DNA from: a virus
Taxonomy: Duplodnaviria > Heunggongvirae > Uroviricota > Caudoviricetes
Reading direction: 5' to 3' (one strand)
Length of the DNA stretch: 35,062 nt
Virus record (IMG/VR): IMGVR_UViG_2548876964_000015
Coordinates: 1 to 35,062 of that record
Shown here: piece after piece, positions 1 to 35,062 of the stretch
Layout of the letters: every line of letters begins with the position of its first letter
Position numbering within the stretch: the first letter of the stretch is position 1
Translations under genes and position numbers: made by a program
The notes under the pieces: generated by a model
Told to the model about the DNA's origin: nothing
What the model saw: only the letters and a program-made list of their open reading frames with translations
Databases searched by the model: none

Positions 1-5
1 CAAGT

Positions 6-80
6 GATGGTGTAGCTCAGCGGTAGAGCAGTTGGCTGTTAACCAACTGGTCGGTAGTTCGAATCCACCCACCATCGCCA
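6..80 (+). tRNA. tRNA-Asn (anticodon GTT)
   Basis: Cloverleaf read by eye: acceptor 6-12 GATGGTG pairs with 70-76 CACCATC; D-stem GCTC/GAGC; anticodon stem GTTGG/CCAAC with loop CTGTTAA (GTT at 38-40); T-loop TTCGAAT; CCA encoded at 78-80. One A-C mismatch in the T-stem. Confidence 0.75.
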
Positions 81-85
81 CTTTA

Positions 86-172
86 GGGGAGTTAGTCCGT
101 AGGGGTAGCGGGGTAGACTGTAAATCTACTGTCATTGCGACTCGGGTGGTTCGACTCCATCACTCCCCACCA
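86..172 (+). tRNA. Type-II (long variable arm) tRNA-like gene, anticodon GTA (Tyr-like); D-arm irregular
   Basis: Acceptor 86-92 GGGGAGT pairs with 162-168 ACTCCCC; perfect anticodon stem GTAGA/TCTAC with loop CTGTAAA (GTA at 120-122); 15-nt variable arm; T-loop TTCGACT; CCA at 170-172. The D-arm does not fold canonically, so it may be a pseudo-tRNA. Confidence 0.5.
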
Positions 173-176
173 CATT

Positions 177-252
177 GCCGATTTAGCTCAGTTGGTAGAG
201 CAGTCGCTTTGTAAGCGAATGGTCAGCGGTTCGATCCCGTTAATCGGCACCA
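177..252 (+). tRNA. tRNA-Thr (anticodon TGT)
   Basis: Acceptor 177-183 GCCGATT pairs with 242-248 AATCGGC; D-stem GCTC/GAGC; anticodon loop TTTGTAA (TGT at 210-212); T-loop GTTCGATCC region; CCA at 250-252. Confidence 0.8.
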
Positions 253-257
253 ACATA

Positions 258-330
258 ACAGGTAAGAGCATTCTCCCTTATGGGGCCTGGCTTAAATGCA
301 TCGAGTGCTCTTACCGTTGTGATGAAGTGC
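258..330. repeat. Hairpin unit copy 1 (10-bp stem GGTAAGAGCA / TGCTCTTACC, 261-270 with 306-315)
   Basis: Shares the 20-nt block ACAGGTAAGAGCATTCTCC and the tail CCGTTGTGATGAAGTGC with the copy at 899-990. Confidence 0.45.
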
Positions 331-599
331 AGATCTTAGAAGCAACCAGAAGATAAGCATCTGGCTTCACAACATAAACCGCAGGAACGACCAATAAACG
401 GTAGTCCGTATGGAGAACACCCCGTTGAGGAAGAGGCCTGGCCGGAACCGTAACCGGCGACTGGTAATGTGTGTAAATGGAGCGAAATATGTGGGCGTTT
501 AACGGGATACGGGTTGTAACAGCGATTATTAACGGCGAACTTAAGTATTCACGTTTCGAGACAAATGAACGTGATGGGAAATGTATTGGTGTGCGGTTA

Positions 600-725
600 G
601 TAAGAGAATACGCATAACAACTACAACGTTGAGAACACTGGCGTAACGGGGTCATATCCCAATCTACGAATAAATGTTGCGTTGCCGCGTGACAACCAGT
701 GTTCTCAACATTGTGGTGAATGCAC
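600..725. repeat. Hairpin unit copy 2 (14-bp perfect stem GTTGAGAACACTGG / CCAGTGTTCTCAAC, 628-641 with 686-699)
   Basis: Loop carries GTAACGGGGTCATATCCCAATCTAC, also present at 922-946; tail CATTGTGGTGAATGCAC resembles the tails of copies 1 and 3. Confidence 0.45.
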
Positions 726-898
726 AGGCTGATGTGCCGCAACTACAGTAGTGCGCGCTTTGCGGGGCTTGCTACAACCCTGTGTCGGAGTTCAGCACCG
801 ACCATCACAGTTTGATTCTCTGGCATGAGCATAACGCTGAAATAAGTCCAGTCTGGTGCGGTCTGATCACCCGCCGTTAGCTCCACGAAACGGAGCAC

Positions 899-990
899 GT
901 AACAGGTAAGAGCATTCTCCTGTAACGGGTTCATATCCCAATCTACAGGTCCACCAAGAATGCTCTTTCCGTTGCGGTGAATGCGGCTAA
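899..990. repeat. Hairpin unit copy 3 (11-bp stem AAGAGCATTCT / AGAATGCTCTT, 908-918 with 957-967)
   Basis: Same 5-prime block as copy 1 and same loop block as copy 2; tail CCGTTGCGGTGAATGCGG. Confidence 0.45.
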
Positions 991-1125
991 GCGCACGCGG
1001 GGAAATGGTTATATCTGTCCATTATTTCTCCTTGTTTCCACGTCCACGGTGGATAACCAGCCAAAGGACACCGGGAGGAACCCGGCACCGCAGCTTTTTT
1101 ATTCGTTAAATAATGGAGTGAGAGG

Positions 1126-1344
1126 ATGCAGAACAATCCGAACAAATGTCGAACGCTATGGGTGCGGTTATATATTTATGCCGTCCTCTGTTTGATTGTG
1201 TCACTGGTTCTGTATGTTTGGCTTTTGCCAAATATGATCTCATCTAACAGCACAATACTTGTATTGTTGGGAGTCCTTCTCGCGCTCATTTACCCGGCTT
1301 TCGCAGTAGTCTTTTTTCGTGAAAAAAACCAGGAAATTAATTAA
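1126..1344 (+). CDS. Small hydrophobic membrane protein (72 aa, two predicted helices)
   Basis: ATG preceded by GAGAGG; strongly hydrophobic sequence; stop overlaps the next start (TAATG), implying translational coupling. Confidence 0.55.
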   Translation: MQNNPNKCRTLWVRLYIYAVLCLIVSLVLYVWLLPNMISSNSTILVLLGVLLALIYPAFAVVFFREKNQEIN

Positions 1345-2171
1345 TGAAAAAAACGTTGATTAGTGCAGCGATTATTTTGGGTTCTTTATGTCTGACCGGA
1401 TGCGATCGGGTAGAGCCAGGTAACGTAGGGATCAAAGTAAATAAGCTGGGGGATGATAAAGGTATCGGTGAAGTAGTTGGCGTTGGTCGCTACTGGACAG
1501 GCTTGAATACTGAAGTTTATATCTTCCCGACCTTTAAGCAAATGAAGACATACGATGAGCCGTTCAGCTTCCAGATGAGCGACGGAACAACCATTGGTTA
1601 CCACATCGGCGTAGCCTACAAGGTTGATCCAGCAAAAGTCACAACGGTATTTCAGACCTATCGCAAAGGTGTAGATGATATTACTGATACCGATCTACGC
1701 CAGAAGGTTGCAGATGCTCTGAACCGATTAGCCAGCAAAATGACCACCGACAAATTTATCGACGGTGGCAAATCTGAATTGCTTGATGCAGCCCTTAAAG
1801 ACATTCAGGAAGAAATGACGCCAATCGGCATTCAGGTGATGAGCCTCTCTTATGTAGGTAAGCCAGAATACCCGCCAACAGTTATTGACAGTATTAACGC
1901 CAAAGTCACGGCAAACCAAAAAACCCTGCAACGCGAGCAAGAGGTCAAACAACGTGAAGCAGAGGCCAACATGCTGCGCGCGGAAGCTGCCGGACAGGCT
2001 GATGCTATTCGCACAAAAGCCCAGGCCGAAGCTGATGCCATTCGTTTACGTGGTGAAGCTCTGCGCCAGAACCCCGGTGTTATGGACTTGGAAGCGATCA
2101 ACAAATGGAACGGTACATTACCGCAGTATATGACCAGTAATACCGCTGTTCCGTTTGTTCCGGTGAAATAA
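1344..2171 (+). CDS. SPFH/band-7 (stomatin-prohibitin-like) lipoprotein
   Basis: N-terminal signal peptide with lipobox LTGC; band-7-like core; C-terminal Ala/Glu/Gln-rich coiled coil. Domain call by eye only. Confidence 0.7.
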   Translation: MKKTLISAAIILGSLCLTGCDRVEPGNVGIKVNKLGDDKGIGEVVGVGRYWTGLNTEVYIFPTFKQMKTYDEPFSFQMSDGTTIGYHIGVAYKVDPAKVTTVFQTYRKGVDDITDTDLRQKVADALNRLASKMTTDKFIDGGKSELLDAALKDIQEEMTPIGIQVMSLSYVGKPEYPPTVIDSINAKVTANQKTLQREQEVKQREAEANMLRAEAAGQADAIRTKAQAEADAIRLRGEALRQNPGVMDLEAINKWNGTLPQYMTSNTAVPFVPVK

Positions 2172-2198
2172 AAGCGTAAGCAAAATTGGCAGTAATCC

Positions 2199-2274
2199 GG
2201 CCCTTTAGCTCAGTGGTTAGAGCTGGCGACTTATAATCGCACGGTCACCGGTTCAAGTCCGGTAGGGGCCACCA
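2199..2274 (+). tRNA. tRNA-Ile-like (anticodon TAT)
   Basis: Acceptor 2199-2205 GGCCCTT pairs with 2264-2270 AGGGGCC (one G-T); D-stem GCTC/GAGC; anticodon loop CTTATAA (TAT at 2232-2234); perfect T-stem ACCGG/CCGGT; CCA at 2272-2274. Confidence 0.75.
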
Positions 2275-2548
2275 TATTTGGTTGTAACACGGCGTCTGGC
2301 ACATGCGTCGTTAGCGGTCTGGTGACGTTAAAGGGGTAACCTTTCCCCTAGCTCAGGCAACAAACCAGGTAGCCGGAATGTGCAAGCCCCGTTCATAGCG
2401 TCGGACTGCGGATTCACCATCCTGGCGATTCGGTGTGACAGCCGGGAAGAGTCCGGCGCATTAATCCTGATTTTCTGGTGATGACTCATATCGTTAGGAG
2501 TGATTTGAGTATGCCGATTATATCTGACATTCAGCACGCCTGGGTGGA

Positions 2549-3924
2549 GTGCTAATGTCTGCATCCCCTCTTGAATCCATGCCAAATTCCCTTAGTGCAG
2601 AACAAGCTGTACTTGGTGGCTTAATGCTTGATAACTGCCGCTGGGATGAAGTTGCAGATCGTATAGTTGCTGATGATTTTTATACCAGTGCTCATCGTGA
2701 AATTTTCAGTGAGATGGAGAGGTTATTAAGTCATGGCAAACCGATTGATTTGATAACACTTGCTGAAGCACTTGAACAGAACGGTAAATTAGAACAGAAC
2801 GCGCCGGTGGTTTTGCGTACCTTGCGGAGATGTCAAAGAACACGCCCAGCGCGGCAAATATTTGTGCTTATGCGGATATCGTTCGTGAACGCGCGGTTGT
2901 TCGTGAAATGATTTCCGTCGCAAATGAAATAGCTGAAGCTGGATATGCGCAGGATGGCAGGGGCAGCAATGAATTGCTGGATATGGCCGAGCGCCGCGTT
3001 TTTGAAATAGCTGAAAAACGACAAAAGAGCGGTAGTGGTCCAAAAGATATCGCCAGCATTCTCGATGCAACGGTATCTCGCATAGAAGAGTTGTTTCAGC
3101 GACCGCATGATGGTGTAACGGGGCTTGATACCGGATTTACCGATCTCAATAAGAAGACGGCAGGACTTCAGGCGTCCGATCTCATTATTGTCGCCGCCCG
3201 CCCATCGATGGGGAAGACTACGTTTGCGATGAATCTCGTCGAAAATGCCGCAGTCCGTAACGATAAGCCCGTATTGGTTTTTAGCCTTGAGATGCCGAGC
3301 CACCAACTGATGATGCGCTCACTGGCTTCTCTTGCACGCGTTGATCAGACTCGTATTCGAACAGGGCAACTTAACGACGAGGATTGGGCGCGGGTTTCTG
3401 GCGCAATGGGGATTCTGTTGGACAAGCAGAATATTTTTATTGATGACTCAAGCGCCCTGACACCTACAGAGCTTCGTTCCCGCGCTCGTCGTGTTTATAA
3501 AGAAAATGGTGGTTTGAGCATGATTATGATCGACTACCTGCAACTTATGCGCGTCCCCGAGCTGCAAGATAACCGAACGCTGGAAATTGCCGAGATTTCT
3601 CGCTCACTGAAGGCTTTGGCGAAGGAATTACAAGTACCGGTGGTGGCATTGTCACAACTTAATCGATCGCTTGAACAGCGTGCGGACAAACGACCGGTAA
3701 ATTCAGATTTACGTGAATCAGGAGCAATTGAGCAGGACGCAGACCTGATCATGTTTCTGTATCGCGACGAAGTTTATCACCCGGATAGCGAAATGAAGGG
3801 CATTGCCGAGGTAATTATCGGAAAGCAACGAAATGGCCCAATTGGCACGGTGAGATTGGCTTTTAACGGCCAATACTCACGGTTTGATAACTATGCTGGT
3901 GCTGACTGGCAAGAGGATTATTAA
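2549..3924 (+). pseudogene. ban: DnaB-family replicative helicase (P1 ban-like) split by a frameshift near 2798-2810
   Basis: ORF 2549..2911 encodes the DnaB N-terminal domain (AEQAVLGGLMLDN...IDLITLAEALEQNGKLEQ); ORF 2830..3924 in the next frame encodes the rest (Walker A ARPSMGKTT, C-terminal motifs). The conserved GGFAYLAEMSKNTPSAAN is only in frame after a shift around GAACGCGCCGGTGG. Confidence 0.8.
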
Positions 3925-4922
3925 TGCAATGGAATGAGGAAAAGCCGATGAACATCCTGATCATTGGGAGAAAATTTGAAGCTATCAGTGATGTGAAAAC
4001 ATATACGGAAATGTGGGCTTACAACCTGGCCTGCGCCTTTAGTGAGGCAGGGGTAACATTGCAATACCATCGTCCATATTCCCCTGGCGTCGAAAGCCCG
4101 GAGGATTATGTTGAAGCTGTGTTGACTGCTGCGACCGCATGTTCTGCGAAGGCCATTTTGGCACCAGGATTGAGGTATTTTACTACGGTACCCAGGGAAA
4201 TAGGCATGCAACTGTGTCGCCGATTCTCTGGATGGGTAGCCCAGGTATATGACGGTTCTATGCTGGATTCGGCACCAGTCGATATTACTTTTACTGTCCG
4301 CGATGATACCTGGCGGTACCTGGATAATCCCGGCAGGTTAGAGCGTCATAATCGCTTTAACAAACATGTTGGATGGGCAGCGAATCAGGAACTGTTCCAT
4401 CTGGAAACCAAGACAGACGATGTTCTGCGTATTTTTGTAGACCACGCTGCATTTGATGTTAGTGGGTTTGATCACTCCTTAAGTATCCTTATGAACCTTC
4501 AGCGTCTGACCGTTCCGTATGAGGCCAGAACGTTGACCGATGACGGATTGGTTACCATTGATCCGGGGAATATTTCGGTAACTCCATACAGGCGGACGCC
4601 GGTGCCAGCAACCGAATTTGCAGCTGAATTGCGTAAGAGTGACGTTTTTATCGTTACGCATCCCGAAAGCCTTGGATTAACTGTACTTGAGGCGGCAATG
4701 TGCGGGGCGTTGGTATTAACGCCTCCCGATTGCCTTCCGCCAGATCGCCTGGCTTTGGTGAACCATATGGTTATCAAGTCGCGGATTGATTGGGATGAGG
4801 TTATTGCTCGCGTTGATCGCGTGAAAAATGCTGAAAAGGTCCAGTGTCACACCTGGTCGGCAATTGCGGAAAAGATGCTTGAGACGTTTATCACGCAGAA
4901 ACCGTCGCGCGGTAATGATTGA
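3924..4922 (+). CDS. Hypothetical protein with glycosyltransferase-like (GT-B) C-terminal motif
   Basis: ATG overlaps the ban stop (TAATG); motif THPESLGLTVLEAAMCGALVL resembles the E-x7-E region of GT1/GT4 enzymes. Function is inferred. Confidence 0.5.
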   Translation: MQWNEEKPMNILIIGRKFEAISDVKTYTEMWAYNLACAFSEAGVTLQYHRPYSPGVESPEDYVEAVLTAATACSAKAILAPGLRYFTTVPREIGMQLCRRFSGWVAQVYDGSMLDSAPVDITFTVRDDTWRYLDNPGRLERHNRFNKHVGWAANQELFHLETKTDDVLRIFVDHAAFDVSGFDHSLSILMNLQRLTVPYEARTLTDDGLVTIDPGNISVTPYRRTPVPATEFAAELRKSDVFIVTHPESLGLTVLEAAMCGALVLTPPDCLPPDRLALVNHMVIKSRIDWDEVIARVDRVKNAEKVQCHTWSAIAEKMLETFITQKPSRGND

Positions 4923-4968
4923 TTCTATTCATATGATTGCGATTGTATTGATTTTTACGATACCGCTT

Positions 4969-5001
4969 ATTGCTCTAATAAATTTGATTTATTAGAGCAA
5001 A
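4969..5001. promoter_or_regulatory. Palindromic pair of C1-operator-like sites
   Basis: 4969-4985 ATTGCTCTAATAAATTT is a 17/17 match to the P1 C1 operator consensus as I recall it; an inverted 14/17 copy overlaps at 4985-5001, giving TTGCTCTAATAAAT-TTGA-TTTATTAGAGCAA. Confidence 0.7.
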
Positions 5002-5086
5002 TAAACTACCATCGAACGCCAGACTATTGATCTTCCTGTTGTTCAGGCTTATAGTTCCTACGTCGTAGTAAATTCTGCGACCGGGT

Positions 5087-5107
5087 TTGACAGCCTGAAT
5101 GTACATG
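5087..5107 (+). promoter_or_regulatory. Candidate antisense target pair a1/b1 (TTGACAG 5087-5093, GTACATG 5101-5107)
   Basis: Exact reverse complements of the two 7-mers inside the c4-like RNA (CTGTCAA 5225-5231, CATGTAC 5212-5218). Confidence 0.5.
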
Positions 5108-5113
5108 CGGACA

Positions 5114-5146
5114 ACCGCAGATATCCGATATTGCGGTATTTTTGTG
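5114..5146 (+). terminator. Hairpin followed by T-tract (terminator- or attenuator-like)
   Basis: ACCGCAGATAT-CCG-ATATTGCGGT stem with one bulge, then ATTTTTGTG. Confidence 0.35.
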
Positions 5147-5174
5147 TCCGTAAACCACGTTACGCCCGAATTAT

Positions 5175-5251
5175 GGTGGGGCGTGATGGGGAGGCTTCGG
5201 CCTGCTGGTTTCATGTACGCCAGTCTGTCAACCCCGTCACGTCCTGCCACC
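5175..5251 (+). ncRNA. c4: c4-like antisense repressor RNA candidate (77 nt)
   Basis: 5-prime GGTGGGGCGTGATGGGG can pair over about 17 bp (with G-U pairs) with 3-prime CCCCGTCACGTCCTGCC, leaving a 3-prime ACC tail; internal region exposes CATGTAC and CTGTCAA, complementary to repeats upstream (5087-5107) and downstream (5255-5290, the latter overlapping the icd ribosome-binding site). Confidence 0.55.
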
Positions 5252-5254
5252 TGT

Positions 5255-5290
5255 TTGACAGCGGGTAGCAGGTTGTTAAACCTGTACATG
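5255..5290 (+). promoter_or_regulatory. Candidate antisense target pair a2/b2 (TTGACAG 5255-5261, GTACATG 5284-5290)
   Basis: b2 lies immediately 5-prime of the GAGG Shine-Dalgarno of the 73-aa ORF starting at 5302. Confidence 0.5.
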
Positions 5291-5301
5291 AGGCCGTAAC
5301 T

Positions 5302-5523
5302 ATGGTTAATGCCAATCCTTGCGCACGCCCTGAATTTATCTGGCGCTTTTACTCCTGCCAGAAACGTCACTATCACTTCGTTATTGCACCGACAGAAGAT
5401 GAGGCTCGCTCTCAGCTTCCGGATGCACCCTGTATTTTCTCTGCCCGCTTTTCCACTTATTCACGCAATTCTCTCAGTTACTGGTGCCTCCCTGTTAACG
5501 CTTCTGCTCAGGAGGGACTATGA
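5302..5523 (+). CDS. icd: Small protein (73 aa) translationally coupled to the antirepressor; icd-like by position
   Basis: GAGG about 10 nt upstream of ATG; stop overlaps the ant ATG (ATGA). Position between c4-like RNA and ant matches the P1 immI layout as I recall it. Confidence 0.5.
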   Translation: MVNANPCARPEFIWRFYSCQKRHYHFVIAPTEDEARSQLPDAPCIFSARFSTYSRNSLSYWCLPVNASAQEGL

Positions 5524-6632
5524 GAACATCGTTAGTTACCCGTGAAGAGATGATCGAGGCAATTGAACAGCACACTGCCTGTATCAGTACCAGGGATATA
5601 CCTGGCGTTATTGCCAACTACTTCATGATCACCAAACAACTTTACCGGAGAAAGGACAAGAACGCGGTTCACCGTATCCTGTTGTCTGATATCCGCGAAT
5701 ACCTGCTCGAACAGGGTCATCTGAATTACGCAACCGTCGCAGCCGAAGCACGCAAGGAGGCACACAGAATGAAAGCAAATAACGTTAAATTAGAAAAAAT
5801 TCATGCACCTTCAGTTCAGGAATCGGAGCTGGTGGTTGTTCAGAATCAGTCTGATGAAATTCCCGTTCTGGAATGGCAGGGAGTACGTGTCGTGACAACC
5901 GAAACTCTTGCTAGAGGGTATGGGGTCGATGAAGCCAATATTCGCAACAATTTGTCTCGCAACCTTGACCGCTTTGAAGAAGGTAAGCATTACTTTCTTC
6001 TAACTGCTTTAAAATTAAGAGAATTTAAGAACAGAGTAACCGGAAGTTACTCTGTTGGTAAGAACGCCAGAAGCCTTACACTCTGGACAGAGCGCGGCGC
6101 TGCACGCATGTCTAAGATCGTGGACACAAATGAAGCATGGGCATTCTTTGAAAAACTGGAAGACAGCTACTTCCGGCAAAAAGAACAGCAACCGGTTGCA
6201 ATCCCCCAGACGCTTCCAGAAGCTCTGCGCCTGGCTGCCGAACTGGCTGAACAAAAGCAACTTCTGGAACAGAAAGCCCACCAGCTAAATCAGCAGCTGG
6301 TGGCCGCCGCTCCTAAGGTCGATTTTGCCGACCGGGTATCAGTAGCTAAAGGGATCCTGATTGGGAATTTTGCAAAGGTTGTTGGACTTAAGCAAAACGC
6401 GCTGTTTGCCTGGTTACGGGAGAACGGCATCCTGATAGCGTCCGGCGGACGTAAAAATGTGCCGTTTCAGCAGTACATAAACGCCGGATATTTCACGGTG
6501 AAAGAAGTGGTGCTGGATGATGAAGATGGCTACCAGATACGGTTGACGCCTCAATTAACGGGTAAAGGCCAGCAGTGGTTGACGCGTAAACTGCTCGATG
6601 CTGGCTTGTTAAAACCGGTGGCGGCTGAATAA
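5520..6632 (+). CDS. ant: Antirepressor (ORF6N/Bro-N-like middle domain plus KilA-C/Ant C-terminal domain)
   Basis: Strong SD GGAGGG; 370 aa; middle segment VLEWQGVRVVTTETLARGYGVD...FEEGKHYF and C-terminal DFADRVSVAKGILIGNFAKVVGLKQNALFAWLRENGIL are typical of phage antirepressors. Confidence 0.75.
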   Translation: MRTSLVTREEMIEAIEQHTACISTRDIPGVIANYFMITKQLYRRKDKNAVHRILLSDIREYLLEQGHLNYATVAAEARKEAHRMKANNVKLEKIHAPSVQESELVVVQNQSDEIPVLEWQGVRVVTTETLARGYGVDEANIRNNLSRNLDRFEEGKHYFLLTALKLREFKNRVTGSYSVGKNARSLTLWTERGAARMSKIVDTNEAWAFFEKLEDSYFRQKEQQPVAIPQTLPEALRLAAELAEQKQLLEQKAHQLNQQLVAAAPKVDFADRVSVAKGILIGNFAKVVGLKQNALFAWLRENGILIASGGRKNVPFQQYINAGYFTVKEVVLDDEDGYQIRLTPQLTGKGQQWLTRKLLDAGLLKPVAAE

Positions 6633-6639
6633 TGGAAGA

Positions 6640-6664
6640 ATGCCCGGTTGATGCCGGGCATAAT
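6640..6664. terminator. Bidirectional hairpin terminator between convergent ant and c1
   Basis: ATGCCCGG-TTGATG-CCGGGCAT followed by AATTTATT. Confidence 0.5.
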
Positions 6665-7516
6665 TTATTGCGCGCTTTCGGGGTTGTCGTTTACTGGCTG
6701 CCCCTTCTTGGTTTTACGGCTGCGCGCAACTGATGCGGCTGACTTAACCTTTTTCTCTTCGCGAGTGATGGCAATTTGTTTTTTTACATTTTCAATATCT
6801 GCCAGGCGATATATTTTTGCCTGCGGCCAGCGGTCGCAGATGATCGGTTCTATAGAGTCATAAAGGCTAAATTTTGCTTTCTCGAATTCACCGTTGATGA
6901 TGATTCCATCACGGAGAGTTTCATCGCAGATAAACACACCACACAGCGGCACATGGTAACTAACTGATTTACCATCATTGTAGTTAGGGCTACTGGAAAT
7001 GTAATGGACGCGCAGCATTGTTTCGCTAAAGCCGTGTACACGCATACGGAATTTTTCATCCTCCGGGTACTGCTTCATTAGCTCTTTTGTTGCTTCCAGG
7101 TTCTCTATGTATTTCGCACTGTGCTCATTGATCCCCGCGCTTTTCTGGATGCGAATGTCCTTATCAATCAGATGAATAATGCGGCCAGCGGTCATGTTGA
7201 CGCTGTTCACAGCTTCTGTCTGATAAGTTGTAACCTTACGCACACCGCGAAGGATGTTAGGCACTGGATATAAAATAGTCTTTGGGATATTGAGGTCTGG
7301 GTACTGTTCCAGTTCCCGCGCCATTAAAGTCCATTTATCAATTTCAGCCTGAATGCTGTCCGTTTCTTTGAACGGCAGAACGACAACCGGGCGTACAGGA
7401 CGACCGTCGCTGGCGGCATCAACGTGTTGGGCGCGTGCAACAGCTTTTTTTAGAAAGAGATCCCTGAAGCTGACGAACTCCTGGTACAGTTGTTCGCCGT
7501 AGACATAATTTATCAT
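6665..7516 (-). CDS. c1: C1 repressor of lysis (immC)
   Basis: 283-aa protein beginning MINYVYGEQLYQEFVSFRDLFLKK, matching my memory of P1 C1 over its length; strong SD GGAGGAGGA upstream. Confidence 0.9.
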   Translation of the reverse strand: MINYVYGEQLYQEFVSFRDLFLKKAVARAQHVDAASDGRPVRPVVVLPFKETDSIQAEIDKWTLMARELEQYPDLNIPKTILYPVPNILRGVRKVTTYQTEAVNSVNMTAGRIIHLIDKDIRIQKSAGINEHSAKYIENLEATKELMKQYPEDEKFRMRVHGFSETMLRVHYISSSPNYNDGKSVSYHVPLCGVFICDETLRDGIIINGEFEKAKFSLYDSIEPIICDRWPQAKIYRLADIENVKKQIAITREEKKVKSAASVARSRKTKKGQPVNDNPESAQ

Positions 7517-7539
7517 TGATCCTCCTCCAGAATTGACAT

Positions 7540-7580
7540 GGCCAACAACTCACAGCGGATTACACTGGGAGTTGTTGGCC
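7540..7580. promoter_or_regulatory. 12-bp perfect hairpin between coi and c1
   Basis: GGCCAACAACTC (7540-7551) pairs with GAGTTGTTGGCC (7569-7580), 17-nt loop. Confidence 0.4.
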
Positions 7581-7626
7581 ACCATTATAGAAGGATCCAA
7601 CGAAAATAATAGATTTATTAGTGCAT

Positions 7627-7836
7627 TTATTGTGAGTCTGGCTGGTTAGTGGCCATGAGATATTCGATTGTGTCAGTGAGATCATCCAGGTCGTCTTGGG
7701 TGATGCGGTACTCCTGATTGGATATCTTTGAGTAGTGTTCAGCAATGGCGCGGGCAGCGTCGGTTTCGGCAGGGTCTACAGATAAAGCGTTAGAGCAATG
7801 TCTAACGTCGTCGATGGTTGGTTGAATGAAAGCCAT
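7627..7836 (-). CDS. coi: Coi, C1 inactivator
   Basis: 69-aa acidic ORF immediately upstream of c1 on the same strand, as in P1 immC. Confidence 0.75.
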   Translation of the reverse strand: MAFIQPTIDDVRHCSNALSVDPAETDAARAIAEHYSKISNQEYRITQDDLDDLTDTIEYLMATNQPDSQ

Positions 7837-8074
7837 AATTATGCCTCACTGTATTGACAACACAGAGCCTGAAGCTCTGACCTACTGTTTCACCCATGAT
7901 CCATGCTGGGGTAATCTAACAACATTGCGCTGTGTGTAAGATGAGCAATGCATAGCTGTAATGCCGTTGTATAAGGTTTCCCTGTTTGCTCATTTCCTTC
8001 TGAGCCGCTCTACAACGCTGAAGACACATTAAATAGTGAATCCAAAGTCGTATTACGTAACGGCGGCAAAACTA

Positions 8075-8091
8075 TAATTTATTAGAGCAAT
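8075..8091 (-). promoter_or_regulatory. C1-operator-like site (16/17)
   Basis: TAATTTATTAGAGCAAT is the reverse complement of the operator consensus with one mismatch; lies upstream of coi. Confidence 0.6.
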
Positions 8092-8156
8092 TGTCAAACA
8101 ACTATGAAAAACAATCCAGTTTTTGGCTGGTGGAGTGGGATTTTCTCTCAAAATTT

Positions 8157-8173
8157 ATTGCTCTAATAATTCT
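8157..8173 (+). promoter_or_regulatory. C1-operator-like site (15/17)
   Basis: ATTGCTCTAATAATTCT. Confidence 0.5.
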
Positions 8174-8216
8174 TGATTTTTATGCGTAGCTGGACGTAAA
8201 CTCCTCTTCGGACCTA

Positions 8217-8250
8217 ATAACTTCGTATAGCATACATTATACGAAGTTAT
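8217..8250 (+). other. loxP site (Cre recombination target)
   Basis: Exact ATAACTTCGTATA-GCATACAT-TATACGAAGTTAT. Confidence 0.97.
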
Positions 8251-8322
8251 CTTAAGGGTTATTGAACATGATTAATTTACCTGTAAATCCATACAGTTCA
8301 ATACCTTATCAGGTCAAATAGT

Positions 8323-8407
8323 GATCACTTGATCATTTGATCAAGGTTGCGCTACGTAAAATCTGCGAAATGTTGGCAGTGTTAGTGCTCCAGATTTCGC
8401 GTAGCGC
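8323..8407. promoter_or_regulatory. Three GATC sites within 20 bp plus an imperfect inverted repeat
   Basis: TGATCACTTGATCATTTGATCA (GATC at 8323, 8331, 8339); GCGCTACG (8349-8356) pairs with CGTAGCGC (8400-8407), and AAATCTG with CAGATTT. Confidence 0.45.
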
Positions 8408-8439
8408 ACTTAGCACCACCAATCAATCAGAGGTGAAAA

Positions 8440-8661
8440 ATGGGATATTCAGCTGCTAAAGTGTCCACTCATCTTGAGCTTGAGAAAAACCGTGGTTACT
8501 GGCGGGCAAAATGGTTTGAGCGTGATAGTTACCAACTGTCATTATCTCGCGGTGAAGAGAAAATAGAACGCACGCGCGGTCGCTGGCGTTTCTATGACGA
8601 GAACCATAACCAGGTAAAGGCAGAGCCAATCCTGTACACTCTGCTGAAAACAATAATTTAA
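8440..8661 (+). CDS. Hypothetical protein (73 aa)
   Basis: ATG preceded by GAGGTG at about -10; no recognisable domain. Confidence 0.45.
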   Translation: MGYSAAKVSTHLELEKNRGYWRAKWFERDSYQLSLSRGEEKIERTRGRWRFYDENHNQVKAEPILYTLLKTII

Positions 8662-8680
8662 CTTGATCATGAGGTGATGA

Positions 8681-9076
8681 ATGTTTAATGGCCTGACAGA
8701 TGCCAAGGTAAACGCCTTACTGAACGACGCAAAACAAAAAGCTGCTAACCCTGGAACGAATGAAAATGAACGTGCTATGGCTGTTGCAATTTGGGAGTTA
8801 GCAGAAGAAGTAAAGCGAAACCGCTTACTATACACTCGGGTTTACCAGCAATTTGATGGTGCGAGCTGGATAGATATCGAAGAGGCTGAATATGCAACAT
8901 GCAAAAAAGAAAAAAAGATTGTTCGGATTTTGCATAAAGCAGCAACCCCAATCACTGTAGAAATCCCCGATCACAGATATTTCGAGAACGATGATCTACC
9001 AGGGGATGTGATTCGAATTATTGATGAGATACTTCATGAACAAGGCTTAACTGTTAAAATCACGCATAATAAATGA
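8681..9076 (+). CDS. Hypothetical protein (131 aa), translationally coupled to cre
   Basis: ATG preceded by GAGGTG; stop TGA overlaps the cre ATG (ATGA). Confidence 0.55.
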   Translation: MFNGLTDAKVNALLNDAKQKAANPGTNENERAMAVAIWELAEEVKRNRLLYTRVYQQFDGASWIDIEEAEYATCKKEKKIVRILHKAATPITVEIPDHRYFENDDLPGDVIRIIDEILHEQGLTVKITHNK

Positions 9077-10104
9077 CTAATTCGTTAACCGTTCACCAAA
9101 ATTTGCCTGCATTGCCGGTCGATGCAACGAGTGATGAGGTTCGCAAGAACCTGATGGACATGTTCAGGGATCGCCAGGCGTTTTCTGATCATACCTGGAA
9201 AATGCTTCTGTCCGTTTGCCGGTCGTGGGCGGCATGGTGCAAGTTGAATAACCGGAAATGGTTTCCCGCAGAACCTGAAGATGTTCGCGATTACCTTCTA
9301 TATCTTCAGGCGCGTGGTCTGGCAGTAAAAACTATCCAGCAACATTTGGGCCAGCTAAACATGCTTCATCGTCGGTCCGGGCTGCCACGACCAAGTGACA
9401 GCAATGCTGTTTCACTGGTCATGCGACGGATCCGAAAAGAAAACGTTGATGCCGGTGAGCGTGCAAAACAGGCGCTGGCGTTCGAACGCACTGATTTCGA
9501 CCAGGTTCGTTCACTCATGGAAAATAGCGATCGCTGCCAGGATATACGTAATCTGGCATTTCTGGGGATTGCTTATAACACCCTGTTACGTATAGCCGAA
9601 ATTTCTAGGATCAGGGTTAAAGATATCTCACGTACTGACGGTGGGAGAATGTTAATCCATATTGGCAGAACGAAAACGCTGGTTAGCACCGCTGGTGTAG
9701 AGAAGGCACTTAGCCTGGGGGTAACTAAACTGGTTGAGCGATGGATTTCTGTCTCTGGTGTAGCTGATGATCCGAATAACTACCTGTTTTGCCGCGTCAG
9801 AAAAAATGGTGTTGCCGCGCCATCATCCACCAGCCAGCTATCAACTCGCGCCCTGGAAGGGATTTTTGAAGCAACTCACCGATTGATTTACGGGGCAAAA
9901 GATGACTCTGGTCAGCGATACCTGGCCTGGTCTGGACATAGTGCCCGTGTCGGTGCCGCGCGAGATATGGCCCGCGCCGGAGTTTCAATACCGGAGATCA
10001 TGCAAGCTGGTGGCTGGACCAACGTAAATATTGTCATGAACTACATTCGTAACCTGGATAGTGAAACGGGGGCAATGGTGCGCCTGCTGGAAGATGGCGA
10101 TTAG
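9073..10104 (+). CDS. cre: Cre tyrosine recombinase
   Basis: 343 aa, MTNSLTVHQNLPALPVDATSDEVRKNLMDMFRDRQAF...; matches Cre essentially throughout from memory. Confidence 0.97.
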   Translation: MTNSLTVHQNLPALPVDATSDEVRKNLMDMFRDRQAFSDHTWKMLLSVCRSWAAWCKLNNRKWFPAEPEDVRDYLLYLQARGLAVKTIQQHLGQLNMLHRRSGLPRPSDSNAVSLVMRRIRKENVDAGERAKQALAFERTDFDQVRSLMENSDRCQDIRNLAFLGIAYNTLLRIAEISRIRVKDISRTDGGRMLIHIGRTKTLVSTAGVEKALSLGVTKLVERWISVSGVADDPNNYLFCRVRKNGVAAPSSTSQLSTRALEGIFEATHRLIYGAKDDSGQRYLAWSGHSARVGAARDMARAGVSIPEIMQAGGWTNVNIVMNYIRNLDSETGAMVRLLEDGD

Positions 10105-10121
10105 CCGTTCATTTTTACTTG

Positions 10122-10138
10122 ATTGCTCTAATTATTTG
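10122..10138 (+). promoter_or_regulatory. C1-operator-like site (14/17)
   Basis: ATTGCTCTAATTATTTG, 18 nt after the cre stop. Confidence 0.5.
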
Positions 10139-10154
10139 ATATTTATGGTGACAC

Positions 10155-10466
10155 ATGCGGAAGGATTTCAAAATAGACGGAAAATATGTGGTGCTGTCTG
10201 TAAGCTCTCAAATTCAGTCACCATCTGTCATTGTCACCGTAAAATTGAGCGATAGGATGCCTGATATCGACTCGATATCTGTTGCGTTCCCCGTTAAAAG
10301 CATGCGGAGTGCTGAACATTTTGTGATGAATGCAACGGAGGAGGAAGCGCGGCGAGGGCTTACTAGAGTGATGGCGGAATTTGGCGAACTCCTGGGTAAG
10401 GTAAACAATGCCCTTTCAATCAGTTCAGCAAGATCCAAAGCGTTAACAGCTTCCATGATGAAATAA
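10155..10466 (+). CDS. Hypothetical protein (103 aa)
   Basis: ATG with GGTGA upstream; followed by hairpin GCCTGGC-AAGGA-GCCAGGC at 10471-10489. Confidence 0.45.
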   Translation: MRKDFKIDGKYVVLSVSSQIQSPSVIVTVKLSDRMPDIDSISVAFPVKSMRSAEHFVMNATEEEARRGLTRVMAEFGELLGKVNNALSISSARSKALTASMMK

Positions 10467-10596
10467 AAAAGCCTGGCAAGGAGCCAGGCTGCACAAAAGA
10501 GCGGGTTTGTATTCCGCATCCAATCAATCAAGAAAGAGTATAGCACACAGGTACTGAAGTGAAAAAATGTGATTCTCGATTAACAAAATATCTACC

Positions 10597-10626
10597 ATTG
10601 CTCTAATTGATTGCTATAATTGAGCC
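10597..10626 (+). promoter_or_regulatory. Tandem C1-operator-like sites upstream of ref
   Basis: ATTGCTCTAATTGATTG (14/17) then ATTGCTATAATTGAG (weaker, contains TATAAT). Confidence 0.5.
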
Positions 10627-10680
10627 GCAGTTTTTGTCAACTACGAAGACGTTGCCATTACTTAACTCCTTGACATCATT

Positions 10681-10708
10681 GGCGGCCATTAGGCCGCCTT
10701 TTTTTTGC
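10681..10708 (+). terminator. GC hairpin plus T8 tract directly upstream of the ref ATG
   Basis: GGCGGCC-ATTA-GGCCGCC then TTTTTTTT. Confidence 0.45.
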
Positions 10709-10711
10709 CAT

Positions 10712-11272
10712 ATGAAAACAATCGAACAAAAACTTGAACAGCGCCGCGAGTGGCAGAAGGCAGCCAGAGAACGAGCGATCGCTCGGCAACGGGAAAAGTT
10801 GGCTGACCCCGCCTGGAGAGAATCGCAATATCAGAAAATGCGGGATTCTATCGACCGCCGTATCGCTAAACAGAAAGAGCGCCTACCAGCCAGCAAAACG
10901 CGGAAAAGCGCGGTAAAAATAAAATCTCGTGGCTTGAAGGGGAGAACACCAACGGCGGAGGAACGGCGCATCGCCAATGCTCTTGGCGCTCTCCCCTGCA
11001 TTGCCTGCTATATGCATGGAGTAATATCTAATGAGGTGTCTCTGCACCATATCGCCGGTCGTACCGCGCCGGGTTGTCATAAAAAGCAATTGCCACTTTG
11101 TAGATGGCACCACCAGCATGCAGCTCCGGCTGAAGTAAGAGAAAAATACCCATGGCTGGTCCCTGTTCATGCCGATGGTGTGGTTGGAGGCAAGAAAGAA
11201 TTCACCTTGCTGAACAAGTCAGAGATGGAGTTACTGGCTGATGCCTATGAGATGGCAAACATCATGCACTAA
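10712..11272 (+). CDS. ref: Ref, HNH-type endonuclease (recombination enhancement function)
   Basis: 186-aa product from internal ATG, MKTIEQKLEQRREWQKAARERA...; Cys/His-rich HNH-like C-terminus (SLHHIAGRTAPGCHKKQLPLCRWHH). The track ORF from 10607 begins at a TTG inside the operator. Confidence 0.8.
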   Translation: MKTIEQKLEQRREWQKAARERAIARQREKLADPAWRESQYQKMRDSIDRRIAKQKERLPASKTRKSAVKIKSRGLKGRTPTAEERRIANALGALPCIACYMHGVISNEVSLHHIAGRTAPGCHKKQLPLCRWHHQHAAPAEVREKYPWLVPVHADGVVGGKKEFTLLNKSEMELLADAYEMANIMH

Positions 11273-11308
11273 TAAATATATTATTTTTAATGATAAATGA
11301 TTGACAAC

Positions 11309-11335
11309 TGACAAGTGACTTCAGTCAGAATCATC
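11309..11335 (+). promoter_or_regulatory. Candidate late-promoter element upstream of mat
   Basis: TGACAAGTGACT; the same ACAAGTGA(C/T)T core occurs upstream of prt and of lyz. Confidence 0.4.
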
Positions 11336-11461
11336 ACACGCCCGGTACGGATGGATCCCTTTTCAAATATTCCATGGACGGCACAGTCTGAGTACCGGGC
11401 GCTACCTTCAGTTGTATTGCTAAGCCGCCGCTGGTGGCTTTTCTTTTTTGTAGGGGGCGCT

Positions 11462-12103
11462 ATGGATAAGAAAATATGCGTTGTTTCGATGAGCGTCGGC
11501 AAACCGGCGTCAATGACTGCTGCATGGATCAATAACGAGCTGATAATGGCTGAGCGGACCAGCTACCCTGAACGCCGCCGCGATATGGAACTCCAGCTGC
11601 TGCGCGAATTGCGAGAAAAAGAGGAAAAGGGTTTTATCGTGCTGGTGGAAGAGGAAAACAGCTTTATTACTGGTCGAGTTGGCCAGCGTGTAAGGTTGCG
11701 CGATCCCTTCATGAACGGCAGGCCGGTACTGATTGAAGCAATGCAGATTTACAAGGAGCTGGAACGCCAGAAAGCAATCAAGTTACCGCGCAAGGAATCC
11801 GGCAAATACATTCTCCACCAAAGCATCTTCGATTCCGAACACGATAAAAAAGGCGATGAATTTTTCAACATCAACTGGAGCGAAATAACGACAGAGCATG
11901 TTCTGACGTTACTATGTTGCTTTGCGACGGAATACAACAACGTTGCCAGCGCCGACTACATCAGGGCAATGGCTGGAGAAGTTGAGGCCCGCCAAGAACC
12001 ATCGTTACTAAGTCCACTGATTAACATAATTCTGGGCACCCAGATACTGGAACAAAAAAAAGTGCCGAAAGGGGTATTAACAGGCAAGCATAATTATTTT
12101 TAA
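11462..12103 (+). CDS. mat: Mat-like particle maturation protein (by position)
   Basis: ATG at 11462 has SD GGGGG; track ORF from 11315 starts at a GTG inside the promoter motif. Product assigned by gene order only. Confidence 0.55.
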   Translation: MDKKICVVSMSVGKPASMTAAWINNELIMAERTSYPERRRDMELQLLRELREKEEKGFIVLVEEENSFITGRVGQRVRLRDPFMNGRPVLIEAMQIYKELERQKAIKLPRKESGKYILHQSIFDSEHDKKGDEFFNINWSEITTEHVLTLLCCFATEYNNVASADYIRAMAGEVEARQEPSLLSPLINIILGTQILEQKKVPKGVLTGKHNYF

Positions 12104-12196
12104 CAATTACATACAGTAATTTTGTGGTTACATTCTCCATTGATTTTCTAACCGCTTTATCATTAGATGTAACAGCATGTAAATCATTTAAAATGG

Positions 12197-13333
12197 ATGA
12201 AAGCAATGGGGAATGAAGTTTATCAAAGTCAAAAATGCAAGTTGAAATATTCAAAATCTCAAATTGATAGGGCTGCTCAATTGATAAGGCACGGGTGTAG
12301 TGACGAAGAAAGGCAGCAATCTATTGAAATGATACAAAATTTCCGTGAGCTGCATCTTTATCCATTAATGCTCATGAAAAATCATTTAGCAAGAGCAGCT
12401 GCTAAGGTTGACAAGGACAAAAAGATTCTCGTTGCAAGAAGACTTAAGCGACTTTCTACCATAATAGATAAACTAGAGCGTCCTAGTCTTGATGGAGGCA
12501 GAACTAGCAATGCAATTAAATTAACACGGATGCAGGACGTTGGCGGATGTAGGGCCATTGTCAGAAACTTAGACCAGTTGATACAGCTAAAGGAACGTCT
12601 TTTAAAAAGCAAATCTGTTCATAGGATTGTTAAAGAGTATGATTATCTTACTCCCAAAGACAGCGGCTATAGTGGAATCCACCTTGCATACAGTTGCTTC
12701 GATCAGAAAGAGGATCAATATCCGTGGCGAAAAACAAAGATTGAGATACAGTTAAGAACTCAATTGCAGCATGCTTGGGCTACTAGCCTTGAAATAATTG
12801 ATACCCTTGAAGGTATCAAGCTGAAAACTTCAAGTGAAGGGCATCCAGAATGGAGACGATTTTTCTATCTAGCCGGATGTCTTGTAGCGCACGACGAAAA
12901 AGCCTGCACTCTTGATGAGCTAGTTGTATCTCAGTATGAAGGCGAGCTTAAAGAGCTGGAACGGACTTTATCTGTACGGAGGAAACTAAGCACATACACC
13001 ATCGCCTTAAATTTAACTTCTGACGCGAATTTGATTAAGAAGTTGCCAAAAAATCATAAGGGGCATTACTTAGTAACAATGAGAAATGCAGAAAACAAGC
13101 CCAATACAAAAAACAAAAAAATGTTCCTAGTGTCTGTTCGCGCATTTAAAACAAAAGAAGCAGATGAAGCCCTTGAGGCCTTAAATAAAGACGATTCTAA
13201 TCCTAATGTATTGATATCTGTTCTCGTTGCTACAGATAACATTAAGTCACTAAAAAAAGCCTACCCCAACTATTTTGGCTCAACAAACCAGTTTACAAAA
13301 TTCTTAGATAAGCATCTTCGTAACGAAGGATAG
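12197..13333 (+). CDS. RelA/SpoT-like nucleotide pyrophosphokinase, toxSAS-type with extra C-terminal domain (fused toxin-antitoxin candidate, CapRel-like)
   Basis: Synthetase-domain motifs visible: RMQDVGGCRAIV, KEYDYLTPKDSGYSGIHL, KIEIQLRTQLQHAWA. About 170 aa of unrecognised C-terminal sequence follow. Confidence 0.8.
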   Translation: MKAMGNEVYQSQKCKLKYSKSQIDRAAQLIRHGCSDEERQQSIEMIQNFRELHLYPLMLMKNHLARAAAKVDKDKKILVARRLKRLSTIIDKLERPSLDGGRTSNAIKLTRMQDVGGCRAIVRNLDQLIQLKERLLKSKSVHRIVKEYDYLTPKDSGYSGIHLAYSCFDQKEDQYPWRKTKIEIQLRTQLQHAWATSLEIIDTLEGIKLKTSSEGHPEWRRFFYLAGCLVAHDEKACTLDELVVSQYEGELKELERTLSVRRKLSTYTIALNLTSDANLIKKLPKNHKGHYLVTMRNAENKPNTKNKKMFLVSVRAFKTKEADEALEALNKDDSNPNVLISVLVATDNIKSLKKAYPNYFGSTNQFTKFLDKHLRNEG

Positions 13334-13341
13334 TTGCTTAA

Positions 13342-13366
13342 TTTTGCCCGGTAATTCCGGGCAAAA
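13342..13366. terminator. Bidirectional hairpin terminator
   Basis: TTTTGCCCGG-TAATT-CCGGGCAAAA, flanked by A/T on both sides, between convergent stops at 13333 and 13370. Confidence 0.6.
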
Positions 13367-13369
13367 TTG

Positions 13370-13618
13370 TCAATCTGCATTCAGGAGCAATGCGTTATCT
13401 ATGATGATCTGCTCCCATTCTTCGAATGCCCGATCGCGGACGCCCTGGGGAACACTGTTAGTTTTGAAATCGACCACCGTCCGCCATTTCCCGTCCGGGC
13501 GGTACATGCGCAGAGCTTTACTTCCCCCTTCCCTGCGCACCTCAACGTTATGCTTATCAGCAAACTCTTGTAATGCTCGTAGCGTCCCATGCTTTACTGT
13601 GTAGTATCGCTTTTTCAA
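13370..13618 (-). CDS. Small basic protein (82 aa); possibly the C1 co-repressor Lxc/Bof (tentative, by size and position)
   Basis: Start overlaps the stop of the upstream ORF (ATGA); 82 aa matches my recollection of P1 Bof length. Confidence 0.45.
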   Translation of the reverse strand: MKKRYYTVKHGTLRALQEFADKHNVEVRREGGSKALRMYRPDGKWRTVVDFKTNSVPQGVRDRAFEEWEQIIIDNALLLNAD

Positions 13619-14055
13619 GTTTTCTCTCCAGCCTGTGCCAAGGCTTCAACTTCCAAATCGTAAGACTCAAACTCATAGTCCTGGTCGTCAACTTCTTCAG
13701 GCACTGGCAGTAAATGCCAGGCTGAGTATATCTGACCATTATCAAAACGCTCCTGGCTGTAGAGCGTCGCGGCTATGAGCGTCAGCGCCGGGCGGTCATA
13801 ACGGTAAATTTTGCGAACGTCACGGTCAACGAGACGACCGAAATTACCATAACCGCGCTCCAGTAATAATTTTTTAATTTCCGGCCAGTATGGACCATAG
13901 CTGCGGTACAGGCGGGGATTTTTCAGTAATCGCCCGCGTAGCCCTGACAGGAAGAAATCAACGTATTCATCTTCTGTCTTTCCTAACAACGCTGTACGGA
14001 GTACCGCCTCAAGATATGTTTTATTCGGTTTTATTGTATCAGATAGTGTGGCCAT
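13615..14055 (-). CDS. Hypothetical protein (146 aa) downstream of darB
   Basis: Same strand as darB, 33 nt after its stop; coupled to the 82-aa ORF. Confidence 0.5.
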   Translation of the reverse strand: MATLSDTIKPNKTYLEAVLRTALLGKTEDEYVDFFLSGLRGRLLKNPRLYRSYGPYWPEIKKLLLERGYGNFGRLVDRDVRKIYRYDRPALTLIAATLYSQERFDNGQIYSAWHLLPVPEEVDDQDYEFESYDLEVEALAQAGEKT

Positions 14056-14088
14056 ATTATGCGACGCCCGGCGAACCGGGCGCTCCTG

Positions 14089-17000
14089 TTATGCGTATTG
14101 TTGGATGACGGCCAGAACGTCCGCCACGTTGTGTTTTGTCTCGATAATCCACCAGTTACCCGGGAAATCGCTGTTCTTCGCCTTCGCTGGCAGCCAGCGA
14201 GCGCCGAATTTCGCCTTGATTGCGTCTTTCGCACGGAAAAGAACGCCTTTCATGCCTGAGGCTTCCTGAAGCCCAAATACCTCGCCAGCGGCGAATTTTG
14301 GTGCATACATCATCTTCAGGTCGGCGGTGGATACGCGATAATTCAGACCAAGAGACTGAGCTATGCTGGTGGCATCACCCTGTATTGATGATAACTCTTC
14401 TTGTTTCTCGTTTCTGGCGGCAATTTCTTCCTCCGTGATGTTGCCTAGGGCCAGGTTTATCCGATCGGCGTCGGCCTGTTTCTCTTCATCGGTGCGCCCG
14501 GCAAGAACCGTGTTAATTCTCTGCAATATCTCAACATGATTCTTGCGCATGCTGAGTAATTCCGGCGTAACCTCGTTAAGGTCCACCAGCCCAAGGATGG
14601 CAAGGTCAGTAAACATTGATACCAGGTTGTAGGTCATGCGATAGCTGAGTTGGCCATAGGCTGATGGCAACTGCACCGCATCCATTTTATAGGCATCCAT
14701 AAATTTAGAGCCGTCGTTTACGACATCTGCAATTGCCGGTGTGATTTTTCCTGTTGTGGCGGCCTCCCTGATTGCTGTTACCCACGATTGAGTCAGCGCG
14801 GCGACTGCATGATTCAGATTGGCTTTCCGTTCTGCTGCGATGCGCGCGCTTGCTGCGTCCATTGCCTGCTTGATCTCGGCTTTATTGCTGTAAATGCCAA
14901 TGGTGCCAAACTGTGCTGTGGTGATCTCATAATCTGACGCCCGGAACTCATTGGTACCGAAAATGGCATTGGTGACTTCAAGTTCAGAATCCCCGTTACG
15001 AGTAGCCCCCTGGCTTGTTTTTTCCGGCATTCTGGCGATCGCATCCGCTATTTTCTCCTGAATTGCTTCAGGGGATAGCGTATCTCCGTATGACGCGATT
15101 ACATCGCCATAATTGGAGCCAAACAGTTCAACCAGGAATGTTTCTGCCGAACGGATCTGGCGGTTATTCCCTTCCGACATCATACCAAGCACCCATTTTG
15201 CAATTGACGACTTCAGCGCGCCGTCACGGCGATCCGGGTAAACCGCATGCTTCAGTGGGTCCGTATAGGTACCAACAAAATCAATGCTATAGCCTGACTC
15301 TGTAGTCTGAACGCCGTATGAGTCAGTGATTTTGATCATGCCGCGCTGCTGGAAACGGTAGAAATCGTCACAGGAAATGATGTCGTTAATCCCGGCGATG
15401 GAGACGCCACCACTGATTTTCTGCATAACAGCATCTTCATCAGGAGTTACATCAACCTGTTTATCCAGCGTCTTCACATCCCAGTTACCCGATTTGGTGC
15501 CTTTGAAGGTAAAGATGATCTCCACGTCTGCGCGCTGGCTGTCGAAGTCCAGCGACTTAATGCGAACGATATCACCGGCACAATCGTAGTATTGGCCTAC
15601 ACGCCATGAGCGATCGCCGATAACAAGGAACTCACTCGCATGGTTAACCAGATCAGGATCAACATCCAGAATGCCTTTATTTATTGCATCCTCCACCAGC
15701 GGGCGCAGGCGTTTGATATCCGTCGCGGCCTTCTGAGTACGGTTCAATAATTTCTCATAGCGGGAGATGGCCTGAGAGATATTAGCCTTGCGCTGAATGG
15801 CGCTTTTCAACGACGCGCGATACTGTGCTAACAACGTACGGTCTGTGTGATGGACGCTACCCCAGCGGGCTTTCCAGTCTGCGTTATCAGCTGCTTTGGC
15901 CATTACCGCCTGTTTGAATTTAGCTACCTCGGCGGTGGTCTTTTCAAGTTCCGCTTTGCTTCGCTCTAATTCAGCGGTAAGTACCTCCACATCCTCGCCT
16001 GCTGCGTGCTGCGCCTTGATGTAGTTCTGAAGGTCGATAGTAGCCTGTTCTTTCTGGCGAGCGCGTTGCGCGGCTTTCGCCTTATCCATTTGAACCTGCA
16101 TCATTGCCAGACGTTCGCCATCATCCTTAGCGGTATACATCTGCATTTCGATCATATCGTTGGCGTCGGCGTTCTCCATTTCTGACTTATCTGAACGGAG
16201 GATATCGGAGATCCAGCCTGCTTTACGCTTCAGCGTCTTCAGTCGGTATTCATCGAAAGAACCCTTGCCGCAGTAGTAGTGAACGCGAACGCTTGCACGG
16301 TTGGAACCAACTCGGGCACCGCGACCGTTACGCTGTGCGATACTGGCTGGTGTCCATGGCAACGTCAGATGATGGATGTCAGTCGTTCCTCGATGCAGGT
16401 TGATACCCACCTCTGCCTTTTTGTTGCAGATGATGATCGGAGTCCGGCCCTCCTGGAAGTCGGCAGCAATCTTTTCCAGCCCGCCCAGCGACATTTCATT
16501 TTGCTGCGCGATATAGGCGTCATACAGAGCCATTTGCTCGTTGTATTTCGCTATCTGTGCATCTGTTGGTTCATCCGGTAGCTCTTTCGGCGGTTTAACC
16601 GCTTTCAGTTTCTTACCGGTTTTACCTGCCTCGGCAACCGTCTGAGCATTCAGTATCCCCACCTTTGAAGGTTCAAGGTTAAGAGCATTGCAGATAATGC
16701 GCTTGAGCTTCTGGTGCTGCGTTTTTTCATCGGTGAAGATGATTTGCTTACCTTCCGGGAAAAACTCCTTCAGCGTGGCAATCAGCTTCGCGTATTTGGG
16801 CGTAACGGGGTGAGTTACGGTCTGTTCGTCAATGCCAAACCTGGCCAGGCGCTTATTCACTTCCTGCTCGAACGCTTCCGGAACCTGCAACTGAATAAAC
16901 TCGCCCTTATCTATCAGGGAGTATTGCGATTGCTGCGTGATTGAATCATCACTGTCGTCGTCTTCGCTGGTGGCTTGTTTAGGCAAACTGTCCGCCAGCT

Positions 17001-20000
17001 GCTGCACCGCATCTGCGTACTCCGGCAGGAAACGATAGGTGATCCGGCGATAGTACAGGTCCATGTCAGTACATACGCGGTCCATATCCCTGATTATTGA
17101 GAAGATCGGACGGGCTTTCTCGTGCTCAATCACGCCGTCTTCATTGACCGAGGTCGTTACGCCATTGTTGGCTTTGGCCGCCGCTTCCGCCTGCTGACGC
17201 AATTCTTCATACGCCGCCAGTTGTTCTTCAGTAAGTGGTGCATCCTGCTGGTGTTCGTCCAGCTCCGGGATCTCCACGGTATCCTTAACGTCTTCCGCCG
17301 TTTTAAGCGTTACCCAGCGATGGAATATACCGCGCAGCGCATCAAGGTTTTCAAAGCCCACCAGCGCCATTTTTTCTTCAACTTCACCGCTGATTTTCTG
17401 TACCGTTTCCAGCCTGGTCTTGCCGAAGAATTTAACGAAGTCATCAGGACCGTAGATCCCCATCTTCTGCCAGTATTCCTTCGGCAGAACATGAGAAAGC
17501 ATGTTGTATGCATCGATCGGGGTGTTAACGACTGGCGTTGCAGTCAGGAGAACCGGCCCGCGCCCGCCATTCTTTTTCATCAGGTACGCGTTTTTGATTG
17601 CCATATCCCGCGCCGATTGCGCCACCGCGCTGGTGGGCAGATAGGCCAGTTGTGACGCTTCGCGACCATTTTTATAGCTATTGCGGTAGTTGTGACCTTC
17701 GTCGGCGATCACACTATCGAAGCCCATATCCTCAAAGTACGGATACTTCTCTGCTTTTTCGGTACCGGTATCTGAATACTCCGACAATACCCAGCGACGC
17801 GCCGCCTCTTTACGATGGGAGTCGGAATCCATTGCGCTGGCTACGCGCCCGGCGGCAACGAAGTCATAAAGCATGTCTTGTGCATGCTCATCTACGGTGT
17901 CATCACGTAGCGGAATGCGGGCGTATTGTTCTTTGGTAAACACGACTGCACGGTAATTTGAGTGCGGGATCGCGTTCATCCGCGCCGTGATAGTGGCTTC
18001 ATCTGCCAGCTTAAGAGCATCGCGCATAACTGGAGTGCCATCAGTACCAAGAACAGGTTTACCGTTCTCATCGAGCACCGGCACCTGGCGAATCTGATCG
18101 CCATCCATCAGCACATCAAGACCGACGAACAGGTAGTTACTGAATGCCTCTTCACTCAGGAACTCTTTTGCTTCGTAATACCAGTTTTCCAGCACTGATT
18201 TAGGCACTACATAAGCAGTACGGGTGGAGCGACCGTTCTCATAGTTGAACGCCTCAAGCGCCAGCGCGGTCGTGGTTTTACCCAGCCCGGTGCCGAAGCC
18301 CAGGATGCCGCGCCCATCTTCGGACAGTCGGCGCACCTCGCTATTCTGGTAATCAAATGGCTGGCGCTTACCGCTTAATCCCTTCAACCCAAGCGGATCG
18401 CCAGAGTGTTCATACGGGATATTGCTATTGAACACATCGTTGTATTTGGCAACCAGCTCATCGTAGCGATCGTGCGTCTTTATCCACTTATTGAACTGGT
18501 CCTCAAGCAGTGCCATCTGCTCGCGGTAGCCGTTCGCCGTCGCGCTATCTTTGCCACCGATACGCGCACCATTGAGATACTTTTCCAGCTGTGCCGGGAA
18601 CCCGGTCGCGTTTTCACCTGATTTACGGTCCCACTCGTAGCGGATCTCACCTGTTTCTTTATCCTTGCGCTGGACGACACCGTATCGGTGCCCGACGAAC
18701 AGGCCATCACTACCGTGATAGGTGTCAGAAACCATTTCGTCGCCTTCCAGCTGCACTGACTGCACATAGCGCAGATCCGGATAGCCGTTTTCCTGCAAAA
18801 ATTCCAGAATGACGGAACGGTCGAACCAACGGCTATTGAGCTTAAAGCGGATATTCTCTGCTGGCGTCTTGATGCGCTTCTCTTCAATCGCTGCCAGCTG
18901 ATTAAGGACGTTGTTCTTTACTGGACCGTCGGGGAGTGTGGCAAGGAATTCCTGTTTTGGAGCCACTATCTCGTTAATGTCGCCGCTGGTGGCGCGGGCG
19001 AACGGAACAATCCCGCCATACTGTGAAACCGCAATGCCAGGGGTGCTGGCCAATAAATTAAGCAACTCGTCATCACTGGCTGGCAGTTCACCGGTAAACG
19101 CAAGGCGGAAATCATCGAGCTGGATTGGATCGCGAGTGAGATCACTGTAGAGATAACGCAGGGTGTCCTGATAGCTGGTGGAGTCATAACTGGCGCTGGA
19201 ATCATGCGTAACCAGCTTTCCTGTCAGCTCGTCAGAAATAGTGCCATCCAGCTTAATTGCACCACGGAAAGCAAACCAGGCGCGCGCACCGCTCCCCGAT
19301 AATTTCGCTATCGGACCGCGACCGGGGTTACCAAAACGATCAATCTCTGCCTGCAAACGGGATACCAGAGAAAGGCGCTGCTGTTCGATTTGTTCAGCAC
19401 TATGCCCGGCGGCCTTCATATCCTGATATTCAATTAACATCCGGCCAATCATCGCCCCGCGATACAAGCGTTCACGGTATTTTTCAGGCTGGCTGTTAAT
19501 CCAGTCCACCAGCTGCACCATATCGTCGCTGATTGATGTGGTGTACTTATCGCGGACATTTGCCATCTGGGTAAATGTCATGCCGAGACGGCCTTCTGTT
19601 GTAGTCAGGTTACGCTGAAGAGCCTCCCAGCTATCCGCGCCATAACTGGCAGCATCGATCTTAAGTTCCTTCCCGGCATCAGCTTCAATCCAGCGACCAC
19701 CAGCATATTTTTGCCATACGCCATTAATCAGGCGCATTTCCCCTTCACCAACAACGTCTGCTGTCGGTGACGGTTCAGCCATATCGAGCAAAGACCAGTC
19801 GATACGACTTTCGAAACGATGAATCAGCTTCGCTTTAAGAGCCTGGTTATCAATCTGCCCGTCGGCACGAACCTCAATACGCCCCTGGAATCCCTTCTCC
19901 TGGGTGCCATGAACAAACCGGCGGCCGTCCTTTTCAAACCACTTGCCAGAAATAAACGTTGGCCAAAGCACATTTGCCGATTCAAGAGTGCCTTCATCCA

Positions 20001-20856
20001 CCAGGGGGATTTTCTCAGCCATCTCCGCCGGATGTTTGCGCATCAGCACCACGTCAACGACCGTACTGGTCCCGTTTGCGTCAAAAGTACCGGTAGGCAA
20101 GCGGTGGGCACCAAGAAATTCAGCTTTACGGGATAGGCGCAGGCGCAACCGCTTCATGTTTGAACCTGAAACAATGGACGGCGGCACAATCACACACATG
20201 AATCCGCCTGGCTTTATCTTGTCCAGCATGCGGAGCATGAAGTAAGACCCCATATCCGTTTCTTCTGCGTAAGGCTTATCGATGTTGCGTGTGTTATCAC
20301 GACCGCCGAACGGAACGTTACCCACAACATGGTCGAATGAATCGTTAGGTGTGCTTATAGCCAGCTGTTCGAACGGGGAAATCTGTACGCTGTCTTCCGG
20401 ATGTAACAGCTGGTTTATACGACCGGAAACACTGCTGATCTCAGTCGCGGTCATCACCGTACCAACCGGTTTTGTCTCATTAAAAACGCCGGTGCCCGCC
20501 GATGGTTCCAGAGTGTTACCTACGTCCGCGCCATAGAGCTTCATGATCTCCCAGACGCCTTCAGCGATCGGCTTTGGTGTGTAATATTCGGAGACGGACC
20601 CGCCAATGCCACCTTCACCGGTGTACCCAGCCAGGATCTGGCGCTGTTCATCTGTCAGTGTCGCGCCGTCCACCAGCGAATTAAGCAAATCTATCGCCTT
20701 CTGATTCGCCTCCCGGCGCAGTCGGTCATAGCTTTTGCCTTCCACCTTTTCCACGCCGTATTTAATCGGCGCCCGGTGAGATGTTATTGCCCTAATGTAT
20801 TTCAATATTTCGCTGACACTTGAACAGCGAAACACCCCCATAGATAGCTTGTTCAT
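14089..20856 (-). CDS. darB: DarB, large methyltransferase-helicase anti-restriction protein
   Basis: Single 2255-aa ORF; N-terminal N6-adenine methyltransferase motifs (EPSAGTG, NVPFGG); helicase motifs (GLGKTTT, DEGHNYRN). Length matches P1 DarB as I recall. Confidence 0.93.
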   Translation of the reverse strand: MNKLSMGVFRCSSVSEILKYIRAITSHRAPIKYGVEKVEGKSYDRLRREANQKAIDLLNSLVDGATLTDEQRQILAGYTGEGGIGGSVSEYYTPKPIAEGVWEIMKLYGADVGNTLEPSAGTGVFNETKPVGTVMTATEISSVSGRINQLLHPEDSVQISPFEQLAISTPNDSFDHVVGNVPFGGRDNTRNIDKPYAEETDMGSYFMLRMLDKIKPGGFMCVIVPPSIVSGSNMKRLRLRLSRKAEFLGAHRLPTGTFDANGTSTVVDVVLMRKHPAEMAEKIPLVDEGTLESANVLWPTFISGKWFEKDGRRFVHGTQEKGFQGRIEVRADGQIDNQALKAKLIHRFESRIDWSLLDMAEPSPTADVVGEGEMRLINGVWQKYAGGRWIEADAGKELKIDAASYGADSWEALQRNLTTTEGRLGMTFTQMANVRDKYTTSISDDMVQLVDWINSQPEKYRERLYRGAMIGRMLIEYQDMKAAGHSAEQIEQQRLSLVSRLQAEIDRFGNPGRGPIAKLSGSGARAWFAFRGAIKLDGTISDELTGKLVTHDSSASYDSTSYQDTLRYLYSDLTRDPIQLDDFRLAFTGELPASDDELLNLLASTPGIAVSQYGGIVPFARATSGDINEIVAPKQEFLATLPDGPVKNNVLNQLAAIEEKRIKTPAENIRFKLNSRWFDRSVILEFLQENGYPDLRYVQSVQLEGDEMVSDTYHGSDGLFVGHRYGVVQRKDKETGEIRYEWDRKSGENATGFPAQLEKYLNGARIGGKDSATANGYREQMALLEDQFNKWIKTHDRYDELVAKYNDVFNSNIPYEHSGDPLGLKGLSGKRQPFDYQNSEVRRLSEDGRGILGFGTGLGKTTTALALEAFNYENGRSTRTAYVVPKSVLENWYYEAKEFLSEEAFSNYLFVGLDVLMDGDQIRQVPVLDENGKPVLGTDGTPVMRDALKLADEATITARMNAIPHSNYRAVVFTKEQYARIPLRDDTVDEHAQDMLYDFVAAGRVASAMDSDSHRKEAARRWVLSEYSDTGTEKAEKYPYFEDMGFDSVIADEGHNYRNSYKNGREASQLAYLPTSAVAQSARDMAIKNAYLMKKNGGRGPVLLTATPVVNTPIDAYNMLSHVLPKEYWQKMGIYGPDDFVKFFGKTRLETVQKISGEVEEKMALVGFENLDALRGIFHRWVTLKTAEDVKDTVEIPELDEHQQDAPLTEEQLAAYEELRQQAEAAAKANNGVTTSVNEDGVIEHEKARPIFSIIRDMDRVCTDMDLYYRRITYRFLPEYADAVQQLADSLPKQATSEDDDSDDSITQQSQYSLIDKGEFIQLQVPEAFEQEVNKRLARFGIDEQTVTHPVTPKYAKLIATLKEFFPEGKQIIFTDEKTQHQKLKRIICNALNLEPSKVGILNAQTVAEAGKTGKKLKAVKPPKELPDEPTDAQIAKYNEQMALYDAYIAQQNEMSLGGLEKIAADFQEGRTPIIICNKKAEVGINLHRGTTDIHHLTLPWTPASIAQRNGRGARVGSNRASVRVHYYCGKGSFDEYRLKTLKRKAGWISDILRSDKSEMENADANDMIEMQMYTAKDDGERLAMMQVQMDKAKAAQRARQKEQATIDLQNYIKAQHAAGEDVEVLTAELERSKAELEKTTAEVAKFKQAVMAKAADNADWKARWGSVHHTDRTLLAQYRASLKSAIQRKANISQAISRYEKLLNRTQKAATDIKRLRPLVEDAINKGILDVDPDLVNHASEFLVIGDRSWRVGQYYDCAGDIVRIKSLDFDSQRADVEIIFTFKGTKSGNWDVKTLDKQVDVTPDEDAVMQKISGGVSIAGINDIISCDDFYRFQQRGMIKITDSYGVQTTESGYSIDFVGTYTDPLKHAVYPDRRDGALKSSIAKWVLGMMSEGNNRQIRSAETFLVELFGSNYGDVIASYGDTLSPEAIQEKIADAIARMPEKTSQGATRNGDSELEVTNAIFGTNEFRASDYEITTAQFGTIGIYSNKAEIKQAMDAASARIAAERKANLNHAVAALTQSWVTAIREAATTGKITPAIADVVNDGSKFMDAYKMDAVQLPSAYGQLSYRMTYNLVSMFTDLAILGLVDLNEVTPELLSMRKNHVEILQRINTVLAGRTDEEKQADADRINLALGNITEEEIAARNEKQEELSSIQGDATSIAQSLGLNYRVSTADLKMMYAPKFAAGEVFGLQEASGMKGVLFRAKDAIKAKFGARWLPAKAKNSDFPGNWWIIETKHNVADVLAVIQQYA

Positions 20857-20865
20857 TGGTAATCC

Positions 20866-20916
20866 TTAACAAGTGACTAGTGTTAAATTCCGTTCAAACA
20901 CGATGCGAATTATTCT
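20866..20916 (+). promoter_or_regulatory. Candidate late promoter of prt
   Basis: AACAAGTGACT (20868-20878), then TAAATT five nt downstream. Confidence 0.4.
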
Positions 20917-20922
20917 AATTAA

Positions 20923-23653
<2,731 letters not shown>

Positions 23654-24985
23654 CACCCTCCACGCCCTGACGGGCGTGGATTCCTGCTACGTTCAGGCTG
23701 TCGCCTGAATCATTTCGGTGGGTTCCTGCTTCAACGGGCGGCCTGACTGCACCATCCCTCCACAGGCAAGTACGGCGTGCCCCGCCGCTAAAATGTTACG
23801 AGCGCCGTTTACATCGGCGTTCGCTGTATATCCACATACCTGGCATCTGAATTTACTTTGTGACAGGCGATTTTCTTTCGCGGTATGACCACAGCACGCG
23901 CAACGCTGGCTTGTGTACGCTGGCGGCACTGCCAGTACCTGACCGCCATGCCAGAGCTGCTTATACTCAAGCTGGCGGCGCATTTCATACCAGCCCTGAT
24001 CCAGTATCGAACGGTTTAAACCTGATTTTGCCCGGACATTGCGACCCGGCTGACTTATCGTACCCGCCGCTGACTTTGACATGTGTTTAACCTTCAAATC
24101 CTCAATGACAATCATTGCGTGGTTTTTGCTGATGATCGTTGTGACTTTATGAAGGTAGTCTCTGCGGATATTTGCGATACGGGAGTGCAGTTGCTGTATT
24201 TTGCGTTTCTGCTTCTGCCAGTTGTTGCTGAATCTGACCTTGCGGCTTAACTGGCGCTGAAGTCTCGCCAGCTTTTTCTGGTTTTTCTGGAAACTGTTTA
24301 CAGGCTCAAAGACTGTGCCATCTGACAGCGTGGCGAGCCTGGCCACGCCAGCATCCAGTCCGACCATTGATGCTGAAGGGTGAACAGGAGTGGATACTTC
24401 ACTTTCTGTCTGAATACTGATGTACCATTTACCGCAGGACTGGCTGACAGTGACATTTTTCACAATCCCCGTGACCTGCCGGCTGTTACGGTAGCGCATC
24501 CAGCCAAGTTTCGGCAGAAAAATACGGCTGTTTTCCTGGTCGAGCTTAACACCCTGCGGGTAGCGGAATGCATCATTCTGTCCCCGCTTTTTGAATCGGG
24601 GAAAAGCCGCCCGCTTCTGGAAGAAATTTTTGTAGGCCCGCTCAAGGTCTTTCAGTGACTGCTGCAATGGCTGTGAGGGAGAATCTTTAAGCCATTCGGT
24701 TTCAGTGTCTTTTTTCCACTCAACCAACCAGGAAGCCATTTTCGTGTAAGGGATGTATTTATTCCCGGCCTCATAATTCTCATTCTGAAGTGCCAGTGCA
24801 CGATTGAAAACGAAACGACAAGCTCCGGCAAAGAGCCTCATTTGACGCTCCTGTTGACCACCGGGTCTTAACTGGAATTTAAATGCTTGTAGTCGCTTCA
24901 TCCCACTATTTTAAACAAAAACAGTTAGGTGGAAAACCACGCCTTATATCCCCTCCCTGAAGGACGGGATTTTACGGCGCACCGG
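23654..24985 (-). mobile_element. IS200/IS605-family element carrying tnpB only (IS609-like), inserted right after the pro stop
   Basis: Subterminal hairpin CCACGCCC-TGAC-GGGCGTGG at 23660-23679 on the tnpB 3-prime side; no Y1 transposase (tnpA) ORF. The far boundary is approximate. Confidence 0.7.
23693..24901 (-). CDS. tnpB: TnpB (RNA-guided endonuclease, IS200/IS605 accessory protein)
   Basis: 402 aa, [22 protein letters not shown]...; C-terminal zinc-finger CxxC...CxxC and RuvC-like motifs; near-identical in my memory to E. coli K-12 IS609 TnpB (insQ/ydcM). Confidence 0.9.
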
Positions 24986-24990
24986 ATAAC

Positions 24991-25022
24991 CACCAAAAAT
25001 AACCCCGGCGGCTGCCGGGGTT
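24991..25022 (-). terminator. Rho-independent terminator of the lyz operon
   Basis: AACCCCGGC-GGCT-GCCGGGGTT, followed on the minus strand by ATTTTTGG. Confidence 0.55.
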
Positions 25023-25033
25023 ATCGTTAACTA

Positions 25034-25288
25034 TTATCGCCTTCGCCTGCGTGCCATATATTTGCGCACCGCGCGGCGTGGACAATCTGAAGCGGTTTCT
25101 TTCTGCTGCATCAATCTCGCAGCCATGCTCAAAAATGTCAGGCACAGCCGAAGCCCGGCATATAATAGCGGTTCCAGTGGCCACGTCTCATTGAGCACAT
25201 ATACCGCCATGAAAATCGAGTCGAAAACTATCGCCGCCAGCGATAACTTCATTGTCGAAAGTCGGCGGAGCTGCCGGAGTTTATTCAT
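25034..25288 (-). CDS. Small hydrophobic protein downstream of lyz (lysis accessory candidate)
   Basis: 84 aa; start overlaps the lyz stop; terminator directly after it. Confidence 0.4.
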   Translation of the reverse strand: MNKLRQLRRLSTMKLSLAAIVFDSIFMAVYVLNETWPLEPLLYAGLRLCLTFLSMAARLMQQKETASDCPRRAVRKYMARRRRR

Positions 25289-25838
25289 TGATCAGCCCCG
25301 TCAGGCAAAGCTGGCGTTCTTTTTCACGGCGAATCTTTAAACCTCGCAGGGGCACGCCGTTACTGTTCACGAAATCAGGGAGATGGTTACACATATTCAC
25401 CCATTCCTCTTTCTGCGCCCACTTGTGGATGGACGTTTCTACTCGCATGCCTCGCGCTTTGCTGTAGTAGGTCCGTAAGCTATTGCATCCCATATTGAAT
25501 GCCGCGCTTGTCATTGCACTGAAGGCATTATCGGGCATGTCTTTGCCCCGGAAGTGCTGATTAATACAGCGTTCAGCGATCAGGATATTCTTTTCCCAAT
25601 CAGCGGCGATTTGCTGGTCGGTTTTTCGCACACCCGGCGTTACCCCGTGTGTATTACCGATCCCATCAGTCCATACCCCCGCCGGGCACATGTATGGATC
25701 ACGTCGGCAACCTTCAGCGTTTCCGATAAGCTCAAGCCCCGCCTGGTTGGTTCGCACATTGCCATTACCCATCACGATGGTAATCATCACCGCGATAGCG
25801 CAAATTGCACCGCCTCCTGCGGCTGTTTTTCCCTTCAT
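25281..25838 (-). CDS. lyz: SAR-type endolysin (lysozyme)
   Basis: 185-aa product from ATG 25838 (SD GAGG), MKGKTAAGGGAICAIAVMITIVMG... with Gly/Ala-rich signal-anchor-release segment and lysozyme core. Track ORF is extended to 25937. Confidence 0.85.
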   Translation of the reverse strand: MKGKTAAGGGAICAIAVMITIVMGNGNVRTNQAGLELIGNAEGCRRDPYMCPAGVWTDGIGNTHGVTPGVRKTDQQIAADWEKNILIAERCINQHFRGKDMPDNAFSAMTSAAFNMGCNSLRTYYSKARGMRVETSIHKWAQKEEWVNMCNHLPDFVNSNGVPLRGLKIRREKERQLCLTGLINE

Positions 25839-25937
25839 AAAGACCTCATAAGCGAATTTTTTACGCTCCAGGACAAACACCCATTCACAGCCAATACCGA
25901 CTGACTCGATCCCTTTAGAAGGCACAGGATAATGCAA

Positions 25938-25947
25938 ATCACTTGTT
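25938..25947 (-). promoter_or_regulatory. Candidate late-promoter element of lyz
   Basis: Minus strand reads AACAAGTGATT then TATCCT five nt downstream. Confidence 0.4.
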
Positions 25948-25971
25948 AGCTACGTTTCAAAGATATACATT

Positions 25972-25988
25972 GTTGCTCTAATTATTTT
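25972..25988 (+). promoter_or_regulatory. C1-operator-like site (14/17) between lyz and ssb
   Basis: GTTGCTCTAATTATTTT. Confidence 0.5.
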
Positions 25989-26007
25989 ATTTTATTAGGT
26001 AAGATAA

Positions 26008-26496
26008 GTGGCACAACGCGGTGTAAACAAAGTCATCCTGATTGGTACCCTGGGGCAAGACCCGGAGATCAGGTATATACCAAATGGCGGAGCGGTCGGA
26101 AGACTCAGCATCGCAACGAATGAATCATGGCGCGACAAGCAAACGGGCCAACAGAAAGAGCAAACAGAATGGCATAAAGTCGTTTTGTTCGGAAAACTTG
26201 CTGAAATTGCGAGTGAGTATTTACGAAAAGGTTCTCAGGTCTACATCGAAGGGAAACTTAAAACCCGTAAGTGGACAGATGACGCCGGTGTAGAACGTTA
26301 CACGACGGAAATTATCGTCAGCCAGGGCGGCACCATGCAAATGATCGGCGCTCGTCGCGACGATTCACAGTCCACAAATGGCTGGGGGCAATCAAACCAA
26401 CCTCAAAACCACCAGCAATACAGTGGTGGCGGTAAACCTCAGAGCAACGCTAATAACGAACCTCCAATGGACTTTGACGACGATATTCCGTTTTGA
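26008..26496 (+). CDS. ssb: Single-stranded DNA-binding protein
   Basis: GTG start; [20 protein letters not shown]... closely resembles E. coli SSB; Gly/Gln-rich tail ending DFDDDIPF. Confidence 0.9.
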
Positions 26497-26693
26497 ATGT
26501 GTAAAAAACGACTGAAAAAAAAGCGGTGGTCCAGACGCCGACAAAAGCACGAACTCGCTCAAAAACGCCAAAGTTGGCAATGGCACGCGCTTTTAACGAA
26601 TAGAACACCCCGAGATATTGCTTTCGCTGGTGGGAAAACATTCCTAACCAACCTGAAGGCGCAATACATCAGTTTTTAAGCAGAGAAAAGACT

Positions 26694-27482
26694 ATGACAG
26701 CACAAAATACTAAAACCATTCAATACCGCCTACGTAATGGCCAGAGTGTCGAAGTGACCGTCAATAATGATGGAGTGCCAGGCGAAAAGGTTTCTATCTC
26801 TGATCTGGCTATCGAAAAAACCATCATGTGCCACCTTGGCTTTACTGAAGAAGTGAGCAAAAAGCATGGTGTAGCAATCTGGAGCGCAATGGATACTGGT
26901 ATGCGCAGATTCATTACTGCTCGTACCCCAGGGATGACCATGATGGACCTCATGCAGATTGCGCCGCTGTTTGAGTGTGAACCTTTAGATGTATTCAGCA
27001 ATCCAGCTATCTGCCAGCAGTTATATGGTGAGATGAAACTCGCGGTTACCCCCATTGTGCTGCATGAAGGATCGCTTGCTGGCGTATGGAAAGTAGAGCG
27101 AATTTCAAGCTACATGCCTTTCCATGTCAACGGCGTAATCACTGGTGAAAATCAACCTGTTTCCGTTATAAAGTCAGACCTCAAGCGCGCAATTCTTGAA
27201 GCAAGTTGTCGAGTTGTCGGCCTGGGCAAACAGTCTTATGTTTCCTTCCCGGCTGGCCCTGAAGGCCCGGCAGAAATTCTGATTATGGATGCCGATCTGC
27301 TCTGGCAAATACAGTTTCTGATTGGCAAAAGCATCATCCGCGATGAAGAACTAGATCAGTACATTACCTGCACGATGACGGATGAAGTCAAAAGTGTGGC
27401 TATAGCCAATGCCCGGAACCTATGTCGTGCTGCATTAACAGAACTGCAAGAAAACACCACGGGAGAAGTGGAAAGTGATTAA
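26694..27482 (+). CDS. Hypothetical protein (262 aa), isaA-like by position
   Basis: Follows ssb as in P1; no domain recognised. Confidence 0.55.
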   Translation: MTAQNTKTIQYRLRNGQSVEVTVNNDGVPGEKVSISDLAIEKTIMCHLGFTEEVSKKHGVAIWSAMDTGMRRFITARTPGMTMMDLMQIAPLFECEPLDVFSNPAICQQLYGEMKLAVTPIVLHEGSLAGVWKVERISSYMPFHVNGVITGENQPVSVIKSDLKRAILEASCRVVGLGKQSYVSFPAGPEGPAEILIMDADLLWQIQFLIGKSIIRDEELDQYITCTMTDEVKSVAIANARNLCRAALTELQENTTGEVESD

Positions 27483-27484
27483 AA

Positions 27485-27517
27485 AGAACCCGCCAATTGG
27501 CGGGTTCTTTATTTATT
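27485..27517 (+). terminator. Rho-independent terminator
   Basis: AGAACCCGCC-AATT-GGCGGGTTCT then TTATTTATT. Confidence 0.6.
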
Positions 27518-27728
27518 GAATTAGCATTCAACTCCCGATTGTTATAGCGAACACTATGTAACAGAATAATATTATTAACATTTTAGTAATAAGTTGATTA
27601 TTCATCTTCTGTATTCGCAAAGCGTAAGTATTGCTCATAGTTTCTTATTCCAGTACATTGTGATTCGTTGAGGCAAAAGAATAGTGGCAATTCTACTGGC
27701 AATAAACTCAAGTAAGAGGTTGTAAACA

Positions 27729-28016
27729 ATGGAAAAACTGAACAATTTCTTAGACAAAATATCCACCCCAAACACTCGCGCAGGCCACACTATTACCCGC
27801 ATAGCTAAGCTAAGCGATGCGGGTGTCAGTGATGACGTAATCGCACTTCAACTGTCCAGTAACAGTGCAAATGGCTTCCGATATACAGCAGATGAAATAA
27901 AAGCGTATAAGAAGCTCCACAATGATGTAAAAACTAAAGTGGGAATTACATCCAAACAAACAAAAGCATTAATCAAAGATCAAGAGCTGACTTTTGTTGC
28001 ATTGCCTCAAAACTAA
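27729..28016 (+). CDS. Hypothetical protein (95 aa) in an AT-rich island
   Basis: Flanked by AT-rich non-coding DNA; followed by a 13-bp hairpin GTTATAAGAGCGA...TCGCTCTTATAAC at about 28052-28097. Confidence 0.45.
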   Translation: MEKLNNFLDKISTPNTRAGHTITRIAKLSDAGVSDDVIALQLSSNSANGFRYTADEIKAYKKLHNDVKTKVGITSKQTKALIKDQELTFVALPQN

Positions 28017-28219
28017 ATTTGTTTAAAGCTATAGCTAACAAAGAGTTATAAGAGCGATAGTGATAAATTTATCATTGTCGCTCTTATAACCTTGTTAAAG
28101 ATAAGAATATAACCCAAAAGATATACATGGGTTATTAAGGCCATAATTATCAGGCAAATAACATGAAGTCGTCTATGTGATGGATGAAATTTGAACAATC
28201 AATTCTATGCCAATTCCTG

Positions 28220-28540
28220 TCAATACAAGAGTTGGTTTACTGTTTCATCACTAAAAACCTCTTCATCGTCATCATCATCCTCATCGCCACCATCTACTGC
28301 TGGCCAATCAACAAACCAGCCAGCGTAAAGATGCAGCGTTCGGAGAACATCACTTGCGGGAGCATCAAGGGTGTTAACGAATCCCATATAGCTATTGGGA
28401 TTTGCCCCAGCTATGGCTTCAGCGATCATGTCCTCGGTAATGTCACCGGAGATAATGCTCAAACGCCCGGAAACTTCTTCATTATCATCAAATTCGATAA
28501 TGGCATCTCCGCCTAATGGCGCTGCGATTTTAATCTGCAT
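28220..28540 (-). CDS. Acidic hypothetical protein (106 aa), hxr position
   Basis: Start overlaps the ddrB 3-prime end; poly-Asp/Glu stretch. Confidence 0.5.
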   Translation of the reverse strand: MQIKIAAPLGGDAIIEFDDNEEVSGRLSIISGDITEDMIAEAIAGANPNSYMGFVNTLDAPASDVLRTLHLYAGWFVDWPAVDGGDEDDDDDEEVFSDETVNQLLY

Positions 28541-31517
28541 TATTTAGCTCCTTTGCCACACCTAATAACAGTTCCAGCAATCCGTCACCATTCATCAGTG
28601 ATGCGGCAGCGGCCTCTTTGTCATGATACAACTGAAGAGCCATAGAGAATACTTCCGTTGCTGACGTTTTGGAAATAGTCGGTGATTTCTGCCGAATTTT
28701 CCCGGAATTACTTACTGAGGCTGGCGGGTATACCTTCGCCATATAAATATTACTCAATCGAGATCTGAAGCACCATTCAGGCTTGCCACGCCCACCGATA
28801 TTGACGAATGATGGCTTATCCCCTTCAACATTGGCCTTCAGGAATGACTGGGCTTTCTCTAACAAACCAGGGTTACTGTACTCAAGATGATGACCCAGCT
28901 CGTGCCACAGTGCACTTGCATTTTTATCGTTCAAATTGACAGCAACAACACCATTTAGATTTGCATATGCCCTTCCCTGGTGGTGAACTACCTTTGATAA
29001 GGTCGATATTTTCCCGCCGGTCAGGCGATAAATATCAGCAAGTTCCTTGCGCAGGTCTATCCCACCATTCTGTCCAGCGCGGACTTCTTCCACTTCTTCT
29101 GTGATAAAAGAGTCGGCCCACTCAAGAGCTTTTTCTTCAGATACGGATGAGTTTGCGATCGCACTGTTCATGGCAGATAACACTTTCTCGTGGACCGAAC
29201 CCATACTTCGCTGATTCATTTGCCAGCGTGTCTGCGGGTTATATGAGAATCGCTTAAGTAGTTGGTCAAGCTGCTCAAGTTCTTCTTCACTGACATACTT
29301 TTTAGCCTCACCAATAATGCCAGGGAGAATATTGCCGTTAGGATTAAACGCTCGCGAAAGGAAGAGTTTCAGCGCCCCCATGCCCTCCGATGCTTCAATA
29401 TCACCAATAACCCGGTTAACAATGGCCGCACTCTTCGGATTAGCATCCGCCAACGCTCTGGCTACGATTTGCAGGGACGATACGACCTCACGCTGCATAT
29501 CAGTCCTGATCTCATCAATAAACTCTGGCGTTATGCCGTGCTCTTTAAGGATATCCCGGCCTTCCGCCGTTACCCCATCGATATCACCGACATGTTTATT
29601 AACACGACTTTGCAATGCCTTAAATGCCTTCAGAATTCCACGGGCATCATCCGCTTTACTAACGGCCTTCCTGAATGCTGGCAAGAAGTCTGAGTTAACC
29701 TCATTTTGTTGATCGGCCCACTGAATGGAGGCTTCCTTCATCTCGTCCAGAGTCAGATCACCCAACGCGGTATGGTCTGTGAATATGAGCGATAACCTCT
29801 GAACCATTTCTGCCAATGGTGATGCCGAATGCGCCGCGCTAAGGAATGCTTTCACCCTGGTTGGGCGAATGGAAAACCAGTCAATAGCTGGTGGCATATC
29901 TCCGTTTTTTATCGCCTGCGCTATCTCGTCAAAGCCATCGCGCCCAAGGGAGGATGCGTGATTTAACAAGCCGCGAAGTAACGAATTGCTGATACCGAAT
30001 AATCGGCACCATTTTTTCACGTCGGCAACAGGCATTCGAACAAAATGCGCAAGCACTTGAACAAGCTGTTCATCCTGGGGATCTGTACGGGAAAGCAGCC
30101 TGATCAGATGAATAATGTCTTTGATGCCGGATGCCCGATGTAATAGCAAGCTGGTATATGGAGCAACACCGTTGTAACTACCGCCAGAAGCTGACTCGAA
30201 AAGACCGCCAGATATCCCTTGCATACCTTCGTTTTCCAGTTCCTGAGATACCTGGCGAAGGATATCCTGTAACGACACATCGCCGCCGCCAAACATATCC
30301 CCGAGCGCCTGGCCCTGGTGCTGTAACTCATCATTGATACGTTGCGCCATCAACTTAAAGGCGGTGGCCATACGCTTCGCGCTACGGTTATTCGCGACGA
30401 TGAACAACGCGAGTGCTTTCACTTCCGGGGCCGTTTCGCTGAACATATCCCCCTGAGCAATAACATCGGTAATATGCTGGCCTGACTCCTTCGATTGCCT
30501 TACCAGGTCTACCGCATCTTTCAATGCCGCCAGCGCCTTTTTATCGAGGCTATCCGATGTCTCAATGCCATCAACAATAGTTGTCACAGCCTGCTTGTGC
30601 GCTTCTCCTGATAAAGCCTGCATCTGGACAAAATCATTGGCTGCCGCATTAAGCGCCGTCAGAACATTACGCATATCCGGATCAGGTTCTTCTGCAACCA
30701 TCCTTACCAGGCGCGCATCCTTATATGCCTTGGCAAAGATCGCGTTTTGTATACGGTCAACAAGTTGCCGTGTTGGTCGCCCATCTTCAGTTACAAGGCC
30801 AGCCGCCTGTGTGGCACCAACTTGCGTCATAAATCCGCGAATAAACGCGTCATTACTGCGGCTAAGCAGATCTCCGCTTTCTGACGGGTTAAAAAGCGCC
30901 ATCATCGCCGGTGTTATGCTGTCGGCATCAACAAAAGCCTTTTCACTGGCTGCCATTTCCTGAAGATCAGAAATATTTGAGTCCTTGGCAAACTGAACGC
31001 GGTCAACCTTAGTTAACCGGCGGCGCACCAGTACCGGAGCCGTCATTGATTCAACCTTTTCAGGTCGTATGCCGAATTCGGTCGCATGATCAATCAGGTA
31101 CTCACGATACCGATCCGCATTGCCGTCCTGATAGGCTTTGATGATCCCCATGGTCCGTCCATTACCTGACTCAACGGCATTGTCCTCACCAATTATCGGC
31201 GCGCCATGGCTGGATAAACCGGAATCGGTAAGCTGAGCAGGCCGCAAATCTTTGGATATCTGGTTAACCTGAAGAAGGCTGGATGCGCGGGTCCGGTCGC
31301 GCGGCTGAAGTTCCTGGGGATAGTCTGGATTAATTTTCCCATCCAGAGTATTGGATACCAAAAGAACTGAGGCATCGACGATATCAAACGCTGTTTTTAC
31401 CTCGTCTCCCTTCGCTGTCACCACATACGAAACCCGCCCATAATCGGGCAGGTTCTTTAGCAGCTCGATCAGCGTTTCTATGCTGGTGGCCATTACCACC
31501 TGATCGCTTAAGCTCAT
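28530..31517 (-). CDS. ddrB: DdrB-like large protein of the darA operon (995 aa)
   Basis: Assigned by size and order (ddrB-ddrA-darA-hdf) as in P1. Confidence 0.7.
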   Translation of the reverse strand: MSLSDQVVMATSIETLIELLKNLPDYGRVSYVVTAKGDEVKTAFDIVDASVLLVSNTLDGKINPDYPQELQPRDRTRASSLLQVNQISKDLRPAQLTDSGLSSHGAPIIGEDNAVESGNGRTMGIIKAYQDGNADRYREYLIDHATEFGIRPEKVESMTAPVLVRRRLTKVDRVQFAKDSNISDLQEMAASEKAFVDADSITPAMMALFNPSESGDLLSRSNDAFIRGFMTQVGATQAAGLVTEDGRPTRQLVDRIQNAIFAKAYKDARLVRMVAEEPDPDMRNVLTALNAAANDFVQMQALSGEAHKQAVTTIVDGIETSDSLDKKALAALKDAVDLVRQSKESGQHITDVIAQGDMFSETAPEVKALALFIVANNRSAKRMATAFKLMAQRINDELQHQGQALGDMFGGGDVSLQDILRQVSQELENEGMQGISGGLFESASGGSYNGVAPYTSLLLHRASGIKDIIHLIRLLSRTDPQDEQLVQVLAHFVRMPVADVKKWCRLFGISNSLLRGLLNHASSLGRDGFDEIAQAIKNGDMPPAIDWFSIRPTRVKAFLSAAHSASPLAEMVQRLSLIFTDHTALGDLTLDEMKEASIQWADQQNEVNSDFLPAFRKAVSKADDARGILKAFKALQSRVNKHVGDIDGVTAEGRDILKEHGITPEFIDEIRTDMQREVVSSLQIVARALADANPKSAAIVNRVIGDIEASEGMGALKLFLSRAFNPNGNILPGIIGEAKKYVSEEELEQLDQLLKRFSYNPQTRWQMNQRSMGSVHEKVLSAMNSAIANSSVSEEKALEWADSFITEEVEEVRAGQNGGIDLRKELADIYRLTGGKISTLSKVVHHQGRAYANLNGVVAVNLNDKNASALWHELGHHLEYSNPGLLEKAQSFLKANVEGDKPSFVNIGGRGKPEWCFRSRLSNIYMAKVYPPASVSNSGKIRQKSPTISKTSATEVFSMALQLYHDKEAAAASLMNGDGLLELLLGVAKELNNAD

Positions 31518-31529
31518 CCCTGTTACGCC

Positions 31530-31895
31530 TTATGCTGCCTCTTTAATGTTGGCGGCTATCCATGCCGCCGTGTGCTGTTTAACCTGGTCCAGGTCGATGT
31601 ATGTGCCAACATATTGACTCAAGTCCTGCAAGGTACCGATAAATGCATCTGTGCTCTGATCGACGAATTTATCAGCCAGGAAATCAGCAACCAGTTTTGG
31701 CACACCATCATGTACCGAAGGTTGTTTTTCCTCGCCACTACTGCCGCCGGACGCGCCGTACCCCATCTGTTGCATGATCTGGTCAATTTCATCGCTGATA
31801 TCCAGCAACTCCATGCCACTCGCGGTAGCCGCTTTGGACATCAGAGCATCCAACTTATCGCTGAGATCCATTAACTCAATAGCTGATAGTGTCAT
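31530..31895 (-). CDS. ddrA: DdrA-like protein (121 aa)
   Basis: Position; overlaps the darA stop by 4 nt. Confidence 0.6.
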   Translation of the reverse strand: MTLSAIELMDLSDKLDALMSKAATASGMELLDISDEIDQIMQQMGYGASGGSSGEEKQPSVHDGVPKLVADFLADKFVDQSTDAFIGTLQDLSQYVGTYIDLDQVKQHTAAWIAANIKEAA

Positions 31896-33811
31896 GCCGC
31901 TACCCCCGCTTTCTGGATTGCTACCAGCAGATCAGCCAGGTGGCGAGCAGCGCCATTAACCAGCTCTTCGTTTTCCTCAAAACGTCCGGCAGCCTGAAGG
32001 GCTGCAATCGCTTCCCGGACATTGCCCCGGGCGTTACGGATCTCCGCCATGTCAGTGCTTTGCATATCCATCACGTTATTGAGATATTCAATGGCTTTAT
32101 TAGCCTCTGCATCTGCTTCGCTAACCGTTTCATCAGGCTGTGCCGGGGCCGGTTCTGGCTGAGTAATCTCACCGACTTCGGCCTGCAATGCATTGATCAT
32201 GCTCTGCACCATTTTCTCGGTGCCAGCGCCCCCCGGAAACGCAATATTGGGGAAAGTTTTTTGAAACTGAGTCTTCAGCATTACGCGGAACTCGTCTGGT
32301 GAGCTGGTGGCCAGCTCCAGAGCTTTTTGTGCATATTTGCCAAACGGACCATTAGTAAGTGTCTTCGCCAGGAAGTCGAAAGAATCCTCGCGAGGCAATA
32401 ACTTCAGGTCGTACTCACTCATTTGCTGATCAGAAAGCGGGGTATCGTAAGTAGCAATGCCGTAGCGTGCATATTCATAATACGGGTCACCTTCATCAGG
32501 GCGCGGCAGAATTGCTTTGTTACCTTCAGGTATTGCGCCAGGGGCCGCCGGACGCATTTGCAGGGCATATCGATATGCACCTACAGAGACTTCTGGTTCA
32601 GGCGAAGAGCTACCGGTATCCTCCGCTGGTTCAGGTTCGACGTTTTCCGGTTTATGTTCTTCTGGTTGGACCAGGTATTCCGATACATTACCCGCTTTAT
32701 AGGCTTTAAACAGCTTGCCGATCGCATCTGCCATGTCCACACCCTGTATGGATTTAGCCTTGATCATGTATACGCTGCCATCCGGATCGGTTAACTGGAT
32801 ATACCCTTCGCCATCCCCAATGAATTGCTTCATTGATGCACCATTACTGAGCGTCGCTTCCCCGTCCATATGCATACGATTTTTGATACTGGCAAGGCGA
32901 TCCGTCAGCGCGCGAGAGTGCCCACCAGTCATCCCCGCAGGAGCAATGGTATCGCGCCCACCAGTGCGATTGAGCTGATCAATCTCCGCCTGCAAACGCT
33001 CATTTTCTTGATAAAGAGAATCCGCTTCCGAAGCAACCACGTTAATTTTCTGCTCCAGATCTGCCTTCTGGCCTTCTACCGCTGCCACCTGATCCGCGAG
33101 GTCGCTCATGGCATCCTCTTTCTGGTCACTGTCAGCCTGTAGTTGGGTTATTTCATCAACCAGGGCTTTTTTCTTCTTCTGCGCACGCTGGAATTTTGCC
33201 GAGTTTTTCTCTGCAAGGTTGGCAAGTTTCATGGTGACCTGCGCCAGCGTCATATCACGTCCACTCATCGGAGCAACGGTATGAGTAACGTCTTTTTTAT
33301 TCAGTAAGAACTGGAAAGCAATCAGCGTATCGCTATTGGTGATCCGGTTTTCCGCTGTCGGGCTATGAAACAGAATGCTGATAGTCTGACCATCACTGAG
33401 CGGAATAATGGCTGGCAGAACCGGCAGCCCGTTAACGTTACGCGCCCGGCCAATTTCAGCCCCGCCGATCGCGCGTGCACCGTTCTGGGCCACGTCCCCC
33501 GTTTTATCACTCCCCGCAGAGATTCCGGTACCATTCAGCTTCTGGTTCAATGCCCGGACAAATGCCTGCATGGTCCGGTGTAGCTGCAAACGAGTAGAAC
33601 TAATCGCCTCCAGTAAATCCGTAGCACACCAGTGGATCGGCGTGTCATAGAAGAACGTAGCCTCGATTTCCTCCAGGGTGTTGGATTCCGTCATCAGATA
33701 GCGGTCCTCACCGGCCATTAATGCGCGATATTCATCATCAGTCACTGGCGGGGGAAGCACGTCAAGCCCAGGCTTGATCGCCACCCCTTTATTGATATTG
33801 AACTGTTCCAT
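31892..33811 (-). CDS. darA: DarA-like internal head / anti-restriction protein (639 aa)
   Basis: Size and position; central coiled coil. Confidence 0.7.
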   Translation of the reverse strand: MEQFNINKGVAIKPGLDVLPPPVTDDEYRALMAGEDRYLMTESNTLEEIEATFFYDTPIHWCATDLLEAISSTRLQLHRTMQAFVRALNQKLNGTGISAGSDKTGDVAQNGARAIGGAEIGRARNVNGLPVLPAIIPLSDGQTISILFHSPTAENRITNSDTLIAFQFLLNKKDVTHTVAPMSGRDMTLAQVTMKLANLAEKNSAKFQRAQKKKKALVDEITQLQADSDQKEDAMSDLADQVAAVEGQKADLEQKINVVASEADSLYQENERLQAEIDQLNRTGGRDTIAPAGMTGGHSRALTDRLASIKNRMHMDGEATLSNGASMKQFIGDGEGYIQLTDPDGSVYMIKAKSIQGVDMADAIGKLFKAYKAGNVSEYLVQPEEHKPENVEPEPAEDTGSSSPEPEVSVGAYRYALQMRPAAPGAIPEGNKAILPRPDEGDPYYEYARYGIATYDTPLSDQQMSEYDLKLLPREDSFDFLAKTLTNGPFGKYAQKALELATSSPDEFRVMLKTQFQKTFPNIAFPGGAGTEKMVQSMINALQAEVGEITQPEPAPAQPDETVSEADAEANKAIEYLNNVMDMQSTDMAEIRNARGNVREAIAALQAAGRFEENEELVNGAARHLADLLVAIQKAGVAA

Positions 33812-33812
33812 G

Positions 33813-34424
33813 TTAATTTCCTGCTTTCAGTTGCTTAAGACGGCGTTTGAGTTCGCCATTTCGGGCCTTTTCGTTATTGAGTCGGCCTGTCTCCTTATCC
33901 AGCTTCGCCCGCAAATCAGTGATCTGCTGTTGATTGAAAGACACCGAGTTCTGCGCTGATTTATAAGCGGCAACCACCTGAGCATTCCGCTGTTTTGCCT
34001 CTTGCAGGCGCTGAAAGTTGGATTTTACTGCCGGTTTCTTGTCTACCGGATTGGCAACACGTTTCGCTTTGGCGATCAGTGATTTCTGGAATTTTGCGGA
34101 GTTTTTGCGGGCCGCTTGCCCCATGACGGTACCAAGCGTCTTGATATCCGGCGACTGAGCGTTAGGAATAGCTTTTCCATTCAGCCTCACAGACGATATA
34201 TCGCCAGTATCGTTTACCTGTATGGCAAGAATTTGTCCGTCGTTAAGAACCAGCTTTGCGGTTTTAACTTTAACGCCATCTTTCGTTGTTGCGCGGTTGC
34301 TGGAGTCAACCTCAATTACCGTAACACCGGTTTTATTGATCGCCGCGATAAGGGATTTCAGCCCCTTTTCATTAACCTGGTCAAAATCGACCGTTGCATA
34401 CTTATTTTTCGTCATCTGACACAT
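33813..34424 (-). CDS. hdf: Hdf-like protein (203 aa)
   Basis: Position upstream of darA; an alternative start at 34415 has a better SD. Confidence 0.6.
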   Translation of the reverse strand: MCQMTKNKYATVDFDQVNEKGLKSLIAAINKTGVTVIEVDSSNRATTKDGVKVKTAKLVLNDGQILAIQVNDTGDISSVRLNGKAIPNAQSPDIKTLGTVMGQAARKNSAKFQKSLIAKAKRVANPVDKKPAVKSNFQRLQEAKQRNAQVVAAYKSAQNSVSFNQQQITDLRAKLDKETGRLNNEKARNGELKRRLKQLKAGN

Positions 34425-34590
34425 CCTGTGCGAGATTTATTACGTAACTTCTGCGGATTTGCTGAGTAACAGGGAAAATCCGATACAACGGGTTAATGAA
34501 CGAGTCGCCATGCGTAACCATGACGTTGAAATGCCACAGCCGTTCTCCTTTACCCATATATTCAGTGGGTATGTACAACCATTCACTGTT

Positions 34591-35062
34591 TGAACCGCCC
34601 CGGAAATCCTGGAGACTAAACTCCCTGAGAAAAGAGGTAAAACAGGATGACTAAAAAATACTCGTTTTTCCCCCGAAGTCCGTCAGCGGGCGATTCGTAT
34701 GGTTCTGGAAAGTCAGGATGAATATGACTCACAGTGGGCGGCAATTTGTTCCATTGCCCCAAAGATTGGCTGTACGCCGGAGACTCTGCGTGTCTGGGTT
34801 CGCCAGCATGAGCGGGATACCGGGGGCGGTGATGGTGGGGCTCACCAGCGCTGAACGTCAGCGTCTGAAAGAGCTGGAACGTGAAAATCGTGAACTGCGC
34901 CGCAGTAACGATATCCTTCGCCAGGCTTCCGCTTATTTTGTCGAAGGCGGAGTTCGACCGCCTCTGGAAAAAAATGATGCCACTGCTGGATAAGCTGCGT
35001 GAGCAGGTACGGGGTCGGACCGGTTGCAGCGAACTGCATATTCGCCCCGTCAACGTATTACC
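34591..35062 (+). mobile_element. IS3-family insertion sequence, left end (runs off the window)
   Basis: Terminus TGAACCGCCCCGG at 34591; orfA-type HTH and leucine-zipper segments; A7 slippery run at 34968-34974; second-frame ORF starting [11 protein letters not shown] continues to the window edge. Confidence 0.7.
34647..34993 (+). pseudogene. IS3-family orfA interrupted by two single-base frameshifts
   Basis: ATG frame stops after 24 codons; HTH segment ([20 protein letters not shown]...) is in the +1 frame and the zipper segment ([33 protein letters not shown]) in the +2 frame. The shifts fall in an A6 run (34653-34658) and a G4 run near GGTGGGGCT. Confidence 0.6.

What the first reader, a model, noticed from the sequence alone, without database searches (positions are those of the whole stretch)
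86..172. Extra type-II tRNA-like gene (anticodon GTA) between tRNA-Asn and tRNA-Thr
P1 is described as encoding three tRNAs (Asn, Thr, Ile). Here a fourth tRNA-shaped sequence with a long variable arm, a perfect anticodon stem and encoded CCA lies between Asn and Thr, but its D-arm is non-canonical. It may be a functional Tyr tRNA, a decaying pseudo-tRNA, or a tRNA-like processing signal.
Basis: seen in the sequence. Interest (0 to 1): 0.4.

Follow-up and report, generated by a model that had tools for sequence, protein, structure and literature searches.

The report
Phage-type tyrosine tRNA in P1-like plasmid
The extra gene is a real tyrosine tRNA of a type widespread in phages (phage T5 carries a tested one); it sits in a swapped-in three-tRNA cassette of a P1-like plasmid and is already annotated in public databases, so it is ordinary.

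Summary
Window 86-172 (+) is a genuine tRNA-Tyr(GUA) gene. ARAGORN calls it at exactly these coordinates and Rfam's tRNA model scores it 41.9 bits (threshold 29). The odd D arm is real: two extra bases lie between U8-A9 and a 4-bp D stem. This is not decay. It is the hallmark of a large phage-specific tRNA-Tyr family found in about 1,500 GenBank phage records, including T5-, T4-, rV5- and FelixO1-like phages. Across 37 distinct members, 99.4% of stem positions pair and 17 of 24 pairs show compensatory changes (0 of 500 shuffles match). T5's tRNA-Tyr belongs to the family. It is recorded as becoming an effective amber suppressor after an anticodon swap, and it rescues T5-like phages from retron-Eco7, yet it fails Rfam's threshold. 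In P1-like plasmids the gene lies in an Asn-Tyr-Thr cassette swapped into the otherwise 98-100% P1-identical, C1-repressed ban operon. It occurs in 269 of 5,426 complete E. coli genomes, always on plasmids, and RefSeq already labels it tRNA-Tyr. Tyrosine codon use in the window equals the host's, so codon compensation does not explain it; buffering against host tRNA-Tyr depletion is the likeliest role, by inference only. Novelty is low.

The parts
86..172 (+). tRNA-Tyr(GUA) gene, 87 nt including the encoded CCA; class II (long variable arm), phage-type D arm
   Evidence: ARAGORN; Rfam RF00005 41.9 bits; family model R1 99.3 bits; 100% identical to the annotated tRNA-Tyr of NC_050153 and of many E. 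coli plasmids
86..92 (+). acceptor stem 5' strand GGGGAGU, pairing with 162-168 ACUCCCC; G1-C72 first pair
   Evidence: sequence; all 7 pairs covary in the family
93..96 (+). U8-A9 (93-94) plus a 2-nt extra linker G95-U96 before the D stem: the non-canonical feature
   Evidence: cmscan insertion; UA invariant and a 2-3 nt linker present in all 58 parsed family members
97..111 (+). D stem CCGU/GCGG (97-100/108-111) with 7-nt loop AGGGGUA (101-107) carrying A14-, G18- and G19-like bases
   Evidence: the second pair changes C-G to U-A in T5-like copies. Part of this arm was fixed by the search pattern
113..129 (+). anticodon arm: stem GUAGA/UCUAC, loop CUGUAAA, anticodon GTA at 120-122
   Evidence: 3 of 5 stem pairs have double-sided changes in the family; the loop is identical to that of E. 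coli tRNA-Tyr
130..144 (+). long variable region UGUCAUUGCGACUCG with 3-bp stem 131-133/139-141
   Evidence: all 3 pairs covary; identical to the T5 tRNA-Tyr variable arm
145..161 (+). T arm GGUGG-UUCGACU-CCAUC
   Evidence: identical to the T5 tRNA-Tyr T arm
169..172 (+). discriminator A73 (169) and encoded CCA (170-172)
   Evidence: sequence; A73 in 58 of 58 family members, CCA encoded in 34 of 58
6..80 (+). tRNA-Asn(GUU), first gene of the Asn-Tyr-Thr cassette; 9 differences from the P1 Asn gene and 4 from an N4-like phage Asn gene
177..252 (+). tRNA-Thr(UGU), third gene of the cassette; 10 differences from the P1 Thr gene
2199..2274 (+). fourth tRNA of the same transcription unit (P1 trnI homologue), here with anticodon TAT instead of CAT

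Best explanation
Window 86-172 encodes a functional, phage-type tRNA-Tyr(GUA). It is the middle gene of an Asn-Tyr-Thr cassette that recombination has placed in the P1 ban operon, replacing the Asn-Thr pair of classical P1. It is most likely transcribed from the C1-repressed Pban promoters about 650 nt upstream (outside the window), so mainly when the prophage-plasmid is induced. It would be cut out of the polycistronic transcript by host tRNA-processing enzymes, charged by host TyrRS, and would read UAC and UAU. Because the phage's tyrosine codon demand equals the host's, its most likely benefit is to keep tyrosine decoding going when host tRNA-Tyr is depleted or cleaved during infection, for example by retron-Eco7 PtuAB, as shown for the T5-family homologue. 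Shown here: the gene, its fold, its family, its conservation and its genomic setting. Inferred: expression, charging and the anti-depletion role. I put about 0.85 on 'functional tRNA-Tyr' and about 0.4 on 'main selective benefit is countering tRNA-Tyr depletion'.
For: Two independent detectors call it. Bacterial TyrRS identity elements are all present: A73, U35 within GUA, G1-C72 and a long variable arm (sequence; identity set from PMC9976931). It belongs to a family with about 1,530 GenBank phage records and more than 120 IMG/VR contigs. In 37 distinct members, 99.4% of cells pair, 17 of 24 pairs have double-sided changes, 0 of 500 shuffles reach this, and slid registers give 43-54%. The odd D arm is conserved in all 58 parsed members, with a C-G to U-A compensatory change. 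T5 tRNA-Tyr is a member, with identical variable and T arms (R1 93 bits). The T5 record states that anticodon replacement makes it an effective amber suppressor, and T5/SP15 tRNA-Tyr rescues phage from retron-Eco7, which depletes host tRNA-Tyr (PMC11555353). Context: the upstream 1.45 kb is 98-100% identical to P1, including the Pban promoters and C1 operator at 59-60 of 60 nt. The P7 record says this operator controls the tRNA genes. There is no sigma-70-like promoter in window 1-2400 and no convincing + strand terminator after the tRNAs. Tyr codons are 30.6 per 1000 in the window against 30.7 in a K-12 sample, whereas ATA is 2.3-fold and ACA 1.4-fold enriched.
Against: There are no expression, processing or aminoacylation data for this copy or for any P1-like copy. 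The Rfam score is well below that of the neighbouring tRNAs (41.9 vs 66-70 bits), and some database annotations of family members read 'tRNA-Pseudo-GTA' or 'tRNA-OTHER'. A few P1-like IMG/VR variants carry stem-breaking changes (L155, L207, L145; 4 of 29 loci), so constraint may be relaxed in some plasmids. The anticodon loop is identical to the host's, so any anti-nuclease effect would have to work by supply or through the body of the tRNA. In Azam et al., E. coli tRNA-Tyr under the phage promoter rescued equally well, and Pban has not been shown to be a strong promoter. Codon usage was computed on crude ORFs covering only 35 kb of the element.
Confidence: 0.8

Rival explanations
1. It is a functional tRNA-Tyr, but its selective value is a plain boost to translation or codon supply for phage genes, as usually proposed for phage tRNAs, and not counter-defence.
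For: The neighbouring tRNAs fit this logic: ATA is 2.3-fold and ACA 1.4-fold enriched in window ORFs relative to a K-12 sample, matching the Ile and Thr(UGU) tRNAs. Phage tRNA arrays in general track phage codon use (discussion in PMC11555353).
Against: Tyrosine codon frequency is the same as the host's (30.6 vs 30.7 per 1000; TAT 0.86-fold, TAC 1.18-fold), and Tyr has no rare codon. Classical P1, P7 and D6 do without the gene.
Confidence: 0.3
2. It is a decaying pseudo-tRNA: a hitch-hiking remnant in the cassette whose damaged D arm prevents function.
For: It has the lowest Rfam score of the four tRNAs. Four nucleotides separate the acceptor and D stems instead of two. Some records label family members as pseudo. 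A few plasmid variants have stem mismatches.
Against: The same D-arm layout is conserved in all 58 parsed members across T5-, T4-, rV5-, FelixO1- and phAPEC8-like phages and in phage-like contigs from Firmicutes and Bacteroidota genome bins. There is strong compensatory covariation in every stem, and all TyrRS identity elements are intact. The T5 member is experimentally functional although it scores below the Rfam threshold. The window copy is the best-scoring member tested.
Confidence: 0.05
3. It is a tRNA-like processing or punctuation element whose role is to direct RNase P or RNase E cleavage of the ban-operon transcript, not to be charged.
For: It lies in a polycistronic unit 4-5 nt from the flanking tRNAs. 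T5 and T4 tRNA regions contain stable tRNA-like RNAs of unknown function.
Against: A processing signal would not need a conserved GUA anticodon, an A73 discriminator, G1-C72 or an encoded CCA, all of which are kept. The flanking canonical tRNAs already provide such cleavage sites, and P1 has the same operon without it.
Confidence: 0.05

Closest known systems
Bacteriophage T5 tRNA-Tyr(GUA) (NC_005859 35340-35427) and the tRNA-Tyr of T5-like phage SP15
   Same: Same architecture: U8-A9 plus a 2-nt linker, a 4-bp D stem and a 7-8-nt D loop ending in GGUA. The variable arm (UGUCAUUGCGACUCG) and T arm (GGUGG-UUCGACU-CCAUC) are identical, as are A73 and the encoded CCA. Family model scores are 93 (T5) and 99.3 bits (window).
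   Different: The acceptor and anticodon stems differ by compensatory changes, the D stem is CUGU/GCAG instead of CCGU/GCGG, and the D loop is 8 nt instead of 7. T5 expresses it from its own strong early promoter in a lytic phage; here it sits in a repressor-controlled operon of a temperate phage-plasmid. Function has been tested for T5 and SP15 but not for this copy.
E. coli tRNA-Tyr (tyrT/tyrU/tyrV)
   Same: Class II tRNA with anticodon GUA and an identical anticodon loop CUGUAAA. It shares A73, G1-C72 and a similar variable arm (CGUCAUCGACUUCG vs UGUCAUUGCGACUCG), and the number of nucleotides between acceptor and anticodon stems is similar (21 vs 20).
   Different: The host tRNA has a 3-bp D stem directly after U8-U9 and an 11-nt D loop. 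The phage type has two extra 5' linker bases, a 4-bp stem and a 7-nt loop. Its T loop is UUCGACU instead of UUCGAAU.
tRNA cluster of the bacteriophage P1 ban operon (trnA-Asn, trnT-Thr, trnI-Ile)
   Same: Same position between dmt and ban, downstream of the C1-controlled Pban promoters, in near-identical relatives of the window. The flanks are 98-100% identical to P1.
   Different: P1, P7 and D6 have Asn and Thr 2 nt apart with no Tyr gene and no remnant of one. The window's Asn and Thr genes differ from P1's at 9 and 10 positions.
Asn-Ser(UGA)-Thr cassette of N4-like phages (e.g. vB_EcoP_3HA13)
   Same: Identical layout and spacing: Asn, about 5 nt, a class II tRNA, about 4 nt, Thr. The Asn gene differs at only 4 positions.
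   Different: The middle gene there is a canonical 90-nt tRNA-Ser(UGA) unrelated to the Tyr family (R1 34 bits), and the Thr gene is more diverged (15 differences).

Membership tests
tRNA (Rfam RF00005 / cloverleaf) | Covariance-model score at or above the curated gathering score | tested here: met
   41.9 bits against a gathering score of 29
tRNA (Rfam RF00005 / cloverleaf) | Four-arm cloverleaf with 7-bp acceptor, 5-bp anticodon and 5-bp T stems, supported by covariation in homologues | tested here: met
   99.4% of cells paired, 17 of 24 pairs with double-sided changes, 0 of 500 shuffles
tRNA (Rfam RF00005 / cloverleaf) | Exactly two nucleotides (8, 9) between the acceptor stem and the D stem | tested here: not met
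   Four nucleotides (UAGU, 93-96), with cmscan inserting 'gu'. The same 2-3 nt excess is present in all 58 parsed family members
Bacterial tRNA-Tyr (substrate of bacterial TyrRS) | Anticodon GUA with U35 | tested here: met
   GTA at 120-122; identity role of U35 from PMC9976931
Bacterial tRNA-Tyr (substrate of bacterial TyrRS) | Discriminator A73 and G1-C72 first pair | tested here: met
   A169, G86-C168; A73 in 58 of 58 and G1-C72 in 53 of 58 family members; identity set
Bacterial tRNA-Tyr (substrate of bacterial TyrRS) | Class II long variable arm | tested here: met
   15-nt variable region with a covarying 3-bp stem
Bacterial tRNA-Tyr (substrate of bacterial TyrRS) | Host-type D arm (3-bp stem, about 11-nt loop) | tested here: not met
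   4-bp stem and 7-nt loop with a 5' linker, compared with the E. coli structure given
Bacterial tRNA-Tyr (substrate of bacterial TyrRS) | Tyrosylation by TyrRS and use in translation | not testable with these tools
   Only indirect evidence: the T5 homologue becomes an effective amber suppressor after an anticodon swap (record note) and rescues phage in an anticodon-dependent way
Phage tRNA-Tyr family typified by T5 tRNA-Tyr | UA + 2-3 nt linker + C(C/U)GU / A-R-N(N)-GGUA / GC(G/A)G D arm, together with a GGUUCGACUCC T arm | tested here: met
   R1 99.3 bits, though the window copy was in the training set
Phage tRNA-Tyr family typified by T5 tRNA-Tyr | Restricted to phages and phage-plasmids, not host chromosomes | tested here: met
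   0 of 273 places in E. coli genomes are chromosomal. There are 8 hits in 185,579 species genomes, 6 of them in metagenome-assembled bins; 5 of the 8 lie in arrays of 4-13 tRNA genes. IMG/VR gave more than 120 hits, capped
Phage tRNA-Tyr family typified by T5 tRNA-Tyr | Protects phage from a defence that depletes tRNA-Tyr (retron-Eco7) | not testable with these tools
   Shown for T5, SP15 and a Klebsiella phage tRNA-Tyr only (PMC11555353)
P1 ban-operon tRNA cluster | Located between dmt and ban, downstream of the C1-controlled Pban promoters | tested here: inconclusive
   The window begins 5 nt before tRNA-Asn, so the promoter lies outside it. In records 99.4-100% identical to this part of the window (L001, L254) the promoter and operator are 58 of 60 identical to P1's and lie about 650 nt upstream. 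ban lies downstream
tRNA pseudogene | Broken stems, lost identity elements, or lack of conservation | tested here: not met
   All stems are intact, identity elements are present, and the family is under strong structural constraint

The most novel reading that the evidence does not exclude
The family-wide rearranged D arm may be an adaptation that lets phage tRNA-Tyr escape host nucleases that recognise the body of host tRNA-Tyr, such as retron-Eco7 PtuAB, while it is still charged by TyrRS. The rearrangement is a type-I-like 4-bp stem and 7-8-nt loop preceded by 2-3 extra bases, inside a class II tRNA, conserved in phages infecting hosts of several bacterial phyla. On this reading, temperate P1-like and ~109-kb phage-plasmids acquired the Asn-Tyr-Thr cassette as a portable counter-defence module that switches on with prophage induction. 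This reading is not excluded. The anticodon loop equals the host's, so any resistance would have to lie elsewhere in the molecule, and Azam et al. themselves raise structure as a possible factor.
Probability: 0.15. Interest if true: 0.55.

Novelty: already known. Interest (0 to 1): 0.25.

Why it matters
For annotation, the lesson is that 'P1 has three tRNAs' does not hold across P1-like plasmids. The Tyr gene is in 269 complete E. coli genomes, against 627 with the P1-type Asn-Thr junction, so roughly 30% of those with either form carry it. A low covariance-model score or a 'pseudo' label is a systematic artefact for this phage tRNA-Tyr family, since the validated T5 gene fails Rfam's threshold. 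Biologically, the gene adds a temperate phage-plasmid example to the emerging picture of phage tRNAs as insurance against defences that deplete tRNAs. It also shows that tRNA cassettes are exchanged as units between unrelated phages, with breakpoints inside or between tRNA genes. None of this changes current understanding; it is a clean example of known phenomena.

Tried and rejected
1. Single-sequence folding gave a z-score of -0.67, which is uninformative for a tRNA, so I relied on covariation instead.
2. The first IMG/VR pattern (GACTGTAAATC...GGTTCGANTCC) was too generic and returned tRNA-Tyr genes of every kind. I replaced it with a family-specific pattern.
3. MAFFT misplaced the gap for the four members with a 3-nt linker. 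They were left out of the pair counts.
4. I looked for a Watson-Crick partner for the extra linker bases. The best signal was last linker base against position 26 (MI 0.40 bits), but the combinations (U/G, A/G, C/U, U/U, U/A) are not consistently pairable, so no tertiary contact can be claimed.
5. An anticodon-switched tRNA-Ser was rejected. The N4-like Ser gene in the same slot and the P7/D6 'Ser(UGA)'-like gene score only 34 and about 20 bits on the Tyr family model.
6. A cryptic Tyr remnant in P1, P7 or D6 was not found.
7. Codon compensation is not supported for Tyr.
8. Literature searches for a description of the fourth tRNA in P1-like elements or in phage Ro157c2YLVW found nothing. The P1 genome paper (PMC523184) is not held, and no paper describing the unusual D arm was found.
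9. The direction of the cassette swap (gain here or loss in P1) could not be resolved.

Full report
OBSERVATION. The window is part of a P1-like phage-plasmid. Its first 2.4 kb are 99.4% identical to Escherichia phage vB_EcoM-Ro157c2YLVW (Punavirus), and the first 260 bases are 100% identical to plasmids such as pO111_2 of E. coli O111:H-. ARAGORN finds four tRNA genes: Asn 6-80, Tyr(gta) 86-172, Thr 177-252 and Ile(tat) 2199-2274. Rfam's tRNA model matches 86-169 at 41.9 bits, above the gathering score of 29 but well below the 66-70 bits of the other three. The sequence shows a 7-bp acceptor stem, a perfect 5-bp anticodon stem, the loop CUGUAAA, a 15-nt variable region with a 3-bp stem, a T arm with loop UUCGACU, discriminator A and an encoded CCA. 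After U8-A9 come two extra bases (G95, U96), then a 4-bp D stem CCGU/GCGG with a 7-nt loop AGGGGUA (the MFE fold gives the same D stem). E. coli tRNA-Tyr has a 3-bp D stem directly after positions 8-9 and an 11-nt loop.

WHAT IT IS. A 96-nt query around the gene hits 1,530 GenBank phage records, 1,476 of them over at least 80% of its length. The hits include T4-like phages (RB6, RB51, CC31), rV5- and phAPEC8-like phages, FelixO1-like phages, T5-like phages, Klebsiella jiaodaviruses and Enterococcus phages, at 76-92% identity. Annotations vary: tRNA-Tyr, 'tRNA-Pseudo-GTA', 'tRNA-OTHER' or nothing. From these and the GenBank loci I parsed 58 distinct sequences.

All 58 share the layout acceptor(7) - UA - 2-3 nt linker - C(C/U)GU - A-R-N(N)-GGUA - GC(G/A)G - N26 - anticodon arm - variable arm - T arm - acceptor - A73. 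The pattern itself fixed GGTAGCRG, TGTAAAT and GGTTCGACTCC, so conservation of those pieces is by construction. The acceptor stem, anticodon stem, variable arm, linker and the 5' half of the D stem were free to vary. In those free regions the stems change extensively yet stay paired, for example acceptor GGGAGAA/TTCTCCC, GTGTCGT/ACGGCAC and GCATGGT/ACCATGC. On a 37-sequence alignment, 99.4% of cells form standard pairs against 82.5% in shuffles. Seventeen of 24 pairs have changes on both sides, no shuffle in 500 reaches any of the observed measures, and sliding the 3' partners by 1-3 columns drops pairing to 43-54%. The D stem proposed by cmscan is supported by a C-G to U-A double change in the T5-like members. 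This is therefore a structurally constrained tRNA family, and the unusual D arm is its signature, not damage.

LINK TO EXPERIMENT. Phage T5's annotated tRNA-Tyr (NC_005859 35340-35427) is a member. It has the same D-arm layout (UA-UU-CUGU-AAGUGGUA-GCAG) and its variable and T arms are identical to the window's. It scores 93 bits on the family model, against 46 bits or less for any other tRNA tested. The T5 record notes that replacing its anticodon yields an effective amber suppressor. Azam et al. 2024 (PMC11555353) show that retron-Eco7's PtuAB effectors deplete host tRNA-Tyr, and that the tRNA-Tyr of T5 and SP15 rescues infection in a manner that depends on the anticodon and the stem-loops. 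T5's tRNA-Tyr does not reach Rfam's gathering score, EcoM2's does not either, and RB6 and MiataMamis score 30.2 and 29.9 bits. At 41.9 bits the window copy is the best-scoring member examined.

IDENTITY ELEMENTS. In bacteria, tyrosine identity rests on A73 and U35, with a G1-C72 first pair, in a class II tRNA with a long variable arm (PMC9976931). The window gene has all of these. In the family, A73 is present in 58 of 58 members and G1-C72 in 53 of 58. The anticodon loop is identical to that of E. coli tRNA-Tyr.

GENOMIC SETTING AND ORIGIN. Classical P1, P7 and D6 have tRNA-Asn and tRNA-Thr 2 nt apart and no Tyr gene. The family model finds no remnant of a Tyr gene in them. In three relatives that carry the cassette (Ro157c2YLVW, pO111_2, pCFSAN004177G_03), the 1.45 kb upstream is 98-100% identical to P1. 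This stretch includes the two Pban promoters and the divalent C1 operator, at 59-60 of 60 nt. Identity then falls to 0.83-0.88 inside tRNA-Asn. The Tyr gene is an insertion relative to P1. Identity recovers either at tRNA-Thr (pCFSAN004177G_03, whose Thr is P1-like) or about 150 nt beyond Thr (window type). This is a cassette swap, with breakpoints within or between tRNA genes, inside an otherwise conserved operon.

The same Asn-Tyr-Thr cassette, 97-98% identical, sits in unrelated ~109-kb phage-plasmids: p09EL50 of E. coli O104:H4 and a Shigella sonnei plasmid. N4-like phages have the same layout with a tRNA-Ser in the middle. Across 116 distinct contexts of the family, tRNA-Asn is the commonest upstream neighbour (28 contexts); Asn-Tyr-Thr occurs 17 times and Asn-Tyr-Asp 8 times. 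I could not determine whether P1 lost the gene or this lineage gained it.

EXPRESSION (INFERRED). There is no sigma-70-like promoter in window 1-2400 on either strand and no convincing + strand terminator after the tRNAs. The nearest promoters are the C1-repressed Pban promoters about 650 nt upstream of tRNA-Asn in the near-identical records. The P7 record states that this operator controls the tRNA genes and ban. The gene should therefore be transcribed chiefly on prophage induction, as part of a polycistronic RNA, and be excised by host tRNA-processing enzymes. The short spacers (5 and 4 nt) and the encoded CCA are compatible with this.

WHY KEEP IT. Using the same crude ORF procedure on the window and on 49 kb of E. 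coli K-12, tyrosine codons are 30.6 and 30.7 per 1000. ATA is 9.3 against 4.1 and ACA is 11.8 against 8.5. Codon compensation is thus plausible for the Ile and Thr(UGU) tRNAs but not for Tyr. Given the T5 precedent, the best-supported reason is insurance against loss of host tRNA-Tyr during infection. This is an inference, which I rate at about 0.4. A generic boost to translation remains a serious alternative at about 0.3.

HOW COMMON AND HOW NEW. The gene is in 269 of 5,426 complete E. coli genomes, always on plasmids (0 of 273 places are chromosomal), and the listed records annotate it as tRNA-Tyr. The P1-type Asn-Thr junction is in 627 genomes, so roughly 30% of genomes with either form carry Tyr. 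In PLSDB, 237 plasmids hold at least 80% of the cassette. RefSeq NC_050153 lists it as tRNA-Tyr(gta). Only 8 of 185,579 species-representative genomes match the family pattern. Six of these are metagenome-assembled bins, and five of the eight lie in arrays of 4-13 tRNA genes, so the family is essentially phage-borne. I found no paper that discusses the fourth tRNA of P1-like elements or the unusual D arm. The gene itself, however, is already in the databases and its family is experimentally characterised.

VERDICT. The gene is real and very probably functional, but it is already known. The residual interest lies in the family-wide D-arm rearrangement and in whether it matters for evading tRNA-targeting defences.

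Noticed in passing
window 2199-2274: The P1 trnI homologue has anticodon TAT here (loop CTTATAA). P1, P7, D6, Ro157c2YLVW, pCFSAN004177G_03 and all 120 other copies retrieved by pattern have CAT. A private C34-to-T change would turn a lysidine-dependent tRNA-Ile2 into a tRNA-Ile(UAU), or it may be a sequencing error.
   Followed up: partly
L003 2070-2156 (D6), L004 2051-2137 (P7), L252 2339-2425 (p09EL50), L253 2342-2428 (S. sonnei plasmid): An 87-nt class II tRNA-like gene with anticodon UGA lies about 500 nt downstream of tRNA-Thr in P7, D6 and the ~109-kb phage-plasmids. The D6 record says tRNAscan-SE could not call its amino acid. It is absent from the window and unrelated to the Tyr family (about 20 bits on R1).
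   Followed up: partly
L002 about 1612-1690 (P1, just after tRNA-Thr): P1 has a long hairpin after tRNA-Thr whose loop region contains a T-arm-like GAGGGTTCGAATCCCTAC, possibly the remnant of another tRNA. The window has a different hairpin at about 262-327 (GGTAAGAGCA...TGCTCTTACC).
   Followed up: no
window about 1340-2171: Between tRNA-Thr and the Ile tRNA the window carries a membrane-protein plus SPFH/lipoprotein ('serine protease') module that is about 86% identical to genes of Stx2-converting phages, phiP27 and P88. P1 has plp-upl-tciABC at this position. This is a second module swap next to the tRNA cassette.
   Followed up: no
L250 7341-7428 (T5), L133 396-483 (EcoM2), L129 404-490 (RB6), L128 401-487 (MiataMamis): Rfam RF00005 at its gathering threshold misses the experimentally validated T5 tRNA-Tyr and the FelixO1-like copy, and barely passes the T4-like and rV5-like copies (30.2 and 29.9 bits). 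ARAGORN also missed the COW86c and ASO2A copies, which have 3-nt linkers. This family is systematically under-called.
   Followed up: yes
window 6-80 and 177-252: cmscan flags one non-standard pair in the T stem of the window's tRNA-Asn (A-C, where the N4-like and P1 copies have G-C) and one at the top of the anticodon stem of tRNA-Thr. Both genes still score 68-70 bits.
   Followed up: no
window 5049-5101, 5169-5254 and 34930-35049: Rfam finds the P1 immunity-I elements (C4 antisense RNA and its a1/b1 targets), and at the very end of the window an ALIL pseudoknot (Rfam RF01497).
   Followed up: no
L155, L207, L145 (IMG/VR contigs carrying P1-like-type copies of the Tyr gene): A minority of copies of the window's subtype have stem-breaking changes: GGAGA/TCTAC, ACAGA/TCTAC (this one looks like a chimera of two family subtypes joined in the anticodon loop), and an A3-C70 mismatch. 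They may be decaying copies, recombinants or assembly artefacts.
   Followed up: partly

What the first reader, a model, noticed from the sequence alone, without database searches (positions are those of the whole stretch)
253..1000. ORF-free 0.75-kb block of three related hairpin units downstream of the tRNA cluster
Phage genomes are densely coding, yet this stretch has no ORF with a ribosome-binding site. Instead it holds three units, each with a 10-14 bp perfect stem and shared 20-25 nt blocks (ACAGGTAAGAGCATTCTCC, GTAACGGG-TCATATCCCAATCTAC) plus a similar tail (TTGTGGTGAATGC-like). Their position after tRNAs and their conserved loops suggest structured small RNAs (antisense regulators or tRNA-like decoys) or protein-binding repeats. 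I do not recognise them.
Basis: seen in the sequence. Interest (0 to 1): 0.55.

Follow-up and report, generated by a model that had tools for sequence, protein, structure and literature searches.

The report
Phage RNA hairpin cassettes with swappable tips
The "empty" stretch after the tRNA genes of this P1-like phage holds small structured-RNA cassettes from an unannotated family, found in many enterobacterial phages (P1 included), in which a conserved double-stranded stalk carries an exchangeable tip that sometimes resembles part of a tRNA.

Summary
The three hairpin units are real: 252-330, 620-724 and 896-985, all on the + strand. A covariance model built from the shared frame finds exactly these three in the 35-kb window.

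They belong to a large family missing from Rfam 15 and never annotated in RefSeq. It occurs in at least 120 viral contigs, 148 sequenced phages, 628 of 5,426 E. coli genomes and 16 species genomes of Enterobacterales. Carriers include P1-like, lambdoid, T1-like, Vi1-like and 9NA-like phages.

Each unit is a 19-pair imperfect stalk enclosing a payload.
- **Stalk:** 97% of cells are paired, 14 of 19 pairs show double changes, and G-U pairs occur only on the + strand.
- **Payloads:** they are no more alike than shuffled sequence, yet some are individually conserved. Some copy tRNA arms, and one is a hammerhead-like core.
- **Orientation:** every tRNA gene within 1 kb is co-oriented with the unit (45 of 45).

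In P1 these units are annotated as the minus-strand genes plp and upl, which is probably wrong.

"ORF-free" is not quite right. A lineage-specific 161-nt insert (459-619) carries a 46-codon ORF with a GGAG ribosome-binding site.

Function is inferred, not shown. My best reading is co-transcribed, processed small RNAs whose stalk is a scaffold and whose tip is the effector, possibly a tRNA-part mimic.

The parts
252..330 (+). Unit U1: stalk (5' arm about 254-275, 3' arm about 303-323, tail GAUGAAGUGC) with a 29-nt payload CCCUUAUGGGGCCUGGCUUAAAUGCAUCG. It abuts the 3' CCA of tRNA-Thr.
   Evidence: Covariance model R1, 51.4 bits. Fold z = -3.7. The same unit is in Klebsiella phage MK54 at 91.5% identity.
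331..375 (+). Hairpin module after U1 (CCAGAAGAUAAGCAUCUGG). It recurs after units in unrelated phages and in E. coli K-12 Qin, with compensatory changes.
   Evidence: Shared with phage PJ16, with L052, L056, L062 and L108, and with K-12 Qin.
376..458 (+). Module M2, ending in the small hairpin GCCGGAACCGUAACCGGC. In other phages it lies directly upstream of a unit.
   Evidence: 89% identical to Citrobacter phage phiNP, where it precedes phiNP unit 1. In P1 it is joined directly to U2.
459..619 (+). Lineage-specific 161-nt insertion between M2 and U2. It carries a 46-codon ORF (477-617) with a GGAG ribosome-binding site.
   Evidence: Absent from P1 and most relatives. Present only in phage Ro157c2YLVW and in P1-like plasmids of 47 E. 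coli genomes, where PGAP calls no CDS. One protein cluster. Matches phrog_8025.
620..724 (+). Unit U2: diverged stalk (GUUGAGAACACUGG / CCAGUGUUCUCAAC) with a 54-nt, two-hairpin payload. The first hairpin carries ACGGGGUCAUAUCCCAAUC.
   Evidence: R1, 41.3 bits. Fold z = -8.2. Five compensatory pairs relative to U3 (read).
722..737 (+). Small 3' hairpin GCACA-GGCUGA-UGUGC, the usual companion of the unit (canonical form GCGCAGGCUGAUGCGC).
   Evidence: Recurs after most units.
738..879 (+). Inter-unit modules. Segment 738-821 is uncharacterised and includes the hairpin GUCGG-AGUUCAGCA-CCGAC at 784-802. Segment 822-879 is a conserved pre-unit leader.
   Evidence: Segment 822-916 is 85% identical to Klebsiella prophages, where it follows tRNA-Gly. 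The two versions differ by single-base indels and compensatory changes.
880..896 (+). Small 5' hairpin GCUCC-ACGAAAC-GGAGC directly before U3. Other units have equivalent hairpins here with different stems and purine-rich loops.
896..985 (+). Unit U3: near-canonical stalk with a 38-nt payload. An outer helix CCUGUA/UACAGG encloses ACGGGUUCAUAUCCCAAUC.
   Evidence: R1, 62.3 bits. Fold z = -4.9. The payload motif is conserved in four lineages while its enclosing helix covaries.
973..1100 (+). Module resembling STnc100/PasD. It overlaps the U3 tail and ends in a closing stem followed by a U-run.
   Evidence: RF02076 at 38 bits against a gathering score of 47, E = 4e-7. Fold z = -2.3.

Best explanation
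The block is a head-to-tail array of small structured-RNA cassettes read on the + strand together with the tRNA genes. In P1 that transcript starts at the C1-repressed ban promoters. In lambdoid prophages the equivalent transcript is the Q-dependent late one, just past the tR' terminator. In T1-like Klebsiella phages it starts at the array's own sigma-70 promoter.

Three cassettes (252-330, 620-724, 896-985) share one design. A conserved 5' arm (CACAAC-A-GG-U-AAGAGCAUUG) pairs with a conserved 3' arm (CAGUGCUCUU-U-CC-GUUGUG, then a GGUGAAUGC tail). Together they form a stalk of about 19-22 pairs with a bulged A, and the stalk encloses an exchangeable payload.

Shown here: the units exist, the pairing is selected, it is the + strand that folds, the family is widespread in phages of Enterobacterales, payloads are unrelated between units, and the U2/U3 payload ACGGG-NYCAUAW-CCCAAUC is itself conserved.

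Inferred: the stalk is a folding, processing and stability scaffold. It is long enough for a double-strand-specific nuclease such as RNase III, and single-stranded A/U-containing linkers on either side could take RNase E. Processing would yield a stable small RNA that displays its payload. The payload would then act in trans on a host factor common to Enterobacterales. For payloads that copy tRNA arms, the action would be mimicry: the mimic's ends are sealed in the stalk, so it could not be charged or used in translation. Payloads would be exchanged between phages by recombination at the conserved arms.
For: **Stalk pairing.** On 129 hits (96 distinct), 97.4% of cells are paired, against 91.1% in shuffles and 37-66% when partners are slid. 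Fourteen of 19 pairs change on both sides.

**Strand.** Wobble pairs are frequent on the + strand; one column pair has U-G 71, C-G 14 and U-A 6. The + strand scores 41-62 bits against 18-24 for the minus strand. The + strand also folds better.

**Co-orientation.** All 45 units that have a tRNA gene within 1 kb lie on the same strand as it.

**Transcription context.**
- P1 ban promoters lie upstream on the same strand.
- In an E. coli prophage the order is Q gene, terminator, unit, holin.
- In MK54 a promoter TTGACA-17-TAGATT precedes the unit and two tRNAs.

**Distribution.**
- At least 120 viral contigs.
- 148 phage records, including Ackermannviridae, the 9NA-like Nonanavirus PJ16, and lambdoid, Stx and P1-like phages.
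- 628 of 5,426 E. coli genomes.
- 16 Enterobacterales species genomes.

**Payloads.** There are 63 distinct payloads among about 106 units. Median frame identity is 0.79. Payload identity is 0.50, the same as for shuffled payloads.

**Payload selection.** The U2/U3 motif is invariant in four lineages while its enclosing helix covaries.

**tRNA-arm content.** Nine of 75 payloads match tRNA arms better than any shuffle. One shares CGGGCTCATAACCC with E. coli initiator tRNA metZ. P1's first unit carries GGGUUCGAAUCCCU.

**Ribozyme-like payload.** One payload has a complete type I hammerhead core.

**Recombination at repeats.** Deletion hybrids exist between units.
Against: - I examined no transcript, processing or binding data. 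Transcription, RNase III or RNase E cleavage and any trans function are all inferences.
- Most payloads (66 of 75) show no tRNA resemblance.
- The U2/U3 motif matches the initiator anticodon arm only in GGG-loop-CCC. It has invariant flanks (AC...AAUC) that tRNA lacks, so it may bind something unrelated to tRNA biology.
- CRISPRi knock-down over this region in P1 gave no plating defect (PMC10695390), so the units are dispensable in the laboratory.
- Some relatives carry hybrid units whose arms cannot pair (L028, L098, L119). Ro157c2YLVW lost the inner hairpin of U3. Individual units can therefore decay.
- The pair counts were made on an alignment fitted to the model.
Confidence: 0.5

Rival explanations
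1. The units act only in cis, as structural spacers. They would be processing signals and insulators that separate tRNAs and sRNAs in an untranslated polycistronic transcript. They might also make it too structured for Rho to load. On this view the payload is tolerated filler with no function of its own.
For: - Units abut tRNA 3' ends (U1 here; D6 tRNA-Ser) and precede sRNA-like modules (STnc100-like).
- They always lie in untranslated stretches.
- Payload sequences are as different from each other as shuffled ones.
- rRNA operons use the same logic, with long stalks beside spacer tRNAs (established knowledge).
Against: - The U2/U3 payload motif is invariant in four lineages while the helix around it covaries.
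- Payloads recurrently contain exact tRNA T-arm or anticodon-arm sequences and a complete hammerhead core.
- Neither pattern is expected of filler. A plain hairpin would do for processing.
Confidence: 0.25
2. The unit is a DNA-level element. The two arms would be terminal inverted repeats of a miniature transposon, or the folded single-stranded recombination site of a cassette system similar to an integron attC site. The payload would be the variable centre.
For: - Conserved arms flank a variable centre.
- The stalk base reads ...CACAAC / GTTGTG..., with the AAC and GTT triplets that attC sites have (from memory).
- Units sit in intergenic gaps of unrelated phages, often just after terminators.
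- The region is mosaic.
Against: - Pairing depends on G-U (G-T) wobbles on one strand only.
- The strand is always that of the neighbouring tRNA genes, 45 of 45.
- I saw no transposase or integrase gene linked to units in the loci I read.
- What varies is inside the hairpin, not between hairpins as in integrons.
- I did not look for target-site duplications.
Confidence: 0.08
3. The units are decaying relics of tRNA genes whose leader and trailer happened to pair. They would have no present function.
For: - T-arm, D-arm-like and anticodon-arm-like pieces occur inside some stalks.
- Units lie in tRNA clusters.
- Some lineages lose or break units.
Against: - No unit of the window gives any tRNA model hit at E up to 10.
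- The stalk is far better conserved than any payload and covaries.
- The family spans very different phage groups at more than 90% arm identity, which argues for selection or active spread rather than decay.
Confidence: 0.07
4. The 3' arm is a boxA site (UGCUCUUU). It would load NusB/NusE and make RNA polymerase resistant to Rho on the untranslated tRNA/ncRNA transcript, as in rRNA operons and CRISPR arrays.
For: - The canonical 3' arm CAGUGCUCUUUCC shares ten of eleven bases with the rrnB leader CACUGCUCUUUAAC, read from K-12.
- A boxB-like hairpin precedes many units.
- boxA elements protect other untranslated arrays (PMC7665894).
Against: - The motif is buried in a 19-pair stalk, whereas boxA is bound as single-stranded RNA (PMC2800207, abstract shown).
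- Diverged units keep the pairing but not the motif: U2 has GUGUUCUCAAC, P1 unit A has GUACCCUUACC, and the K-12 Qin copy has GUAUGCUAACC.
- In lambdoid phages the unit lies behind a Q-modified polymerase that needs no boxA.
Confidence: 0.05
5. The stretch encodes proteins on the minus strand: Plp and Upl, as annotated in P1.
For: - ORFs of 143 and 63 codons exist at 311-742 and 743-934.
- The P1 annotation lists them.
- phrog_14500 matches the Upl ORF.
Against: - Neither ORF has a Pfam hit, and the Plp-like ORF has no PHROG hit.
- P1 plp overlaps tRNA-Thr by 30 nt on the opposite strand.
- The 161-nt insert, which is not a multiple of three, interrupts the frame here.
- The homologous segment in Klebsiella phages differs by single-base indels.
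- D6, L080 and others replace parts of the upl region.
- PGAP and the Ro157c2YLVW annotators call no such genes.
- The PHROG families are built from the same annotated P1-like ORFs.
Confidence: 0.03

Closest known systems
rRNA operon processing stalks (RNase III) with neighbouring spacer and distal tRNAs
   Same: - 5' and 3' flanks pair into a long stalk around a structured RNA.
- tRNA genes lie directly beside the stalk in the same untranslated transcript.
- A boxB-like hairpin and a UGCUCUUU motif lie nearby.
- Some arrays even carry a look-alike of 16S helix 11.
   Different: - The enclosed RNA is 6-176 nt and differs from copy to copy, rather than being a fixed 1.5-2.9-kb rRNA.
- The boxA-like motif is inside the stalk and is not conserved in diverged units.
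- RNase III cleavage was not tested.
Bacterial Y RNAs (YrlA): a Ro-binding stem plus a tRNA-like module (from memory; Chen et al. 2014)
   Same: - The stem is formed by the 5' and 3' ends and carries a module that mimics tRNA arms.
- They also occur in phages.
- The architecture is a scaffold plus an effector.
   Different: - No Rfam Y RNA or YrlA hit.
- The stalk sequence is unrelated to the Ro-binding helix as I recall it.
- Most hosts and phages here have no known rsr gene, though I did not check.
- Most payloads are not tRNA-like.
STnc100 / PasD prophage sRNAs (Rfam RF02076; bioRxiv 10.64898/2026.05.13.724894)
   Same: - Prophage-borne and located near the Q antiterminator and tRNA hits.
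- The module at 973-1100 next to U3 resembles STnc100.
   Different: - That module scores below the family threshold (38 against 47).
- The hairpin units themselves give no STnc100 hit.
- The units have no terminator of their own.
Small stable RNAs of the phage T4 tRNA cluster (species 1 and 2) and the DicF-like and C4 RNAs of P1 (from memory; the dicF-like region is annotated)
   Same: They are small non-coding RNAs co-transcribed with phage tRNAs or inside the same operon, and are released by host RNases.
   Different: - No sequence or model similarity was found.
- None of them is known to have a conserved stalk with exchangeable payloads.
GOLLD and ROOL, large ornate RNAs found next to tRNA genes in prophages (Rfam; 10.1101/2024.12.08.627333, listed)
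   Same: They are non-coding, phage-associated, tRNA-adjacent and of unknown function.
   Different: - They are single RNAs of 500-800 nt found in other phyla.
- No Rfam hit here.
- The present region is a mosaic of modules of about 80-110 nt.
UG27 reverse-transcriptase ncRNA arrays in prophages (bioRxiv 10.64898/2026.09.22.753630)
   Same: Both are arrays of hairpin ncRNAs in prophages that are conserved in structure but diverse in sequence.
   Different: - Those arrays sit beside a reverse transcriptase and template cDNA.
- I saw no reverse transcriptase beside the units.
- Here the stalk is conserved in sequence and only the tip varies.

Membership tests
Any Rfam 15 family (4,227 models) | A match to a curated covariance model at or above its gathering score | tested here: not met
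   Within 253-1000 nothing reaches threshold. The only hits are a chance-level mir-142 match on the minus strand and the start of the sub-threshold STnc100 hit. Seventeen related loci (145 kb) give only tRNA at gathering score.
STnc100 (RF02076), for module 973-1100 | Score at or above the 47-bit gathering threshold over the whole 206-position model | tested here: inconclusive
   38 bits, E = 4e-7, covering model positions 31-147 only.
tRNA gene or pseudogene | A cloverleaf detectable by ARAGORN or RF00005 | tested here: not met
   ARAGORN finds only the four annotated tRNAs. There is no tRNA model hit in 253-1125 at E up to 10. Payload matches are limited to single arms of 14-19 nt.
boxA (Nus factor) antitermination site | Core sequence GCUCUUU(A) | tested here: inconclusive
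   Present in U1 (UGCUCUUA) and U3 (UGCUCUUU), and matches the rrnB leader. Absent from U2, P1 unit A and the K-12 Qin copy.
boxA (Nus factor) antitermination site | The motif is single-stranded and conserved as sequence | tested here: not met
   It forms the 3' strand of the stalk, and it is the pairing rather than the motif that is preserved.
RNase III processing stalk | About two turns of mostly continuous double-stranded RNA | tested here: met
   19 modelled pairs plus further inner pairs, with one bulge and one 1x1 mismatch.
RNase III processing stalk | Staggered cleavage by RNase III in vivo or in vitro | not testable with these tools
   No cleavage data were available.
Integron attC site | R''/R' boxes RYYYAAC / GTTRRRY at the stem base (from memory) | tested here: inconclusive
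   ACACAAC / GTTGTGG has the AAC and GTT triplets but departs at the central position (read).
Integron attC site | An integron integrase and ORF cassettes lying between sites | tested here: not met
   No integrase lies next to units in the annotated loci. The variable part is inside the hairpin.
MITE or transposon terminal inverted repeats | Strand-symmetric inverted repeats, with no preferred orientation relative to transcription | tested here: not met
   G-U wobbles on one strand only. Co-orientation with tRNA genes in 45 of 45 cases.
MITE or transposon terminal inverted repeats | Target-site duplications and matched empty sites | not tested
   I did not look for them.
Protein-coding genes plp and upl of P1 | A reading frame kept among homologues and support from a protein family | tested here: not met
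   The frame is broken by the 161-nt insert and by single-base indels. No Pfam hit. P1 plp overlaps tRNA-Thr.
Hammerhead ribozyme type I (RF00163), for the payload of L025 only | Score at or above 34 bits with an intact catalytic core | tested here: inconclusive
   28.7 bits over the full model. CUGAAGAG...CGAAAC...GUC core and all three stems are present.

The most novel reading that the evidence does not exclude
Phages of Enterobacterales share a universal 'RNA display' cassette. The conserved stalk seals the ends of a payload RNA so that it cannot be aminoacylated or enter translation. Payloads include tRNA T-arms, an initiator-like anticodon hairpin, nearly whole tRNA-like bodies and a ribozyme. 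Exposed in this way, a payload would act as a decoy or inhibitor for host tRNA-targeting immunity or RNA-processing enzymes. Payloads would be swapped between unrelated phages by recombination at the stalk arms, which would make this an RNA counterpart of gene cassettes evolving under an arms race.
Probability: 0.15. Interest if true: 0.85.

Novelty: new variant of a known kind. Interest (0 to 1): 0.66.

Why it matters
**Scale of the gap.** The family sits in the model phage P1, in E. coli K-12's Qin prophage (a diverged copy), in Stx phages, and in about one E. coli genome in nine. It has no Rfam entry and no RefSeq annotation. In P1 it is annotated as two protein genes.

**Immediate use.** Recognising it corrects those annotations. 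It also accounts for a class of "ORF-poor" gaps next to phage tRNA genes.

**An unusual design.** The sequence-conserved stalk paired with hypervariable payloads that are nevertheless individually selected is rare among bacterial RNAs. It points to a shared host partner plus diversifying selection on the tip.

**If the tRNA-mimic reading holds.** It would add a third phage strategy, alongside replacement tRNAs and protein inhibitors, for dealing with tRNA-targeting host defences. That idea is directly testable in P1.

Tried and rejected
- **Rfam.** Scans of the window and 27 related loci found no family for the units.
- **Full-text sequence search.** Searching for the arm sequences returned nothing.
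- **Topic searches.** Searches on P1 ban operon RNAs, phage tRNA mimics or decoys, and tRNA-adjacent structured RNAs found no description of these units. The P1 genome paper is not held.
- **Antisense targets.** No significant complementarity of payloads or inter-unit modules to the rest of the window.
- **boxA/Nus site.** An attractive match to rrnB, but the motif is paired and is lost in diverged units.
- **Minus-strand coding (plp, upl).** Rejected on frame breaks, the overlap with a tRNA gene and the lack of family support.
- **The 46-aa + strand ORF.** It has one tiny protein cluster and occurs only in one P1-like lineage. Its reality is undecided.
- **Whole-tRNA origin of payloads.** Only single arms match. 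The Magnus payload aligns to a tRNA-Sec model at a non-significant 11.9 bits.
- **Non-enterobacterial genome hits.** Five pattern hits have no unit and fit chance expectation. Two further contigs that do carry units, binned to Martelella and Geobacteraceae, are probably contamination.
- **RNase III data for K-12.** A literature search around the Qin copy found nothing usable.
- **Covariance search with filters off.** It truncated hits with long payloads, so I used default filters instead.
Full report
**Setting**

The window starts inside a tRNA cluster: Asn 6-80, Tyr 86-172 and Thr 177-252. It is more than 98% identical to the P1-like phage vB_EcoM-Ro157c2YLVW and about 97-98% identical to P1 over the shared parts. 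In P1 this cluster lies in the ban operon. The C1-controlled promoters P1ban and P2ban and a dicF-like region lie upstream on the same strand. The operon runs on through tRNA-Ile to ban. Here the P1 tciABC genes are replaced by a 72-aa membrane protein and an SPFH/Band-7 lipoprotein at 1126-2171.

**Checking the observation**

The 25-nt block occurs twice against zero expected by chance. Each unit folds significantly better than shuffles on the + strand, and better than its reverse complement.

The shared 5' and 3' blocks are the two arms of a single stalk. I built a covariance model from 31 frames with the inner part replaced by a tetraloop. It finds exactly three units in the 35-kb window, at 252-330, 620-724 and 896-985. 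The only other hits are weaker minus-strand shadows of the same units.

The "ORF-free" claim needs two corrections.
- ORF 477-617 (+, 46 aa) has a GGAG six bases upstream of its ATG.
- P1 annotates the homologous stretch as the minus-strand genes plp and upl.

**Anatomy of the block**

From left to right:
- U1 abuts the CCA end of tRNA-Thr.
- A small hairpin module follows (331-375).
- Module M2 (376-458) ends in a small hairpin.
- A 161-nt insertion (459-619) is found only in this lineage.
- U2, with a diverged stalk.
- The small hairpin GCACAGGCUGAUGUGC (722-737).
- About 140 nt of further modules.
- The small hairpin GCUCCACGAAACGGAGC (880-896).
- U3.
- An STnc100-like module that ends in a U-run near 1100.

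Every one of these modules except the insertion recurs in unrelated phages in other combinations. The region is therefore a mosaic of small cassettes.

**The family**

Among about 106 extracted units there are 63 different inner sequences. I call these payloads, and they are 33-176 nt long. They sit inside an almost invariant frame:
- 5' arm: CACAACAGGUAAGAGCAUUGA
- payload
- 3' arm and tail: UCAGUGCUCUUUCCGUUGUGGUGAAU
- usually the hairpin GCGCAGGCUGAUGCGC

The frame is preceded either by a small purine-loop hairpin or by a terminator U-run.

The model finds 129 units in 100 loci. Units or their arms occur in the following collections.
- **Sequenced phages.** 148 records. They include Klebsiella phages related to MK54, Ackermannviridae such as Magnus, a 73-kb E. 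coli phage, HK629 and HK633, Stx2 phages, and Erwinia, Hafnia, Edwardsiella and Pantoea phages. Full units were confirmed in three of these.
- **E. coli genomes.** 628 of 5,426 complete genomes carry the 41-nt 3' arm and tail. None has an annotated feature there.
- **Species genomes.** 16 Enterobacterales species carry full units. So do two contigs that are probably mis-binned.

P1 itself has three units, at L001 1430-1527, 1656-1760 and 1932-2021. They lie under the annotated plp and upl CDS. E. coli K-12 has a diverged copy in the Qin prophage, between cspB and essQ and on the late-gene strand.

**RNA or DNA, and which strand**

- On 96 distinct units, 97.4% of stalk cells form standard pairs. 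Shuffles give 91.1%, and sliding the partners gives 37-66%.
- Fourteen of 19 pairs show changes on both sides.
- Wobble pairs are common and all lie on the + strand. One pair reads U-G 71, C-G 14 and U-A 6. On the other strand these would be A-C mismatches.
- U2, P1 unit A, the K-12 copy and several others have stalks of quite different sequence that still pair.
- All 45 units with a tRNA gene within 1 kb are co-oriented with it.

The contexts also fit transcription of this strand.
- In P1 the units lie downstream of the ban promoters.
- In an E. coli prophage the unit lies just past the late terminator, between the Q gene and the holin gene.
- In MK54 it lies downstream of a 10-of-12 sigma-70 promoter and upstream of tRNA-Arg and tRNA-Met, antisense to the tail genes.

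One caveat applies. The alignment used for the pair counts was fitted to the model, which favours the modelled structure.

**Not coding**

- Neither minus-strand ORF has a Pfam match.
- The only PHROG match is to families built from the same P1-like ORFs.
- P1 plp overlaps tRNA-Thr on the opposite strand.
- The 161-nt insert breaks the frame.
- Homologues of 822-916 in Klebsiella prophages differ by single-base indels and by compensatory changes.
- Other P1 relatives replace or delete parts of the upl region.
- CRISPRi knock-down of plp and upl in P1 has no plating phenotype (PMC10695390).

The 46-aa + strand ORF is confined to one lineage and one small protein cluster. PGAP does not call it. 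I leave it undecided.

**Payloads**

Payloads of different units are no more alike than shuffled sequences: 0.50 against 0.50 on the metric used. Frames share a median 0.79 identity. Payloads are not filler, however.

*The window's own payload.* U2 and U3 both carry ACGGG-NYCAUAW-CCCAAUC. This motif is invariant in four lineages: P1-like U2, P1-like U3, Citrobacter phiNP and its relatives, and the L015 group. The 4-6-pair helix that encloses it covaries, for example A-U to G-C next to the motif.

*Resemblance to initiator tRNA.* In phiNP the motif reads CGGGCUCAUAACCC. That is identical to 14 nt of the E. coli initiator tRNA anticodon arm, which I read from metZ. The flanks differ from the tRNA.

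*Other tRNA-like payloads.* Nine of 75 distinct payloads match tRNA arms better than any shuffled control, mostly exact T-arms. P1 unit A carries GGGUUCGAAUCCCU. phiNP unit 1 carries two T-arm-like hairpins. The payload of phage Magnus has D-arm-like and T-arm sequences in cloverleaf order, but only a non-significant tRNA-Sec alignment.

*Other structured payloads and neighbours.* One payload (L025) has a complete type I hammerhead core at 28.7 bits, against a threshold of 34. In some arrays the module just 3' of the unit matches 16S rRNA helix 11 with compensatory changes.

**How it most likely works**

What is shown is a selected + strand fold, a conserved stalk, exchangeable but individually selected payloads, linkage to tRNA transcription units, and spread across many phage types that share only their hosts.

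From this I infer the following.
- The units are transcribed with the tRNAs.
- The stalk acts as a folding, processing and stability scaffold. It has the length of an RNase III substrate and is flanked by short single-stranded linkers such as GGUGAAUGC.
- The payload is the effector and acts on a host factor common to Enterobacterales.
- For tRNA-arm payloads, sealing the ends in a stalk would give a mimic that cannot be charged or translated. That would suit a decoy for tRNA-binding or tRNA-cleaving proteins.
- Recombination at the conserved arms explains payload exchange. It is seen directly as deletion hybrids: U1/U3 in L039, and U2/U3 through the shared payload in L028, L098 and L119.

None of the functional steps has been tested.

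**Rivals**

- **Cis-only spacer, insulator or anti-Rho structure.** This is the strongest rival. It fits the contexts, but it does not explain payload conservation or the recurrence of tRNA arms.
- **DNA-level mobile element or attC-like site.** This is disfavoured by the one-strand wobble pairs, the fixed orientation and the absence of a linked recombinase. I did not check target duplications.
- **boxA/Nus site.** The resemblance to the rrnB leader is real. The motif is paired, though, and is lost in diverged units.
- **tRNA relics and minus-strand genes.** Both are unlikely, for the reasons given above.

**Comparison with what is known**

No Rfam 15 family matches the units. Full-text searches for the arm sequences and for related topics found no description.

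The nearest analogues by design are:
- rRNA processing stalks with adjacent tRNAs;
- bacterial Y RNAs, which combine a stem with a tRNA-like module;
- the small stable RNAs of phage tRNA clusters.

The adjacent module at 973-1100 is a sub-threshold relative of STnc100/PasD prophage sRNAs. A recent preprint describes hairpin ncRNA arrays in prophages that are tied to a reverse transcriptase. No such enzyme accompanies these units.

**Verdict**

The units are members of a widespread, unannotated family of phage structured-RNA cassettes. I rate it a new variant of a known kind (phage small RNAs co-transcribed with tRNAs), with an unusual design of conserved stalk and hypervariable payload. Function remains to be shown.

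Noticed in passing
window 86-172: There is an extra tRNA-Tyr(GUA) between tRNA-Asn and tRNA-Thr, 87 nt long with a long variable arm. P1 and D6 lack it; Ro157c2YLVW has it. Its tRNA model score is lower (41.9 bits) than its neighbours' (66-70 bits).
   Followed up: partly
window 2199-2274: The third tRNA has anticodon UAU (tRNA-Ile). The P1, D6 and Ro157c2YLVW homologues have CAU, the ileX-type that needs lysidine modification. A single C-to-U change at position 34 would remove the dependence on TilS.
   Followed up: no
window 1126-2171: P1's tciA, tciB and tciC are replaced by a 72-aa membrane protein (phrog_1130) and a 275-aa SPFH/Band-7 lipoprotein (PF01145, phrog_200).
   Followed up: partly
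window 459-619: This 161-nt insertion carries a 46-codon ORF (477-617) with a GGAG ribosome-binding site. It occurs only in Ro157c2YLVW and in P1-like plasmids of 47 E. coli genomes, for example O111:H- strain 11128, always at 99% identity or more. Its origin is unknown.
   Followed up: yes
window 973-1100: This module is related to STnc100/PasD (38 bits, below threshold). Its closing stem UGCGGUG/CACCGCA overlaps the 3' strand of the U3 stalk base by a few bases, so alternative pairing is possible. It ends in GCUUUUUU.
   Followed up: partly
L001 (P1 NC_005856) 1401-1970: The annotated P1 genes plp and upl lie on the minus strand across three hairpin units, and plp overlaps tRNA-Thr by 30 nt. 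These annotations are probably spurious.
   Followed up: yes
L025 384-430 (IMGVR_UViG_3300011242_000058): One unit's 176-nt payload begins with a complete type I hammerhead core (CUGAAGAG-stem II-CGAAAC-stem III-GUC). It scores 28.7 bits against a gathering score of 34.
   Followed up: partly
L032 4600-4646; L041 1953-1999 (minus strand); also L110 and L083: Modules directly 3' of units match the bacterial SSU rRNA model at positions 237-283 (16S helix 11). They carry compensatory changes relative to E. coli 16S.
   Followed up: partly
L154 5158-5226, minus strand (E. coli K-12 MG1655 1,641,157-1,641,225): A diverged unit (25.6 bits) lies in the Qin prophage between cspB and essQ. Its 5' arm overlaps a strong Shine-Dalgarno sequence (TAAGGAGGT) plus ATG that opens an 11-codon ORF. 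A terminator follows about 110 nt downstream.
   Followed up: partly
L039; L028, L098 and L119; L002 2144-2220: Several natural deletion hybrids exist. L039 is a U1/U3 fusion at the 5' arm. L028, L098 and L119 are U2/U3 fusions through the shared payload, which leaves arms that cannot pair. Ro157c2YLVW has lost 13 nt, the inner GGG...CCC hairpin, from U3.
   Followed up: yes
L156 1666-4880 (Klebsiella phage Magnus): A stretch of about 3 kb upstream of the tRNA cluster is annotated with a string of 30-70-codon 'hypothetical proteins'. It contains a full unit with a tRNA-like payload, so much of it may be non-coding RNA.
   Followed up: partly
L110 494-560: An int-alpA RNA (RF02996, 44.7 bits, above threshold) lies in the same contig as a unit. 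I did not examine its position relative to the unit.
   Followed up: no

What the first reader, a model, noticed from the sequence alone, without database searches (positions are those of the whole stretch)
2788..2832. Replicative helicase gene ban is interrupted by a frameshift outside any homopolymer
The DnaB-like N-terminal domain and the rest of the protein are in different frames; the conserved GGFAYLAEMSKNTPSAAN is only in frame after a shift near GAACGCGCCGGTGG. Either ban is a genuine pseudogene (the element then depends on host DnaB) or this is an assembly error. No C1 operator is visible within 270 bp upstream of ban either.
Basis: seen in the sequence. Interest (0 to 1): 0.4.

Follow-up and report, generated by a model that had tools for sequence, protein, structure and literature searches.

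The report
Five-base duplication breaks P1 ban
The phage-encoded helicase gene ban on this P1-like plasmid contig is knocked out by a private 5-base tandem duplication. This is an ordinary, probably recent loss of a dispensable accessory gene, or less likely a consensus error, and not a new biological feature.

Summary
The window is the whole 35,062-bp draft contig AICG01000087.1 (GCA_000446245.1), a P1-like phage-plasmid of the E. coli O111:H8 lineage.

**The lesion.** ban starts at ATG 2555. After codon 80 it carries a perfect 5-bp tandem duplication, AGAAC|AGAAC, at 2791-2800. Removing one copy restores a 455-codon ORF whose DNA is identical to ban of plasmid p08_4455-1.

**How rare it is.** The duplication is absent from about 450 E. 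coli records, 436 plasmids, 18 phages, GTDB representatives, IMG/VR and JGI metagenomes.

**Real or artefact.** Outside its last 470 bp (an IS1203 end with 9 one-base indels, mostly in homopolymer runs), the contig has no other base difference from p08_4455-1 over about 34.5 kb. A genuine recent mutation is therefore more likely (~0.7) than a consensus error (~0.25).

**Why it is tolerated.**
- ban is dispensable in P1.
- Other natural ban knock-outs exist: an E90 amber codon, a 1-bp deletion and a 5' deletion.
- The contig also lacks about 27 kb of tail, lpa and pac genes.

**The operator remark.** The missing C1 operator is not an anomaly. Oban lies about 3.2 kb upstream of ban, just beyond the contig start.

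Ordinary finding, low interest.

The parts
2546..2549 (+). GGAG Shine-Dalgarno of ban, 5 nt before ATG 2555
   Evidence: Read from the sequence. Same position as the annotated P1 ban start.
2555..2794 (+). ban codons 1-80 in the native frame (first part of the DnaB N-terminal domain)
   Evidence: Translation. Pfam PF00772, E 3.7e-24, profile positions 2-76 of 103. Identical to p08_4455-1.
2774..2783 (+). Upstream GAACAGAACG, which after the mutation forms a perfect 10-bp direct repeat with 2792-2801. Possible template for the insertion.
   Evidence: the repeat finder family D2. Present unchanged in the wild-type relatives.
2791..2800 (+). The lesion: perfect tandem duplication AGAAC AGAAC. Relatives carry one AGAAC.
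   Evidence: Alignments. It is the only difference from p08_4455-1 in window 1-5406. Absent from all collections searched.
2795..2911 (+). Out-of-frame tail (38 codons, QNAPVV...LFVK) and premature stop TGA at 2909-2911
   Evidence: Translation. Called as a 118-aa gene in the source record.
2801..3924 (+). ban codons 81-454 and the stop, in the -1 frame: end of the N-terminal domain, linker and RecA-like DnaB_C domain with Walker A SMGKT
   Evidence: Translation. Pfam PF03796, E 6.6e-108, 1-255 of 255. Residue-by-residue alignment of intact P1 Ban to E. coli DnaB 6bbm.
2830..2832 (+). First in-frame ATG of the downstream frame (Ban M91). GGAG is directly adjacent, which is poor spacing.
2908..2911 (+). 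ATGA: in-frame ATG (Ban M117) overlapping the premature TGA. A possible termination-reinitiation site that would give a 338-aa fragment lacking most of the N-terminal domain.
   Evidence: Sequence. The gene caller of the source record called 2908-3924.
3924..4922 (+). dbn. Its ATG overlaps the ban TAA (TAATG), so it may suffer polarity or loss of translational coupling.

Best explanation
ban, the P1 DnaB-analogue helicase gene, carries a single, recent, genuine insertion of 5 bases after codon 80. It looks like a tandem duplication of AGAAC. It could also have arisen by a polymerase template switch onto the quasi-repeat GAACAGAACG 18 bp upstream. Ribosomes that start at ATG 2555 make a 118-residue product (80 native plus 38 nonsense residues) and stop at TGA 2909-2911, so no full-length hexameric helicase is made. 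At most, weak reinitiation at the overlapping ATG 2908 yields a 338-aa fragment without most of the N-terminal domain, which by analogy with E. coli DnaB fragments should lack helicase function. The loss is tolerated for two reasons. ban is repressed in the prophage by C1 at the far-upstream Oban operator. ban is also dispensable for P1 plasmid maintenance and for lytic growth when host DnaB is present. The carrier plasmid seems already defective as a phage, since about 27 kb with baseplate/tail genes, lpa and pacAB is missing, so selection on lytic-cycle genes is relaxed. Shown: the lesion, its uniqueness, the intact state in relatives, the domain split, and the position of the operator in relatives. 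Inferred: that it is real rather than a consensus error, how the mutation arose, the lack of function of the fragments, and neutrality.
For: The lesion is mapped to the base. With one AGAAC removed, window 1-5406 is identical to p08_4455-1, and 5459-34590 is identical too. The contig consensus is therefore essentially error-free in unique sequence and the gene shows no further decay, which points to a recent event. The insertion is not in a homopolymer, whereas the contig's visible read-type errors, 9 one-base indels at 34633-35043, lie mostly in or next to short runs of the same base. The 10-bp direct repeat created by the insertion gives a templated route. ban is non-essential in P1 (CRISPRi EOP 1.2, scored NE, and NE in the literature; PMC10695390). 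Independent natural ban knock-outs exist: a 1-bp deletion at nt 564 in pCFSAN004178P_01, E90 GAG>TAG in SRR34635065 and a 5' 330-nt deletion in GCA_949767325.1. In complete E. coli genomes, 8 of 461 ban matches cover less than 80% of the gene, and 1 record in a spread sample of 60 has a span 2 nt short, which was not examined further. ant abuts c1, so about 27 kb carrying genes 5, 6, 24, 7, phd/doc, lpa and pacAB is missing relative to p08_4455-1. The same junction occurs in an independent assembly.
Against: There is no read-level evidence. The frameshift product is on record only in this one draft contig, and no Logan assembly of public reads carries it. The contig does contain uncorrected indel errors at its 3' end, so the assembly is not flawless. 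The allele is seen nowhere else, which fits a private mutation and an artefact equally well. The 27-kb 'deletion' could be a mis-join across a 258-bp stretch that is identical in both icd-ant copies.
Confidence: 0.7

Rival explanations
1. Consensus or assembly artefact: the strain has a normal ban, and the extra AGAAC was introduced during assembly or consensus calling of the draft genome.
For: The source is a draft WGS contig whose last 470 bp carry 9 one-base indels and no substitutions against IS1203, which shows that read errors survive in places. The allele is unique among more than 900 related records and three large contig collections. No independent assembly carries the 118-aa product.
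Against: The visible errors are single-base, mostly homopolymer, and confined to a multi-copy IS at the contig end. The ban site is unique sequence, 2.8 kb from the contig start, with no homopolymer, and lies within 34.5 kb that otherwise match an independent complete plasmid perfectly. A clean 5-bp tandem duplication is a typical replication error and not a typical platform error (general knowledge).
Confidence: 0.25
2. Functional split or truncated helicase: the N-terminal 118-aa peptide, together with a C-terminal fragment made by reinitiation at the ATGA overlap (2908-2911), still supplies a Ban activity or modulates host DnaB by mixed oligomers.
For: The premature TGA overlaps an in-frame ATG and the gene caller called 2908-3924. 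The DnaB_C domain is complete in that ORF. Ban interacts with E. coli DnaB (title of Lemonnier et al. 2003, seen in a reference list; details from memory).
Against: The overlap exists by chance in every wild-type ban, because the ATG is Ban M117 and the TGA is merely out of frame. There is no Shine-Dalgarno sequence before ATG 2908. The split falls inside the globular N-terminal domain (Ban E80 = DnaB D98) and not at a domain boundary. From general knowledge, E. coli DnaB C-terminal fragments keep ATPase activity but not helicase or replication activity. No relative has this arrangement.
Confidence: 0.03
3. Programmed -1 ribosomal frameshift or other recoding restores full-length Ban.
For: A -1 shift anywhere in 2788-2908 would rejoin the frames.
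Against: There is no X XXY YYZ heptamer in the overlap in the zero frame, and no XXXYYY in any frame. All relatives encode Ban in one frame, so no recoding signal has evolved here.
Confidence: 0.01

Closest known systems
Bacteriophage P1 ban (Ban, DnaB analogue; NC_005856 P1_gp077)
   Same: 98.2% nucleotide identity over the gene and flanks. Same start, same stop/start overlap with dbn, same tRNA-Ile immediately upstream. With the 5 bases removed it is a 455-codon ORF.
   Different: The 5-bp duplication after codon 80 splits the ORF. Upstream, an SPFH-domain gene and an extra tRNA-Tyr replace P1's plp/upl/tciABC.
ban of plasmid p08_4455-1, E. coli O111:H8 strain 08-4455 (NZ_CP077541.1, WP_001276599.1)
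   Same: Identical DNA over window 1-5406 apart from the duplication. Shares the rare tRNA-Ile TAT anticodon.
   Different: It has an intact ban, an IS1203 in icd copy 1 and the 27-kb segment between the two icd-ant modules. It has no IS1203 at its coordinate 3792.
Other natural ban knock-outs in P1-like plasmids
   Same: Disruption of the same accessory gene: pCFSAN004178P_01 (G-run 1-bp deletion), SRR34635065 (E90 amber, 10 codons downstream of this lesion) and GCA_949767325.1 (5' deletion).
   Different: They are independent events of different types. None shares the AGAAC duplication.
E. coli DnaB replicative helicase (PDB 6bbm and others)
   Same: Intact Ban aligns end to end with DnaB residues 24-470, E 6e-234. 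Same two-domain architecture.
   Different: Here the polypeptide is cut at the equivalent of DnaB D98, inside the N-terminal globular domain.

Membership tests
DnaB-family replicative helicase (Pfam PF00772 + PF03796) | N-terminal DnaB domain | tested here: inconclusive
   Present but truncated: profile positions 2-76 of 103 in the 118-aa product, against 2-103 in intact P1 Ban.
DnaB-family replicative helicase (Pfam PF00772 + PF03796) | Complete RecA-like DnaB_C domain with Walker A | tested here: met
   PF03796 1-255 of 255, E 6.6e-108, in the ORF 2830-3924. SMGKT is present.
DnaB-family replicative helicase (Pfam PF00772 + PF03796) | Both domains on one polypeptide (single ORF of about 455 codons) | tested here: not met
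   The frames differ by -1 after codon 80 and a premature TGA lies at 2909-2911. By descent this is a ban gene, but as sequenced it does not encode a DnaB-type helicase.
P1 ban operon (C1-controlled) | Synteny tRNA-Ile - ban - dbn, with overlapping ban stop and dbn start | tested here: met
   tRNA at 2199-2274, ban at 2555-3924, dbn at 3924-4922.
P1 ban operon (C1-controlled) | Bivalent C1 operator Oban overlapping the ban promoters, downstream of dmt | not testable with these tools
   It lies outside the contig. In P1 it is 2.6 kb upstream of ban. In pF1273-3 and p08_4455-1 it is a perfect consensus site 650-677 bp before the position that corresponds to window base 1. None is found in window 1-4968.
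Programmed -1 ribosomal frameshift (dnaX or IS3 type) | Slippery heptamer X XXY YYZ in the frame overlap | tested here: not met
   None in 2788-2911.
Programmed -1 ribosomal frameshift (dnaX or IS3 type) | Two-frame organisation conserved in relatives | tested here: not met
   All 454 E. coli records have the single-AGAAC form at this site, and all 18 phage records span 1506 bases against the 1511-base query, which fits a single ORF. Of the 436 plasmid records, 39 of the 40 listed have the 1506-base span and one is 1 bp shorter.
Old, decaying pseudogene | Several disabling lesions or excess substitutions | tested here: not met
   There is a single lesion. The rest of the gene is base-identical to a functional-length allele, so the event is recent, or an artefact.

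The most novel reading that the evidence does not exclude
The frameshifted allele is expressed as two translationally coupled pieces: a 118-aa N-peptide and a 338-aa C-fragment restarted at the ATGA overlap. The helicase core, lacking most of the N-terminal domain, then forms mixed oligomers with host DnaB and changes replication on induction, acting as a naturally occurring dominant modifier of DnaB.
Probability: 0.03. Interest if true: 0.4.

Novelty: already known. Interest (0 to 1): 0.12.

Why it matters
It matters little beyond annotation. The locus should be annotated as a ban pseudogene (frameshifted), not as two helicase-fragment genes. Together with the missing 27 kb of morphogenesis and packaging genes and the IS1203 insertion, it marks this O111:H8 P1-like plasmid as a probable decaying, non-inducible phage-plasmid. 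It adds one data point to the observation that ban is occasionally lost in nature. That fits ban being dispensable when host DnaB is available.

Tried and rejected
- **Same allele elsewhere.** Exact 28-mer scans of GTDB representative genomes, IMG/VR and JGI metagenomes found nothing. BLAST against phages, PLSDB plasmids and complete E. coli genomes found none with the duplication.
- **Independent assemblies of the same product.** The 118-aa product exists only in the source contig, and the 120-aa GTG-start version is not on record.
- **Look-ups of the 364- and 338-aa products**. These gave other lesions (E90 amber, 5' deletion), contig-end truncations (L010, L012) and one scaffold N-gap artefact (L015). 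None had the same allele.
- **Programmed frameshifting.** Rejected: no slippery site and no conservation.
- **Promoter or operator directly upstream of ban.** None was found. This is explained by the far-upstream Oban.
- **Literature.** The P1 genome paper (PMC523184) and Lemonnier 2003 (PMC165978) are not held. A search for the assembly accession in papers gave nothing, so the strain name and sequencing platform remain unknown.
- **General low assembly quality as the explanation.** Rejected for unique sequence: there are 0 other differences in about 34.5 kb.

Full report
**What the window is.** The 35,062 bases are the complete draft contig AICG01000087.1 of NCBI assembly GCA_000446245.1. It is a segment of a P1-like phage-plasmid (Punavirus). 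The ban region is 98.2% identical to phage P1 and 99.5-99.7% identical to many E. coli plasmids. The closest complete relative is p08_4455-1 of E. coli O111:H8 strain 08-4455 (NZ_CP077541.1).
- Window 1-5406 equals its 44097-49497 except for five inserted bases.
- Window 5459-34590 equals its 76422-101761 plus 1-3792 with no difference at all.
- Window 34590-35062 is the left end of an IS1203.

**The observation.**
- ban has a GGAG at 2546-2549 and starts at ATG 2555, as in P1.
- The native frame runs for 80 codons (...EALEQNGKLE). It then reads 38 out-of-frame codons and stops at TGA 2909-2911.
- The rest of Ban (RAGGFAYLAEMSKNTPSAAN ... QEDY) is in the -1 frame, open from 2788 to the TAA at 3922-3924.
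- Alignment with P1 and CP027223 shows one cause: AAATT AGAAC GCGCC in the relatives is AAATT AGAAC AGAAC GCGCC here. This is a perfect 5-bp tandem duplication at 2791-2800.
- No homopolymer is involved. The nearest run is TTTT at 2811-2814.
- Deleting one copy gives a 455-codon ORF that is identical at DNA level to the ban of p08_4455-1.
- Pfam puts DnaB N-terminal profile positions 2-76 of 103 in the first ORF, and the whole DnaB_C domain, including Walker A SMGKT, in the second.
- Against E. coli DnaB (PDB 6bbm) the break is at the equivalent of D98, inside the globular N-terminal domain.

**Is it found elsewhere?** No.
- All 454 E. coli complete-genome records that match a 101-base probe across the site span 96 bases, at no more than 95.0% identity, which is the single-AGAAC form.
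- All 18 phage records span 1506 bases against the 1511-base query. Of the 436 plasmid records, 39 of the 40 listed span 1506 and one spans 1505.
- Exact 28-mer scans of GTDB representative genomes, IMG/VR and JGI metagenomes found nothing.
- The 118-aa frameshift product is on record only in the source contig.

**Real mutation or artefact?** This cannot be settled without reads, but the balance favours a real mutation.
- *For a real mutation.* Apart from its last 470 bases, the contig has zero other base differences from an independently finished plasmid across about 34.5 kb, so the consensus in unique sequence is very clean. The errors that are visible are 8 one-base insertions and 1 deletion, with no substitutions, against IS1203 at 34633-35043. 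They lie mostly in or beside short runs of the same base and sit in a multi-copy element at the contig end. A clean 5-bp duplication in unique, non-homopolymer sequence is a different kind of event.
- *A plausible mutational route (inference).* The insertion makes GAACAGAACG at 2792-2801, an exact copy of 2774-2783 only 18 bp upstream. The wild type already has AGAACG at both places. A nascent strand ending in GAAC could mispair with the first GAAC of the upstream copy, copy AGAACG, and realign.
- *For an artefact.* This is a single draft contig, the allele is unique, and no independent assembly confirms it.
- *My estimate.* About 0.70 real and 0.25 artefact.

**Consequences.**
- No full-length Ban can be made.
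- No -1 slippery heptamer lies in the frame overlap, and the one-frame organisation is universal in relatives, so programmed recoding is rejected.
- The premature TGA overlaps an in-frame ATG (ATGA at 2908-2911, Ban M117). The source record's gene caller called a 338-aa gene from it. Weak termination-reinitiation is conceivable, but the ATG has no Shine-Dalgarno sequence.
- The resulting fragment would lack most of the N-terminal domain. From general knowledge, C-terminal fragments of E. coli DnaB keep ATPase activity but not helicase or replication activity.
- dbn starts on the ban stop codon (TAATG at 3922-3926), so it may lose translational coupling. dbn is also non-essential in P1.

**Why the loss is tolerable.**
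- In the genome-wide P1 CRISPRi screen, ban had an efficiency of plating of 1.2 and was scored non-essential. The classical literature (D'Ari et al. 1975, cited there) agrees (PMC10695390).
[quoted passage not shown] 2003), so it duplicates a host function.
- Other natural knock-outs exist: a 1-bp deletion in a G run at ban nt 564 in pCFSAN004178P_01, an E90 GAG>TAG amber codon in a contig from SRR34635065, and loss of the first 330 nt in GCA_949767325.1.
- Among 461 matches in complete E. coli genomes, 8 cover less than 80% of ban. In a spread sample of 60, one has a span 2 nt short, which I did not examine further. Disruption is therefore uncommon, a few per cent, but recurrent.

**The C1-operator remark.** No operator-like site (up to 3 mismatches to ATTGCTCTAATAAATTT) lies in window 1-4968, and no sigma-70-like promoter lies between the tRNA-Ile and ban. 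This is normal. P1's annotation places the bivalent operator Obanab (formerly Op72ab) and promoters P1ban/P2ban right after dmt, 2.6 kb upstream of ban, with the tRNA genes in between. In pF1273-3 and p08_4455-1 a perfect operator pair sits at the end of dmt. That is 650-677 bp before the position corresponding to window base 1, or about 3.2 kb upstream of ban. It is simply off the contig.

**Context: a decaying element.**
- In p08_4455-1 and pF1273-3, dbn is followed by an icd-ant module and then baseplate genes. A second icd-ant module lies between pacB and c1, about 27 kb further on.
- In the window, ant (5520-6632) directly abuts c1 (6665-7516, minus strand). The sequence is copy-1-like up to 5458, identical to both copies in 5459-5716, and copy-2-like afterwards.
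- This is the product expected from homologous recombination between the two direct repeats. It would remove genes 5, 6, 24, 7, phd/doc, lpa, pacA and pacB. Alternatively it is a mis-join across the 258-bp shared stretch.
- An independent draft assembly of a different sub-lineage (GCA_020280785.1) has the same dbn-icd-ant-c1 junction with an intact ban.
- An IS1203 also interrupts a lysis-gene remnant at the contig end.
- If the deletion is real, the plasmid can no longer make phage, and the ban lesion is one more step of decay under relaxed selection.

**Verdict.** The thing itself is a known gene with an ordinary, private disabling mutation, or less likely a consensus error. Novelty: already known. 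Interest: low.

Noticed in passing
window 2199-2274 (anticodon 2232-2234): The tRNA just upstream of ban has anticodon TAT. P1 and 534 of 536 matching E. coli records have CAT, the ileX-like tRNA-Ile2 that needs lysidine modification by TilS to read AUA (general knowledge). Only the two O111:H8 plasmids NZ_CP077541.1 and NZ_CP077546.1 share the C34>T change. It is absent from IMG/VR, GTDB representatives and JGI metagenomes. A UAU tRNA-Ile could read AUA without TilS (inference). This may be more interesting than the ban lesion.
   Followed up: partly
window 5302-7516 (crossover 5459-5716): ant directly abuts c1. The sequence is a recombinant of two direct icd-ant modules that lie about 27 kb apart in p08_4455-1. 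Genes 5, 6, 24, 7, phd/doc, lpa and pacAB are therefore missing, either by deletion or by an assembly mis-join across 258 identical bases. The same junction, with an intact ban, occurs in GCA_020280785.1 contig ABCWUP010000033.1 (L025).
   Followed up: partly
window 34590-35062: The contig ends in the left end of an IS1203 inserted at p08_4455-1 coordinate 3792, inside a lysis-gene pseudogene. Against IS1203 this stretch has 8 one-base insertions and 1 deletion, mostly in or beside short homopolymer runs, and no substitutions. That is a signature of uncorrected read errors at a repeat or contig end.
   Followed up: partly
window 1322-1328 and ORF 1126-1344: An A7 run is shared with p08_4455-1, where CP027223 and pF1273-3 have A6. 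It sets the reading frame at the end of a 72-aa hydrophobic ORF whose TAA overlaps the ATG of the SPFH/Band-7 gene (TAATG). The ORF is called in the source record's gene table but is not annotated in the RefSeq annotation of pF1273-3.
   Followed up: no
window 4969-5101: A perfect C1 operator (4969-4985) with an inverted partner (4985-5001) lies just downstream of dbn. It is followed by an Rfam c4-a1b1 match at 5049-5101. This is an immI-like (c4/icd/ant) immunity module placed after dbn, and the lineage carries further icd-ant copies elsewhere.
   Followed up: no
window 1-252: There are three consecutive tRNA genes (Asn GTT, Tyr GTA, Thr TGT) at the very start of the contig. P1 itself has only Asn and Thr here. 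An SPFH-domain gene (1344-2171) replaces P1's plp/upl/tciABC.
   Followed up: no

What the first reader, a model, noticed from the sequence alone, without database searches (positions are those of the whole stretch)
3924..4922. Glycosyltransferase-like gene translationally coupled to ban
The 332-aa product has a GT-B-type motif (ESLGLTVLEAAMCGALVL). A glycosyltransferase in a replication operon could modify DNA (anti-restriction) or a cell-surface receptor (superinfection exclusion). The call rests on one motif only.
Basis: inference. Interest (0 to 1): 0.4.

Follow-up and report, generated by a model that had tools for sequence, protein, structure and literature searches.

The report
Phage P1 dbn glycosyltransferase gene
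This is dbn, a long-annotated and dispensable phage P1 gene for a sugar-transferring enzyme; it looks like one of four P1 glycosyltransferases that build an unknown glycan, not a DNA-modifying enzyme.

Summary

"Coupled to ban" is only partly right. The TAATG overlap exists, but homologues start at Met9 (ATG 3948, own ribosome-binding site). One P1 lineage has another ORF between ban and dbn. In this window ban is frameshifted.

Dbn belongs to a small family (377 cluster representatives among 1.84 billion). In eight phage lineages it travels with MptE/DUF115-like transferases and a GT8-like transferase. In P1 these are PmgO, PmgP and PmgQ, about 6-8 kb downstream. One phage fuses PmgO and Dbn into one protein. 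Bacterial members sit in kps-type capsule loci next to a WaaZ-like Kdo transferase.

Published P1 Δdbn, ΔpmgO, ΔpmgP and ΔpmgQ mutants plate normally and show normal restriction on EcoA, EcoB and EcoK. DNA modification is therefore unlikely. The acceptor is unresolved: an envelope glycolipid or virion proteins. The gene and its annotation are known; the module is a modest new lead.

The parts
3924..4922 (+). dbn ORF as read by the first stage (332 aa, long form, ATG overlapping the ban stop)
   Evidence: ORF list; 98.1-98.3% nt identity to P1 dbn; P1 annotation
3948..4922 (+). dbn from the conserved start Met9 (324 aa, MNILIIG...); probably the functional N-terminus
   Evidence: homologues start here; P1-like variants in which this is the only possible start
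3912..3917 (+). Shine-Dalgarno-like AGAGGA, 6 nt before ATG 3924
   Evidence: read from the sequence
3936..3940 (+). Shine-Dalgarno-like GAGGA, 7 nt before ATG 3948
   Evidence: read from the sequence
3951..4403 (+). N-terminal Rossmann-like (acceptor) domain, residues about 10-160. Carries family-specific conserved motifs YDGSxLD (D110), TFTVRDD and NxxxGWAA (N146, G150-A153).
   Evidence: secondary structure; conserved columns
4416..4838 (+). C-terminal Rossmann-like (nucleotide-sugar) domain, residues about 165-305. Includes the invariant D173-H174 loop after the first strand.
4665..4718 (+).
   Evidence: aligns with WaaG E281/E289
2549..3924 (+). ban (DnaB-type helicase) upstream, here split by a 5-bp insertion near 2793-2797 into ORFs 2549-2911 and 2830-3924
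6..2274 (+). Upstream part of the same P1-type early operon: tRNA-Asn, tRNA-Tyr and tRNA-Thr, a small membrane protein, an SPFH/Band_7 lipoprotein, and tRNA-Ile
   Evidence: same order in the closest phage, Ro157c2YLVW

Best explanation
The gene is phage P1 dbn. It encodes a soluble cytoplasmic two-domain GT-B glycosyltransferase of GT4 type, with an EX7E motif.

It is not a replication or DNA-modifying function. It is one member of a conserved phage glycosyltransferase set. The other members are two MptE/DUF115-like transferases (P1 PmgO and PmgP) and a GT8-like DxD transferase (P1 PmgQ).

Inferred mechanism: during lytic growth, when C1 repression is lifted, these enzymes act in sequence at the cytoplasmic face. 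They build a short glycan. Dbn adds a sugar from a nucleotide sugar onto, or next to, the residue placed by the MptE-like partner. By analogy that residue is a CMP-activated ulosonic acid such as Kdo.

The final acceptor is not DNA. My first choice is a cell-envelope glycolipid, such as LPS core or a capsule-type lipid primer (about 0.35-0.4). Virion proteins are a close second.

Shown here: gene identity, fold, motif conservation, purifying selection, co-occurrence and a fusion. Inferred: enzyme activity, donor sugar, order of action and acceptor.

The confidence of 0.6 applies to the core claim: an active glycosyltransferase working in a multi-transferase, non-DNA glycan module. It does not apply to the choice of acceptor.
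For: Identity: 98% nt identity to P1 dbn; P7 calls it glt.

Motif: E248 and E256 are invariant among close homologues. In the 55-sequence family alignment E256 is invariant and E248 nearly invariant; D173-H174, H246 and G261 are also invariant there. The motif aligns with the WaaG EX7E.

Selection: ORF intact in 156 of 156 locus fetches; dN/dS about 0.12.

Solubility: no transmembrane segment, pI 5.5.

Module: Dbn, MptE-like and phrog_1962 genes are adjacent in L004, L005, L166 and EP_H11. In the Citrobacter plasmid-phage CP101055.1, in P1 and in pE2865-1 they lie within about 5-8 kb. P0091 is a natural PmgO-class::Dbn fusion, residues 25-215 and 219-521, in a phage contig that also has a PmgQ-like gene.

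Partner types: the PmgQ family resembles GT8 and has a DxD motif. The MptE-like proteins share the GPS/N/D/GxD core with E. coli WaaZ.

Cellular relatives: seven bacterial or metagenomic loci have a divergent GT-B, then an MptE-like protein, then a Dbn-like protein. Five of the seven also show KpsM/T/E/D/C/S-type or Kdo-synthesis genes in the sampled flank. That MptE class hits WaaZ at 60 bits. WaaZ is the third-Kdo transferase of the LPS core (PMC6358824).

Regulation: P1 puts C1 operators in front of both the ban-dbn operon and the pmgN-pmgQ operon.

Accessory role: dbn, pmgO, pmgP and pmgQ are dispensable for plaque formation (PMC10695390; PMC9024508).
Against: No enzyme activity has been measured for any family member.

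Pfam Glycos_transf_1 scores just below its cut-off.

The GRxxxxKG-type phosphate-binding loop of canonical GT4 enzymes is not recognisable. Dbn has D-H-A-A-F-D-V-S where WaaG has G-S-D-F-G-R-K-G (a weak alignment). The donor could therefore be unusual.

The phage PmgO and PmgP classes are only remotely related to WaaZ, at 7-10 bits. Kdo as their donor is an analogy, not a finding.

Against an envelope acceptor: the phages carry no exporter. The genes are repressed in lysogens. In several phages the set lies inside or beside virion-structure genes (L185, L004, L166).

Single deletions give no phenotype under the laboratory conditions tested.

This window itself lacks pmgO, pmgP and pmgQ.
Confidence: 0.6

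Rival explanations
1. Virion glycosylation. Dbn, PmgO, PmgP and PmgQ decorate capsid or tail proteins in the cytoplasm during assembly. Mycobacteriophage glycosyltransferases do this, and Maf-type DUF115 enzymes glycosylate flagellin in a comparable way.
For: Timing fits: P1 annotates C1 operators, and the late promoter LPpmgL lies upstream of pmgL-pmgQ.

Position fits. In L185 the fused PmgO-Dbn, a PmgQ-like gene and an FkbM methyltransferase sit directly before the head-closure, HK97 gp10-like and tail-completion genes. In L004 and L166 the set lies just upstream of the terminase, portal and capsid genes. PmgO homologues in D3-like Pseudomonas phages lie at about 5.8-6.4 kb of the genome, and some are annotated as structural protein. 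My recollection, not checked here, is that this position follows the capsid gene. P7 named the genes hdmA-D, for head morphogenesis.

All four proteins look soluble and cytoplasmic (for Dbn).
Against: The P1 virion proteome paper (PMC9024508) does not mention glycosyltransferases or dbn in its main text. Dbn is not among the virion-associated proteins listed in its Table S4.

Single deletions plate normally.

Every cellular relative of Dbn examined is in a polysaccharide locus, not a protein-glycosylation locus.

The acceptor domain is about 50% identical between phage and capsule-locus members. That argues for a sugar acceptor rather than a phage-specific protein, at least for Dbn's own step.
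Confidence: 0.25
2. DNA glycosylation for anti-restriction. Dbn would transfer a sugar to bases of replicating P1 DNA, as T4 alpha-glucosyltransferase does, or as the arabinosyltransferases of 5-hydroxycytosine phages do.
Against: Those DNA enzymes rank below about 20 ordinary GT4 enzymes.

I saw no base-hydroxylating or hydroxymethylating enzyme in the window or in the P1 regions examined.

P1 Δdbn, ΔpmgO, ΔpmgP and ΔpmgQ show normal restriction on EcoA, EcoB and EcoK.

Homologues in other phages are not next to replication genes. Cellular homologues are in capsule loci.

From my own knowledge, not tested here: P1 DNA is readily cut by ordinary restriction enzymes, and no glycosylated base has been reported in it.
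Confidence: 0.05
3. Dbn is a catalytically dead or vestigial glycosyltransferase-fold protein, retained for a structural or regulatory role or by hitch-hiking.
For: No phenotype on deletion or knock-down. The canonical GT4 phosphate-binding R/K loop and the N-terminal GG loop are not evident. The Pfam score is below its cut-off.
Against: Purifying selection is strong: dN/dS about 0.12, and the ORF is intact in every locus fetched. The EX7E glutamates and about 13 other positions are invariant or nearly so across a family down to about 22% identity. Co-inheritance and a fusion with other transferases also argue for activity.
Confidence: 0.05
4. Dbn glycosylates queuosine in tRNA. This is speculative. 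The same operon carries tRNA-Asn(GUU) and tRNA-Tyr(GUA), which are queuosine-bearing tRNA types, and the human mannosyl-queuosine synthase is, from memory, a GT4-type enzyme.
For: Only co-location with the tRNA genes, plus my recollection about the human enzyme. I did not test this.
Against: Homologues in other phages and in bacteria are not linked to tRNA genes in the gene lists returned for those loci. They are linked to other glycosyltransferases and to capsule genes. The L075-type P1 variants and the multi-transferase module are not explained by this idea.
Confidence: 0.02

Closest known systems
Phage P1 Dbn (YP_006544.1), P7 Glt (AAQ07543.1) and RCS47 'putative glycosyltransferase, Dbn'
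   Same: This is the same gene: 97-98% nt identity, the same position after ban, and the same 332-aa reading frame as P1. NCBI names the cluster 'glycosyltransferase family 4 protein'.
   Different: The last codon before the stop differs (GND versus GNG). In this window the upstream ban is frameshifted and the downstream neighbour is different. P7 annotates a later start giving 287 aa (864 nt); as I read the model, that would remove the first strand and helix of the fold.
GT4 retaining GT-B glycosyltransferases (WaaG, PimA/PimB', MshA, BshA, sucrose-phosphate synthase, GlgM)
   Different: Sequence identity is only 11-15%. Dbn is shorter, at about 320 aa against 340-400. The N-terminal GG loop and the GRxxxxKG basic loop are not recognisable. 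A profile of the Dbn family retrieves only 377 cluster representatives and does not reach generic GT4 proteins. The donor, the acceptor and the stereochemistry are unknown.
T4 DNA alpha-glucosyltransferase (1y6f) and the phage HY126 glycosyltransferase (9iqz)
   Different: Those phages also make hydroxymethylated or hydroxylated cytosine. I saw no such pathway near dbn. P1 Δdbn has no restriction phenotype on the three type I systems tested.
E. coli WaaZ (third-Kdo transferase of the LPS core), Maf flagellin glycosyltransferases and other MptE/DUF115 proteins. These are relatives of Dbn's partner proteins, not of Dbn itself.
   Same: The proteins encoded next to Dbn carry the MptE-like core. 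The capsule-locus class hits WaaZ at 60 bits. A WaaZ-type enzyme paired with a GT4-type enzyme is also the logic of LPS core assembly.
   Different: Phage PmgO and PmgP are distinct classes (phrog_4603 and phrog_2111), only 7-10 bits from WaaZ. E. coli WaaS, the sugar transferase acting on the Kdo region, is not related to Dbn.
Glycosyltransferases of mycobacteriophages that glycosylate capsid and tail proteins (from my own knowledge and from titles)
   Same: Non-essential, cytoplasmic, multi-enzyme glycosyltransferase sets in temperate phages.
   Different: No sequence relationship was tested. No glycosylated P1 virion protein has been reported in the papers I read.

Membership tests
Phage P1 Dbn orthologue group (phrog_2518) | Full-length, high-identity match to P1 Dbn | tested here: met
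   98.1% nt identity over 992 of 999 nt to NC_005856 dbn; 98.8% aa identity by tblastn; phrog_2518 E=8.6e-240 over residues 1-331
Phage P1 Dbn orthologue group (phrog_2518) | Position immediately downstream of ban in a P1-type early operon | tested here: met
   Gene order tRNAs, SPFH, tRNA-Ile, ban, dbn, as in Ro157c2YLVW and pE2865-1. In this window ban is frameshifted.
GT-B fold glycosyltransferases | Two Rossmann-like beta/alpha/beta domains with an inter-domain cleft and a C-terminal helix returning to the N-domain | tested here: met
CAZy GT4 / Pfam Glycos_transf_1 (PF00534) | Sequence match above the curated family threshold | tested here: inconclusive
   25.0 bits against a cut-off of 26.4, E=1.5e-5, residues 229-315 only. 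The precomputed table lists PF00534.27 for the 98%-identical cluster P0001 but not for most homologues.
CAZy GT4 / Pfam Glycos_transf_1 (PF00534) | EX7E motif in the C-terminal domain | tested here: met
   E248-x7-E256 are invariant in 18 homologues; across 55 family members E256 is invariant and E248 is at least 90% conserved. hhalign places them on WaaG E281 and E289.
CAZy GT4 / Pfam Glycos_transf_1 (PF00534) | Basic GRxxxxKG-type loop after the first C-domain strand, which binds the donor diphosphate, and a Gly-rich loop after N-domain strand 1 | tested here: not met
   In the only alignment obtained (hhalign to WaaG, probability 5%), Dbn has DHAAFDVSGFDHS where WaaG has GSDFGRKGVDRS. After strand 1 Dbn has IIGRKFEA, with a single Gly. 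The alignment is weak and I could not superpose the structures.
CAZy GT4 / Pfam Glycos_transf_1 (PF00534) | Retaining transfer from an NDP-sugar | not testable with these tools
   Needs enzymology.
Phage DNA glycosyltransferases (T4 AGT/BGT type, 5-hydroxycytosine arabinosyltransferases) | Co-encoded pathway that makes a hydroxylated or hydroxymethylated base to serve as acceptor | tested here: not met
   I saw no such gene among the window ORFs or the P1 annotation examined. P1 positions 48-67.6 kb and 86-94.8 kb were not inspected.
Phage DNA glycosyltransferases (T4 AGT/BGT type, 5-hydroxycytosine arabinosyltransferases) | Loss of the gene changes sensitivity to restriction | tested here: not met
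   Published result: P1 Δdbn shows 'normal restriction' on EcoA, EcoB and EcoK (PMC9024508 Table S3). Other restriction or defence systems were not tested.
Phage four-glycosyltransferase set (Dbn, PmgO class, PmgP class, PmgQ class); proposed here, not a curated family | Co-occurrence of the partner genes in the same element | tested here: inconclusive
   Met in P1, pE2865-1, L004, L005, L166, EP_H11 and CP101055.1. L185 has the fusion and a PmgQ-like gene but no PmgP-class gene. Not met within this 35-kb window, where hmmsearch found no partner. The segment that carries the partners in the nearest complete plasmid is missing here. Whether the rest of this element has them is unknown.

The most novel reading that the evidence does not exclude
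Phage P1, and at least seven other phage lineages, carry a dedicated set of three or four glycosyltransferases: Dbn, PmgO, PmgP and PmgQ. Nobody appears to have linked these genes. The set would build a Kdo-type or hexose glycan during lytic growth. The glycan would go either on the virion, which would be the first glycosylated coliphage particle, or on the LPS core that P1 uses as its receptor, which would alter adsorption to infected cells and debris. Part of the set would have been captured from kps-type capsule loci.
Probability: 0.3. Interest if true: 0.6.

Novelty: already known. Interest (0 to 1): 0.3.

Why it matters
As written, the finding re-discovers an annotation that has been in the P1 genome record since 2004. 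It needs no follow-up as a new gene.

What could matter is the context found here. Four "function unknown" or "putative morphogenetic" P1 genes (dbn, pmgO, pmgP, pmgQ) appear to form one conserved glycan-building set. Their relatives lie in bacterial capsule loci, and one phage has fused two of them.

P1 is a laboratory workhorse, and in-frame deletions of all four genes already exist. The question of which glycan P1 makes, and on what, is therefore directly testable. A positive answer would bear on phage-receptor biology (P1 adsorbs to the LPS core) or on recognition of phage particles. It would also give a function to a phage protein family that currently has none.

Tried and rejected
- **WaaS homology.** I asked whether Dbn is a homologue of E. 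coli WaaS, which would have paired neatly with WaaZ-like partners. hhalign found nothing.
- **PDB sequence search with the family profile.** It returned KtrA/YuaA Rossmann domains at E=9e-5. I treated this as a generic Rossmann resemblance of the N-domain, not a functional lead.
- **Internal promoters and a terminator for dbn.** The consensus scan found 2 promoter-like sites against 4.8 expected, and no convincing terminator after dbn. There is no support beyond chance for the P1dbn and P2dbn promoters predicted in the P1 record.
- **PADLOC.** No hit for Dbn, PmgO, PmgP or PmgQ.
- **IMG/VR scans.** Two scans were swamped by P1-like contigs and added no new contexts.
- **GTDB genome scan.** It gave only 3 loci, because the search patterns were narrow.
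- **AFDB Foldseek library.** Not available.
- **"20-kb deletion" after dbn.** This was my first reading. The nearest complete plasmid has two direct icd-ant cassettes, so recombination or assembly collapse between them explains the junction.
- **Calling the phage partners "WaaZ-like".** I softened this after class-specific HMMs showed that only the bacterial class is close to WaaZ.
- **Literature.** Searches found no paper on Dbn function, and none linking WaaZ, Kdo and prophages.
- **tRNA-queuosine idea.** Not tested.
Full report
**1. The observation**

- The + strand has an ORF from ATG 3924 to TGA 4920-4922 encoding 332 aa.
- The quoted motif ESLGLTVLEAAMCGALVL is residues 248-265, encoded at nt 4665-4718.
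- The ATG shares one base with the TAA of the upstream ban-frame ORF, giving TAATG, and AGAGGA lies 6 nt upstream.
- So the feature is there, at the stated coordinates.

**2. Identity**

- The 999 nt match phage P1 dbn ("downstream of ban") at 98.1% identity. They match P7, SJ46, RCS47 and other P1-like phages at 97-98%.
- The P1 record annotates Dbn as "function unknown, possible glycosyltransferase".
- P7 calls the gene glt, "putative glycosyltransferase".
- RefSeq names the RCS47 copy and the E. coli protein cluster "glycosyltransferase family 4 protein".

**3. Is it a glycosyltransferase?**

- *Sequence alone is borderline.*
  - Pfam Glycos_transf_1 gives E=1.5e-5, but its 25.0 bits fall below the 26.4-bit cut-off and cover only residues 229-315.
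  - NCBIfam gives only noise.
  - The PHROG family has no function.
- *Structure settles it.*
  - An AlphaFold model built on 18 homologues has pLDDT 88.9 and pTM 0.86.
  - It shows two Rossmann-like domains and a C-terminal helix.
  - Foldseek against the PDB puts GT4 retaining enzymes on top: MshA, GlgM, sucrose-phosphate synthase, PimB' and BshA, with E down to 5.7e-10.
- *Conservation.*
  - The motif is the GT4 EX7E signature. E248 and E256 are invariant in the 18-sequence alignment.
  - In the 55-sequence family alignment E256 is invariant and E248 is at least 90% conserved. D173-H174, H246 and G261 are also invariant there.
  - hhalign places E248 and E256 on WaaG E281 and E289.
- *Selection.* The gene is intact in all 156 fetched P1-like loci, some of which are duplicate fetches of one contig. 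Median dN/dS is about 0.12 over 59 alleles.
- *Solubility.* There is no membrane segment and the pI is 5.5.
- *One atypical point.* The basic GRxxxxKG loop that binds the donor diphosphate in canonical GT4 enzymes is not recognisable; Dbn has DHAAFDVS there. The alignment is weak.
- The donor cannot be inferred.

**4. Start codon and "coupling to ban"**

- All non-P1 homologues begin at the equivalent of Met9, MK/NILIIG. ATG 3948 has its own GAGGA 7 nt upstream.
- In 21 of 156 fetched P1-like loci a 101-aa ORF lies between ban and dbn. There dbn can only start at Met9, overlapping that ORF by ATGA.
- In this window ban itself is split by a 5-bp insertion near 2793-2797. None of the other loci fetched has it.
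- The overlap with the ban stop is therefore real but not a conserved or necessary feature.
- P7's annotated start lies further downstream still, giving 287 aa. As I read the model, that would remove the first strand and helix.
- The operon also carries tRNAs and an SPFH lipoprotein. Its content is mixed, not purely replicative.

**5. The family and its company**

- A profile search of 1.84 billion cluster representatives finds only 377 members at E up to 1e-3, mostly 300-350 aa. This is a small, distinct GT-B family.
- *Phage contexts.* Wherever I could read DNA around a phage homologue, the same partners appear. They are one or two MptE/DUF115-like proteins (phrog_4603, labelled "alpha-2,3-sialyltransferase", and phrog_2111) and a roughly 220-aa phrog_1962 "glycosyltransferase".
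  - The genes are contiguous in three metagenomic phages (L004, L005, L166) and in E. coli phage EP_H11.
  - They lie about 5 kb apart in the Citrobacter 95-kb plasmid-phage.
  - In P1 the partners are pmgO, pmgP and pmgQ, about 6-8 kb downstream of dbn. They sit behind a second C1 operator.
- The phrog_1962/PmgQ family has a DxD motif and resembles GT8 enzymes: Skp1 alpha-galactosyltransferase at E=1.3e-5, then glycogenin and LgtC.
- P0091 is a natural fusion of a PmgO-class domain (residues 25-215, 106 bits) and a Dbn domain (219-521). It sits in a phage contig beside a PmgQ-like gene and an FkbM methyltransferase. I take the fusion together with the co-occurrence as good evidence that these proteins work together.
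- *Cellular contexts.* Seven bacterial or metagenomic loci, including Brucella pseudogrignonensis and a Colwellia MAG, show the order:
  1. a large GT4;
  2. a divergent roughly 320-aa GT-B;
  3. an MptE-like protein;
  4. a Dbn-like protein.
- Five of the seven also show kps-type genes in the sampled flank: KpsM/T transporter genes, KpsE, KpsD, KpsC/S, or the Kdo-supply genes KdsA, KdsB and KpsF.
- The MptE-like class in these loci is a clear WaaZ homologue at 60 bits. The phage PmgO and PmgP classes are only remote relatives at 7-10 bits. WaaZ is the transferase for the third Kdo of the E. coli LPS core (PMC6358824).
- Dbn is 38-53% identical between the phage copies and the capsule-locus copies. 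Its acceptor-side N-domain is highly conserved, which suggests a sugar acceptor common to both settings.

**6. Experimental record**

- CRISPRi knock-down shows that dbn, pmgO, pmgP, ppp and pmgQ are dispensable for P1 plaque formation (PMC10695390).
- In-frame deletions of each gene give infectious phage with "normal restriction" on EcoA, EcoB and EcoK hosts (PMC9024508 Table S3).
- I found no paper on Dbn's function.

**7. Interpretation**

- *Best-supported reading.* Dbn is an active GT4-like transferase. It works with PmgO, PmgP and PmgQ to assemble a short glycan during lytic growth.
- *DNA acceptor: unlikely, for five reasons.*
  - Deletion causes no restriction phenotype.
  - I saw no pathway that would make a hydroxylated base.
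  - The DNA glycosyltransferases T4 AGT and HY126 rank below many ordinary GT4 enzymes.
  - Homologues elsewhere are not linked to replication genes.
  - Cellular relatives build polysaccharide.
- *The true acceptor is open. For an envelope glycolipid, such as LPS core or a capsule-type lipid primer:*
  - the capsule-locus ancestry of the family;
  - the WaaZ, GT8 and GT4 enzyme types, which mirror LPS core assembly.
- *For virion proteins:*
  - the genes are repressed in lysogens;
  - in L185, L004 and L166 they sit beside or inside the virion gene blocks;
  - PmgO relatives in D3-like phages are annotated as structural protein in some records;
  - P7's authors guessed head morphogenesis.
- I rank the envelope slightly ahead, at about 0.35-0.4 against 0.25. 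Neither is shown.

**8. Novelty and score**

- The gene and its annotation are already known. The fold confirmation is routine.
- The linkage of dbn with pmgO, pmgP and pmgQ, the fusion, and the capsule-locus relatives did not appear in the literature I could search. They make a testable lead, because the mutants already exist.
- This window is a poor place to study it. ban is frameshifted, and the segment carrying pmgO, pmgP and pmgQ is absent, probably through recombination or assembly collapse between two icd-ant repeats.
- Interest: 0.3.

Noticed in passing
window 2790-2800 (ban, 2549-3924): A 5-bp insertion (AGAAC duplicated) frameshifts ban into two ORFs, 2549-2911 and 2830-3924. None of the other loci fetched has it, while about 150 P1-like loci carry the intact sequence. 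It could be a real pseudogene or a sequence error.
   Followed up: yes
window 4916-7516: Gene order departs from P1 directly after dbn. Here dbn is followed by icd-like, ant (370 aa) and c1, then cre. In the nearest complete plasmid, pE2865-1, one icd-ant cassette follows dbn at 69.9 kb and a second precedes c1 at 96.6 kb. About 26 kb lies between them: the baseplate and tail genes, pmgL-pmgQ, phd/doc and pacAB. The window looks like a recombination or assembly collapse between these direct repeats. No PLSDB plasmid has the whole junction contiguous.
   Followed up: yes
window 2199-2274 (tRNA), position 2232: The P1 trnI-type tRNA differs from P1 and from Ro157c2YLVW by a single base, at anticodon position 34 (CAT to TAT). 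It would read AUA directly instead of needing lysidine modification by TilS.
   Followed up: partly
window 1126-2171: A small membrane protein and an SPFH/Band_7 lipoprotein occupy the place of P1 tciA, tciB and tciC in the ban operon. An extra tRNA-Tyr lies at 86-172. The same arrangement is found in Ro157c2YLVW and pE2865-1.
   Followed up: partly
window 12197-13333: A 378-aa ORF with a RelA/SpoT-type nucleotidyltransferase domain sits between mat and ulx/darB, where P1 has the EcoPI res/mod genes. It may be an alarmone-synthetase-type toxin or a defence gene.
   Followed up: no
window 23693-24901 (- strand): A TnpB (IS605 OrfB / Cas12f-like) gene is inserted between pro and the lysis genes, as in pE2865-1.
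   Followed up: no
L075 7699-8004, and 20 other fetched P1-like loci: A P1 lineage carries a 101-aa ORF of unknown function between ban and dbn. It overlaps the ban stop and the dbn Met9 start.
   Followed up: partly
L185 4304-5872 (protein P0091): A natural fusion of a PmgO-class MptE-like domain and a Dbn domain. It lies in a phage structural gene block next to a PmgQ-like glycosyltransferase and an FkbM methyltransferase.
   Followed up: yes
proteins P0098, P0110 and others: Some family members are longer. P0098 has two Dbn domains in tandem. P0110 has a Dbn domain plus a SAM-methyltransferase domain. Several 520-555-aa proteins have an uncharacterised C-terminal extension of about 200 aa.
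   Followed up: partly
window 5520-6632: The Ant-like protein (ORF6N plus KilAC domains) matches PADLOC candidate-system models PDC-S05, E=8.6e-8.
   Followed up: no

What the first reader, a model, noticed from the sequence alone, without database searches (positions are those of the whole stretch)
4969..6664. immI-type antisense immunity module (operator, 77-nt c4-like RNA, icd, ant) sits directly beside c1
Downstream of a perfect palindromic C1 operator there are two direct copies of the pair TTGACAG...GTACATG (5087-5107 and 5255-5290). Between them a 77-nt segment (5175-5251) can close into a roughly 17-bp stem and exposes CATGTAC and CTGTCAA, the exact complements of those pairs. The second target copy overlaps the ribosome-binding site of a 73-aa ORF that is translationally coupled to a 370-aa antirepressor. 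This is the architecture of the P1 c4/icd/ant system as I recall it, but here it abuts c1 convergently and is not followed by kilA or repL, which is a different arrangement from P1.
Basis: partly seen in the sequence, partly recalled or inferred. Interest (0 to 1): 0.6.

Follow-up and report, generated by a model that had tools for sequence, protein, structure and literature searches.

The report
P1-type c4/icd/ant immunity module, fused copy
This is an ordinary, intact antisense-RNA-controlled antirepressor module (c4-icd-ant) of a P1-like phage-plasmid, and it sits next to the c1 repressor gene only because two copies of the module recombined and about 25.6 kb of phage genes between them was lost.

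Summary
Rfam places a C4 antisense RNA at 5169-5254 (70.7 bits, cut-off 45) and its a1/b1 leader at 5049-5101. The 77-nt core folds as predicted (-44.9 kcal/mol, z -4.8). The 7-mer pairs lie at the stated coordinates, and icd (82% identical to P1 Icd) overlaps ant by ATGA.

The arrangement beside c1 is not a new design. P1-like plasmids commonly carry extra c4-icd-ant modules. One lies between pacB and c1 (RCS47, JL22, hundreds of plasmids; noted in PMC6906374). Another lies after ban-dbn.

The closest complete relative, E. coli O111:H8 plasmid p08_4347-1, has three modules. The window is colinear with it at 99.9% or better, except that its dbn-side and c1-side modules are fused. The crossover falls in a 258-nt identical stretch (5459-5716), and 25,559 bp is missing, including tail genes, phd/doc, lpa, pacAB and the c1-side c4.

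No closed plasmid, phage or E. coli genome searched shows this fusion. Two other draft assemblies do, with different crossover alleles. I judge it a real, recurrent deletion (about 0.65); an assembly chimera is not excluded.

The C4 b' loop (CAUGUAC) differs from those of P1, P7 and D6 and covaries with both of its targets. This is a known kind of system and of low interest.

The parts
4969..5001 (.). Bivalent, palindromic C1 operator. It consists of a perfect 17-mer at 4969-4985 (+) and an overlapping inverted 17-mer at 4985-5001 (-). This is also the left edge of the mobile module.
   Evidence: 0 and 3 mismatches to ATTGCTCTAATAAATTT; 14-nt perfect inverted arms. Homology to the mat-side module of pEC21Z048-103K starts exactly at 4969.
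4984..5012 (+). Candidate C1-controlled promoter (TTGATT, 17-nt spacer, TACCAT), positional equivalent of P1 P2c4/P51a. Its -35 lies inside the operator.
   Evidence: Alignment A1 against the annotated P1 promoter. Inference only; it scored too weakly to appear in the consensus scan.
5027..5055 (+). Operon promoter TTGATC, 17-nt spacer, TATAGT. It is the equivalent of P1 P1c4/P51b.
   Evidence: 9 of 12 consensus positions. It aligns with the annotated P1 TTGACC...TATAGT.
5049..5107 (+). Leader carrying the first target pair: a1 TTGACAG at 5087-5093 and b1 GTACATG at 5101-5107.
   Evidence: Rfam RF03163 c4-a1b1, 52 bits, at 5049-5101. Pattern search.
5175..5251 (+). C4 antisense RNA, 77-nt mature form by homology to P1. 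b' CAUGUAC lies at 5212-5218 and a' CUGUCAA at 5225-5231.
   Evidence: Rfam RF01695, 70.7 bits. Fold z -4.81. 11 of 22 pairs show compensatory changes across 8 modules. The sequence equals the P1/P7 scaffold except in the loops.
5255..5293 (+). Second target pair: a2 TTGACAG at 5255-5261 and b2 GTACATGA at 5284-5291. b2 overlaps the icd Shine-Dalgarno GAGG at 5290-5293.
5302..5523 (+). icd, 73 aa. Its stop codon overlaps the ant start (ATGA).
   Evidence: 82% identity to P1 Icd, E 7e-47. The protein is identical to the dbn-side Icd of many plasmids.
5459..5716 (.). Crossover interval. To its left the window carries the dbn-side alleles; to its right it carries the c1-side alleles of a p08_4347-1-like parent.
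   Evidence: Three-way alignment and informative sites. Allele table.
5520..6632 (+). ant1, 370 aa. It combines a conserved Ant1-specific N-terminus, an ORF6N domain (aa 116-200) and an ANT/KilAC domain (aa 258-359).
   Evidence: Pfam. 57% identity to P1 Ant1, with the C-terminal 140 aa about 93% identical. The exact protein is found next to c1 in other assemblies.
5769..6632 (+). ant2 equivalent, 287 aa. It uses an in-frame internal ATG at +249 nt, preceded by AAGGAGG at 5754-5760.
   Evidence: The offset is the same as the annotated P1 ant2 (48937 versus 48688).
6640..6661 (.). GC-rich hairpin between the converging ant and c1 genes; a likely shared terminator.
   Evidence: 9-bp stem, 6 GC pairs.
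6665..7516 (-). c1 repressor, 283 aa.
   Evidence: 99% identical to RCS47 C1. Pfam family Phage_P7_repressor_C1 is recorded for the same gene.

Best explanation
The region 4969-6664 is a complete, probably functional P1 immI-type secondary-immunity operon.

**How it works (by homology to P1/P7).**
- A promoter at 5027-5055, plus a weaker operator-overlapped promoter under C1 control, transcribes leader(a1,b1)-c4-(a2,b2)-icd-ant as one RNA.
- The 77-nt C4 RNA is cut out of this transcript.
- Its b' loop (CAUGUAC) and single-stranded a' (CUGUCAA) pair with b2 and a2 on other copies of the transcript.
- This occludes the icd ribosome-binding site. Because ant translation is coupled to icd, the Ant1/Ant2 antirepressor is not made, and C1 stays active.
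- If Ant is made, it binds and inactivates C1.

**Specificity.** It is set by the loop-target pairs. This module has the P1/D6 a' but a b' unlike those of P1, P7 or D6.

**How it came to lie beside c1.** Plasmids of this lineage carry paralogous modules after ban-dbn and before c1, in direct orientation. The modules share a conserved block (icd plus the Ant1 N-terminus). A homologous crossover inside that block (5459-5716) fused the dbn-side operator, c4, targets and icd to the c1-side Ant body. It deleted 25,559 bp: tail and baseplate genes, hot, humD, phd/doc, lpa, pacAB and the c1-side c4.

**Consequences.** The crossover lies downstream of a2/b2, so the surviving C4 still matches its cis targets and control of ant is preserved. 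The element itself can no longer package or build tails.

**Shown:** sequence features, homology, covariation and the crossover map. **Inferred:** RNA processing, translational repression, Ant-C1 binding, and that the deletion happened in the cell.
For: **Module identity.**
- Rfam C4 at 70.7 bits and c4-a1b1 at 52 bits.
- Fold z -4.81; 11 compensatory pairs.
- Icd 82% and Ant 57% identical to P1; ANT domain.
- ATGA coupling and the Ant2 internal start at the same +249 offset as P1.
- Operator and promoter align with annotated P1 Oc4/P1c4.

**Antisense specificity.**
- In the 9 module types compared (8 scored in the matrix), a' and b' are fully complementary only to their own a2/b2.
- That is 7+8 pairs on the diagonal. 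Cognate b duplexes are -8.4 to -9.9 kcal/mol; non-cognate ones are -5.6 or weaker.

**Fusion origin.**
- Window 187-5778 is 99.875% identical to the dbn side of p08_4347-1, and window 5329-27600 is 99.969% identical to its c1 side.
- The window is colinear with that plasmid over its whole length otherwise.
- Informative sites switch between 5458 and 5717.
- That plasmid has three C4 genes and the listed genes in the deleted interval.

**Evidence that the deletion is real.**
- The same architecture occurs in two other assemblies, GCA_020280785.1 and GCA_031681195.1, with different crossover alleles. One of them implies a switch within 69 nt or less of identity.
- All 24 contigs that were read carrying this exact Dbn, from draft (WGS) assemblies, traverse the unfused dbn-side module in contigs of 56-106 kb. 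So assemblers normally resolve this repeat.
- The window's last 420 nt show an insertion-rich indel pattern typical of an unpolished long-read contig end. Long reads would span a 450-nt repeat.
- ban carries a private 5-nt frameshifting duplication, which fits an element already decaying.
Against: - No closed plasmid (72,556 records), phage (50,697 records) or complete E. coli genome (5,426) has dbn-immI-c1 in one place. That is 0 places covering at least 80% of the query. The fused form is therefore seen only in draft or unverified assemblies.
- A 258-nt perfect repeat is exactly where an assembler could mis-join.
- The deletion removes the phd/doc addiction module, which should penalise cells that acquire it.
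- No reads are available to verify the junction.
- All functional steps (processing, repression, Ant-C1 binding) are inferred from P1/P7, not tested for this allele.
- The Ant middle domain (ORF6N) differs from P1 Ant1, so C1 binding is less certain.
Confidence: 0.62

Rival explanations
1. The module is what it seems, but its position beside c1 is an assembly chimera. On this reading the source plasmid still has both the dbn-side and c1-side modules and the 25.6 kb between them. The assembler walked from one copy into the other through the shared identical stretch.
For: - The switch lies in a 258-nt stretch that is identical in both parental copies.
- The fused arrangement is absent from every closed record searched. 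It is present only in the window and two draft contigs.
- The window ends in error-rich sequence inside an IS, so the source assembly is not finished.
Against: - All 24 contigs read with this exact Dbn pass correctly through the same repeat.
- The two other fused contigs have different crossover alleles. One requires a switch inside 69 nt or less of identity, which reads of 150-250 nt would resolve.
- If the window comes from long reads, a 450-nt repeat would be spanned.
- The window also carries a private frameshift in ban, which fits a truly defective element.
Confidence: 0.27
2. The arrangement is native rather than a deletion. On this reading a mobile operator-to-terminator immI cassette inserted between dbn and c1 in a P1-like genome whose gene order differs from P1, with the gene 5 to pacB block located elsewhere.
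For: - The module behaves as a cassette. Homologous copies with the same left edge (4969, the operator) sit at three or four different backbone sites: after dbn, after mat, before c1, and before kilA.
- An E. albertii plasmid has a dbn-side module with a 370-aa Ant.
Against: - Both flanks and both halves of the module are 99.9% or more identical to one plasmid in which the two halves belong to separate modules 25.6 kb apart.
- The allele switch inside the module is the signature of a crossover, not of an insertion.
- Among the 777 complete E. coli genomes that hold a match to this region (of 5,426 searched), none places dbn next to c1.
Confidence: 0.04
3. The module is an inert remnant. On this reading c4, icd and ant are no longer expressed or no longer act on C1, and the sequence is merely carried along.
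For: - The element appears defective (deletion and ban frameshift).
- The canonical-site ant of the relative p08_4347-1 is a pseudogene, so immI modules in this lineage can decay.
Against: - All parts are intact: both promoter hexamers, the operator, full-length C4 with perfect target complementarity, and open icd and ant with good ribosome-binding sites.
- The Icd and Ant proteins are identical to copies found in many independent assemblies.
Confidence: 0.07

Closest known systems
Bacteriophage P1 immI operon (Oc4-P1c4/P2c4-c4-icd-ant1/ant2; NC_005856 48140-49731)
   Same: - Same order of parts and same spacing.
- The C4 scaffold is identical outside the b' loop apart from one stem base.
- Same a' and a targets (CUGUCAA/TTGACAG).
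- b2 lies over the icd Shine-Dalgarno sequence, icd and ant overlap as ATGA, and Ant2 starts at +249.
- Icd is 82% identical. The Ant N- and C-terminal parts are conserved.
   Different: - b' and its b1/b2 targets differ: CAUGUAC/GTACATG here against CACUAAC/GTTAGTG in P1.
- The operator is bivalent and palindromic rather than monovalent.
- The Ant middle region is replaced by an ORF6N domain.
- The flanks are dbn and c1 instead of sim and kilA-repL.
Phage P7 and phage D6 immI modules
   Same: Same scaffold and architecture. They show that specificity resides in a'/b' and their targets.
   Different: P7 has a' CUGCUAA and b' CACAAUC. D6 has a' CUGUCAA and b' CGUAAGU, with a Roi-like antirepressor. 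The window's b' is a further allele.
c1-adjacent accessory module of RCS47, JL22, pTZ20_1P and many E. coli/Salmonella P1-like plasmids (pacB-c4-icd-ant-c1)
   Same: The 370-aa ORF6N+ANT antirepressor converges on c1, and the sequence from 5329 onward is 92.7-99.97% identical in the records compared. The ant insertion between pacB and c1 is described in PMC6906374.
   Different: Those modules have pacB upstream, an isrK-like leader (RF01394), and a different C4 scaffold and specificity. The window has none of these; its left half comes from the dbn-side module.
dbn-side accessory module of STEC P1-like plasmids (pF1273-3, p08_4347-1: ban-dbn-c4-icd-ant-gene 5)
   Same: The operator, promoter, leader, c4, targets, icd and first 86 codons of ant are 99.6-100% identical.
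   Different: There the Ant body is a 344-aa type without ORF6N, and it is followed by the tail and baseplate genes, not by c1.
Salmonella Gifsy-1 IsrK / P22 sar-ant (RNA control of prophage antirepressors)
   Same: A small RNA encoded in the same transcription unit limits expression of a downstream antirepressor-type gene. The isrK model hits the leaders of the paralogous c1-side modules.
   Different: No isrK-like leader is present in the window's module. The comparison is one of principle only and rests on my knowledge of those systems and on the title and abstract of PMC4825925.

Membership tests
P1/P7 immI operon (c4-icd-ant) | C4 antisense RNA recognised by the curated covariance model RF01695 at or above the gathering score | tested here: met
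   70.7 bits against 45; full-length match to model positions 1-87 at 5169-5254.
P1/P7 immI operon (c4-icd-ant) | A 77-nt RNA with a long closing stem and two hairpins, supported by stability and covariation | tested here: met
   -44.9 kcal/mol, z -4.81. 11 of 22 consensus pairs show double-sided changes across 8 modules.
P1/P7 immI operon (c4-icd-ant) | Loop sequences a'/b' complementary to a downstream a2/b2 pair, with b2 over the icd ribosome-binding site, and to an upstream a1/b1 pair | tested here: met
   Exact 7-nt (a) and 7-8-nt (b) complements at 5087-5107 and 5255-5291. The pattern occurs 3 times against 0 expected. RF03163 scores 52 bits. Cognate-only complementarity across 8 modules.
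P1/P7 immI operon (c4-icd-ant) | icd homologue immediately downstream, translationally coupled to ant | tested here: met
   82% identity to P1 Icd. ATGA overlap at 5520-5523.
P1/P7 immI operon (c4-icd-ant) | Antirepressor with nested Ant1/Ant2 starts and an ANT (KilAC) domain | tested here: met
   PF03374, 109.5 bits. 57% identity to P1 Ant1. In-frame ATG at +249 with AAGGAGG upstream. The middle domain differs (ORF6N).
P1/P7 immI operon (c4-icd-ant) | C1 operator at the operon promoter | tested here: met
   Perfect 17-mer at 4969-4985 plus an inverted copy. C1 binding itself was not tested.
P1/P7 immI operon (c4-icd-ant) | C4 excised from the operon transcript (RNase P at the 5' end) and acting in trans to block icd/ant expression | not testable with these tools
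   Only the conserved scaffold and the 3' GCCACC tail are seen. Needs Northern blotting or primer extension, plus reporter assays.
P1/P7 immI operon (c4-icd-ant) | Ant protein binds and inactivates C1 | not testable with these tools
   Homology only. The C-terminal 140 aa are about 93% identical to P1 Ant1.
P1/P7 immI operon (c4-icd-ant) | Canonical locus context: sim upstream, kilA-repL downstream | tested here: not met
   The flanks are dbn and c1. This is a feature of the P1 locus, not of the mechanism. In the relative p08_4347-1 the canonical locus lies elsewhere on the plasmid.
c1-adjacent accessory module (RCS47 type) | pacB upstream, isrK-like leader and its own C4 specificity | tested here: not met
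   The window has dbn upstream, a c4-a1b1 leader and the dbn-side C4. Homology to RCS47-type modules starts only at 5329.
c1-adjacent accessory module (RCS47 type) | 370-aa ORF6N+ANT antirepressor converging on c1 | tested here: met
   The exact protein is found next to c1 in p08_4347-1 and others. 99.97% DNA identity from 5329 onward.
dbn-side accessory module (pF1273-3 type) | ban-dbn upstream, with operator, c4, targets and icd of this allele | tested here: met
   99.6-99.9% identity over 1-5778.
dbn-side accessory module (pF1273-3 type) | 344-aa Ant followed by tail and baseplate genes (gene 5 onward) | tested here: not met
   From 5779 the window follows the c1-side sequence. All 24 contigs read with the same Dbn have the 344-aa Ant and the tail genes.

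The most novel reading that the evidence does not exclude
The conserved icd-plus-Ant1-N-terminus block may act as a built-in recombination linker in P1-like phage-plasmids. It would shuffle C4 specificity cassettes and Ant effector bodies while always keeping each C4 matched to its cis targets.

Where several orthogonal modules sit in direct orientation on one plasmid, the same linker would recurrently delete the roughly 25-kb late-gene, packaging and addiction block. That would turn an inducible phage-plasmid into a non-packageable plasmid that keeps C1 and C4 immunity.

The window, and two independent assemblies with different crossover points, would be natural examples of this route from phage-plasmid to plasmid.
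Probability: 0.4. Interest if true: 0.45.

Novelty: new member of a known kind. Interest (0 to 1): 0.22.

Why it matters
Mostly it does not. The module is a textbook P1 immI operon, and accessory copies, including one beside c1, are already in the literature and in hundreds of records.

Three points have modest value:
- The lineage carries up to three modules whose loop-target pairs match only their own partner. The window's b' allele (CAUGUAC) is distinct from those of P1, P7 and D6. This bears on superinfection immunity typing of P1-like plasmids, which are common in STEC and in multidrug-resistant E. coli.
- The fused copy shows how paralogous immunity modules can mediate large deletions that disable a phage-plasmid while keeping its immunity. 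This is relevant to how phage-plasmids degrade into plasmids.
- C4 genes in public records are unannotated or overlaid by spurious 'ash family protein' CDSs.

Tried and rejected
- **Searching for the same junction in closed records.** I searched plasmids, phages and complete E. coli genomes with window 3900-7600. There were 0 places covering at least 80% of the query. The arrangement therefore could not be confirmed in any finished sequence.
- **Identifying the source contig.** I tried exact-protein look-ups with Icd, Ant and Dbn. These found two other fused contigs, but neither is identical to the window (99.3-99.4%). The source and its reads remain unknown.
- **A possible closed deletion derivative.** I checked whether the 72.5-kb plasmid NZ_CP027223.1 is one. 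It is not: its dbn-side module is followed by tail genes.
- **An unusual genome order.** I considered that the window might reflect a P1 relative with a truly different gene order. I rejected this because of 99.9% or better colinearity with p08_4347-1 and the allele switch inside the module.
- **Primary mechanism papers.** I tried to read Lobocka 2004, Citron & Schuster 1992 and Heinrich 1994. They are not held. Mechanistic statements rest on the P1 GenBank annotation, on secondary descriptions in PMC8198154 and PMC8546580, and on my own knowledge.
- **Solved structures.** A PDB sequence search for Ant gave only chance-level hits.
Full report

Yes, at the stated coordinates. The sequence shows TTGACAG at 5087-5093 and 5255-5261, and GTACATG at 5101-5107 and 5284-5290. 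It shows the complements CATGTAC at 5212-5218 and CTGTCAA at 5225-5231.

The composite pattern TTGACAG-N(5-25)-GTACATG occurs three times in 35 kb: the two target pairs, and the c4 segment read on the other strand. None is expected in 100 shuffles.

The operator is a perfect match to the P1 C1 consensus ATTGCTCTAATAAATTT at 4969-4985, with an overlapping inverted copy at 4985-5001. The window holds 9 consensus-like sites against 0.2 expected. It forms a perfect 14-nt inverted repeat with a 3-nt centre.

The 77-nt segment 5175-5251 folds into a 17-bp closing stem and two hairpins at -44.9 kcal/mol (z -4.81; 0 of 200 shuffles fold as well).

**2. What is it?**

Rfam's curated models call a C4 antisense RNA at 5169-5254 (70.7 bits, gathering score 45). 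They call the 'a1, b1 targets of C4' leader at 5049-5101 (52 bits, gathering score 46.7).

Compared with the annotated P1 locus and an alignment of the regulatory regions, the layout is the same part for part:
- **Promoters.** An operator-overlapped weak promoter (TTGATT-17-TACCAT, 4984-5012) stands at the position of P2c4. A better promoter (TTGATC-17-TATAGT, 5027-5055) stands at the position of P1c4.
- **RNA and targets.** The order is a1/b1, then c4, then a2/b2, with b2 overlapping the icd Shine-Dalgarno sequence.
- **icd.** 73 aa, 82% identical to P1 Icd.
- **ant.** It starts in an ATGA overlap with the icd stop. An internal in-frame start at +249 nt lies behind AAGGAGG, exactly as for P1 ant2.

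The 370-aa Ant is 57% identical to P1 Ant1. Its N-terminus is conserved and its C-terminal ANT/KilAC domain is about 93% identical to P1's. The middle is replaced by an ORF6N domain. A hairpin at 6640-6661 separates ant from the converging c1, and that c1 is 99% identical to RCS47 C1.

**3. Specificity**

Outside the loops, the 77-nt RNA is identical to the P1/P7 scaffold. The loop and target sequences are as follows:

| Module | a' | b' | Targets |
|---|---|---|---|
| Window | CUGUCAA | CAUGUAC | TTGACAG, GTACATG |
| P1 | CUGUCAA | CACUAAC | |
| P7 | CUGCUAA | CACAAUC | |
| D6 | CUGUCAA | CGUAAGU | |
| E. albertii dbn-side | CUGCUAA | CAUUCGU | |
| p08_4347-1 canonical | GUUCCAA | CCUUUUGC | |
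| p08_4347-1 c1-side | AGGCCAA | CCUUGGAC | |
| RCS47 c1-side | GUCUCAA | CCUUUGAC | |
| JL22 c1-side | GUCUCAA | CCUUUUGC | |

In every module both target copies change together with the loops. In an 8 x 8 matrix only the cognate combinations give 7+8 pairs. Cognate b duplexes are -8.4 to -9.9 kcal/mol; non-cognate ones are -5.6 or weaker.

This RNA-target covariation is strong comparative evidence that the antisense mechanism operates in all these modules. The stem covariation adds to it: 11 of 22 pairs have double-sided changes. The window's module is thus a further specificity allele. Because it shares a' with P1 and D6, partial cross-talk cannot be excluded.

**4. Why is it next to c1?**

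The window is a P1-like (Punavirus) phage-plasmid segment with this gene order:
- four tRNAs, ban, dbn;
- the module;
- c1, coi, cre, ref, mat, darB, prt, pro and onward.

Extra c4-icd-ant modules are common in this group:
- RCS47, JL22 and hundreds of plasmids have one between pacB and c1. Each has its own C4 and an isrK-like leader. Venturini et al. 2019 (PMC6906374) already noted an ant inserted between pacB and c1 'as in RCS47', and icd-ant homologues at the res-mod site.
- A second c4/icd region was noted in a D6-like plasmid (PMC6799933).
- STEC plasmids such as pF1273-3 carry another module directly after ban-dbn, followed by the tail genes.
- pEC21Z048-103K has one after mat whose homology to the window begins exactly at the operator, position 4969.

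The best complete relative is p08_4347-1 (E. coli O111:H8, 101,763 bp). It has three modules: dbn-side, c1-side, and the canonical one before kilA/repL.

The window matches that plasmid as follows:

| Window | p08_4347-1 record | Identity |
|---|---|---|
| 1-186 | 101578-101763 | 100% |
| 187-5778 | 1-5587 | 99.875% |
| 5329-27600 | 30697-52968 | 99.969% |
| 26632-35062 | 52000-60423 | 99.89% |

The two matches overlap at 5329-5778, the block shared by both modules. This block comprises most of icd, the Ant1-specific N-terminus and the ant2 start. In a three-way alignment the window carries all dbn-side alleles up to 5458 and all c1-side alleles from 5717. The join therefore lies in a 258-nt stretch that is identical in both copies.

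The join removes 25,559 bp: genes 5, 6, 24, 7, 25 and 26, the pmg block, hot, humD, phd/doc, pdcAB, lpa, pacAB and the c1-side c4.

The crossover is downstream of a2/b2. The surviving dbn-side C4 therefore still matches its cis targets, and it now controls the c1-side type of Ant body.

**5. Real deletion or assembly artefact?**

Evidence against a real deletion:
- No closed record shows the fusion. There are 0 places covering at least 80% of window 3900-7600 in 72,556 plasmids, and none in 5,426 complete E. coli genomes, 777 of which hold a match.
- No phage record covers the module at 80% or more either.
- The join lies in a perfect repeat.
- Loss of phd/doc should be counter-selected.

Evidence for a real deletion:
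- The same architecture is present in two further assemblies, GCA_020280785.1 (a 50-kb contig) and GCA_031681195.1 (a 72.4-kb contig). Neither is identical to the window.
- Their alleles imply different crossovers or different parents. One switches within 5459-5527. The other carries the dbn-side allele at 5717. So the event is recurrent.
- All 24 contigs read with this exact Dbn, from draft (WGS) assemblies, pass correctly through the unfused dbn-side module in contigs up to 106 kb. Assemblers therefore normally resolve this repeat.
- The last 420 nt of the window, inside IS1203, contain 8 single-base insertions and 1 deletion relative to two reference copies, while the remaining 34.6 kb is essentially clean. 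This is the profile of an unpolished long-read contig end, and long reads would span a 450-nt repeat.
- ban carries a private 5-nt tandem duplication that frameshifts it, absent from eight relatives. That fits an element that has already lost lytic competence.

I put the in-vivo deletion at about 0.6-0.65 and the chimera at about 0.27.

**6. How it most likely works**

The following is by homology to P1/P7. It rests on the annotation, the descriptions in PMC8198154 and PMC8546580, and my knowledge of Citron & Schuster 1990/1992 and Biere et al. 1992.

- The operon is transcribed as one RNA.
- C4 is excised, with RNase P cutting at the 5' end.
- Its b' and a' pair with b2/a2 and block icd translation.
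- Ant synthesis, which is coupled to icd, is thereby prevented. Transcription probably also terminates early.
- C1 additionally represses the operator-overlapped promoter.
- When Ant1/Ant2 are made, they bind C1 and lift repression.

Shown here are the parts, their conservation and the covariation. Inferred are processing, repression, Ant-C1 binding and heteroimmunity.

**7. Comparison and novelty**

The module passes every sequence-level membership test for the P1/P7 immI family. The exception is the canonical flanking context, which is a property of the P1 locus rather than of the mechanism. It is half a dbn-side module and half a c1-side module.

The kind of system is fully known. The accessory locations are published. 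The c4 allele is present, unannotated, in many public plasmids.

The only new elements are the specific b' allele, which to my knowledge has not been described, and the fused, deletion-bearing arrangement.

The shared icd/Ant1-N block occurs in 375 of 5,426 complete E. coli genomes, at one to five places per genome. The substrate for such events is therefore widespread.

Interest is low, at about 0.2. The most novel reading is that this block serves as a recombination linker, one that shuffles specificity and effector parts and recurrently converts phage-plasmids into defective plasmids. That reading is plausible but unproven.

Noticed in passing
window 2786-2800 (ban, ORFs 2555-2911 and 2830-3924): The DnaB-like helicase gene ban carries a 5-nt tandem duplication (AGAAC repeated, extra copy at 2791-2795). 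It is absent from p08_4347-1, pF1273-3 and six draft contigs. It frameshifts the gene into two ORFs of 118 and 364 aa. It is either a real inactivating mutation or a sequence error.
   Followed up: partly
window 34640-35062: The window ends inside an IS3-family element (IS1203; ALIL frameshift pseudoknot at 34930-35049, only 85.9 bits against 121.5 bits in a reference copy). This last 420 nt has 8 single-base insertions and 1 deletion relative to two IS1203 copies. The rest of the window has none, apart from the 5-nt duplication in ban. It looks like an unpolished long-read contig end.
   Followed up: partly
window 12197-13333 (+): A 378-aa RelA/SpoT-domain protein sits at the variable site that holds res/mod in P1. 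It is a close homologue of PDB 7ZTB/9ERV (E 5e-185) and of PADLOC candidate PDC-S33. To my knowledge 7ZTB is CapRel of the P1-like prophage SJ46, a fused toxin-antitoxin anti-phage defence.
   Followed up: partly
window 23693-24901 (-): A 402-aa TnpB/InsQ-type RNA-guided nuclease gives strong Cas12f/Cas12u-like hits. It is inserted between the head-protease gene and the lysozyme gene, as in p08_4347-1.
   Followed up: no
window 6-252 and 2199-2274: There are four tRNA genes (Asn-GTT, Tyr-GTA, Thr-TGT, Ile-TAT) upstream of ban. As I recall, P1 itself has three, so the tRNA-Tyr would be extra.
   Followed up: no
L005 5836-5955; L010 19719-19949; L029 15085-15204: In related plasmids, short 'ash family protein' CDSs are annotated directly on top of the C4 RNA genes of the c1-side and canonical modules (Rfam C4 hits at L005 5832-5919, L010 19832-19919 and L029 15081-15168). 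They are probably mis-annotations of the RNA gene.
   Followed up: partly
L001/L002/L005/L006 about 5708-5807; L010 19730-19807; L029 14958-15036: The c1-side and canonical modules of these plasmids have leaders that match the Salmonella Gifsy-1 isrK model (RF01394, 58-61 bits) rather than c4-a1b1. These leaders still carry a1/b1 boxes complementary to their own C4. This suggests isrK-type leaders and c4-a1b1 leaders do the same job in these modules.
   Followed up: partly
window 7611-7627, 8075-8091, 8157-8173, 10122-10138, 10597-10613, 20786-20802, 25972-25988: There are further C1-operator-like 17-mers with 1-3 mismatches, scattered as in P1: near c1/coi, cre/ref, darB and ssb.
   Followed up: no
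L029 15441-16829 (p08_4347-1 record 79440-80828): In the closest complete relative, the ant of the canonical module (the one followed by kilA and repL) is annotated as two partial pseudogene pieces. The two accessory modules are intact.
   Followed up: no

What the first reader, a model, noticed from the sequence alone, without database searches (positions are those of the whole stretch)
8255..9076. Two small genes between loxP and cre, the second translationally coupled to cre
The loxP-to-cre distance here is about 820 bp and contains two ORFs (73 and 131 aa) that both carry the same GAGGTG ribosome-binding site. The 131-aa gene ends in ATGA overlapping the cre start. My recollection is that P1 has only about 400 bp of promoter DNA here, so the 131-aa gene looks like an insertion co-expressed with cre. 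Neither protein has a domain I recognise; a small cassette riding on the cre promoter could be an anti-defence or addiction function.
Basis: partly seen in the sequence, partly recalled or inferred. Interest (0 to 1): 0.55.

Follow-up and report, generated by a model that had tools for sequence, protein, structure and literature searches.

The report
Orphan gene inserted before P1 cre
In this P1-like phage-plasmid the first small gene after loxP is simply P1's known cra, while the second is a real but function-unknown 131-aa orphan gene on a 404-bp cassette placed exactly at the cre start codon in about 2-5% of P1-like elements, so that Cre translation now depends on it.

Summary
In detail: loxP (8217-8250), a 73-aa ORF (8440-8661), a 131-aa ORF (8681-9076) and cre (9073-10104). 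Both small ORFs have GAGGTG plus a 4-nt spacer, and ORF131/cre overlap at ATGA.

The 73-aa ORF is P1's annotated cra, so P1's ~420 bp here is not only promoter DNA. ORF131 is absent from P1, P7 and all 50,697 phage records. It occurs in 14 of 704 P1-like plasmids and in 32 of 695 cre-positive complete E. coli genomes, plus a Salmonella lineage, always between cra and cre.

The indel is exactly 404 bp with ATGA at both edges. It brings a patch of foreign sequence covering the cra tail and cre head. Between E. coli and Salmonella backbones the flanks are saturated (cre 71%, cra 63% nt identity) while ORF131 is 88.5% identical (omega 0.11-0.18). It is therefore a selected protein-coding cassette exchanged by homologous recombination.

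cre has no Shine-Dalgarno in any lineage, so ORF131 takes over cra's role as the coupling ORF.

Function is unresolved: no homologue among 15 billion proteins, no domain, low-confidence fold. The anti-defence or addiction idea is untested. This is a modestly interesting variant of a known operon.

The parts
8157..8202 (+). C1 operator Oc1e and promoter P4cre, upstream of loxP and reading through lox into cra
   Evidence: Identical to the P1 features at 94724-94769, annotated as 'may control expression of cra and cre'. Identified by identity to P1; activity not tested here.
8217..8250 (.). loxP site (13-nt inverted arms, 8-nt spacer GCATACAT)
   Evidence: Perfect inverted repeat I4; identical to both P1 lox halves.
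8279..8298 (.). LexA box (overlaps the antisense P2coi promoter in P1)
   Evidence: 20 of 20 identical to the P1 LexA site at 46-65.
8323..8362 (+). Dam GATC cluster (8323, 8331, 8339) and promoter P3cre (-35 TTGATC, -10 TAAAAT)
   Evidence: Hexamers identical to P1 104-129. P1's Dam site 1 is lost here (GATT).
8430..8435 (+). Shine-Dalgarno GAGGTG of cra
   Evidence: Anti-SD duplex -7.1 kcal/mol, 4-nt spacer.
8440..8661 (+). cra (73 aa, basic, pI 9.6), the known P1 'Cre-associated' ORF of unknown function
   Evidence: 14 nt and 5 aa differences from P1 cra. Annotated in AF234172 and X03453. phrog_804, E 1e-32. The family is confined to P1-like elements.
8516..8545 (+). Promoter P2cre inside cra
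   Evidence: -35 TTGAGC (1 mismatch to P1), -10 CATTAT identical.
8633..8657 (+). Promoter P1cre in the 3' end of cra; here it lies upstream of ORF131 rather than of cre
   Evidence: -35 TGTACA identical; -10 ATAAT versus ATTAT in P1.
8622..9093 (+). Approximate extent of the exchanged module: cra tail, spacer, ORF131 and the first ~7 cre codons
   Evidence: Mismatch density against P1 is 20% in 8622-8661 and 33% in 9073-9093, versus 4.4% and 2.9% in the adjoining DNA. The same footprint appears in the Salmonella near-isogenic pair. High similarity to the Salmonella alleles runs from roughly 8614-8632 to ~9107.
8669..8672 (+). ATGA 7 nt after the cra stop, at the position the cre start occupies in ORF131-less elements; possible relic and left copy of a 4-bp repeat
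   Evidence: ORF131-less junctions read TGA + 7 nt + ATG(cre). Here the junction reads TAA + 7 nt + ATGA|GGTG..., and the right edge reads ...AATAAATGA|C. Four bases could be chance.
8673..9076 (+). The 404-bp indel (equivalently 8669-9072)
   Evidence: 843 minus 439 = 404 in IMG/VR loci; 404 gap columns for L005 against L183/L184; alignment to P1.
8671..8676 (+). Shine-Dalgarno GAGGTG of ORF131
   Evidence: -6.9 kcal/mol, 4-nt spacer; conserved in all alleles.
8681..9076 (+). ORF131: 15-kDa, pI 5.6, soluble orphan protein (phrog_20152)
   Evidence: Full-length PHROG hit, E 4e-92. Only 6 clusters in 5.8 billion proteins, and no true remote homologue in 1.84 billion representatives. Omega 0.11-0.18 against the Salmonella alleles. 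GC 40% versus 49% for the window.
8867..8950 (+). Fast-evolving patch of ORF131 (codons 63-90)
   Evidence: Omega 0.18-1.03 here, versus 0-0.07 for codons 91-131 and 0.11-0.42 for codons 1-62. Substitutions cluster here in the protein alignment.
9073..10104 (+). cre (343 aa), with no Shine-Dalgarno of its own and a start codon overlapping the ORF131 stop
   Evidence: 338 of 343 aa identical to P1 Cre, omega 0.05. Anti-SD energy +1.5 kcal/mol here and -2.5 to +0.7 in four other lineages.
10093..10119 (+). Weak terminator-like hairpin plus T-run at the end of cre
   Evidence: It is the only + strand terminator-like site in 8100-10250.

Best explanation
ORF131 is a genuine accessory protein-coding gene carried on a 404-bp cassette. 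The cassette sits exactly between the cra stop and the cre start of the P1 lox-cra-cre operon.

Shown: it is absent from P1 and most relatives. It has its own evolutionary history, being far less diverged than its flanks between E. coli-type and Salmonella-type backbones. It is under purifying selection. It is always flanked by a short patch of co-transferred cra-tail and cre-head sequence. So it spreads among P1-like elements by homologous recombination in those conserved arms, most likely from the orf356-type (Salmonella/Cronobacter) backbone into the E. coli P1 backbone.

Inferred from sequence: it is transcribed with cra and cre from the conserved P4cre, P3cre, P2cre and P1cre promoters. 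That means low constitutive expression in the lysogen, and more when C1 and LexA are absent just after DNA entry or on induction. It is translated from its own strong SD. Because cre lacks an SD in every lineage, ribosomes terminating at the ORF131 UGA re-initiate at the overlapping cre AUG. ORF131 thereby replaces cra, which sits 7 nt upstream of cre in P1, as the ORF that feeds Cre translation.

Inferred, weakest step: the protein is dispensable for Cre-lox recombination. It most likely acts on a host or competitor target, as a moron-like lysogenic-conversion, anti-defence or exclusion factor made at the moment the linear genome enters and in the plasmid prophage, rather than on Cre itself.
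For: Absence from and presence in relatives.

Four operon architectures exist (cra-cre; cra-ORF131-cre; orf356-cra-cre; orf356-cra-ORF131-cre), so both extra genes are independent cargo.

Discordant divergence, window versus L005: cra 63% nt (pS 0.65), cre 71% nt (pS 0.80), c8 53% nt, ORF131 88.5% nt (dS 0.39-0.49, omega 0.11-0.18).

Near-isogenic ORF131+/- pair with a 404-nt gap and a substitution patch in the cra tail and cre head. The same footprint appears against P1.

E. coli alleles are tightly clustered (dS 0.08), while Salmonella alleles are as far from each other as from the E. coli ones (dS 0.28-0.49). The E. coli ORF131+ cre head (MTNS...) is of the non-P1 type.

Operon and coupling: no internal terminator; regulatory elements conserved; cre has no SD in 5 lineages.

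Against a Cre-specific role: ORF131 varies (91-92% aa) where Cre is 99-99.7% identical, and is 88.5% identical where Cre is 81%. About 95% of cre-bearing E. coli elements lack it.

Low GC and a variable patch.
Against: No functional evidence of any kind exists: no domain, no defence or anti-defence family hit, and AlphaFold pLDDT of only 59.

The gene is never seen outside the cra-cre junction. That is unusual for a general-purpose moron or anti-defence gene, and it fits a Cre- or Cra-linked role equally well.

It has no promoter or terminator of its own, unlike classic morons.

Translational coupling and promoter use are inferred from sequence and from the P1 annotation, not measured. Omega in the variable patch never clearly exceeds 1, so an arms-race signature is not demonstrated.
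Confidence: 0.55

Rival explanations
1. ORF131 is a dedicated partner of the Cre-lox system. It would be a small protein made in fixed ratio with Cre that binds Cre, Cra or lox and tunes recombination. Examples would be biasing toward resolution, limiting Cre activity or toxicity, or aiding cyclisation of the incoming genome.
For: The position immediately 5' of cre is invariant, with an ATGA overlap, on two very different backbones and in every one of the ~60 occurrences examined. Translational coupling is typical of proteins that work together. The gene is never found elsewhere among 15 billion proteins.
Against: Cre needs no accessory factor (established knowledge of Cre-lox in vitro and in eukaryotes). 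About 95% of P1-type cre operons lack ORF131. There is no co-variation with Cre or lox: the ORF131 patch changes while Cre stays 99-99.7% identical, and loxP is identical throughout. ORF131 is acidic and shows no Xis/excisionase-like or DNA-binding domain hit. The fixed location is sufficiently explained by spread through homologous recombination in the cra and cre arms.
Confidence: 0.2
2. ORF131 is ancestral to all P1-like elements and was deleted repeatedly (in P1, P7, JK004 and others). On this view it was not acquired as a cassette.
For: The gene is present on both major backbones. The ATGA at both edges could equally mediate precise deletion.
Against: If it were vertically inherited, its synonymous divergence should match the flanks. 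Instead dS is 0.39-0.49, against saturated flanks with pS 0.65-0.80. Within the Salmonella backbone it is more diverged than its flanks, dS 0.32 versus 0.10-0.18. The co-transferred patch of foreign cra-tail and cre-head sequence marks recombinational import. Later losses are not excluded.
Confidence: 0.1
3. Cra and ORF131 form a toxin-antitoxin or addiction pair riding on the cre promoters.
For: They are two small adjacent genes, one basic (pI 9.6) and one acidic (pI 5.6), in a plasmid-maintenance region.
Against: Cra occurs without ORF131 in the great majority of elements, and ORF131 moves independently of the body of cra. There is no toxin or antitoxin domain in Pfam, NCBIfam or PADLOC. The element already carries phd/doc.
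Confidence: 0.04
4. ORF131 has no protein function. On this view it is a spurious or decaying ORF whose only role is as a cis-acting translated spacer that sets Cre level.
For: It is an orphan with no homologues and a low-confidence fold. Occasional truncated variants occur (P0006, P0007, L178). Omega is 0.54 between the two close E. coli alleles.
Against: Omega is 0.11-0.18 over 45 differences, and 0-0.07 in the C-terminal 41 codons with dS 0.4-0.6. The frame is intact in 5 alleles and about 60 records. A spacer role would not conserve amino-acid sequence. L178 also has a broken cre, so it is a poor assembly.
Confidence: 0.05

Closest known systems
Bacteriophage P1 lox-cra-cre operon (AF234172; Sternberg's ORF1/ORF2 of X03453)
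   Same: The window has the same loxP, the same Oc1e/P4cre, LexA box and P3, P2 and P1cre promoters, and the same cra (93% aa) and cre (98.5% aa). In both, cre lacks an SD and depends on the upstream ORF.
   Different: A 404-bp cassette encoding ORF131 replaces the 7-nt cra-cre spacer. The cra stop is TAA instead of TGA. The Cre N-terminus is MTNSL instead of MSNLL. P1cre now precedes ORF131.
orf356-cra-cre operons of Salmonella, Cronobacter and other P1-like elements (phage JK004; IMG/VR L092 and L093; L182-L185)
   Same: The lox-to-cre interval is used as a cargo slot, with genes packed by 4-nt overlaps or 7-nt gaps in front of an SD-less cre.
   Different: The extra gene there is a 356-aa protein (phrog_7674, unknown function; homologues in Vibrio, Bordetella, Microcystis and Sinorhizobium phages). 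It lies upstream of cra, not between cra and cre. Some of these elements also carry ORF131.
Phage 'morons' / lysogenic-conversion cassettes
   Same: Patchy presence among close relatives, lower GC than the surroundings, independent horizontal history, and expression from the prophage.
   Different: ORF131 has no promoter or terminator of its own. It is embedded as a translationally coupled cistron of a housekeeping operon, and it is confined to one locus in one phage-plasmid family.
Recombination directionality factors (Xis-like) next to tyrosine recombinases
   Same: A small gene immediately adjacent to and co-expressed with a tyrosine recombinase.
   Different: RDFs are small basic DNA-binding proteins. 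ORF131 is acidic, has no excisionase or HTH hit, and Cre-lox is not known to need a directionality factor.

Membership tests
P1 Cra (phrog_804), for ORF1 | Sequence identity to P1 Cra, and position between lox and cre on the cre strand | tested here: met
   68 of 73 aa identical to AF234172 Cra and collinear. phrog_804, E 1e-32.
phrog_20152 (unknown function), for ORF131 | Full-length match to the family HMM | tested here: met
   E 3.8e-92, residues 1-131 on profile positions 1-131.
Translationally coupled cistrons | Stop/start overlap on the same strand, conserved among relatives | tested here: met
   ATGA at 9073-9076; the same overlap is present in pAVS0578-B, L004-L007 and L181.
Translationally coupled cistrons | The downstream gene lacks its own ribosome-binding site | tested here: met
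   cre anti-SD energy is +1.5 kcal/mol here and -2.5 to +0.7 in P1, JK004, L092 and L005, versus about -7 for cra and ORF131.
Translationally coupled cistrons | Downstream translation depends on upstream translation | not testable with these tools
   Needs cre reporter fusions with ORF131 start or SD mutations.
Type II toxin-antitoxin / addiction module | Recognisable toxin or antitoxin domain | tested here: not met
   No Pfam, NCBIfam or PADLOC hit above noise for either protein.
Type II toxin-antitoxin / addiction module | The two genes are inherited as a pair | tested here: not met
   cra occurs without ORF131 in 690 of 704 plasmids and 663 of 695 E. coli genomes.
Known anti-phage defence systems (PADLOC-DB) | Match to a defence-protein model | tested here: not met
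   The only hit is a JetC coiled-coil noise match, E 0.01 and 11.7 bits.
DNA-mimic anti-restriction proteins (Ocr/ArdA-like) | Strongly acidic surface (very low pI) and a matching fold | tested here: not met
   pI 5.58, net charge -4. No structural match, but the model is of low confidence. No anti-defence profile library was available.
Xis-like recombination directionality factors | Small basic DNA-binding (winged-helix/excisionase) protein | tested here: not met
   ORF131 is acidic and has no excisionase or HTH family hit.
Transposable element or integron cassette | Terminal inverted repeats, a target-site duplication of defined length, a transposase, or attC | tested here: not met
   Only a 4-bp ATGA repeat at the edges. 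No flanking inverted repeats and no recombinase other than cre. The flanking substitution patch instead indicates homologous exchange.
Phage moron | Gene present in some but not other closely related genomes, with atypical composition | tested here: met
   Present in 2-5% of P1-like elements; GC 40% versus 49% for the window.
Phage moron | Autonomous promoter and terminator | tested here: not met
   No promoter-like or terminator-like site specific to the insert. It uses the cre promoters.

The most novel reading that the evidence does not exclude
ORF131 is the first natural accessory protein of the Cre-lox system. On this reading it is a small factor, made in fixed ratio with Cre through stop-start coupling, that binds Cre (or Cra or lox) and changes the outcome or timing of recombination. 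It might, for instance, favour cyclisation or resolution over integration, or restrain Cre. Its strict confinement to the codon-precise slot in front of cre would then be functional rather than a by-product of how it spreads.
Probability: 0.12. Interest if true: 0.75.

Novelty: new variant of a known kind. Interest (0 to 1): 0.33.

Why it matters
Cre-lox is one of the most widely used recombination tools, yet its native operon is little studied.

The analysis shows that cre has no ribosome-binding site of its own in any P1-like lineage examined. It also shows that the slot in front of cre is a codon-precise cargo site holding up to two extra genes (orf356 and ORF131).

If ORF131 acts on Cre, it would be a new handle on Cre activity. 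If it acts on the host or on rival phages, it would be a new orphan family of early- and lysogen-expressed phage-plasmid effectors, enriched in STEC O111/O103 plasmids.

Either way the case is cheaply testable. As it stands, this is a well-defined but functionally blank accessory gene, already present in databases as 'hypothetical protein'.

Tried and rejected
1. Domain searches of both proteins (Pfam, PHROGs, PADLOC, NCBIfam) gave only unknown-function PHROGs and noise.
2. The word-indexed search of 5.8 billion proteins and exhaustive HMMER over 1.84 billion representatives returned only the gene's own family. The apparent hits P0008-P0011 are repeat-motif artefacts from giant repeat proteins.
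3. AlphaFold2 gave pLDDT 59 for ORF131 and 54 for Cra. Foldseek against PDB and BFVD had no match with E<=0.001, and PDB sequence search found nothing.
4. I considered that the ORF131 start (MFNGLT) is a duplicated cre start (MSNLLT). Only 16-18 of 33 nt match, and the MTNS cre head also occurs without ORF131 in L092. Rejected as unproven.
5. I considered that cre's MTNSL head is diagnostic of ORF131. Rejected for the same reason.
6. I tested whether the 73-aa ORF after the orf356 homologue in Bordetella phage PHB04 is a Cra homologue. There was no BLASTP alignment.
7. The 10-nt repeat ACTTGATCAT (8327 and 8661) as a regulatory duplication: about 0.7 such repeats are expected by chance (my own estimate), and it is not conserved in the Salmonella alleles.
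8. Rfam and paralogue searches within the window and P1 found nothing.
9. Salmonella phage SJ1 (OQ595196) looked like a variant junction, but the record is a gap-free concatenation of CDSs, so I ignored it.
10. Literature searches by accession, by PHROG id, and on P1-like variable regions found no mention of this gene. Lobocka 2004 was not held.
Full report
**1. What is in the sequence**

The window is part of a P1-like phage-plasmid. Its gene order is phd/doc, pdcB, lpa, pacAB, c1, coi, loxP, cre, c8, ref and onward. It is 100% identical over the finding region (window 8150-9200) to plasmids of Shiga-toxigenic E. coli such as NZ_CP027575.

- Canonical loxP lies at 8217-8250.
- A 343-aa Cre is encoded at 9073-10104.
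- Between them, on the cre strand, are a 73-aa ORF (8440-8661) and a 131-aa ORF (8681-9076).
- Each is preceded by GAGGTG plus a 4-nt spacer, and the two 13-nt initiation regions match at 11 of 13 positions. Anti-SD pairing is about -7 kcal/mol for both.
- The second ORF ends in ATGA, overlapping the cre ATG.

**2. ORF1 is P1 cra**

Alignment to P1 (AF234172) shows ORF1 is collinear with the annotated gene cra, 'putative cre associated function', at P1 207-428. It has 14 nucleotide and 5 amino-acid differences. The same ORF is 'ORF1 (aa 1-73)' of the original cre sequence X03453.

P1's 418 nt between lox and cre is thus not just promoter DNA. It holds cra, with promoter P3cre upstream of cra and P2cre and P1cre inside it. 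A fourth promoter, P4cre, lies upstream of lox under the C1 operator Oc1e. All of these elements, and the LexA box, are conserved in the window with 0-1 mismatches.

Cra is basic (pI 9.6) and belongs to phrog_804, of unknown function. Its family is restricted to P1-like elements of Enterobacterales. Its AlphaFold model is uninformative, with pLDDT 54.

**3. ORF131 is an extra 404-bp segment with a narrow distribution**

- Megablast: none of 24 matching phage records, including P1, P7, phiW39, SJ46 and RCS47, covers the ORF131 segment. 14 of 704 matching plasmids do.
- tblastn finds ORF131 in 0 of 50,697 phage records. It finds it only in those 14 plasmids, always next to cre.
- Among 5,426 complete E. 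coli genomes, 695 carry a P1-type cre and 32 carry ORF131.
- Thirty records match ORF131 at >=99% identity and thirty match the window's cre at >=99%, most simply one plasmid lineage, largely O111:H8, O111:H2 and O103:H2. The other two genomes (pAVS0578-B and strain 06-00048) form a second lineage with a 91%-identical protein.
- In 80 IMG/VR loci with Cre at >=98% identity, the lox-to-cre distance takes only two values, about 439 or 843. This gives an indel of exactly 404 bp.
- The species-representative genome set has no copy. The metagenome set has one 1.3-kb contig, again cra-ORF131-cre.

**4. A cargo slot with four architectures**

Protein look-ups led to Salmonella P1-like contigs whose operon is loxP-orf356-cra-ORF131-cre, with ATGA overlaps at orf356/cra and at ORF131/cre.

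Cronobacter phage JK004, two IMG/VR contigs and several Salmonella contigs have orf356-cra-cre without ORF131.

All four combinations of the two extra genes therefore exist. orf356 is phrog_7674, of unknown function. It has 31-45% homologues in Vibrio, Bordetella, Microcystis and Sinorhizobium phages.

**5. ORF131 is a selected gene with its own history**

Window versus Salmonella contig L005:

| Gene | nt identity | Synonymous divergence |
|---|---|---|
| cra | 63% | pS 0.65 |
| cre | 71% | pS 0.80, saturated |
| c8 | 53% | pS 0.73 |
| ORF131 | 88.5% | dS 0.39-0.49, omega 0.11-0.18 |

Within the Salmonella backbone the pattern reverses: ORF131 has dS 0.32 against 0.10-0.18 for its flanks.

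Selection is uneven along the protein:

- Codons 91-131: omega 0-0.07.
- Codons 1-62: omega 0.11-0.42.
- Codons 63-90: omega 0.18-1.03, a fast-evolving patch.

All other reading frames of the segment contain 3-14 stops. ORF131 is therefore a real coding gene that has moved between diverged backbones.

The E. coli alleles are close to each other (dS 0.08). The Salmonella alleles are as far from each other as from the E. coli ones, which points to longer residence on the orf356-type backbone.

**6. How it moves and where exactly it sits**

A near-isogenic pair was found on the Salmonella backbone: L005 with ORF131, and L183/L184 without. They differ by only 0-4 mismatches per 100 nt across orf356, cra and cre. 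The exceptions are 404 gap columns and a dense substitution patch in the last ~35 nt of cra and the first ~15 nt of cre.

The window shows the same footprint against P1: 20% mismatches in 8622-8661 and 33% in 9073-9093, versus 4.4% and 2.9% alongside. Its Cre begins MTNSL, as in the non-P1 backbones, rather than MSNLL.

So the unit that is exchanged is the cra tail, ORF131 and the cre head, swapped by homologous recombination in conserved arms.

At the junction itself:

- All ORF131-less elements read cra-TGA + 7 nt + ATG(cre).
- ORF131-bearing elements read cra-TAA/TAG + 7 nt + ATGA|GGTGATG.ATG(ORF131)...AATAAATGA|C(cre).

ATGA thus sits at both edges of the 404 bp. This fits an original microhomology insertion at the cre start codon, but four bases are too few to prove it. 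No inverted repeats or transposon features flank the insert.

**7. Expression logic (inferred)**

There is no + strand terminator-like site between loxP and the end of cre.

cre has no usable Shine-Dalgarno in any of five lineages, with energies from +1.5 to -2.5 kcal/mol. cra, orf356 and ORF131 all have strong ones.

The simplest reading is that Cre synthesis always depends on ribosomes finishing the upstream ORF. In P1 that ORF is cra; here it is ORF131. P1cre, inside the cra tail, now sits just upstream of the ORF131 SD.

The protein would be made at a low level in the lysogen. It would be made more strongly when C1 and LexA are absent. That second condition rests on the P1 annotation of Oc1e/P4cre and the LexA box, not on measurement.

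**8. Function**

All routes to a function failed:

- No Pfam, NCBIfam or PADLOC family.
- Only six clusters, all >=81% identical, in 5.8 billion proteins.
- No true remote homologue in an exhaustive HMMER scan; the listed hits are repeat-motif artefacts.
- No PDB sequence hit.
- An AlphaFold model of pLDDT 59, with N-terminal helices and a C-terminal beta-alpha-beta unit, that matches nothing in PDB or BFVD.
- No paralogue in the window or in P1.

The protein is soluble, 15 kDa, pI 5.6.

I favour an accessory, host- or competitor-directed role, for these reasons:

- The gene is dispensable to most P1-like elements.
- It has low GC (40% versus 49%).
- It moves independently of its neighbours.
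- It carries a variable patch.
- It does not co-vary with Cre or loxP.
- It lies in the pac-proximal region. From established P1 biology (my own knowledge, not tested here), this region is terminally redundant in first headfuls and expressed immediately for cyclisation.

The strict confinement to the slot before cre keeps a Cre-linked function alive as the main rival. A toxin-antitoxin pair with Cra and a non-functional ORF are both unlikely, for the reasons given under the rival explanations.

**9. Verdict**

ORF1 is known cra. ORF131 is indeed an insertion co-expressed with cre. Its role is unknown.
- ORF131 is already in RefSeq as 'hypothetical protein' and in PHROGs as phrog_20152, so the sequence is not new.
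- What this analysis adds: the codon-precise cassette anatomy, the recombinational spread between backbones, the selection profile, and the inference that cre translation is always slaved to the preceding ORF.
- I rate it a new variant of a known operon, of modest interest.

Noticed in passing
window 5295-6631 (+): An extra icd-like gene plus antirepressor Ant module sits between pacB and c1. In P1, pacB is followed directly by c1. The window also has the usual second icd/KilAC-antirepressor module near 23877-25207.
   Followed up: no
window ~12159-13466 (+): A SIR2-family protein gene occupies the place, after the mat-like gene, where P1 carries its res/mod (EcoP1I) type III restriction system. 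It is possibly an alternative defence cargo (the P1 gene order here is from my own knowledge).
   Followed up: no
L004-L007 1699-2769; L008 3001-4071; L092, L093, L182-L185: A 356-aa gene (phrog_7674, unknown function) is inserted between loxP and cra in Salmonella, Cronobacter and other P1-like elements, overlapping cra by ATGA. It has 31-45% homologues in Vibrio, Bordetella, Microcystis (next to a XerD-like recombinase) and Sinorhizobium phages.
   Followed up: partly
window 9073; P1 436; L008 4291; L092 3501; L005 3393: cre lacks a Shine-Dalgarno sequence in every lineage examined. In ORF131-less elements it starts 7 nt after the cra stop, which suggests that native Cre translation is generally coupled to the upstream ORF.
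   Followed up: partly
window 8440-8661 and hundreds of RefSeq records: PGAP names the 73-aa Cra protein 'creatininase' in many plasmid records. This is an evident misannotation of a tiny phage protein.
   Followed up: no
window 8903-8917 (A6-G-A7 run inside ORF131): Two 92-aa truncated ORF131 variants, from different alleles (P0006 and L178), break at this homopolymer run. L178 also has a fragmented cre, so sequencing error is likely, but slippage-prone inactivation cannot be excluded.
   Followed up: partly
window 8348-8408: An 18-nt inverted repeat (89% complementary, 25-nt loop) lies between P3cre and the cra start, overlapping the P3cre -10 hexamer. It could be an operator or an RNA hairpin.
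   Followed up: no
window 8270-8273: P1's Dam methylation site 1 in the cre regulatory region (GATC) is GATT here. An extra GATC lies in the cra-ORF131 spacer at 8665-8668, within a 10-nt exact copy of ACTTGATCAT from the P3cre region.
   Followed up: partly
NZ_CP015229.1 1878341-1878769 versus NZ_CP012497.1: Two assemblies of E. coli 06-00048 place the ORF131-bearing P1-like element once on a 136-kb plasmid and once in the chromosome. This is either integration or an assembly difference.
   Followed up: no
L003 (OQ595196, Salmonella phage SJ1): This 24.5-kb 'complete genome' record has CDSs abutting with no intergenic bases and mixed orientation lost. It looks like a concatenation of gene sequences rather than a genome.
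   Followed up: no

What the first reader, a model, noticed from the sequence alone, without database searches (positions are those of the whole stretch)
12104..13369. RelA/SpoT-like toxSAS gene occupies the slot where P1 carries its res/mod restriction genes
Between the mat-like gene and the lxc/darB block, where P1 has the EcoP1I res and mod genes, this element has a single 378-aa gene with clear (p)ppGpp-synthetase-fold motifs (DVGGCRAIV, DYLTPKDSGYSGIHL, EIQLRTQLQHAW) and an unrecognised C-terminal domain of about 170 aa, closed off by a bidirectional terminator. No methyltransferase or restriction ORF is present in the slot. Small alarmone synthetase toxins fused to a sensing/antitoxin domain are known anti-phage abortive-infection effectors (CapRel-type), and I recall one being described from a P1-like Salmonella prophage, so this is a strong defence-island candidate; the C-terminal sensor specificity would be the new part.
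Basis: partly seen in the sequence, partly recalled or inferred. Interest (0 to 1): 0.8.

Follow-up and report, generated by a model that had tools for sequence, protein, structure and literature searches.

The report
CapRel anti-phage toxin in P1-like plasmid
The gene is an intact, untested variant (74% identical) of CapRelSJ46, a well-studied single-protein anti-phage toxin-antitoxin, sitting in the same variable slot of a P1-like E. coli phage-plasmid where P1 keeps its restriction genes; it is a real defence gene of an already known kind.

Summary
One intact + strand gene fills the gap between mat and lxc, where P1 carries res/mod. All three quoted motifs are present.

The protein aligns end to end with the solved CapRelSJ46 structure (7ZTB/9ERV, E 5e-185; 74% identity), and phage SJ46 carries its gene in the same slot. 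Every residue shown experimentally to matter for catalysis (R79, R116, Y155) or self-inhibition (A77, V338, L339, A341, A351, Y352, Y355) is conserved. The C-terminal part is therefore a known domain: the pseudo-zinc-finger antitoxin/sensor with its anchors.

What is specific here:
- The sensor region is only 63% identical to SJ46 (53% over residues 286-330).
- The two alleles are 69% identical in DNA, inside flanks that are 95-100% identical, which indicates a cassette swap.
- This allele occurs in 83 of 5,426 complete E. coli genomes, against 14 for the SJ46 allele.
- It is not one of the four CapRels tested in 2022.

The "bidirectional terminator" is a real 13-bp hairpin but has no T-tract on either strand.

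Verdict: new member of a known kind, modest interest.

The parts
11462..12103 (+). mat (maturation control), the left flank of the slot. Its last ~100 nt (from about 12000) already belong to the variable segment.
   Evidence: RefSeq CDS coordinates. P1 mat matches at 94-96% identity. Identity to SJ46 drops from 97% to 80% at 12000-12100.
12104..12205 (+). 102-bp upstream region. Candidate weak promoter: TTGATT at 12140-12145, 17-nt spacer, TTAGAT at 12163-12168. SD-like GGATGA at 12194-12199, ahead of the ATG at 12206.
   Evidence: Read from the sequence. The TTGATT block and the hexamer position are conserved in the SJ46 upstream region. The consensus promoter scan does not call it, so this is inference. 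In SJ46, 100-200 bp of upstream DNA sufficed for native expression (PMC9712102).
12206..13333 (+). capRel allele: a fused toxSAS toxin-antitoxin of 375 aa (WP_000526244.1). The longest ORF starts at 12197 (378 aa).
12440..12784 (+). Core of the toxSYNTH (RelA/SpoT nucleotidyltransferase) domain. It contains R79, R116 and the G-loop Y155 (codon 12668-12670).
   Evidence: Pfam PF04607 covers residues 82-196 of the 378-aa ORF.
13022..13330 (+). C-terminal antitoxin/sensor region (residues 273-375): end of anchor-1, the pseudo-ZFD (strands 286-294, 307-315, 335-342; helix 316-330), and anchor-2 with the YXXY motif (Y353-P-N-Y356, nt 13262-13273).
   Evidence: Alignment to 7ZTB, secondary structure of the AF2 model and Foldseek top hits 9ERV/7ZTB. 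This is the least conserved part of the protein.
13339..13369 (.). Perfect 13-bp hairpin with a 5-nt loop between the convergent capRel and lxc genes. A possible non-canonical terminator.
   Evidence: Fold z about -4.2 on both strands. No T-tract and not called by the scan. Every other cargo version of the slot has a different hairpin at this position.
13370..14055 (-). lxc (13370-13618) and ulx (13615-14055), the conserved right flank, followed by darB (14089-20856).
   Evidence: Identity to P1, RCS47 and SJ46 is 97-100% from 13370 onward.

Best explanation
The gene encodes a functional CapRel-type fused toxin-antitoxin that defends the lysogen, and the resident P1-like phage-plasmid, against other phages by abortive infection.

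Inferred mechanism, by homology to CapRelSJ46:
1. In uninfected cells the C-terminal pseudo-zinc-finger domain folds back on the N-terminal toxSYNTH domain. The YPNY (YXXY) turn sits between R79 and R116 and blocks the ATP site.
2. During infection a newly made phage protein binds the pseudo-ZFD and anchors and holds the protein open. For SJ46 the known triggers are a major capsid protein and Gp54 of Bas11.
3. The toxSYNTH domain then pyrophosphorylates the 3' end of tRNAs, translation stops, and the infected cell yields few or no phage.

Shown here: the gene is intact, its architecture is conserved full-length, every experimentally defined catalytic and autoinhibitory residue is kept, it sits in the defence slot, and it is maintained in the population. 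Inferred: enzymatic activity, toxicity, protection, and the identity of the trigger. The trigger may differ from SJ46's because the sensor region is the most diverged part.
For: - Sequence match: Pfam RelA_SpoT 3e-12. PADLOC defence candidate PDC-S33, full length, 6.7e-86. PDB 7ZTB/9ERV (CapRelSJ46) E 5e-185 over residues 4-374. BLASTP 74% identity, 87% positives, one 1-aa gap.
- Conserved residues: A77, R79, R116, Y155, V338, L339, A341, A351, Y352 and Y355, plus L280 and L307. Their roles are defined in PMC9712102.
- Structure: the AF2 model has pLDDT 83.7 and pTM 0.81, with the expected three-stranded sheet plus helix. Its best PDB matches are 9ERV and 7ZTB (E 7e-40, TM 0.69-0.75).
- Family pattern: the toxSYNTH domain is conserved (0.74 bits entropy) and residues 270-331 are variable (about 2.1 bits). 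This is the pattern published for CapRel.
- Position: same slot as in SJ46. In other P1-like phages the slot carries type III R-M, DUF2971/PDC-S31, PIN/PDC-S34 or nothing.
- Maintenance: the allele is kept at 99-100% nt identity in 52 PLSDB plasmids and 83 complete E. coli genomes.
- Literature: CapRel is noted as common on E. coli P1-like phage-plasmids.
Against: Nothing here contradicts it, but no function was measured for this allele. I found no paper naming WP_000526244, and it is not one of the four CapRels tested in 2022. No consensus sigma-70 promoter is called upstream. One phage record (vB_EcoM-673R5) carries the allele split into two CDS, so it can be lost or mis-sequenced. Three residues at the SJ46-Gp54 interface differ (K269N, S279K, R314K), and the beta6-beta7 loop is rebuilt with a 1-aa insertion. 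The known SJ46 triggers therefore cannot be assumed.
Confidence: 0.9

Rival explanations
1. It is a metabolism-targeting alarmone synthetase toxin. It would make (p)ppGpp or (p)ppApp, as FaRel or GRel/Pag1B do, rather than act as a tRNA pyrophosphokinase.
For: The only Pfam/NCBIfam hits are generic (p)ppGpp-synthetase families. Other toxSAS subfamilies do work this way (PMC9712102; bioRxiv 2026.04.06.716658).
Against: The N-terminal 200 residues are 79% identical to CapRelSJ46, for which tRNA pyrophosphorylation was shown biochemically (PMC9712102). Housekeeping SAS structures match only at E 1e-5 to 1e-8 and 20-25% identity.
Confidence: 0.04
2. It is a plasmid-addiction or otherwise selfish toxin-antitoxin module, or a decaying remnant, with no role in phage defence.
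For: It is formally a toxin-antitoxin system on a low-copy phage-plasmid. One related phage record shows a disrupted copy.
Against: - Toxin and antitoxin are one polypeptide, so differential decay after plasmid loss cannot operate.
- The element already has phd/doc for addiction.
- The ORF is intact and nearly invariant in 83 genomes.
- The close homologue SJ46 protects E. coli 10- to 1,000-fold against several phages.
- The slot is otherwise filled by defence genes.
Confidence: 0.04
3. It has the same protein family and mechanism, but serves the prophage's own life cycle. For example, it would be triggered by, or tuned to, the P1-like element's own late proteins because it lies just downstream of mat, rather than sensing foreign phages.
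For: There is no recognisable terminator between mat and capRel, and no strong promoter of its own, so read-through from Pmat/LPmat is conceivable (P1 annotation).
Against: Self-triggering would abort the element's own lytic growth. SJ46 CapRel was active from its own 100-200 bp upstream region, and that region is partly conserved here. There is no direct evidence for this reading.
Confidence: 0.02

Closest known systems
CapRelSJ46 (Salmonella phage SJ46 gp058; PDB 7ZTB, 9ERV; Zhang et al. Nature 2022 and 2024)
   Same: Same fused architecture and length (375 vs 373 aa), with 74% identity overall and 79% in residues 1-200. All tested catalytic and autoinhibitory residues are conserved, as are L280 and L307. 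It occupies the same mat|lxc slot of a P1-like (Punavirus) backbone whose flanks are 95-100% identical.
   Different: The sensor segment 270-339 is 63% identical, falling to 53% over 286-330. There is a 1-aa insertion and extra lysines in the beta6-beta7 loop, plus K269N, S279K and R314K. DNA identity is only 69% and synonymous sites are saturated, so this is an old allele swapped in as a cassette, not a recent variant. It is about 6 times commoner than the SJ46 allele in complete E. coli genomes (83 vs 14). Its trigger is unknown.
CapRelEbc, CapRelKp, CapRelEcHT (other tested fused CapRels, PMC9712102)
   Same: Same family. These proteins show that alleles about 70% identical, with divergent pseudo-ZFDs, protect against different phages (T7, SECphi18, Bas8).
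   Different: None of them is this allele. The EcHT gBlock encodes MGNEVYESQKCTLKY... and has an unrelated upstream region. Ebc has its G-loop Tyr at position 153, not 155. I could not retrieve the full Ebc and Kp sequences for a direct alignment.
EcoP1I type III restriction-modification (P1 res/mod)
   Same: It occupies the same mat|lxc slot in P1 and also protects the lysogen against incoming phage DNA.
   Different: It is unrelated in sequence and mechanism and is encoded on the opposite strand. No res- or mod-like ORF is present in the window's slot.
Bicistronic toxSAS TA systems (PhRel/ATphRel of mycobacteriophage Phrann; FaRel2/ATfaRel2)
   Same: Same toxSYNTH fold, tRNA-targeting or alarmone toxins, prophage-encoded superinfection exclusion.
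   Different: In those systems the antitoxin is a separate gene. Here it is fused, and no neighbouring small antitoxin ORF exists.

Membership tests
CapRel (fused toxSAS toxin-antitoxin) | N-terminal RelA/SpoT-type nucleotidyltransferase (toxSYNTH) domain | tested here: met
   Pfam PF04607, E 3e-12, 47 bits against a 27-bit cut-off. SAS structures also match.
CapRel (fused toxSAS toxin-antitoxin) | Catalytic residues: G-loop Tyr (Y155) and the ATP-stacking arginines R79 and R116 | tested here: met
   All three are identical in the pairwise alignment to CapRelSJ46 and invariant in 62 homologues.
CapRel (fused toxSAS toxin-antitoxin) | Single ORF with a C-terminal pseudo-ZFD antitoxin domain (three-stranded sheet plus helix) joined by helical anchors | tested here: met
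   Collinear full-length alignment to 7ZTB. The AF2 model shows strands 286-294, 307-315 and 335-342 and helix 316-330. Foldseek top hits are 9ERV and 7ZTB.
CapRel (fused toxSAS toxin-antitoxin) | YXXY autoinhibitory motif and docking-interface residues (A77, V338, L339, A341, A351) | tested here: met
   Y353-P-N-Y356 and all five interface residues are conserved. A352, Y353, P354 and N355 are invariant in the family.
CapRel (fused toxSAS toxin-antitoxin) | N-terminal fragment toxic and neutralised by the C-terminal fragment | not testable with these tools
   Needs expression of residues 1-272 and 273-375. This was shown only for SJ46.
CapRel (fused toxSAS toxin-antitoxin) | Pyrophosphorylation of tRNA 3' ends that blocks translation | not testable with these tools
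   Biochemical assay. Inferred from 79% identity of residues 1-200 to SJ46.
CapRel (fused toxSAS toxin-antitoxin) | Phage protection by abortive infection, triggered by direct binding of a phage protein to the pseudo-ZFD | not testable with these tools
   I found no experimental data for this allele.
Variable defence slot of P1-like phage-plasmids (mat|lxc) | Conserved flanks with alternative cargo in related elements | tested here: met
   Flanks are 94-100% identical to P1, RCS47, SJ46 and others, while the cargo differs: res/mod+IS5, two capRel alleles, DUF2971/PDC-S31, PIN/PDC-S34, EAL+AraC, or empty.
Type III restriction-modification (EcoP1I-like) | res helicase-nuclease and mod methyltransferase genes | tested here: not met
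   The slot holds only the capRel ORF, and PADLOC and Pfam give no R-M hit for it.
Intrinsic (bidirectional) terminator | GC-rich hairpin followed by a T-tract on each transcribed strand | tested here: inconclusive
   The hairpin is strong, but the tails are AAAATTG and AAAATTA, and the scan does not call it.

The most novel reading that the evidence does not exclude
This allele is the predominant CapRel of E. coli P1-like phage-plasmids. Because its pseudo-ZFD is rebuilt (53% identity over residues 286-330, an altered beta6-beta7 loop, and changes at three Gp54-contact positions), it may sense a different set of phage proteins than CapRelSJ46 does. The two alleles, in otherwise near-identical backbones, would then form a natural allelic series for mapping how sensor sequence sets trigger specificity.
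Probability: 0.5. Interest if true: 0.35.

Novelty: new member of a known kind. Interest (0 to 1): 0.25.

Why it matters
It confirms that the mat|lxc interval of P1-like phage-plasmids is an exchangeable defence slot. It also identifies the commonest CapRel allele of E. coli, present in about 12% of P1-like elements in complete genomes, as one that has not been characterised. Testing it against phage panels, and swapping its sensor with that of SJ46, would be a cheap way to extend the known rules of capsid/trigger recognition. It does not open a new mechanism.

Tried and rejected
- dN/dS between this allele and SJ46 could not be computed because synonymous sites are saturated (pS about 0.85). 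Only dN is usable: 0.32 in the sensor against 0.14 in the N-terminal part.
- The consensus promoter scan found nothing in the 102-bp upstream region. The promoter I propose is a weak, hand-read candidate.
- The terminator scan did not call the hairpin.
- I checked whether CapRelEcHT of Zhang 2022 is this allele. It is not.
- A literature search for WP_000526244 returned nothing.
- I considered a separate antitoxin gene; no candidate ORF flanks the gene.
- I considered an R-M remnant in the slot; there is none.
- The AF2 model superposes on the crystal structures with a high global rmsd (9-10 Å). I attribute this to a closed (model) versus open (crystal) state, as reported for SJ46, but could not inspect coordinates to confirm it.
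- I did not use the search of protein representatives or metagenome scans. The family is already well populated (488 hits at E<=1e-20).

Full report
**What is there**

The window is a P1-like phage-plasmid. It contains cre, c8, ref, mat, lxc, ulx and darB in P1 order. From base 5329 to about 34,600 it is 100% identical to plasmid p08_4347-1 of E. coli O111:H8 (NZ_CP077546.1); the alignment then continues to the window's end at lower identity (99.9% over 5329-35062).

Between mat (ends 12103) and the convergent lxc (13370-13618, - strand) there is a single substantial ORF, 12197-13333 on the + strand. The slot has 36-42% GC against about 50% around it.

RefSeq starts the protein at the second ATG, 12206, giving 375 aa (WP_000526244.1). 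That start corresponds to Met1 of the SJ46 protein and to the conserved Met of 62 homologues. It is preceded by a GGATGA Shine-Dalgarno-like element. I take 12206 as the start.

**Replacement of res/mod**

In P1 the mat-lxc interval (3469-9749) holds res, mod and an IS5. BLAST of window 11300-14100 against P1 aligns 11300-12104 at 94% and 13372-14100 at 97%, with nothing in between.

The same slot differs among P1-like phages:
- RCS47: empty, with 39 bp between mat and lxc.
- MH422554: an unannotated 346-aa DUF2971 protein that hits PADLOC PDC-S31.
- JL22: a PIN-domain protein with a PDC-S34 hit.
- vB_EcoM-Ro157c2YLVW: an EAL protein plus an AraC-type regulator.
- Salmonella phage SJ46: a RelA/SpoT family gene.

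The interval is therefore an exchangeable cargo slot, mostly filled by defence or defence-candidate genes.

**Identity of the gene**

- Pfam gives RelA_SpoT (E 3e-12, residues 82-196).
- PADLOC gives a full-length match to the defence candidate PDC-S33 (E 6.7e-86).
- Against the PDB the protein aligns from residue 4 to 374 with 7ZTB and 9ERV, the crystal structures of CapRel from Salmonella phage SJ46 (E 5e-185).
- BLASTP to SJ46 gp058 gives 74% identity and 87% positives with one single-residue gap.

CapRelSJ46 is a fused toxin-antitoxin. Its C-terminal pseudo-zinc-finger domain autoinhibits the N-terminal toxSYNTH domain. Binding of a phage major capsid protein, or of Gp54 of Bas11, opens the protein. 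It then pyrophosphorylates tRNAs and aborts the infection (PMC9712102; PMC11578894).

I mapped the residues defined by mutagenesis in those papers onto the window protein.
- Conserved: the ATP-stacking R79 and R116; the G-loop Y155; the docking-interface residues A77, V338, L339, A341 and A351; the YXXY motif (Y352, Y355); and L280 and L307, which are needed for capsid sensing.
- Partly conserved Gp54 contacts: L270, D273, N275, L276, K278 and K316 are kept, while K269N, S279K and R314K differ.

An AlphaFold2 model built on 62 homologues has mean pLDDT 83.7 and pTM 0.81. It shows the expected C-terminal three-stranded sheet (286-294, 307-315, 335-342) with a connecting helix (316-330), followed by short helices around YPNY. 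Foldseek returns 9ERV and 7ZTB as top hits (E about 1e-39, TM 0.69-0.75), well ahead of the housekeeping small alarmone synthetases. The large global rmsd fits a closed model against open crystal forms, as described for SJ46, but I could not verify this from coordinates.

**What distinguishes this allele**

Identity to SJ46 is 79% over residues 1-200. It is 63% over 270-339, the segment whose exchange changed phage specificity in the 2022 chimera, and falls to 53% over 286-330. The beta6-beta7 loop is rebuilt (RNAENKPNTKNKKMF against RNAITK-NGKDTGKF).

Across 36 family members, column entropy is 0.74 bits in toxSYNTH, about 2.1 bits in 270-331, and about 1.0 bit again around YXXY. This is the published conserved-toxin, variable-sensor pattern.

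At the DNA level the two alleles are only 68.6% identical and synonymous sites are saturated (pS about 0.85). Non-synonymous divergence is 0.32 in the sensor against 0.14 in the N-terminal part. The flanks are 95-100% identical. The breakpoints lie at about 12000, inside the 3' end of mat, and at the lxc stop codon. The two alleles were therefore exchanged as cassettes from an older gene pool; they did not diverge in place.

**Distribution and prior knowledge**

- The allele is 99-100% identical in 52 PLSDB plasmids, all Escherichia and mostly 92-100 kb.
- It is in 83 of 5,426 complete E. coli genomes. The P1-type lxc-ulx flank occurs in 699 genomes and the SJ46 allele in 14.
- Its 90% cluster holds 313 member sequences, against 122 for the SJ46 cluster.
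- It is everywhere annotated only as 'RelA/SpoT domain-containing protein'.
- A 2025 survey states that E. coli P1-like phage-plasmids commonly carry CapRel (bioRxiv 10.1101/2025.09.12.675607).
- The 2022 paper tested four CapRels: SJ46, Ebc, Kp and EcHT. The EcHT synthetic gene in its supplement encodes a different N-terminus and has an unrelated upstream region.
- No paper in the library mentions WP_000526244.

As far as I can tell, this specific allele is uncharacterised.

**Regulatory elements**

The 102-bp upstream region aligns with that of SJ46. Both share a TTGATT block, 17 nt, then TTAGAT here and TTATAT in SJ46. The consensus scan calls no promoter, so this remains a weak candidate. 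In SJ46, 100-200 bp of upstream DNA gave native expression.

Downstream, 13339-13369 folds into a perfect 13-bp hairpin (z about -4.2 on either strand). The stem is followed by A-runs on both strands and is not called as a terminator. Each alternative cargo brings a different hairpin to this position, which suggests that a structure separating the convergent transcripts is needed. The 'bidirectional terminator' label is not established.

**Verdict**

The gene is a member of the CapRel family by every sequence and structure criterion I could test. Its biochemical and phage-protection criteria remain untested.

It is a new member of a known kind. The mechanism, the fold of the C-terminal domain, the slot and the association with P1-like elements are all already described. 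The open question is which phage protein(s) this commoner allele senses. Interest is modest, at 0.25.

Noticed in passing
window 6-252 and 2199-2274: There is a tRNA gene cluster: Asn(GTT), Tyr(GTA, 86-172, long variable arm) and Thr(TGT), plus Ile(TAT) further on. From memory, P1 is described with three tRNAs (Asn, Thr, Ile), so the Tyr gene may be an extra. I did not check this against the P1 record.
   Followed up: no
window 8681-9076 (+): An extra 131-aa ORF lies between cra (8440-8661) and cre (9073-10104) and overlaps the cre start codon. It has no Pfam or PADLOC hit. It is absent from P1 and from p266917_2_02, where cra abuts cre. The preceding region is AT-rich (38% GC at 8001-8500).
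   Followed up: partly
window 1-5328: The left 5.3 kb carries the tRNAs, an SPFH/Band-7 protein (1344-2171), a DnaB-like helicase (Ban, 2830-3924), a glycosyltransferase-like ORF (3924-4922), and the c4-a1b1 target and C4 antisense RNA (5049-5254). It is not collinear with the otherwise identical plasmid p08_4347-1, which has doc/lpa/pacA/pacB there. The junction at 5329 falls in icd, so the immI module runs straight into ant and then c1. This suggests recombination between two icd-ant copies.
   Followed up: partly
window 23693-24901 (-): An IS605-family TnpB (RNA-guided endonuclease; OrfB_IS605 plus Cas12f1-like TNB domains) is inserted between the head-processing gene and the lysozyme gene.
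   Followed up: no
window 34645-35062 (+): The start of an IS3-family IS1203 transposase, with its ALIL frameshifting pseudoknot (34930-35049), is cut by the window end.
   Followed up: no
L001 (phage vB_EcoM-673R5) 3904-5003: The same capRel allele (the 2.8-kb mat-capRel-lxc-ulx region, window 11300-14100, is 99.4% identical in nt) is annotated as two CDS (3904-4452 and 4461-5003). That means a frameshift or stop, from either inactivation or a sequencing error.
   Followed up: no
L006 (Punavirus MH422554) 1402-2442 (-): An unannotated 346-aa ORF in the mat|lxc slot has a DUF2971 domain and hits to PADLOC candidate PDC-S31. JL22 carries a PIN-domain protein (PDC-S34 hit) in the same slot. Both are further untested defence candidates in this hotspot.
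   Followed up: partly
window 12000-12103 (3' end of mat): The last ~100 nt of mat diverge together with the cargo: 80% identity to SJ46 against 97-99% upstream, and the sequence differs in every cargo type. The recombination boundary therefore lies inside the mat coding sequence, and Mat C-termini are mosaic.
   Followed up: partly
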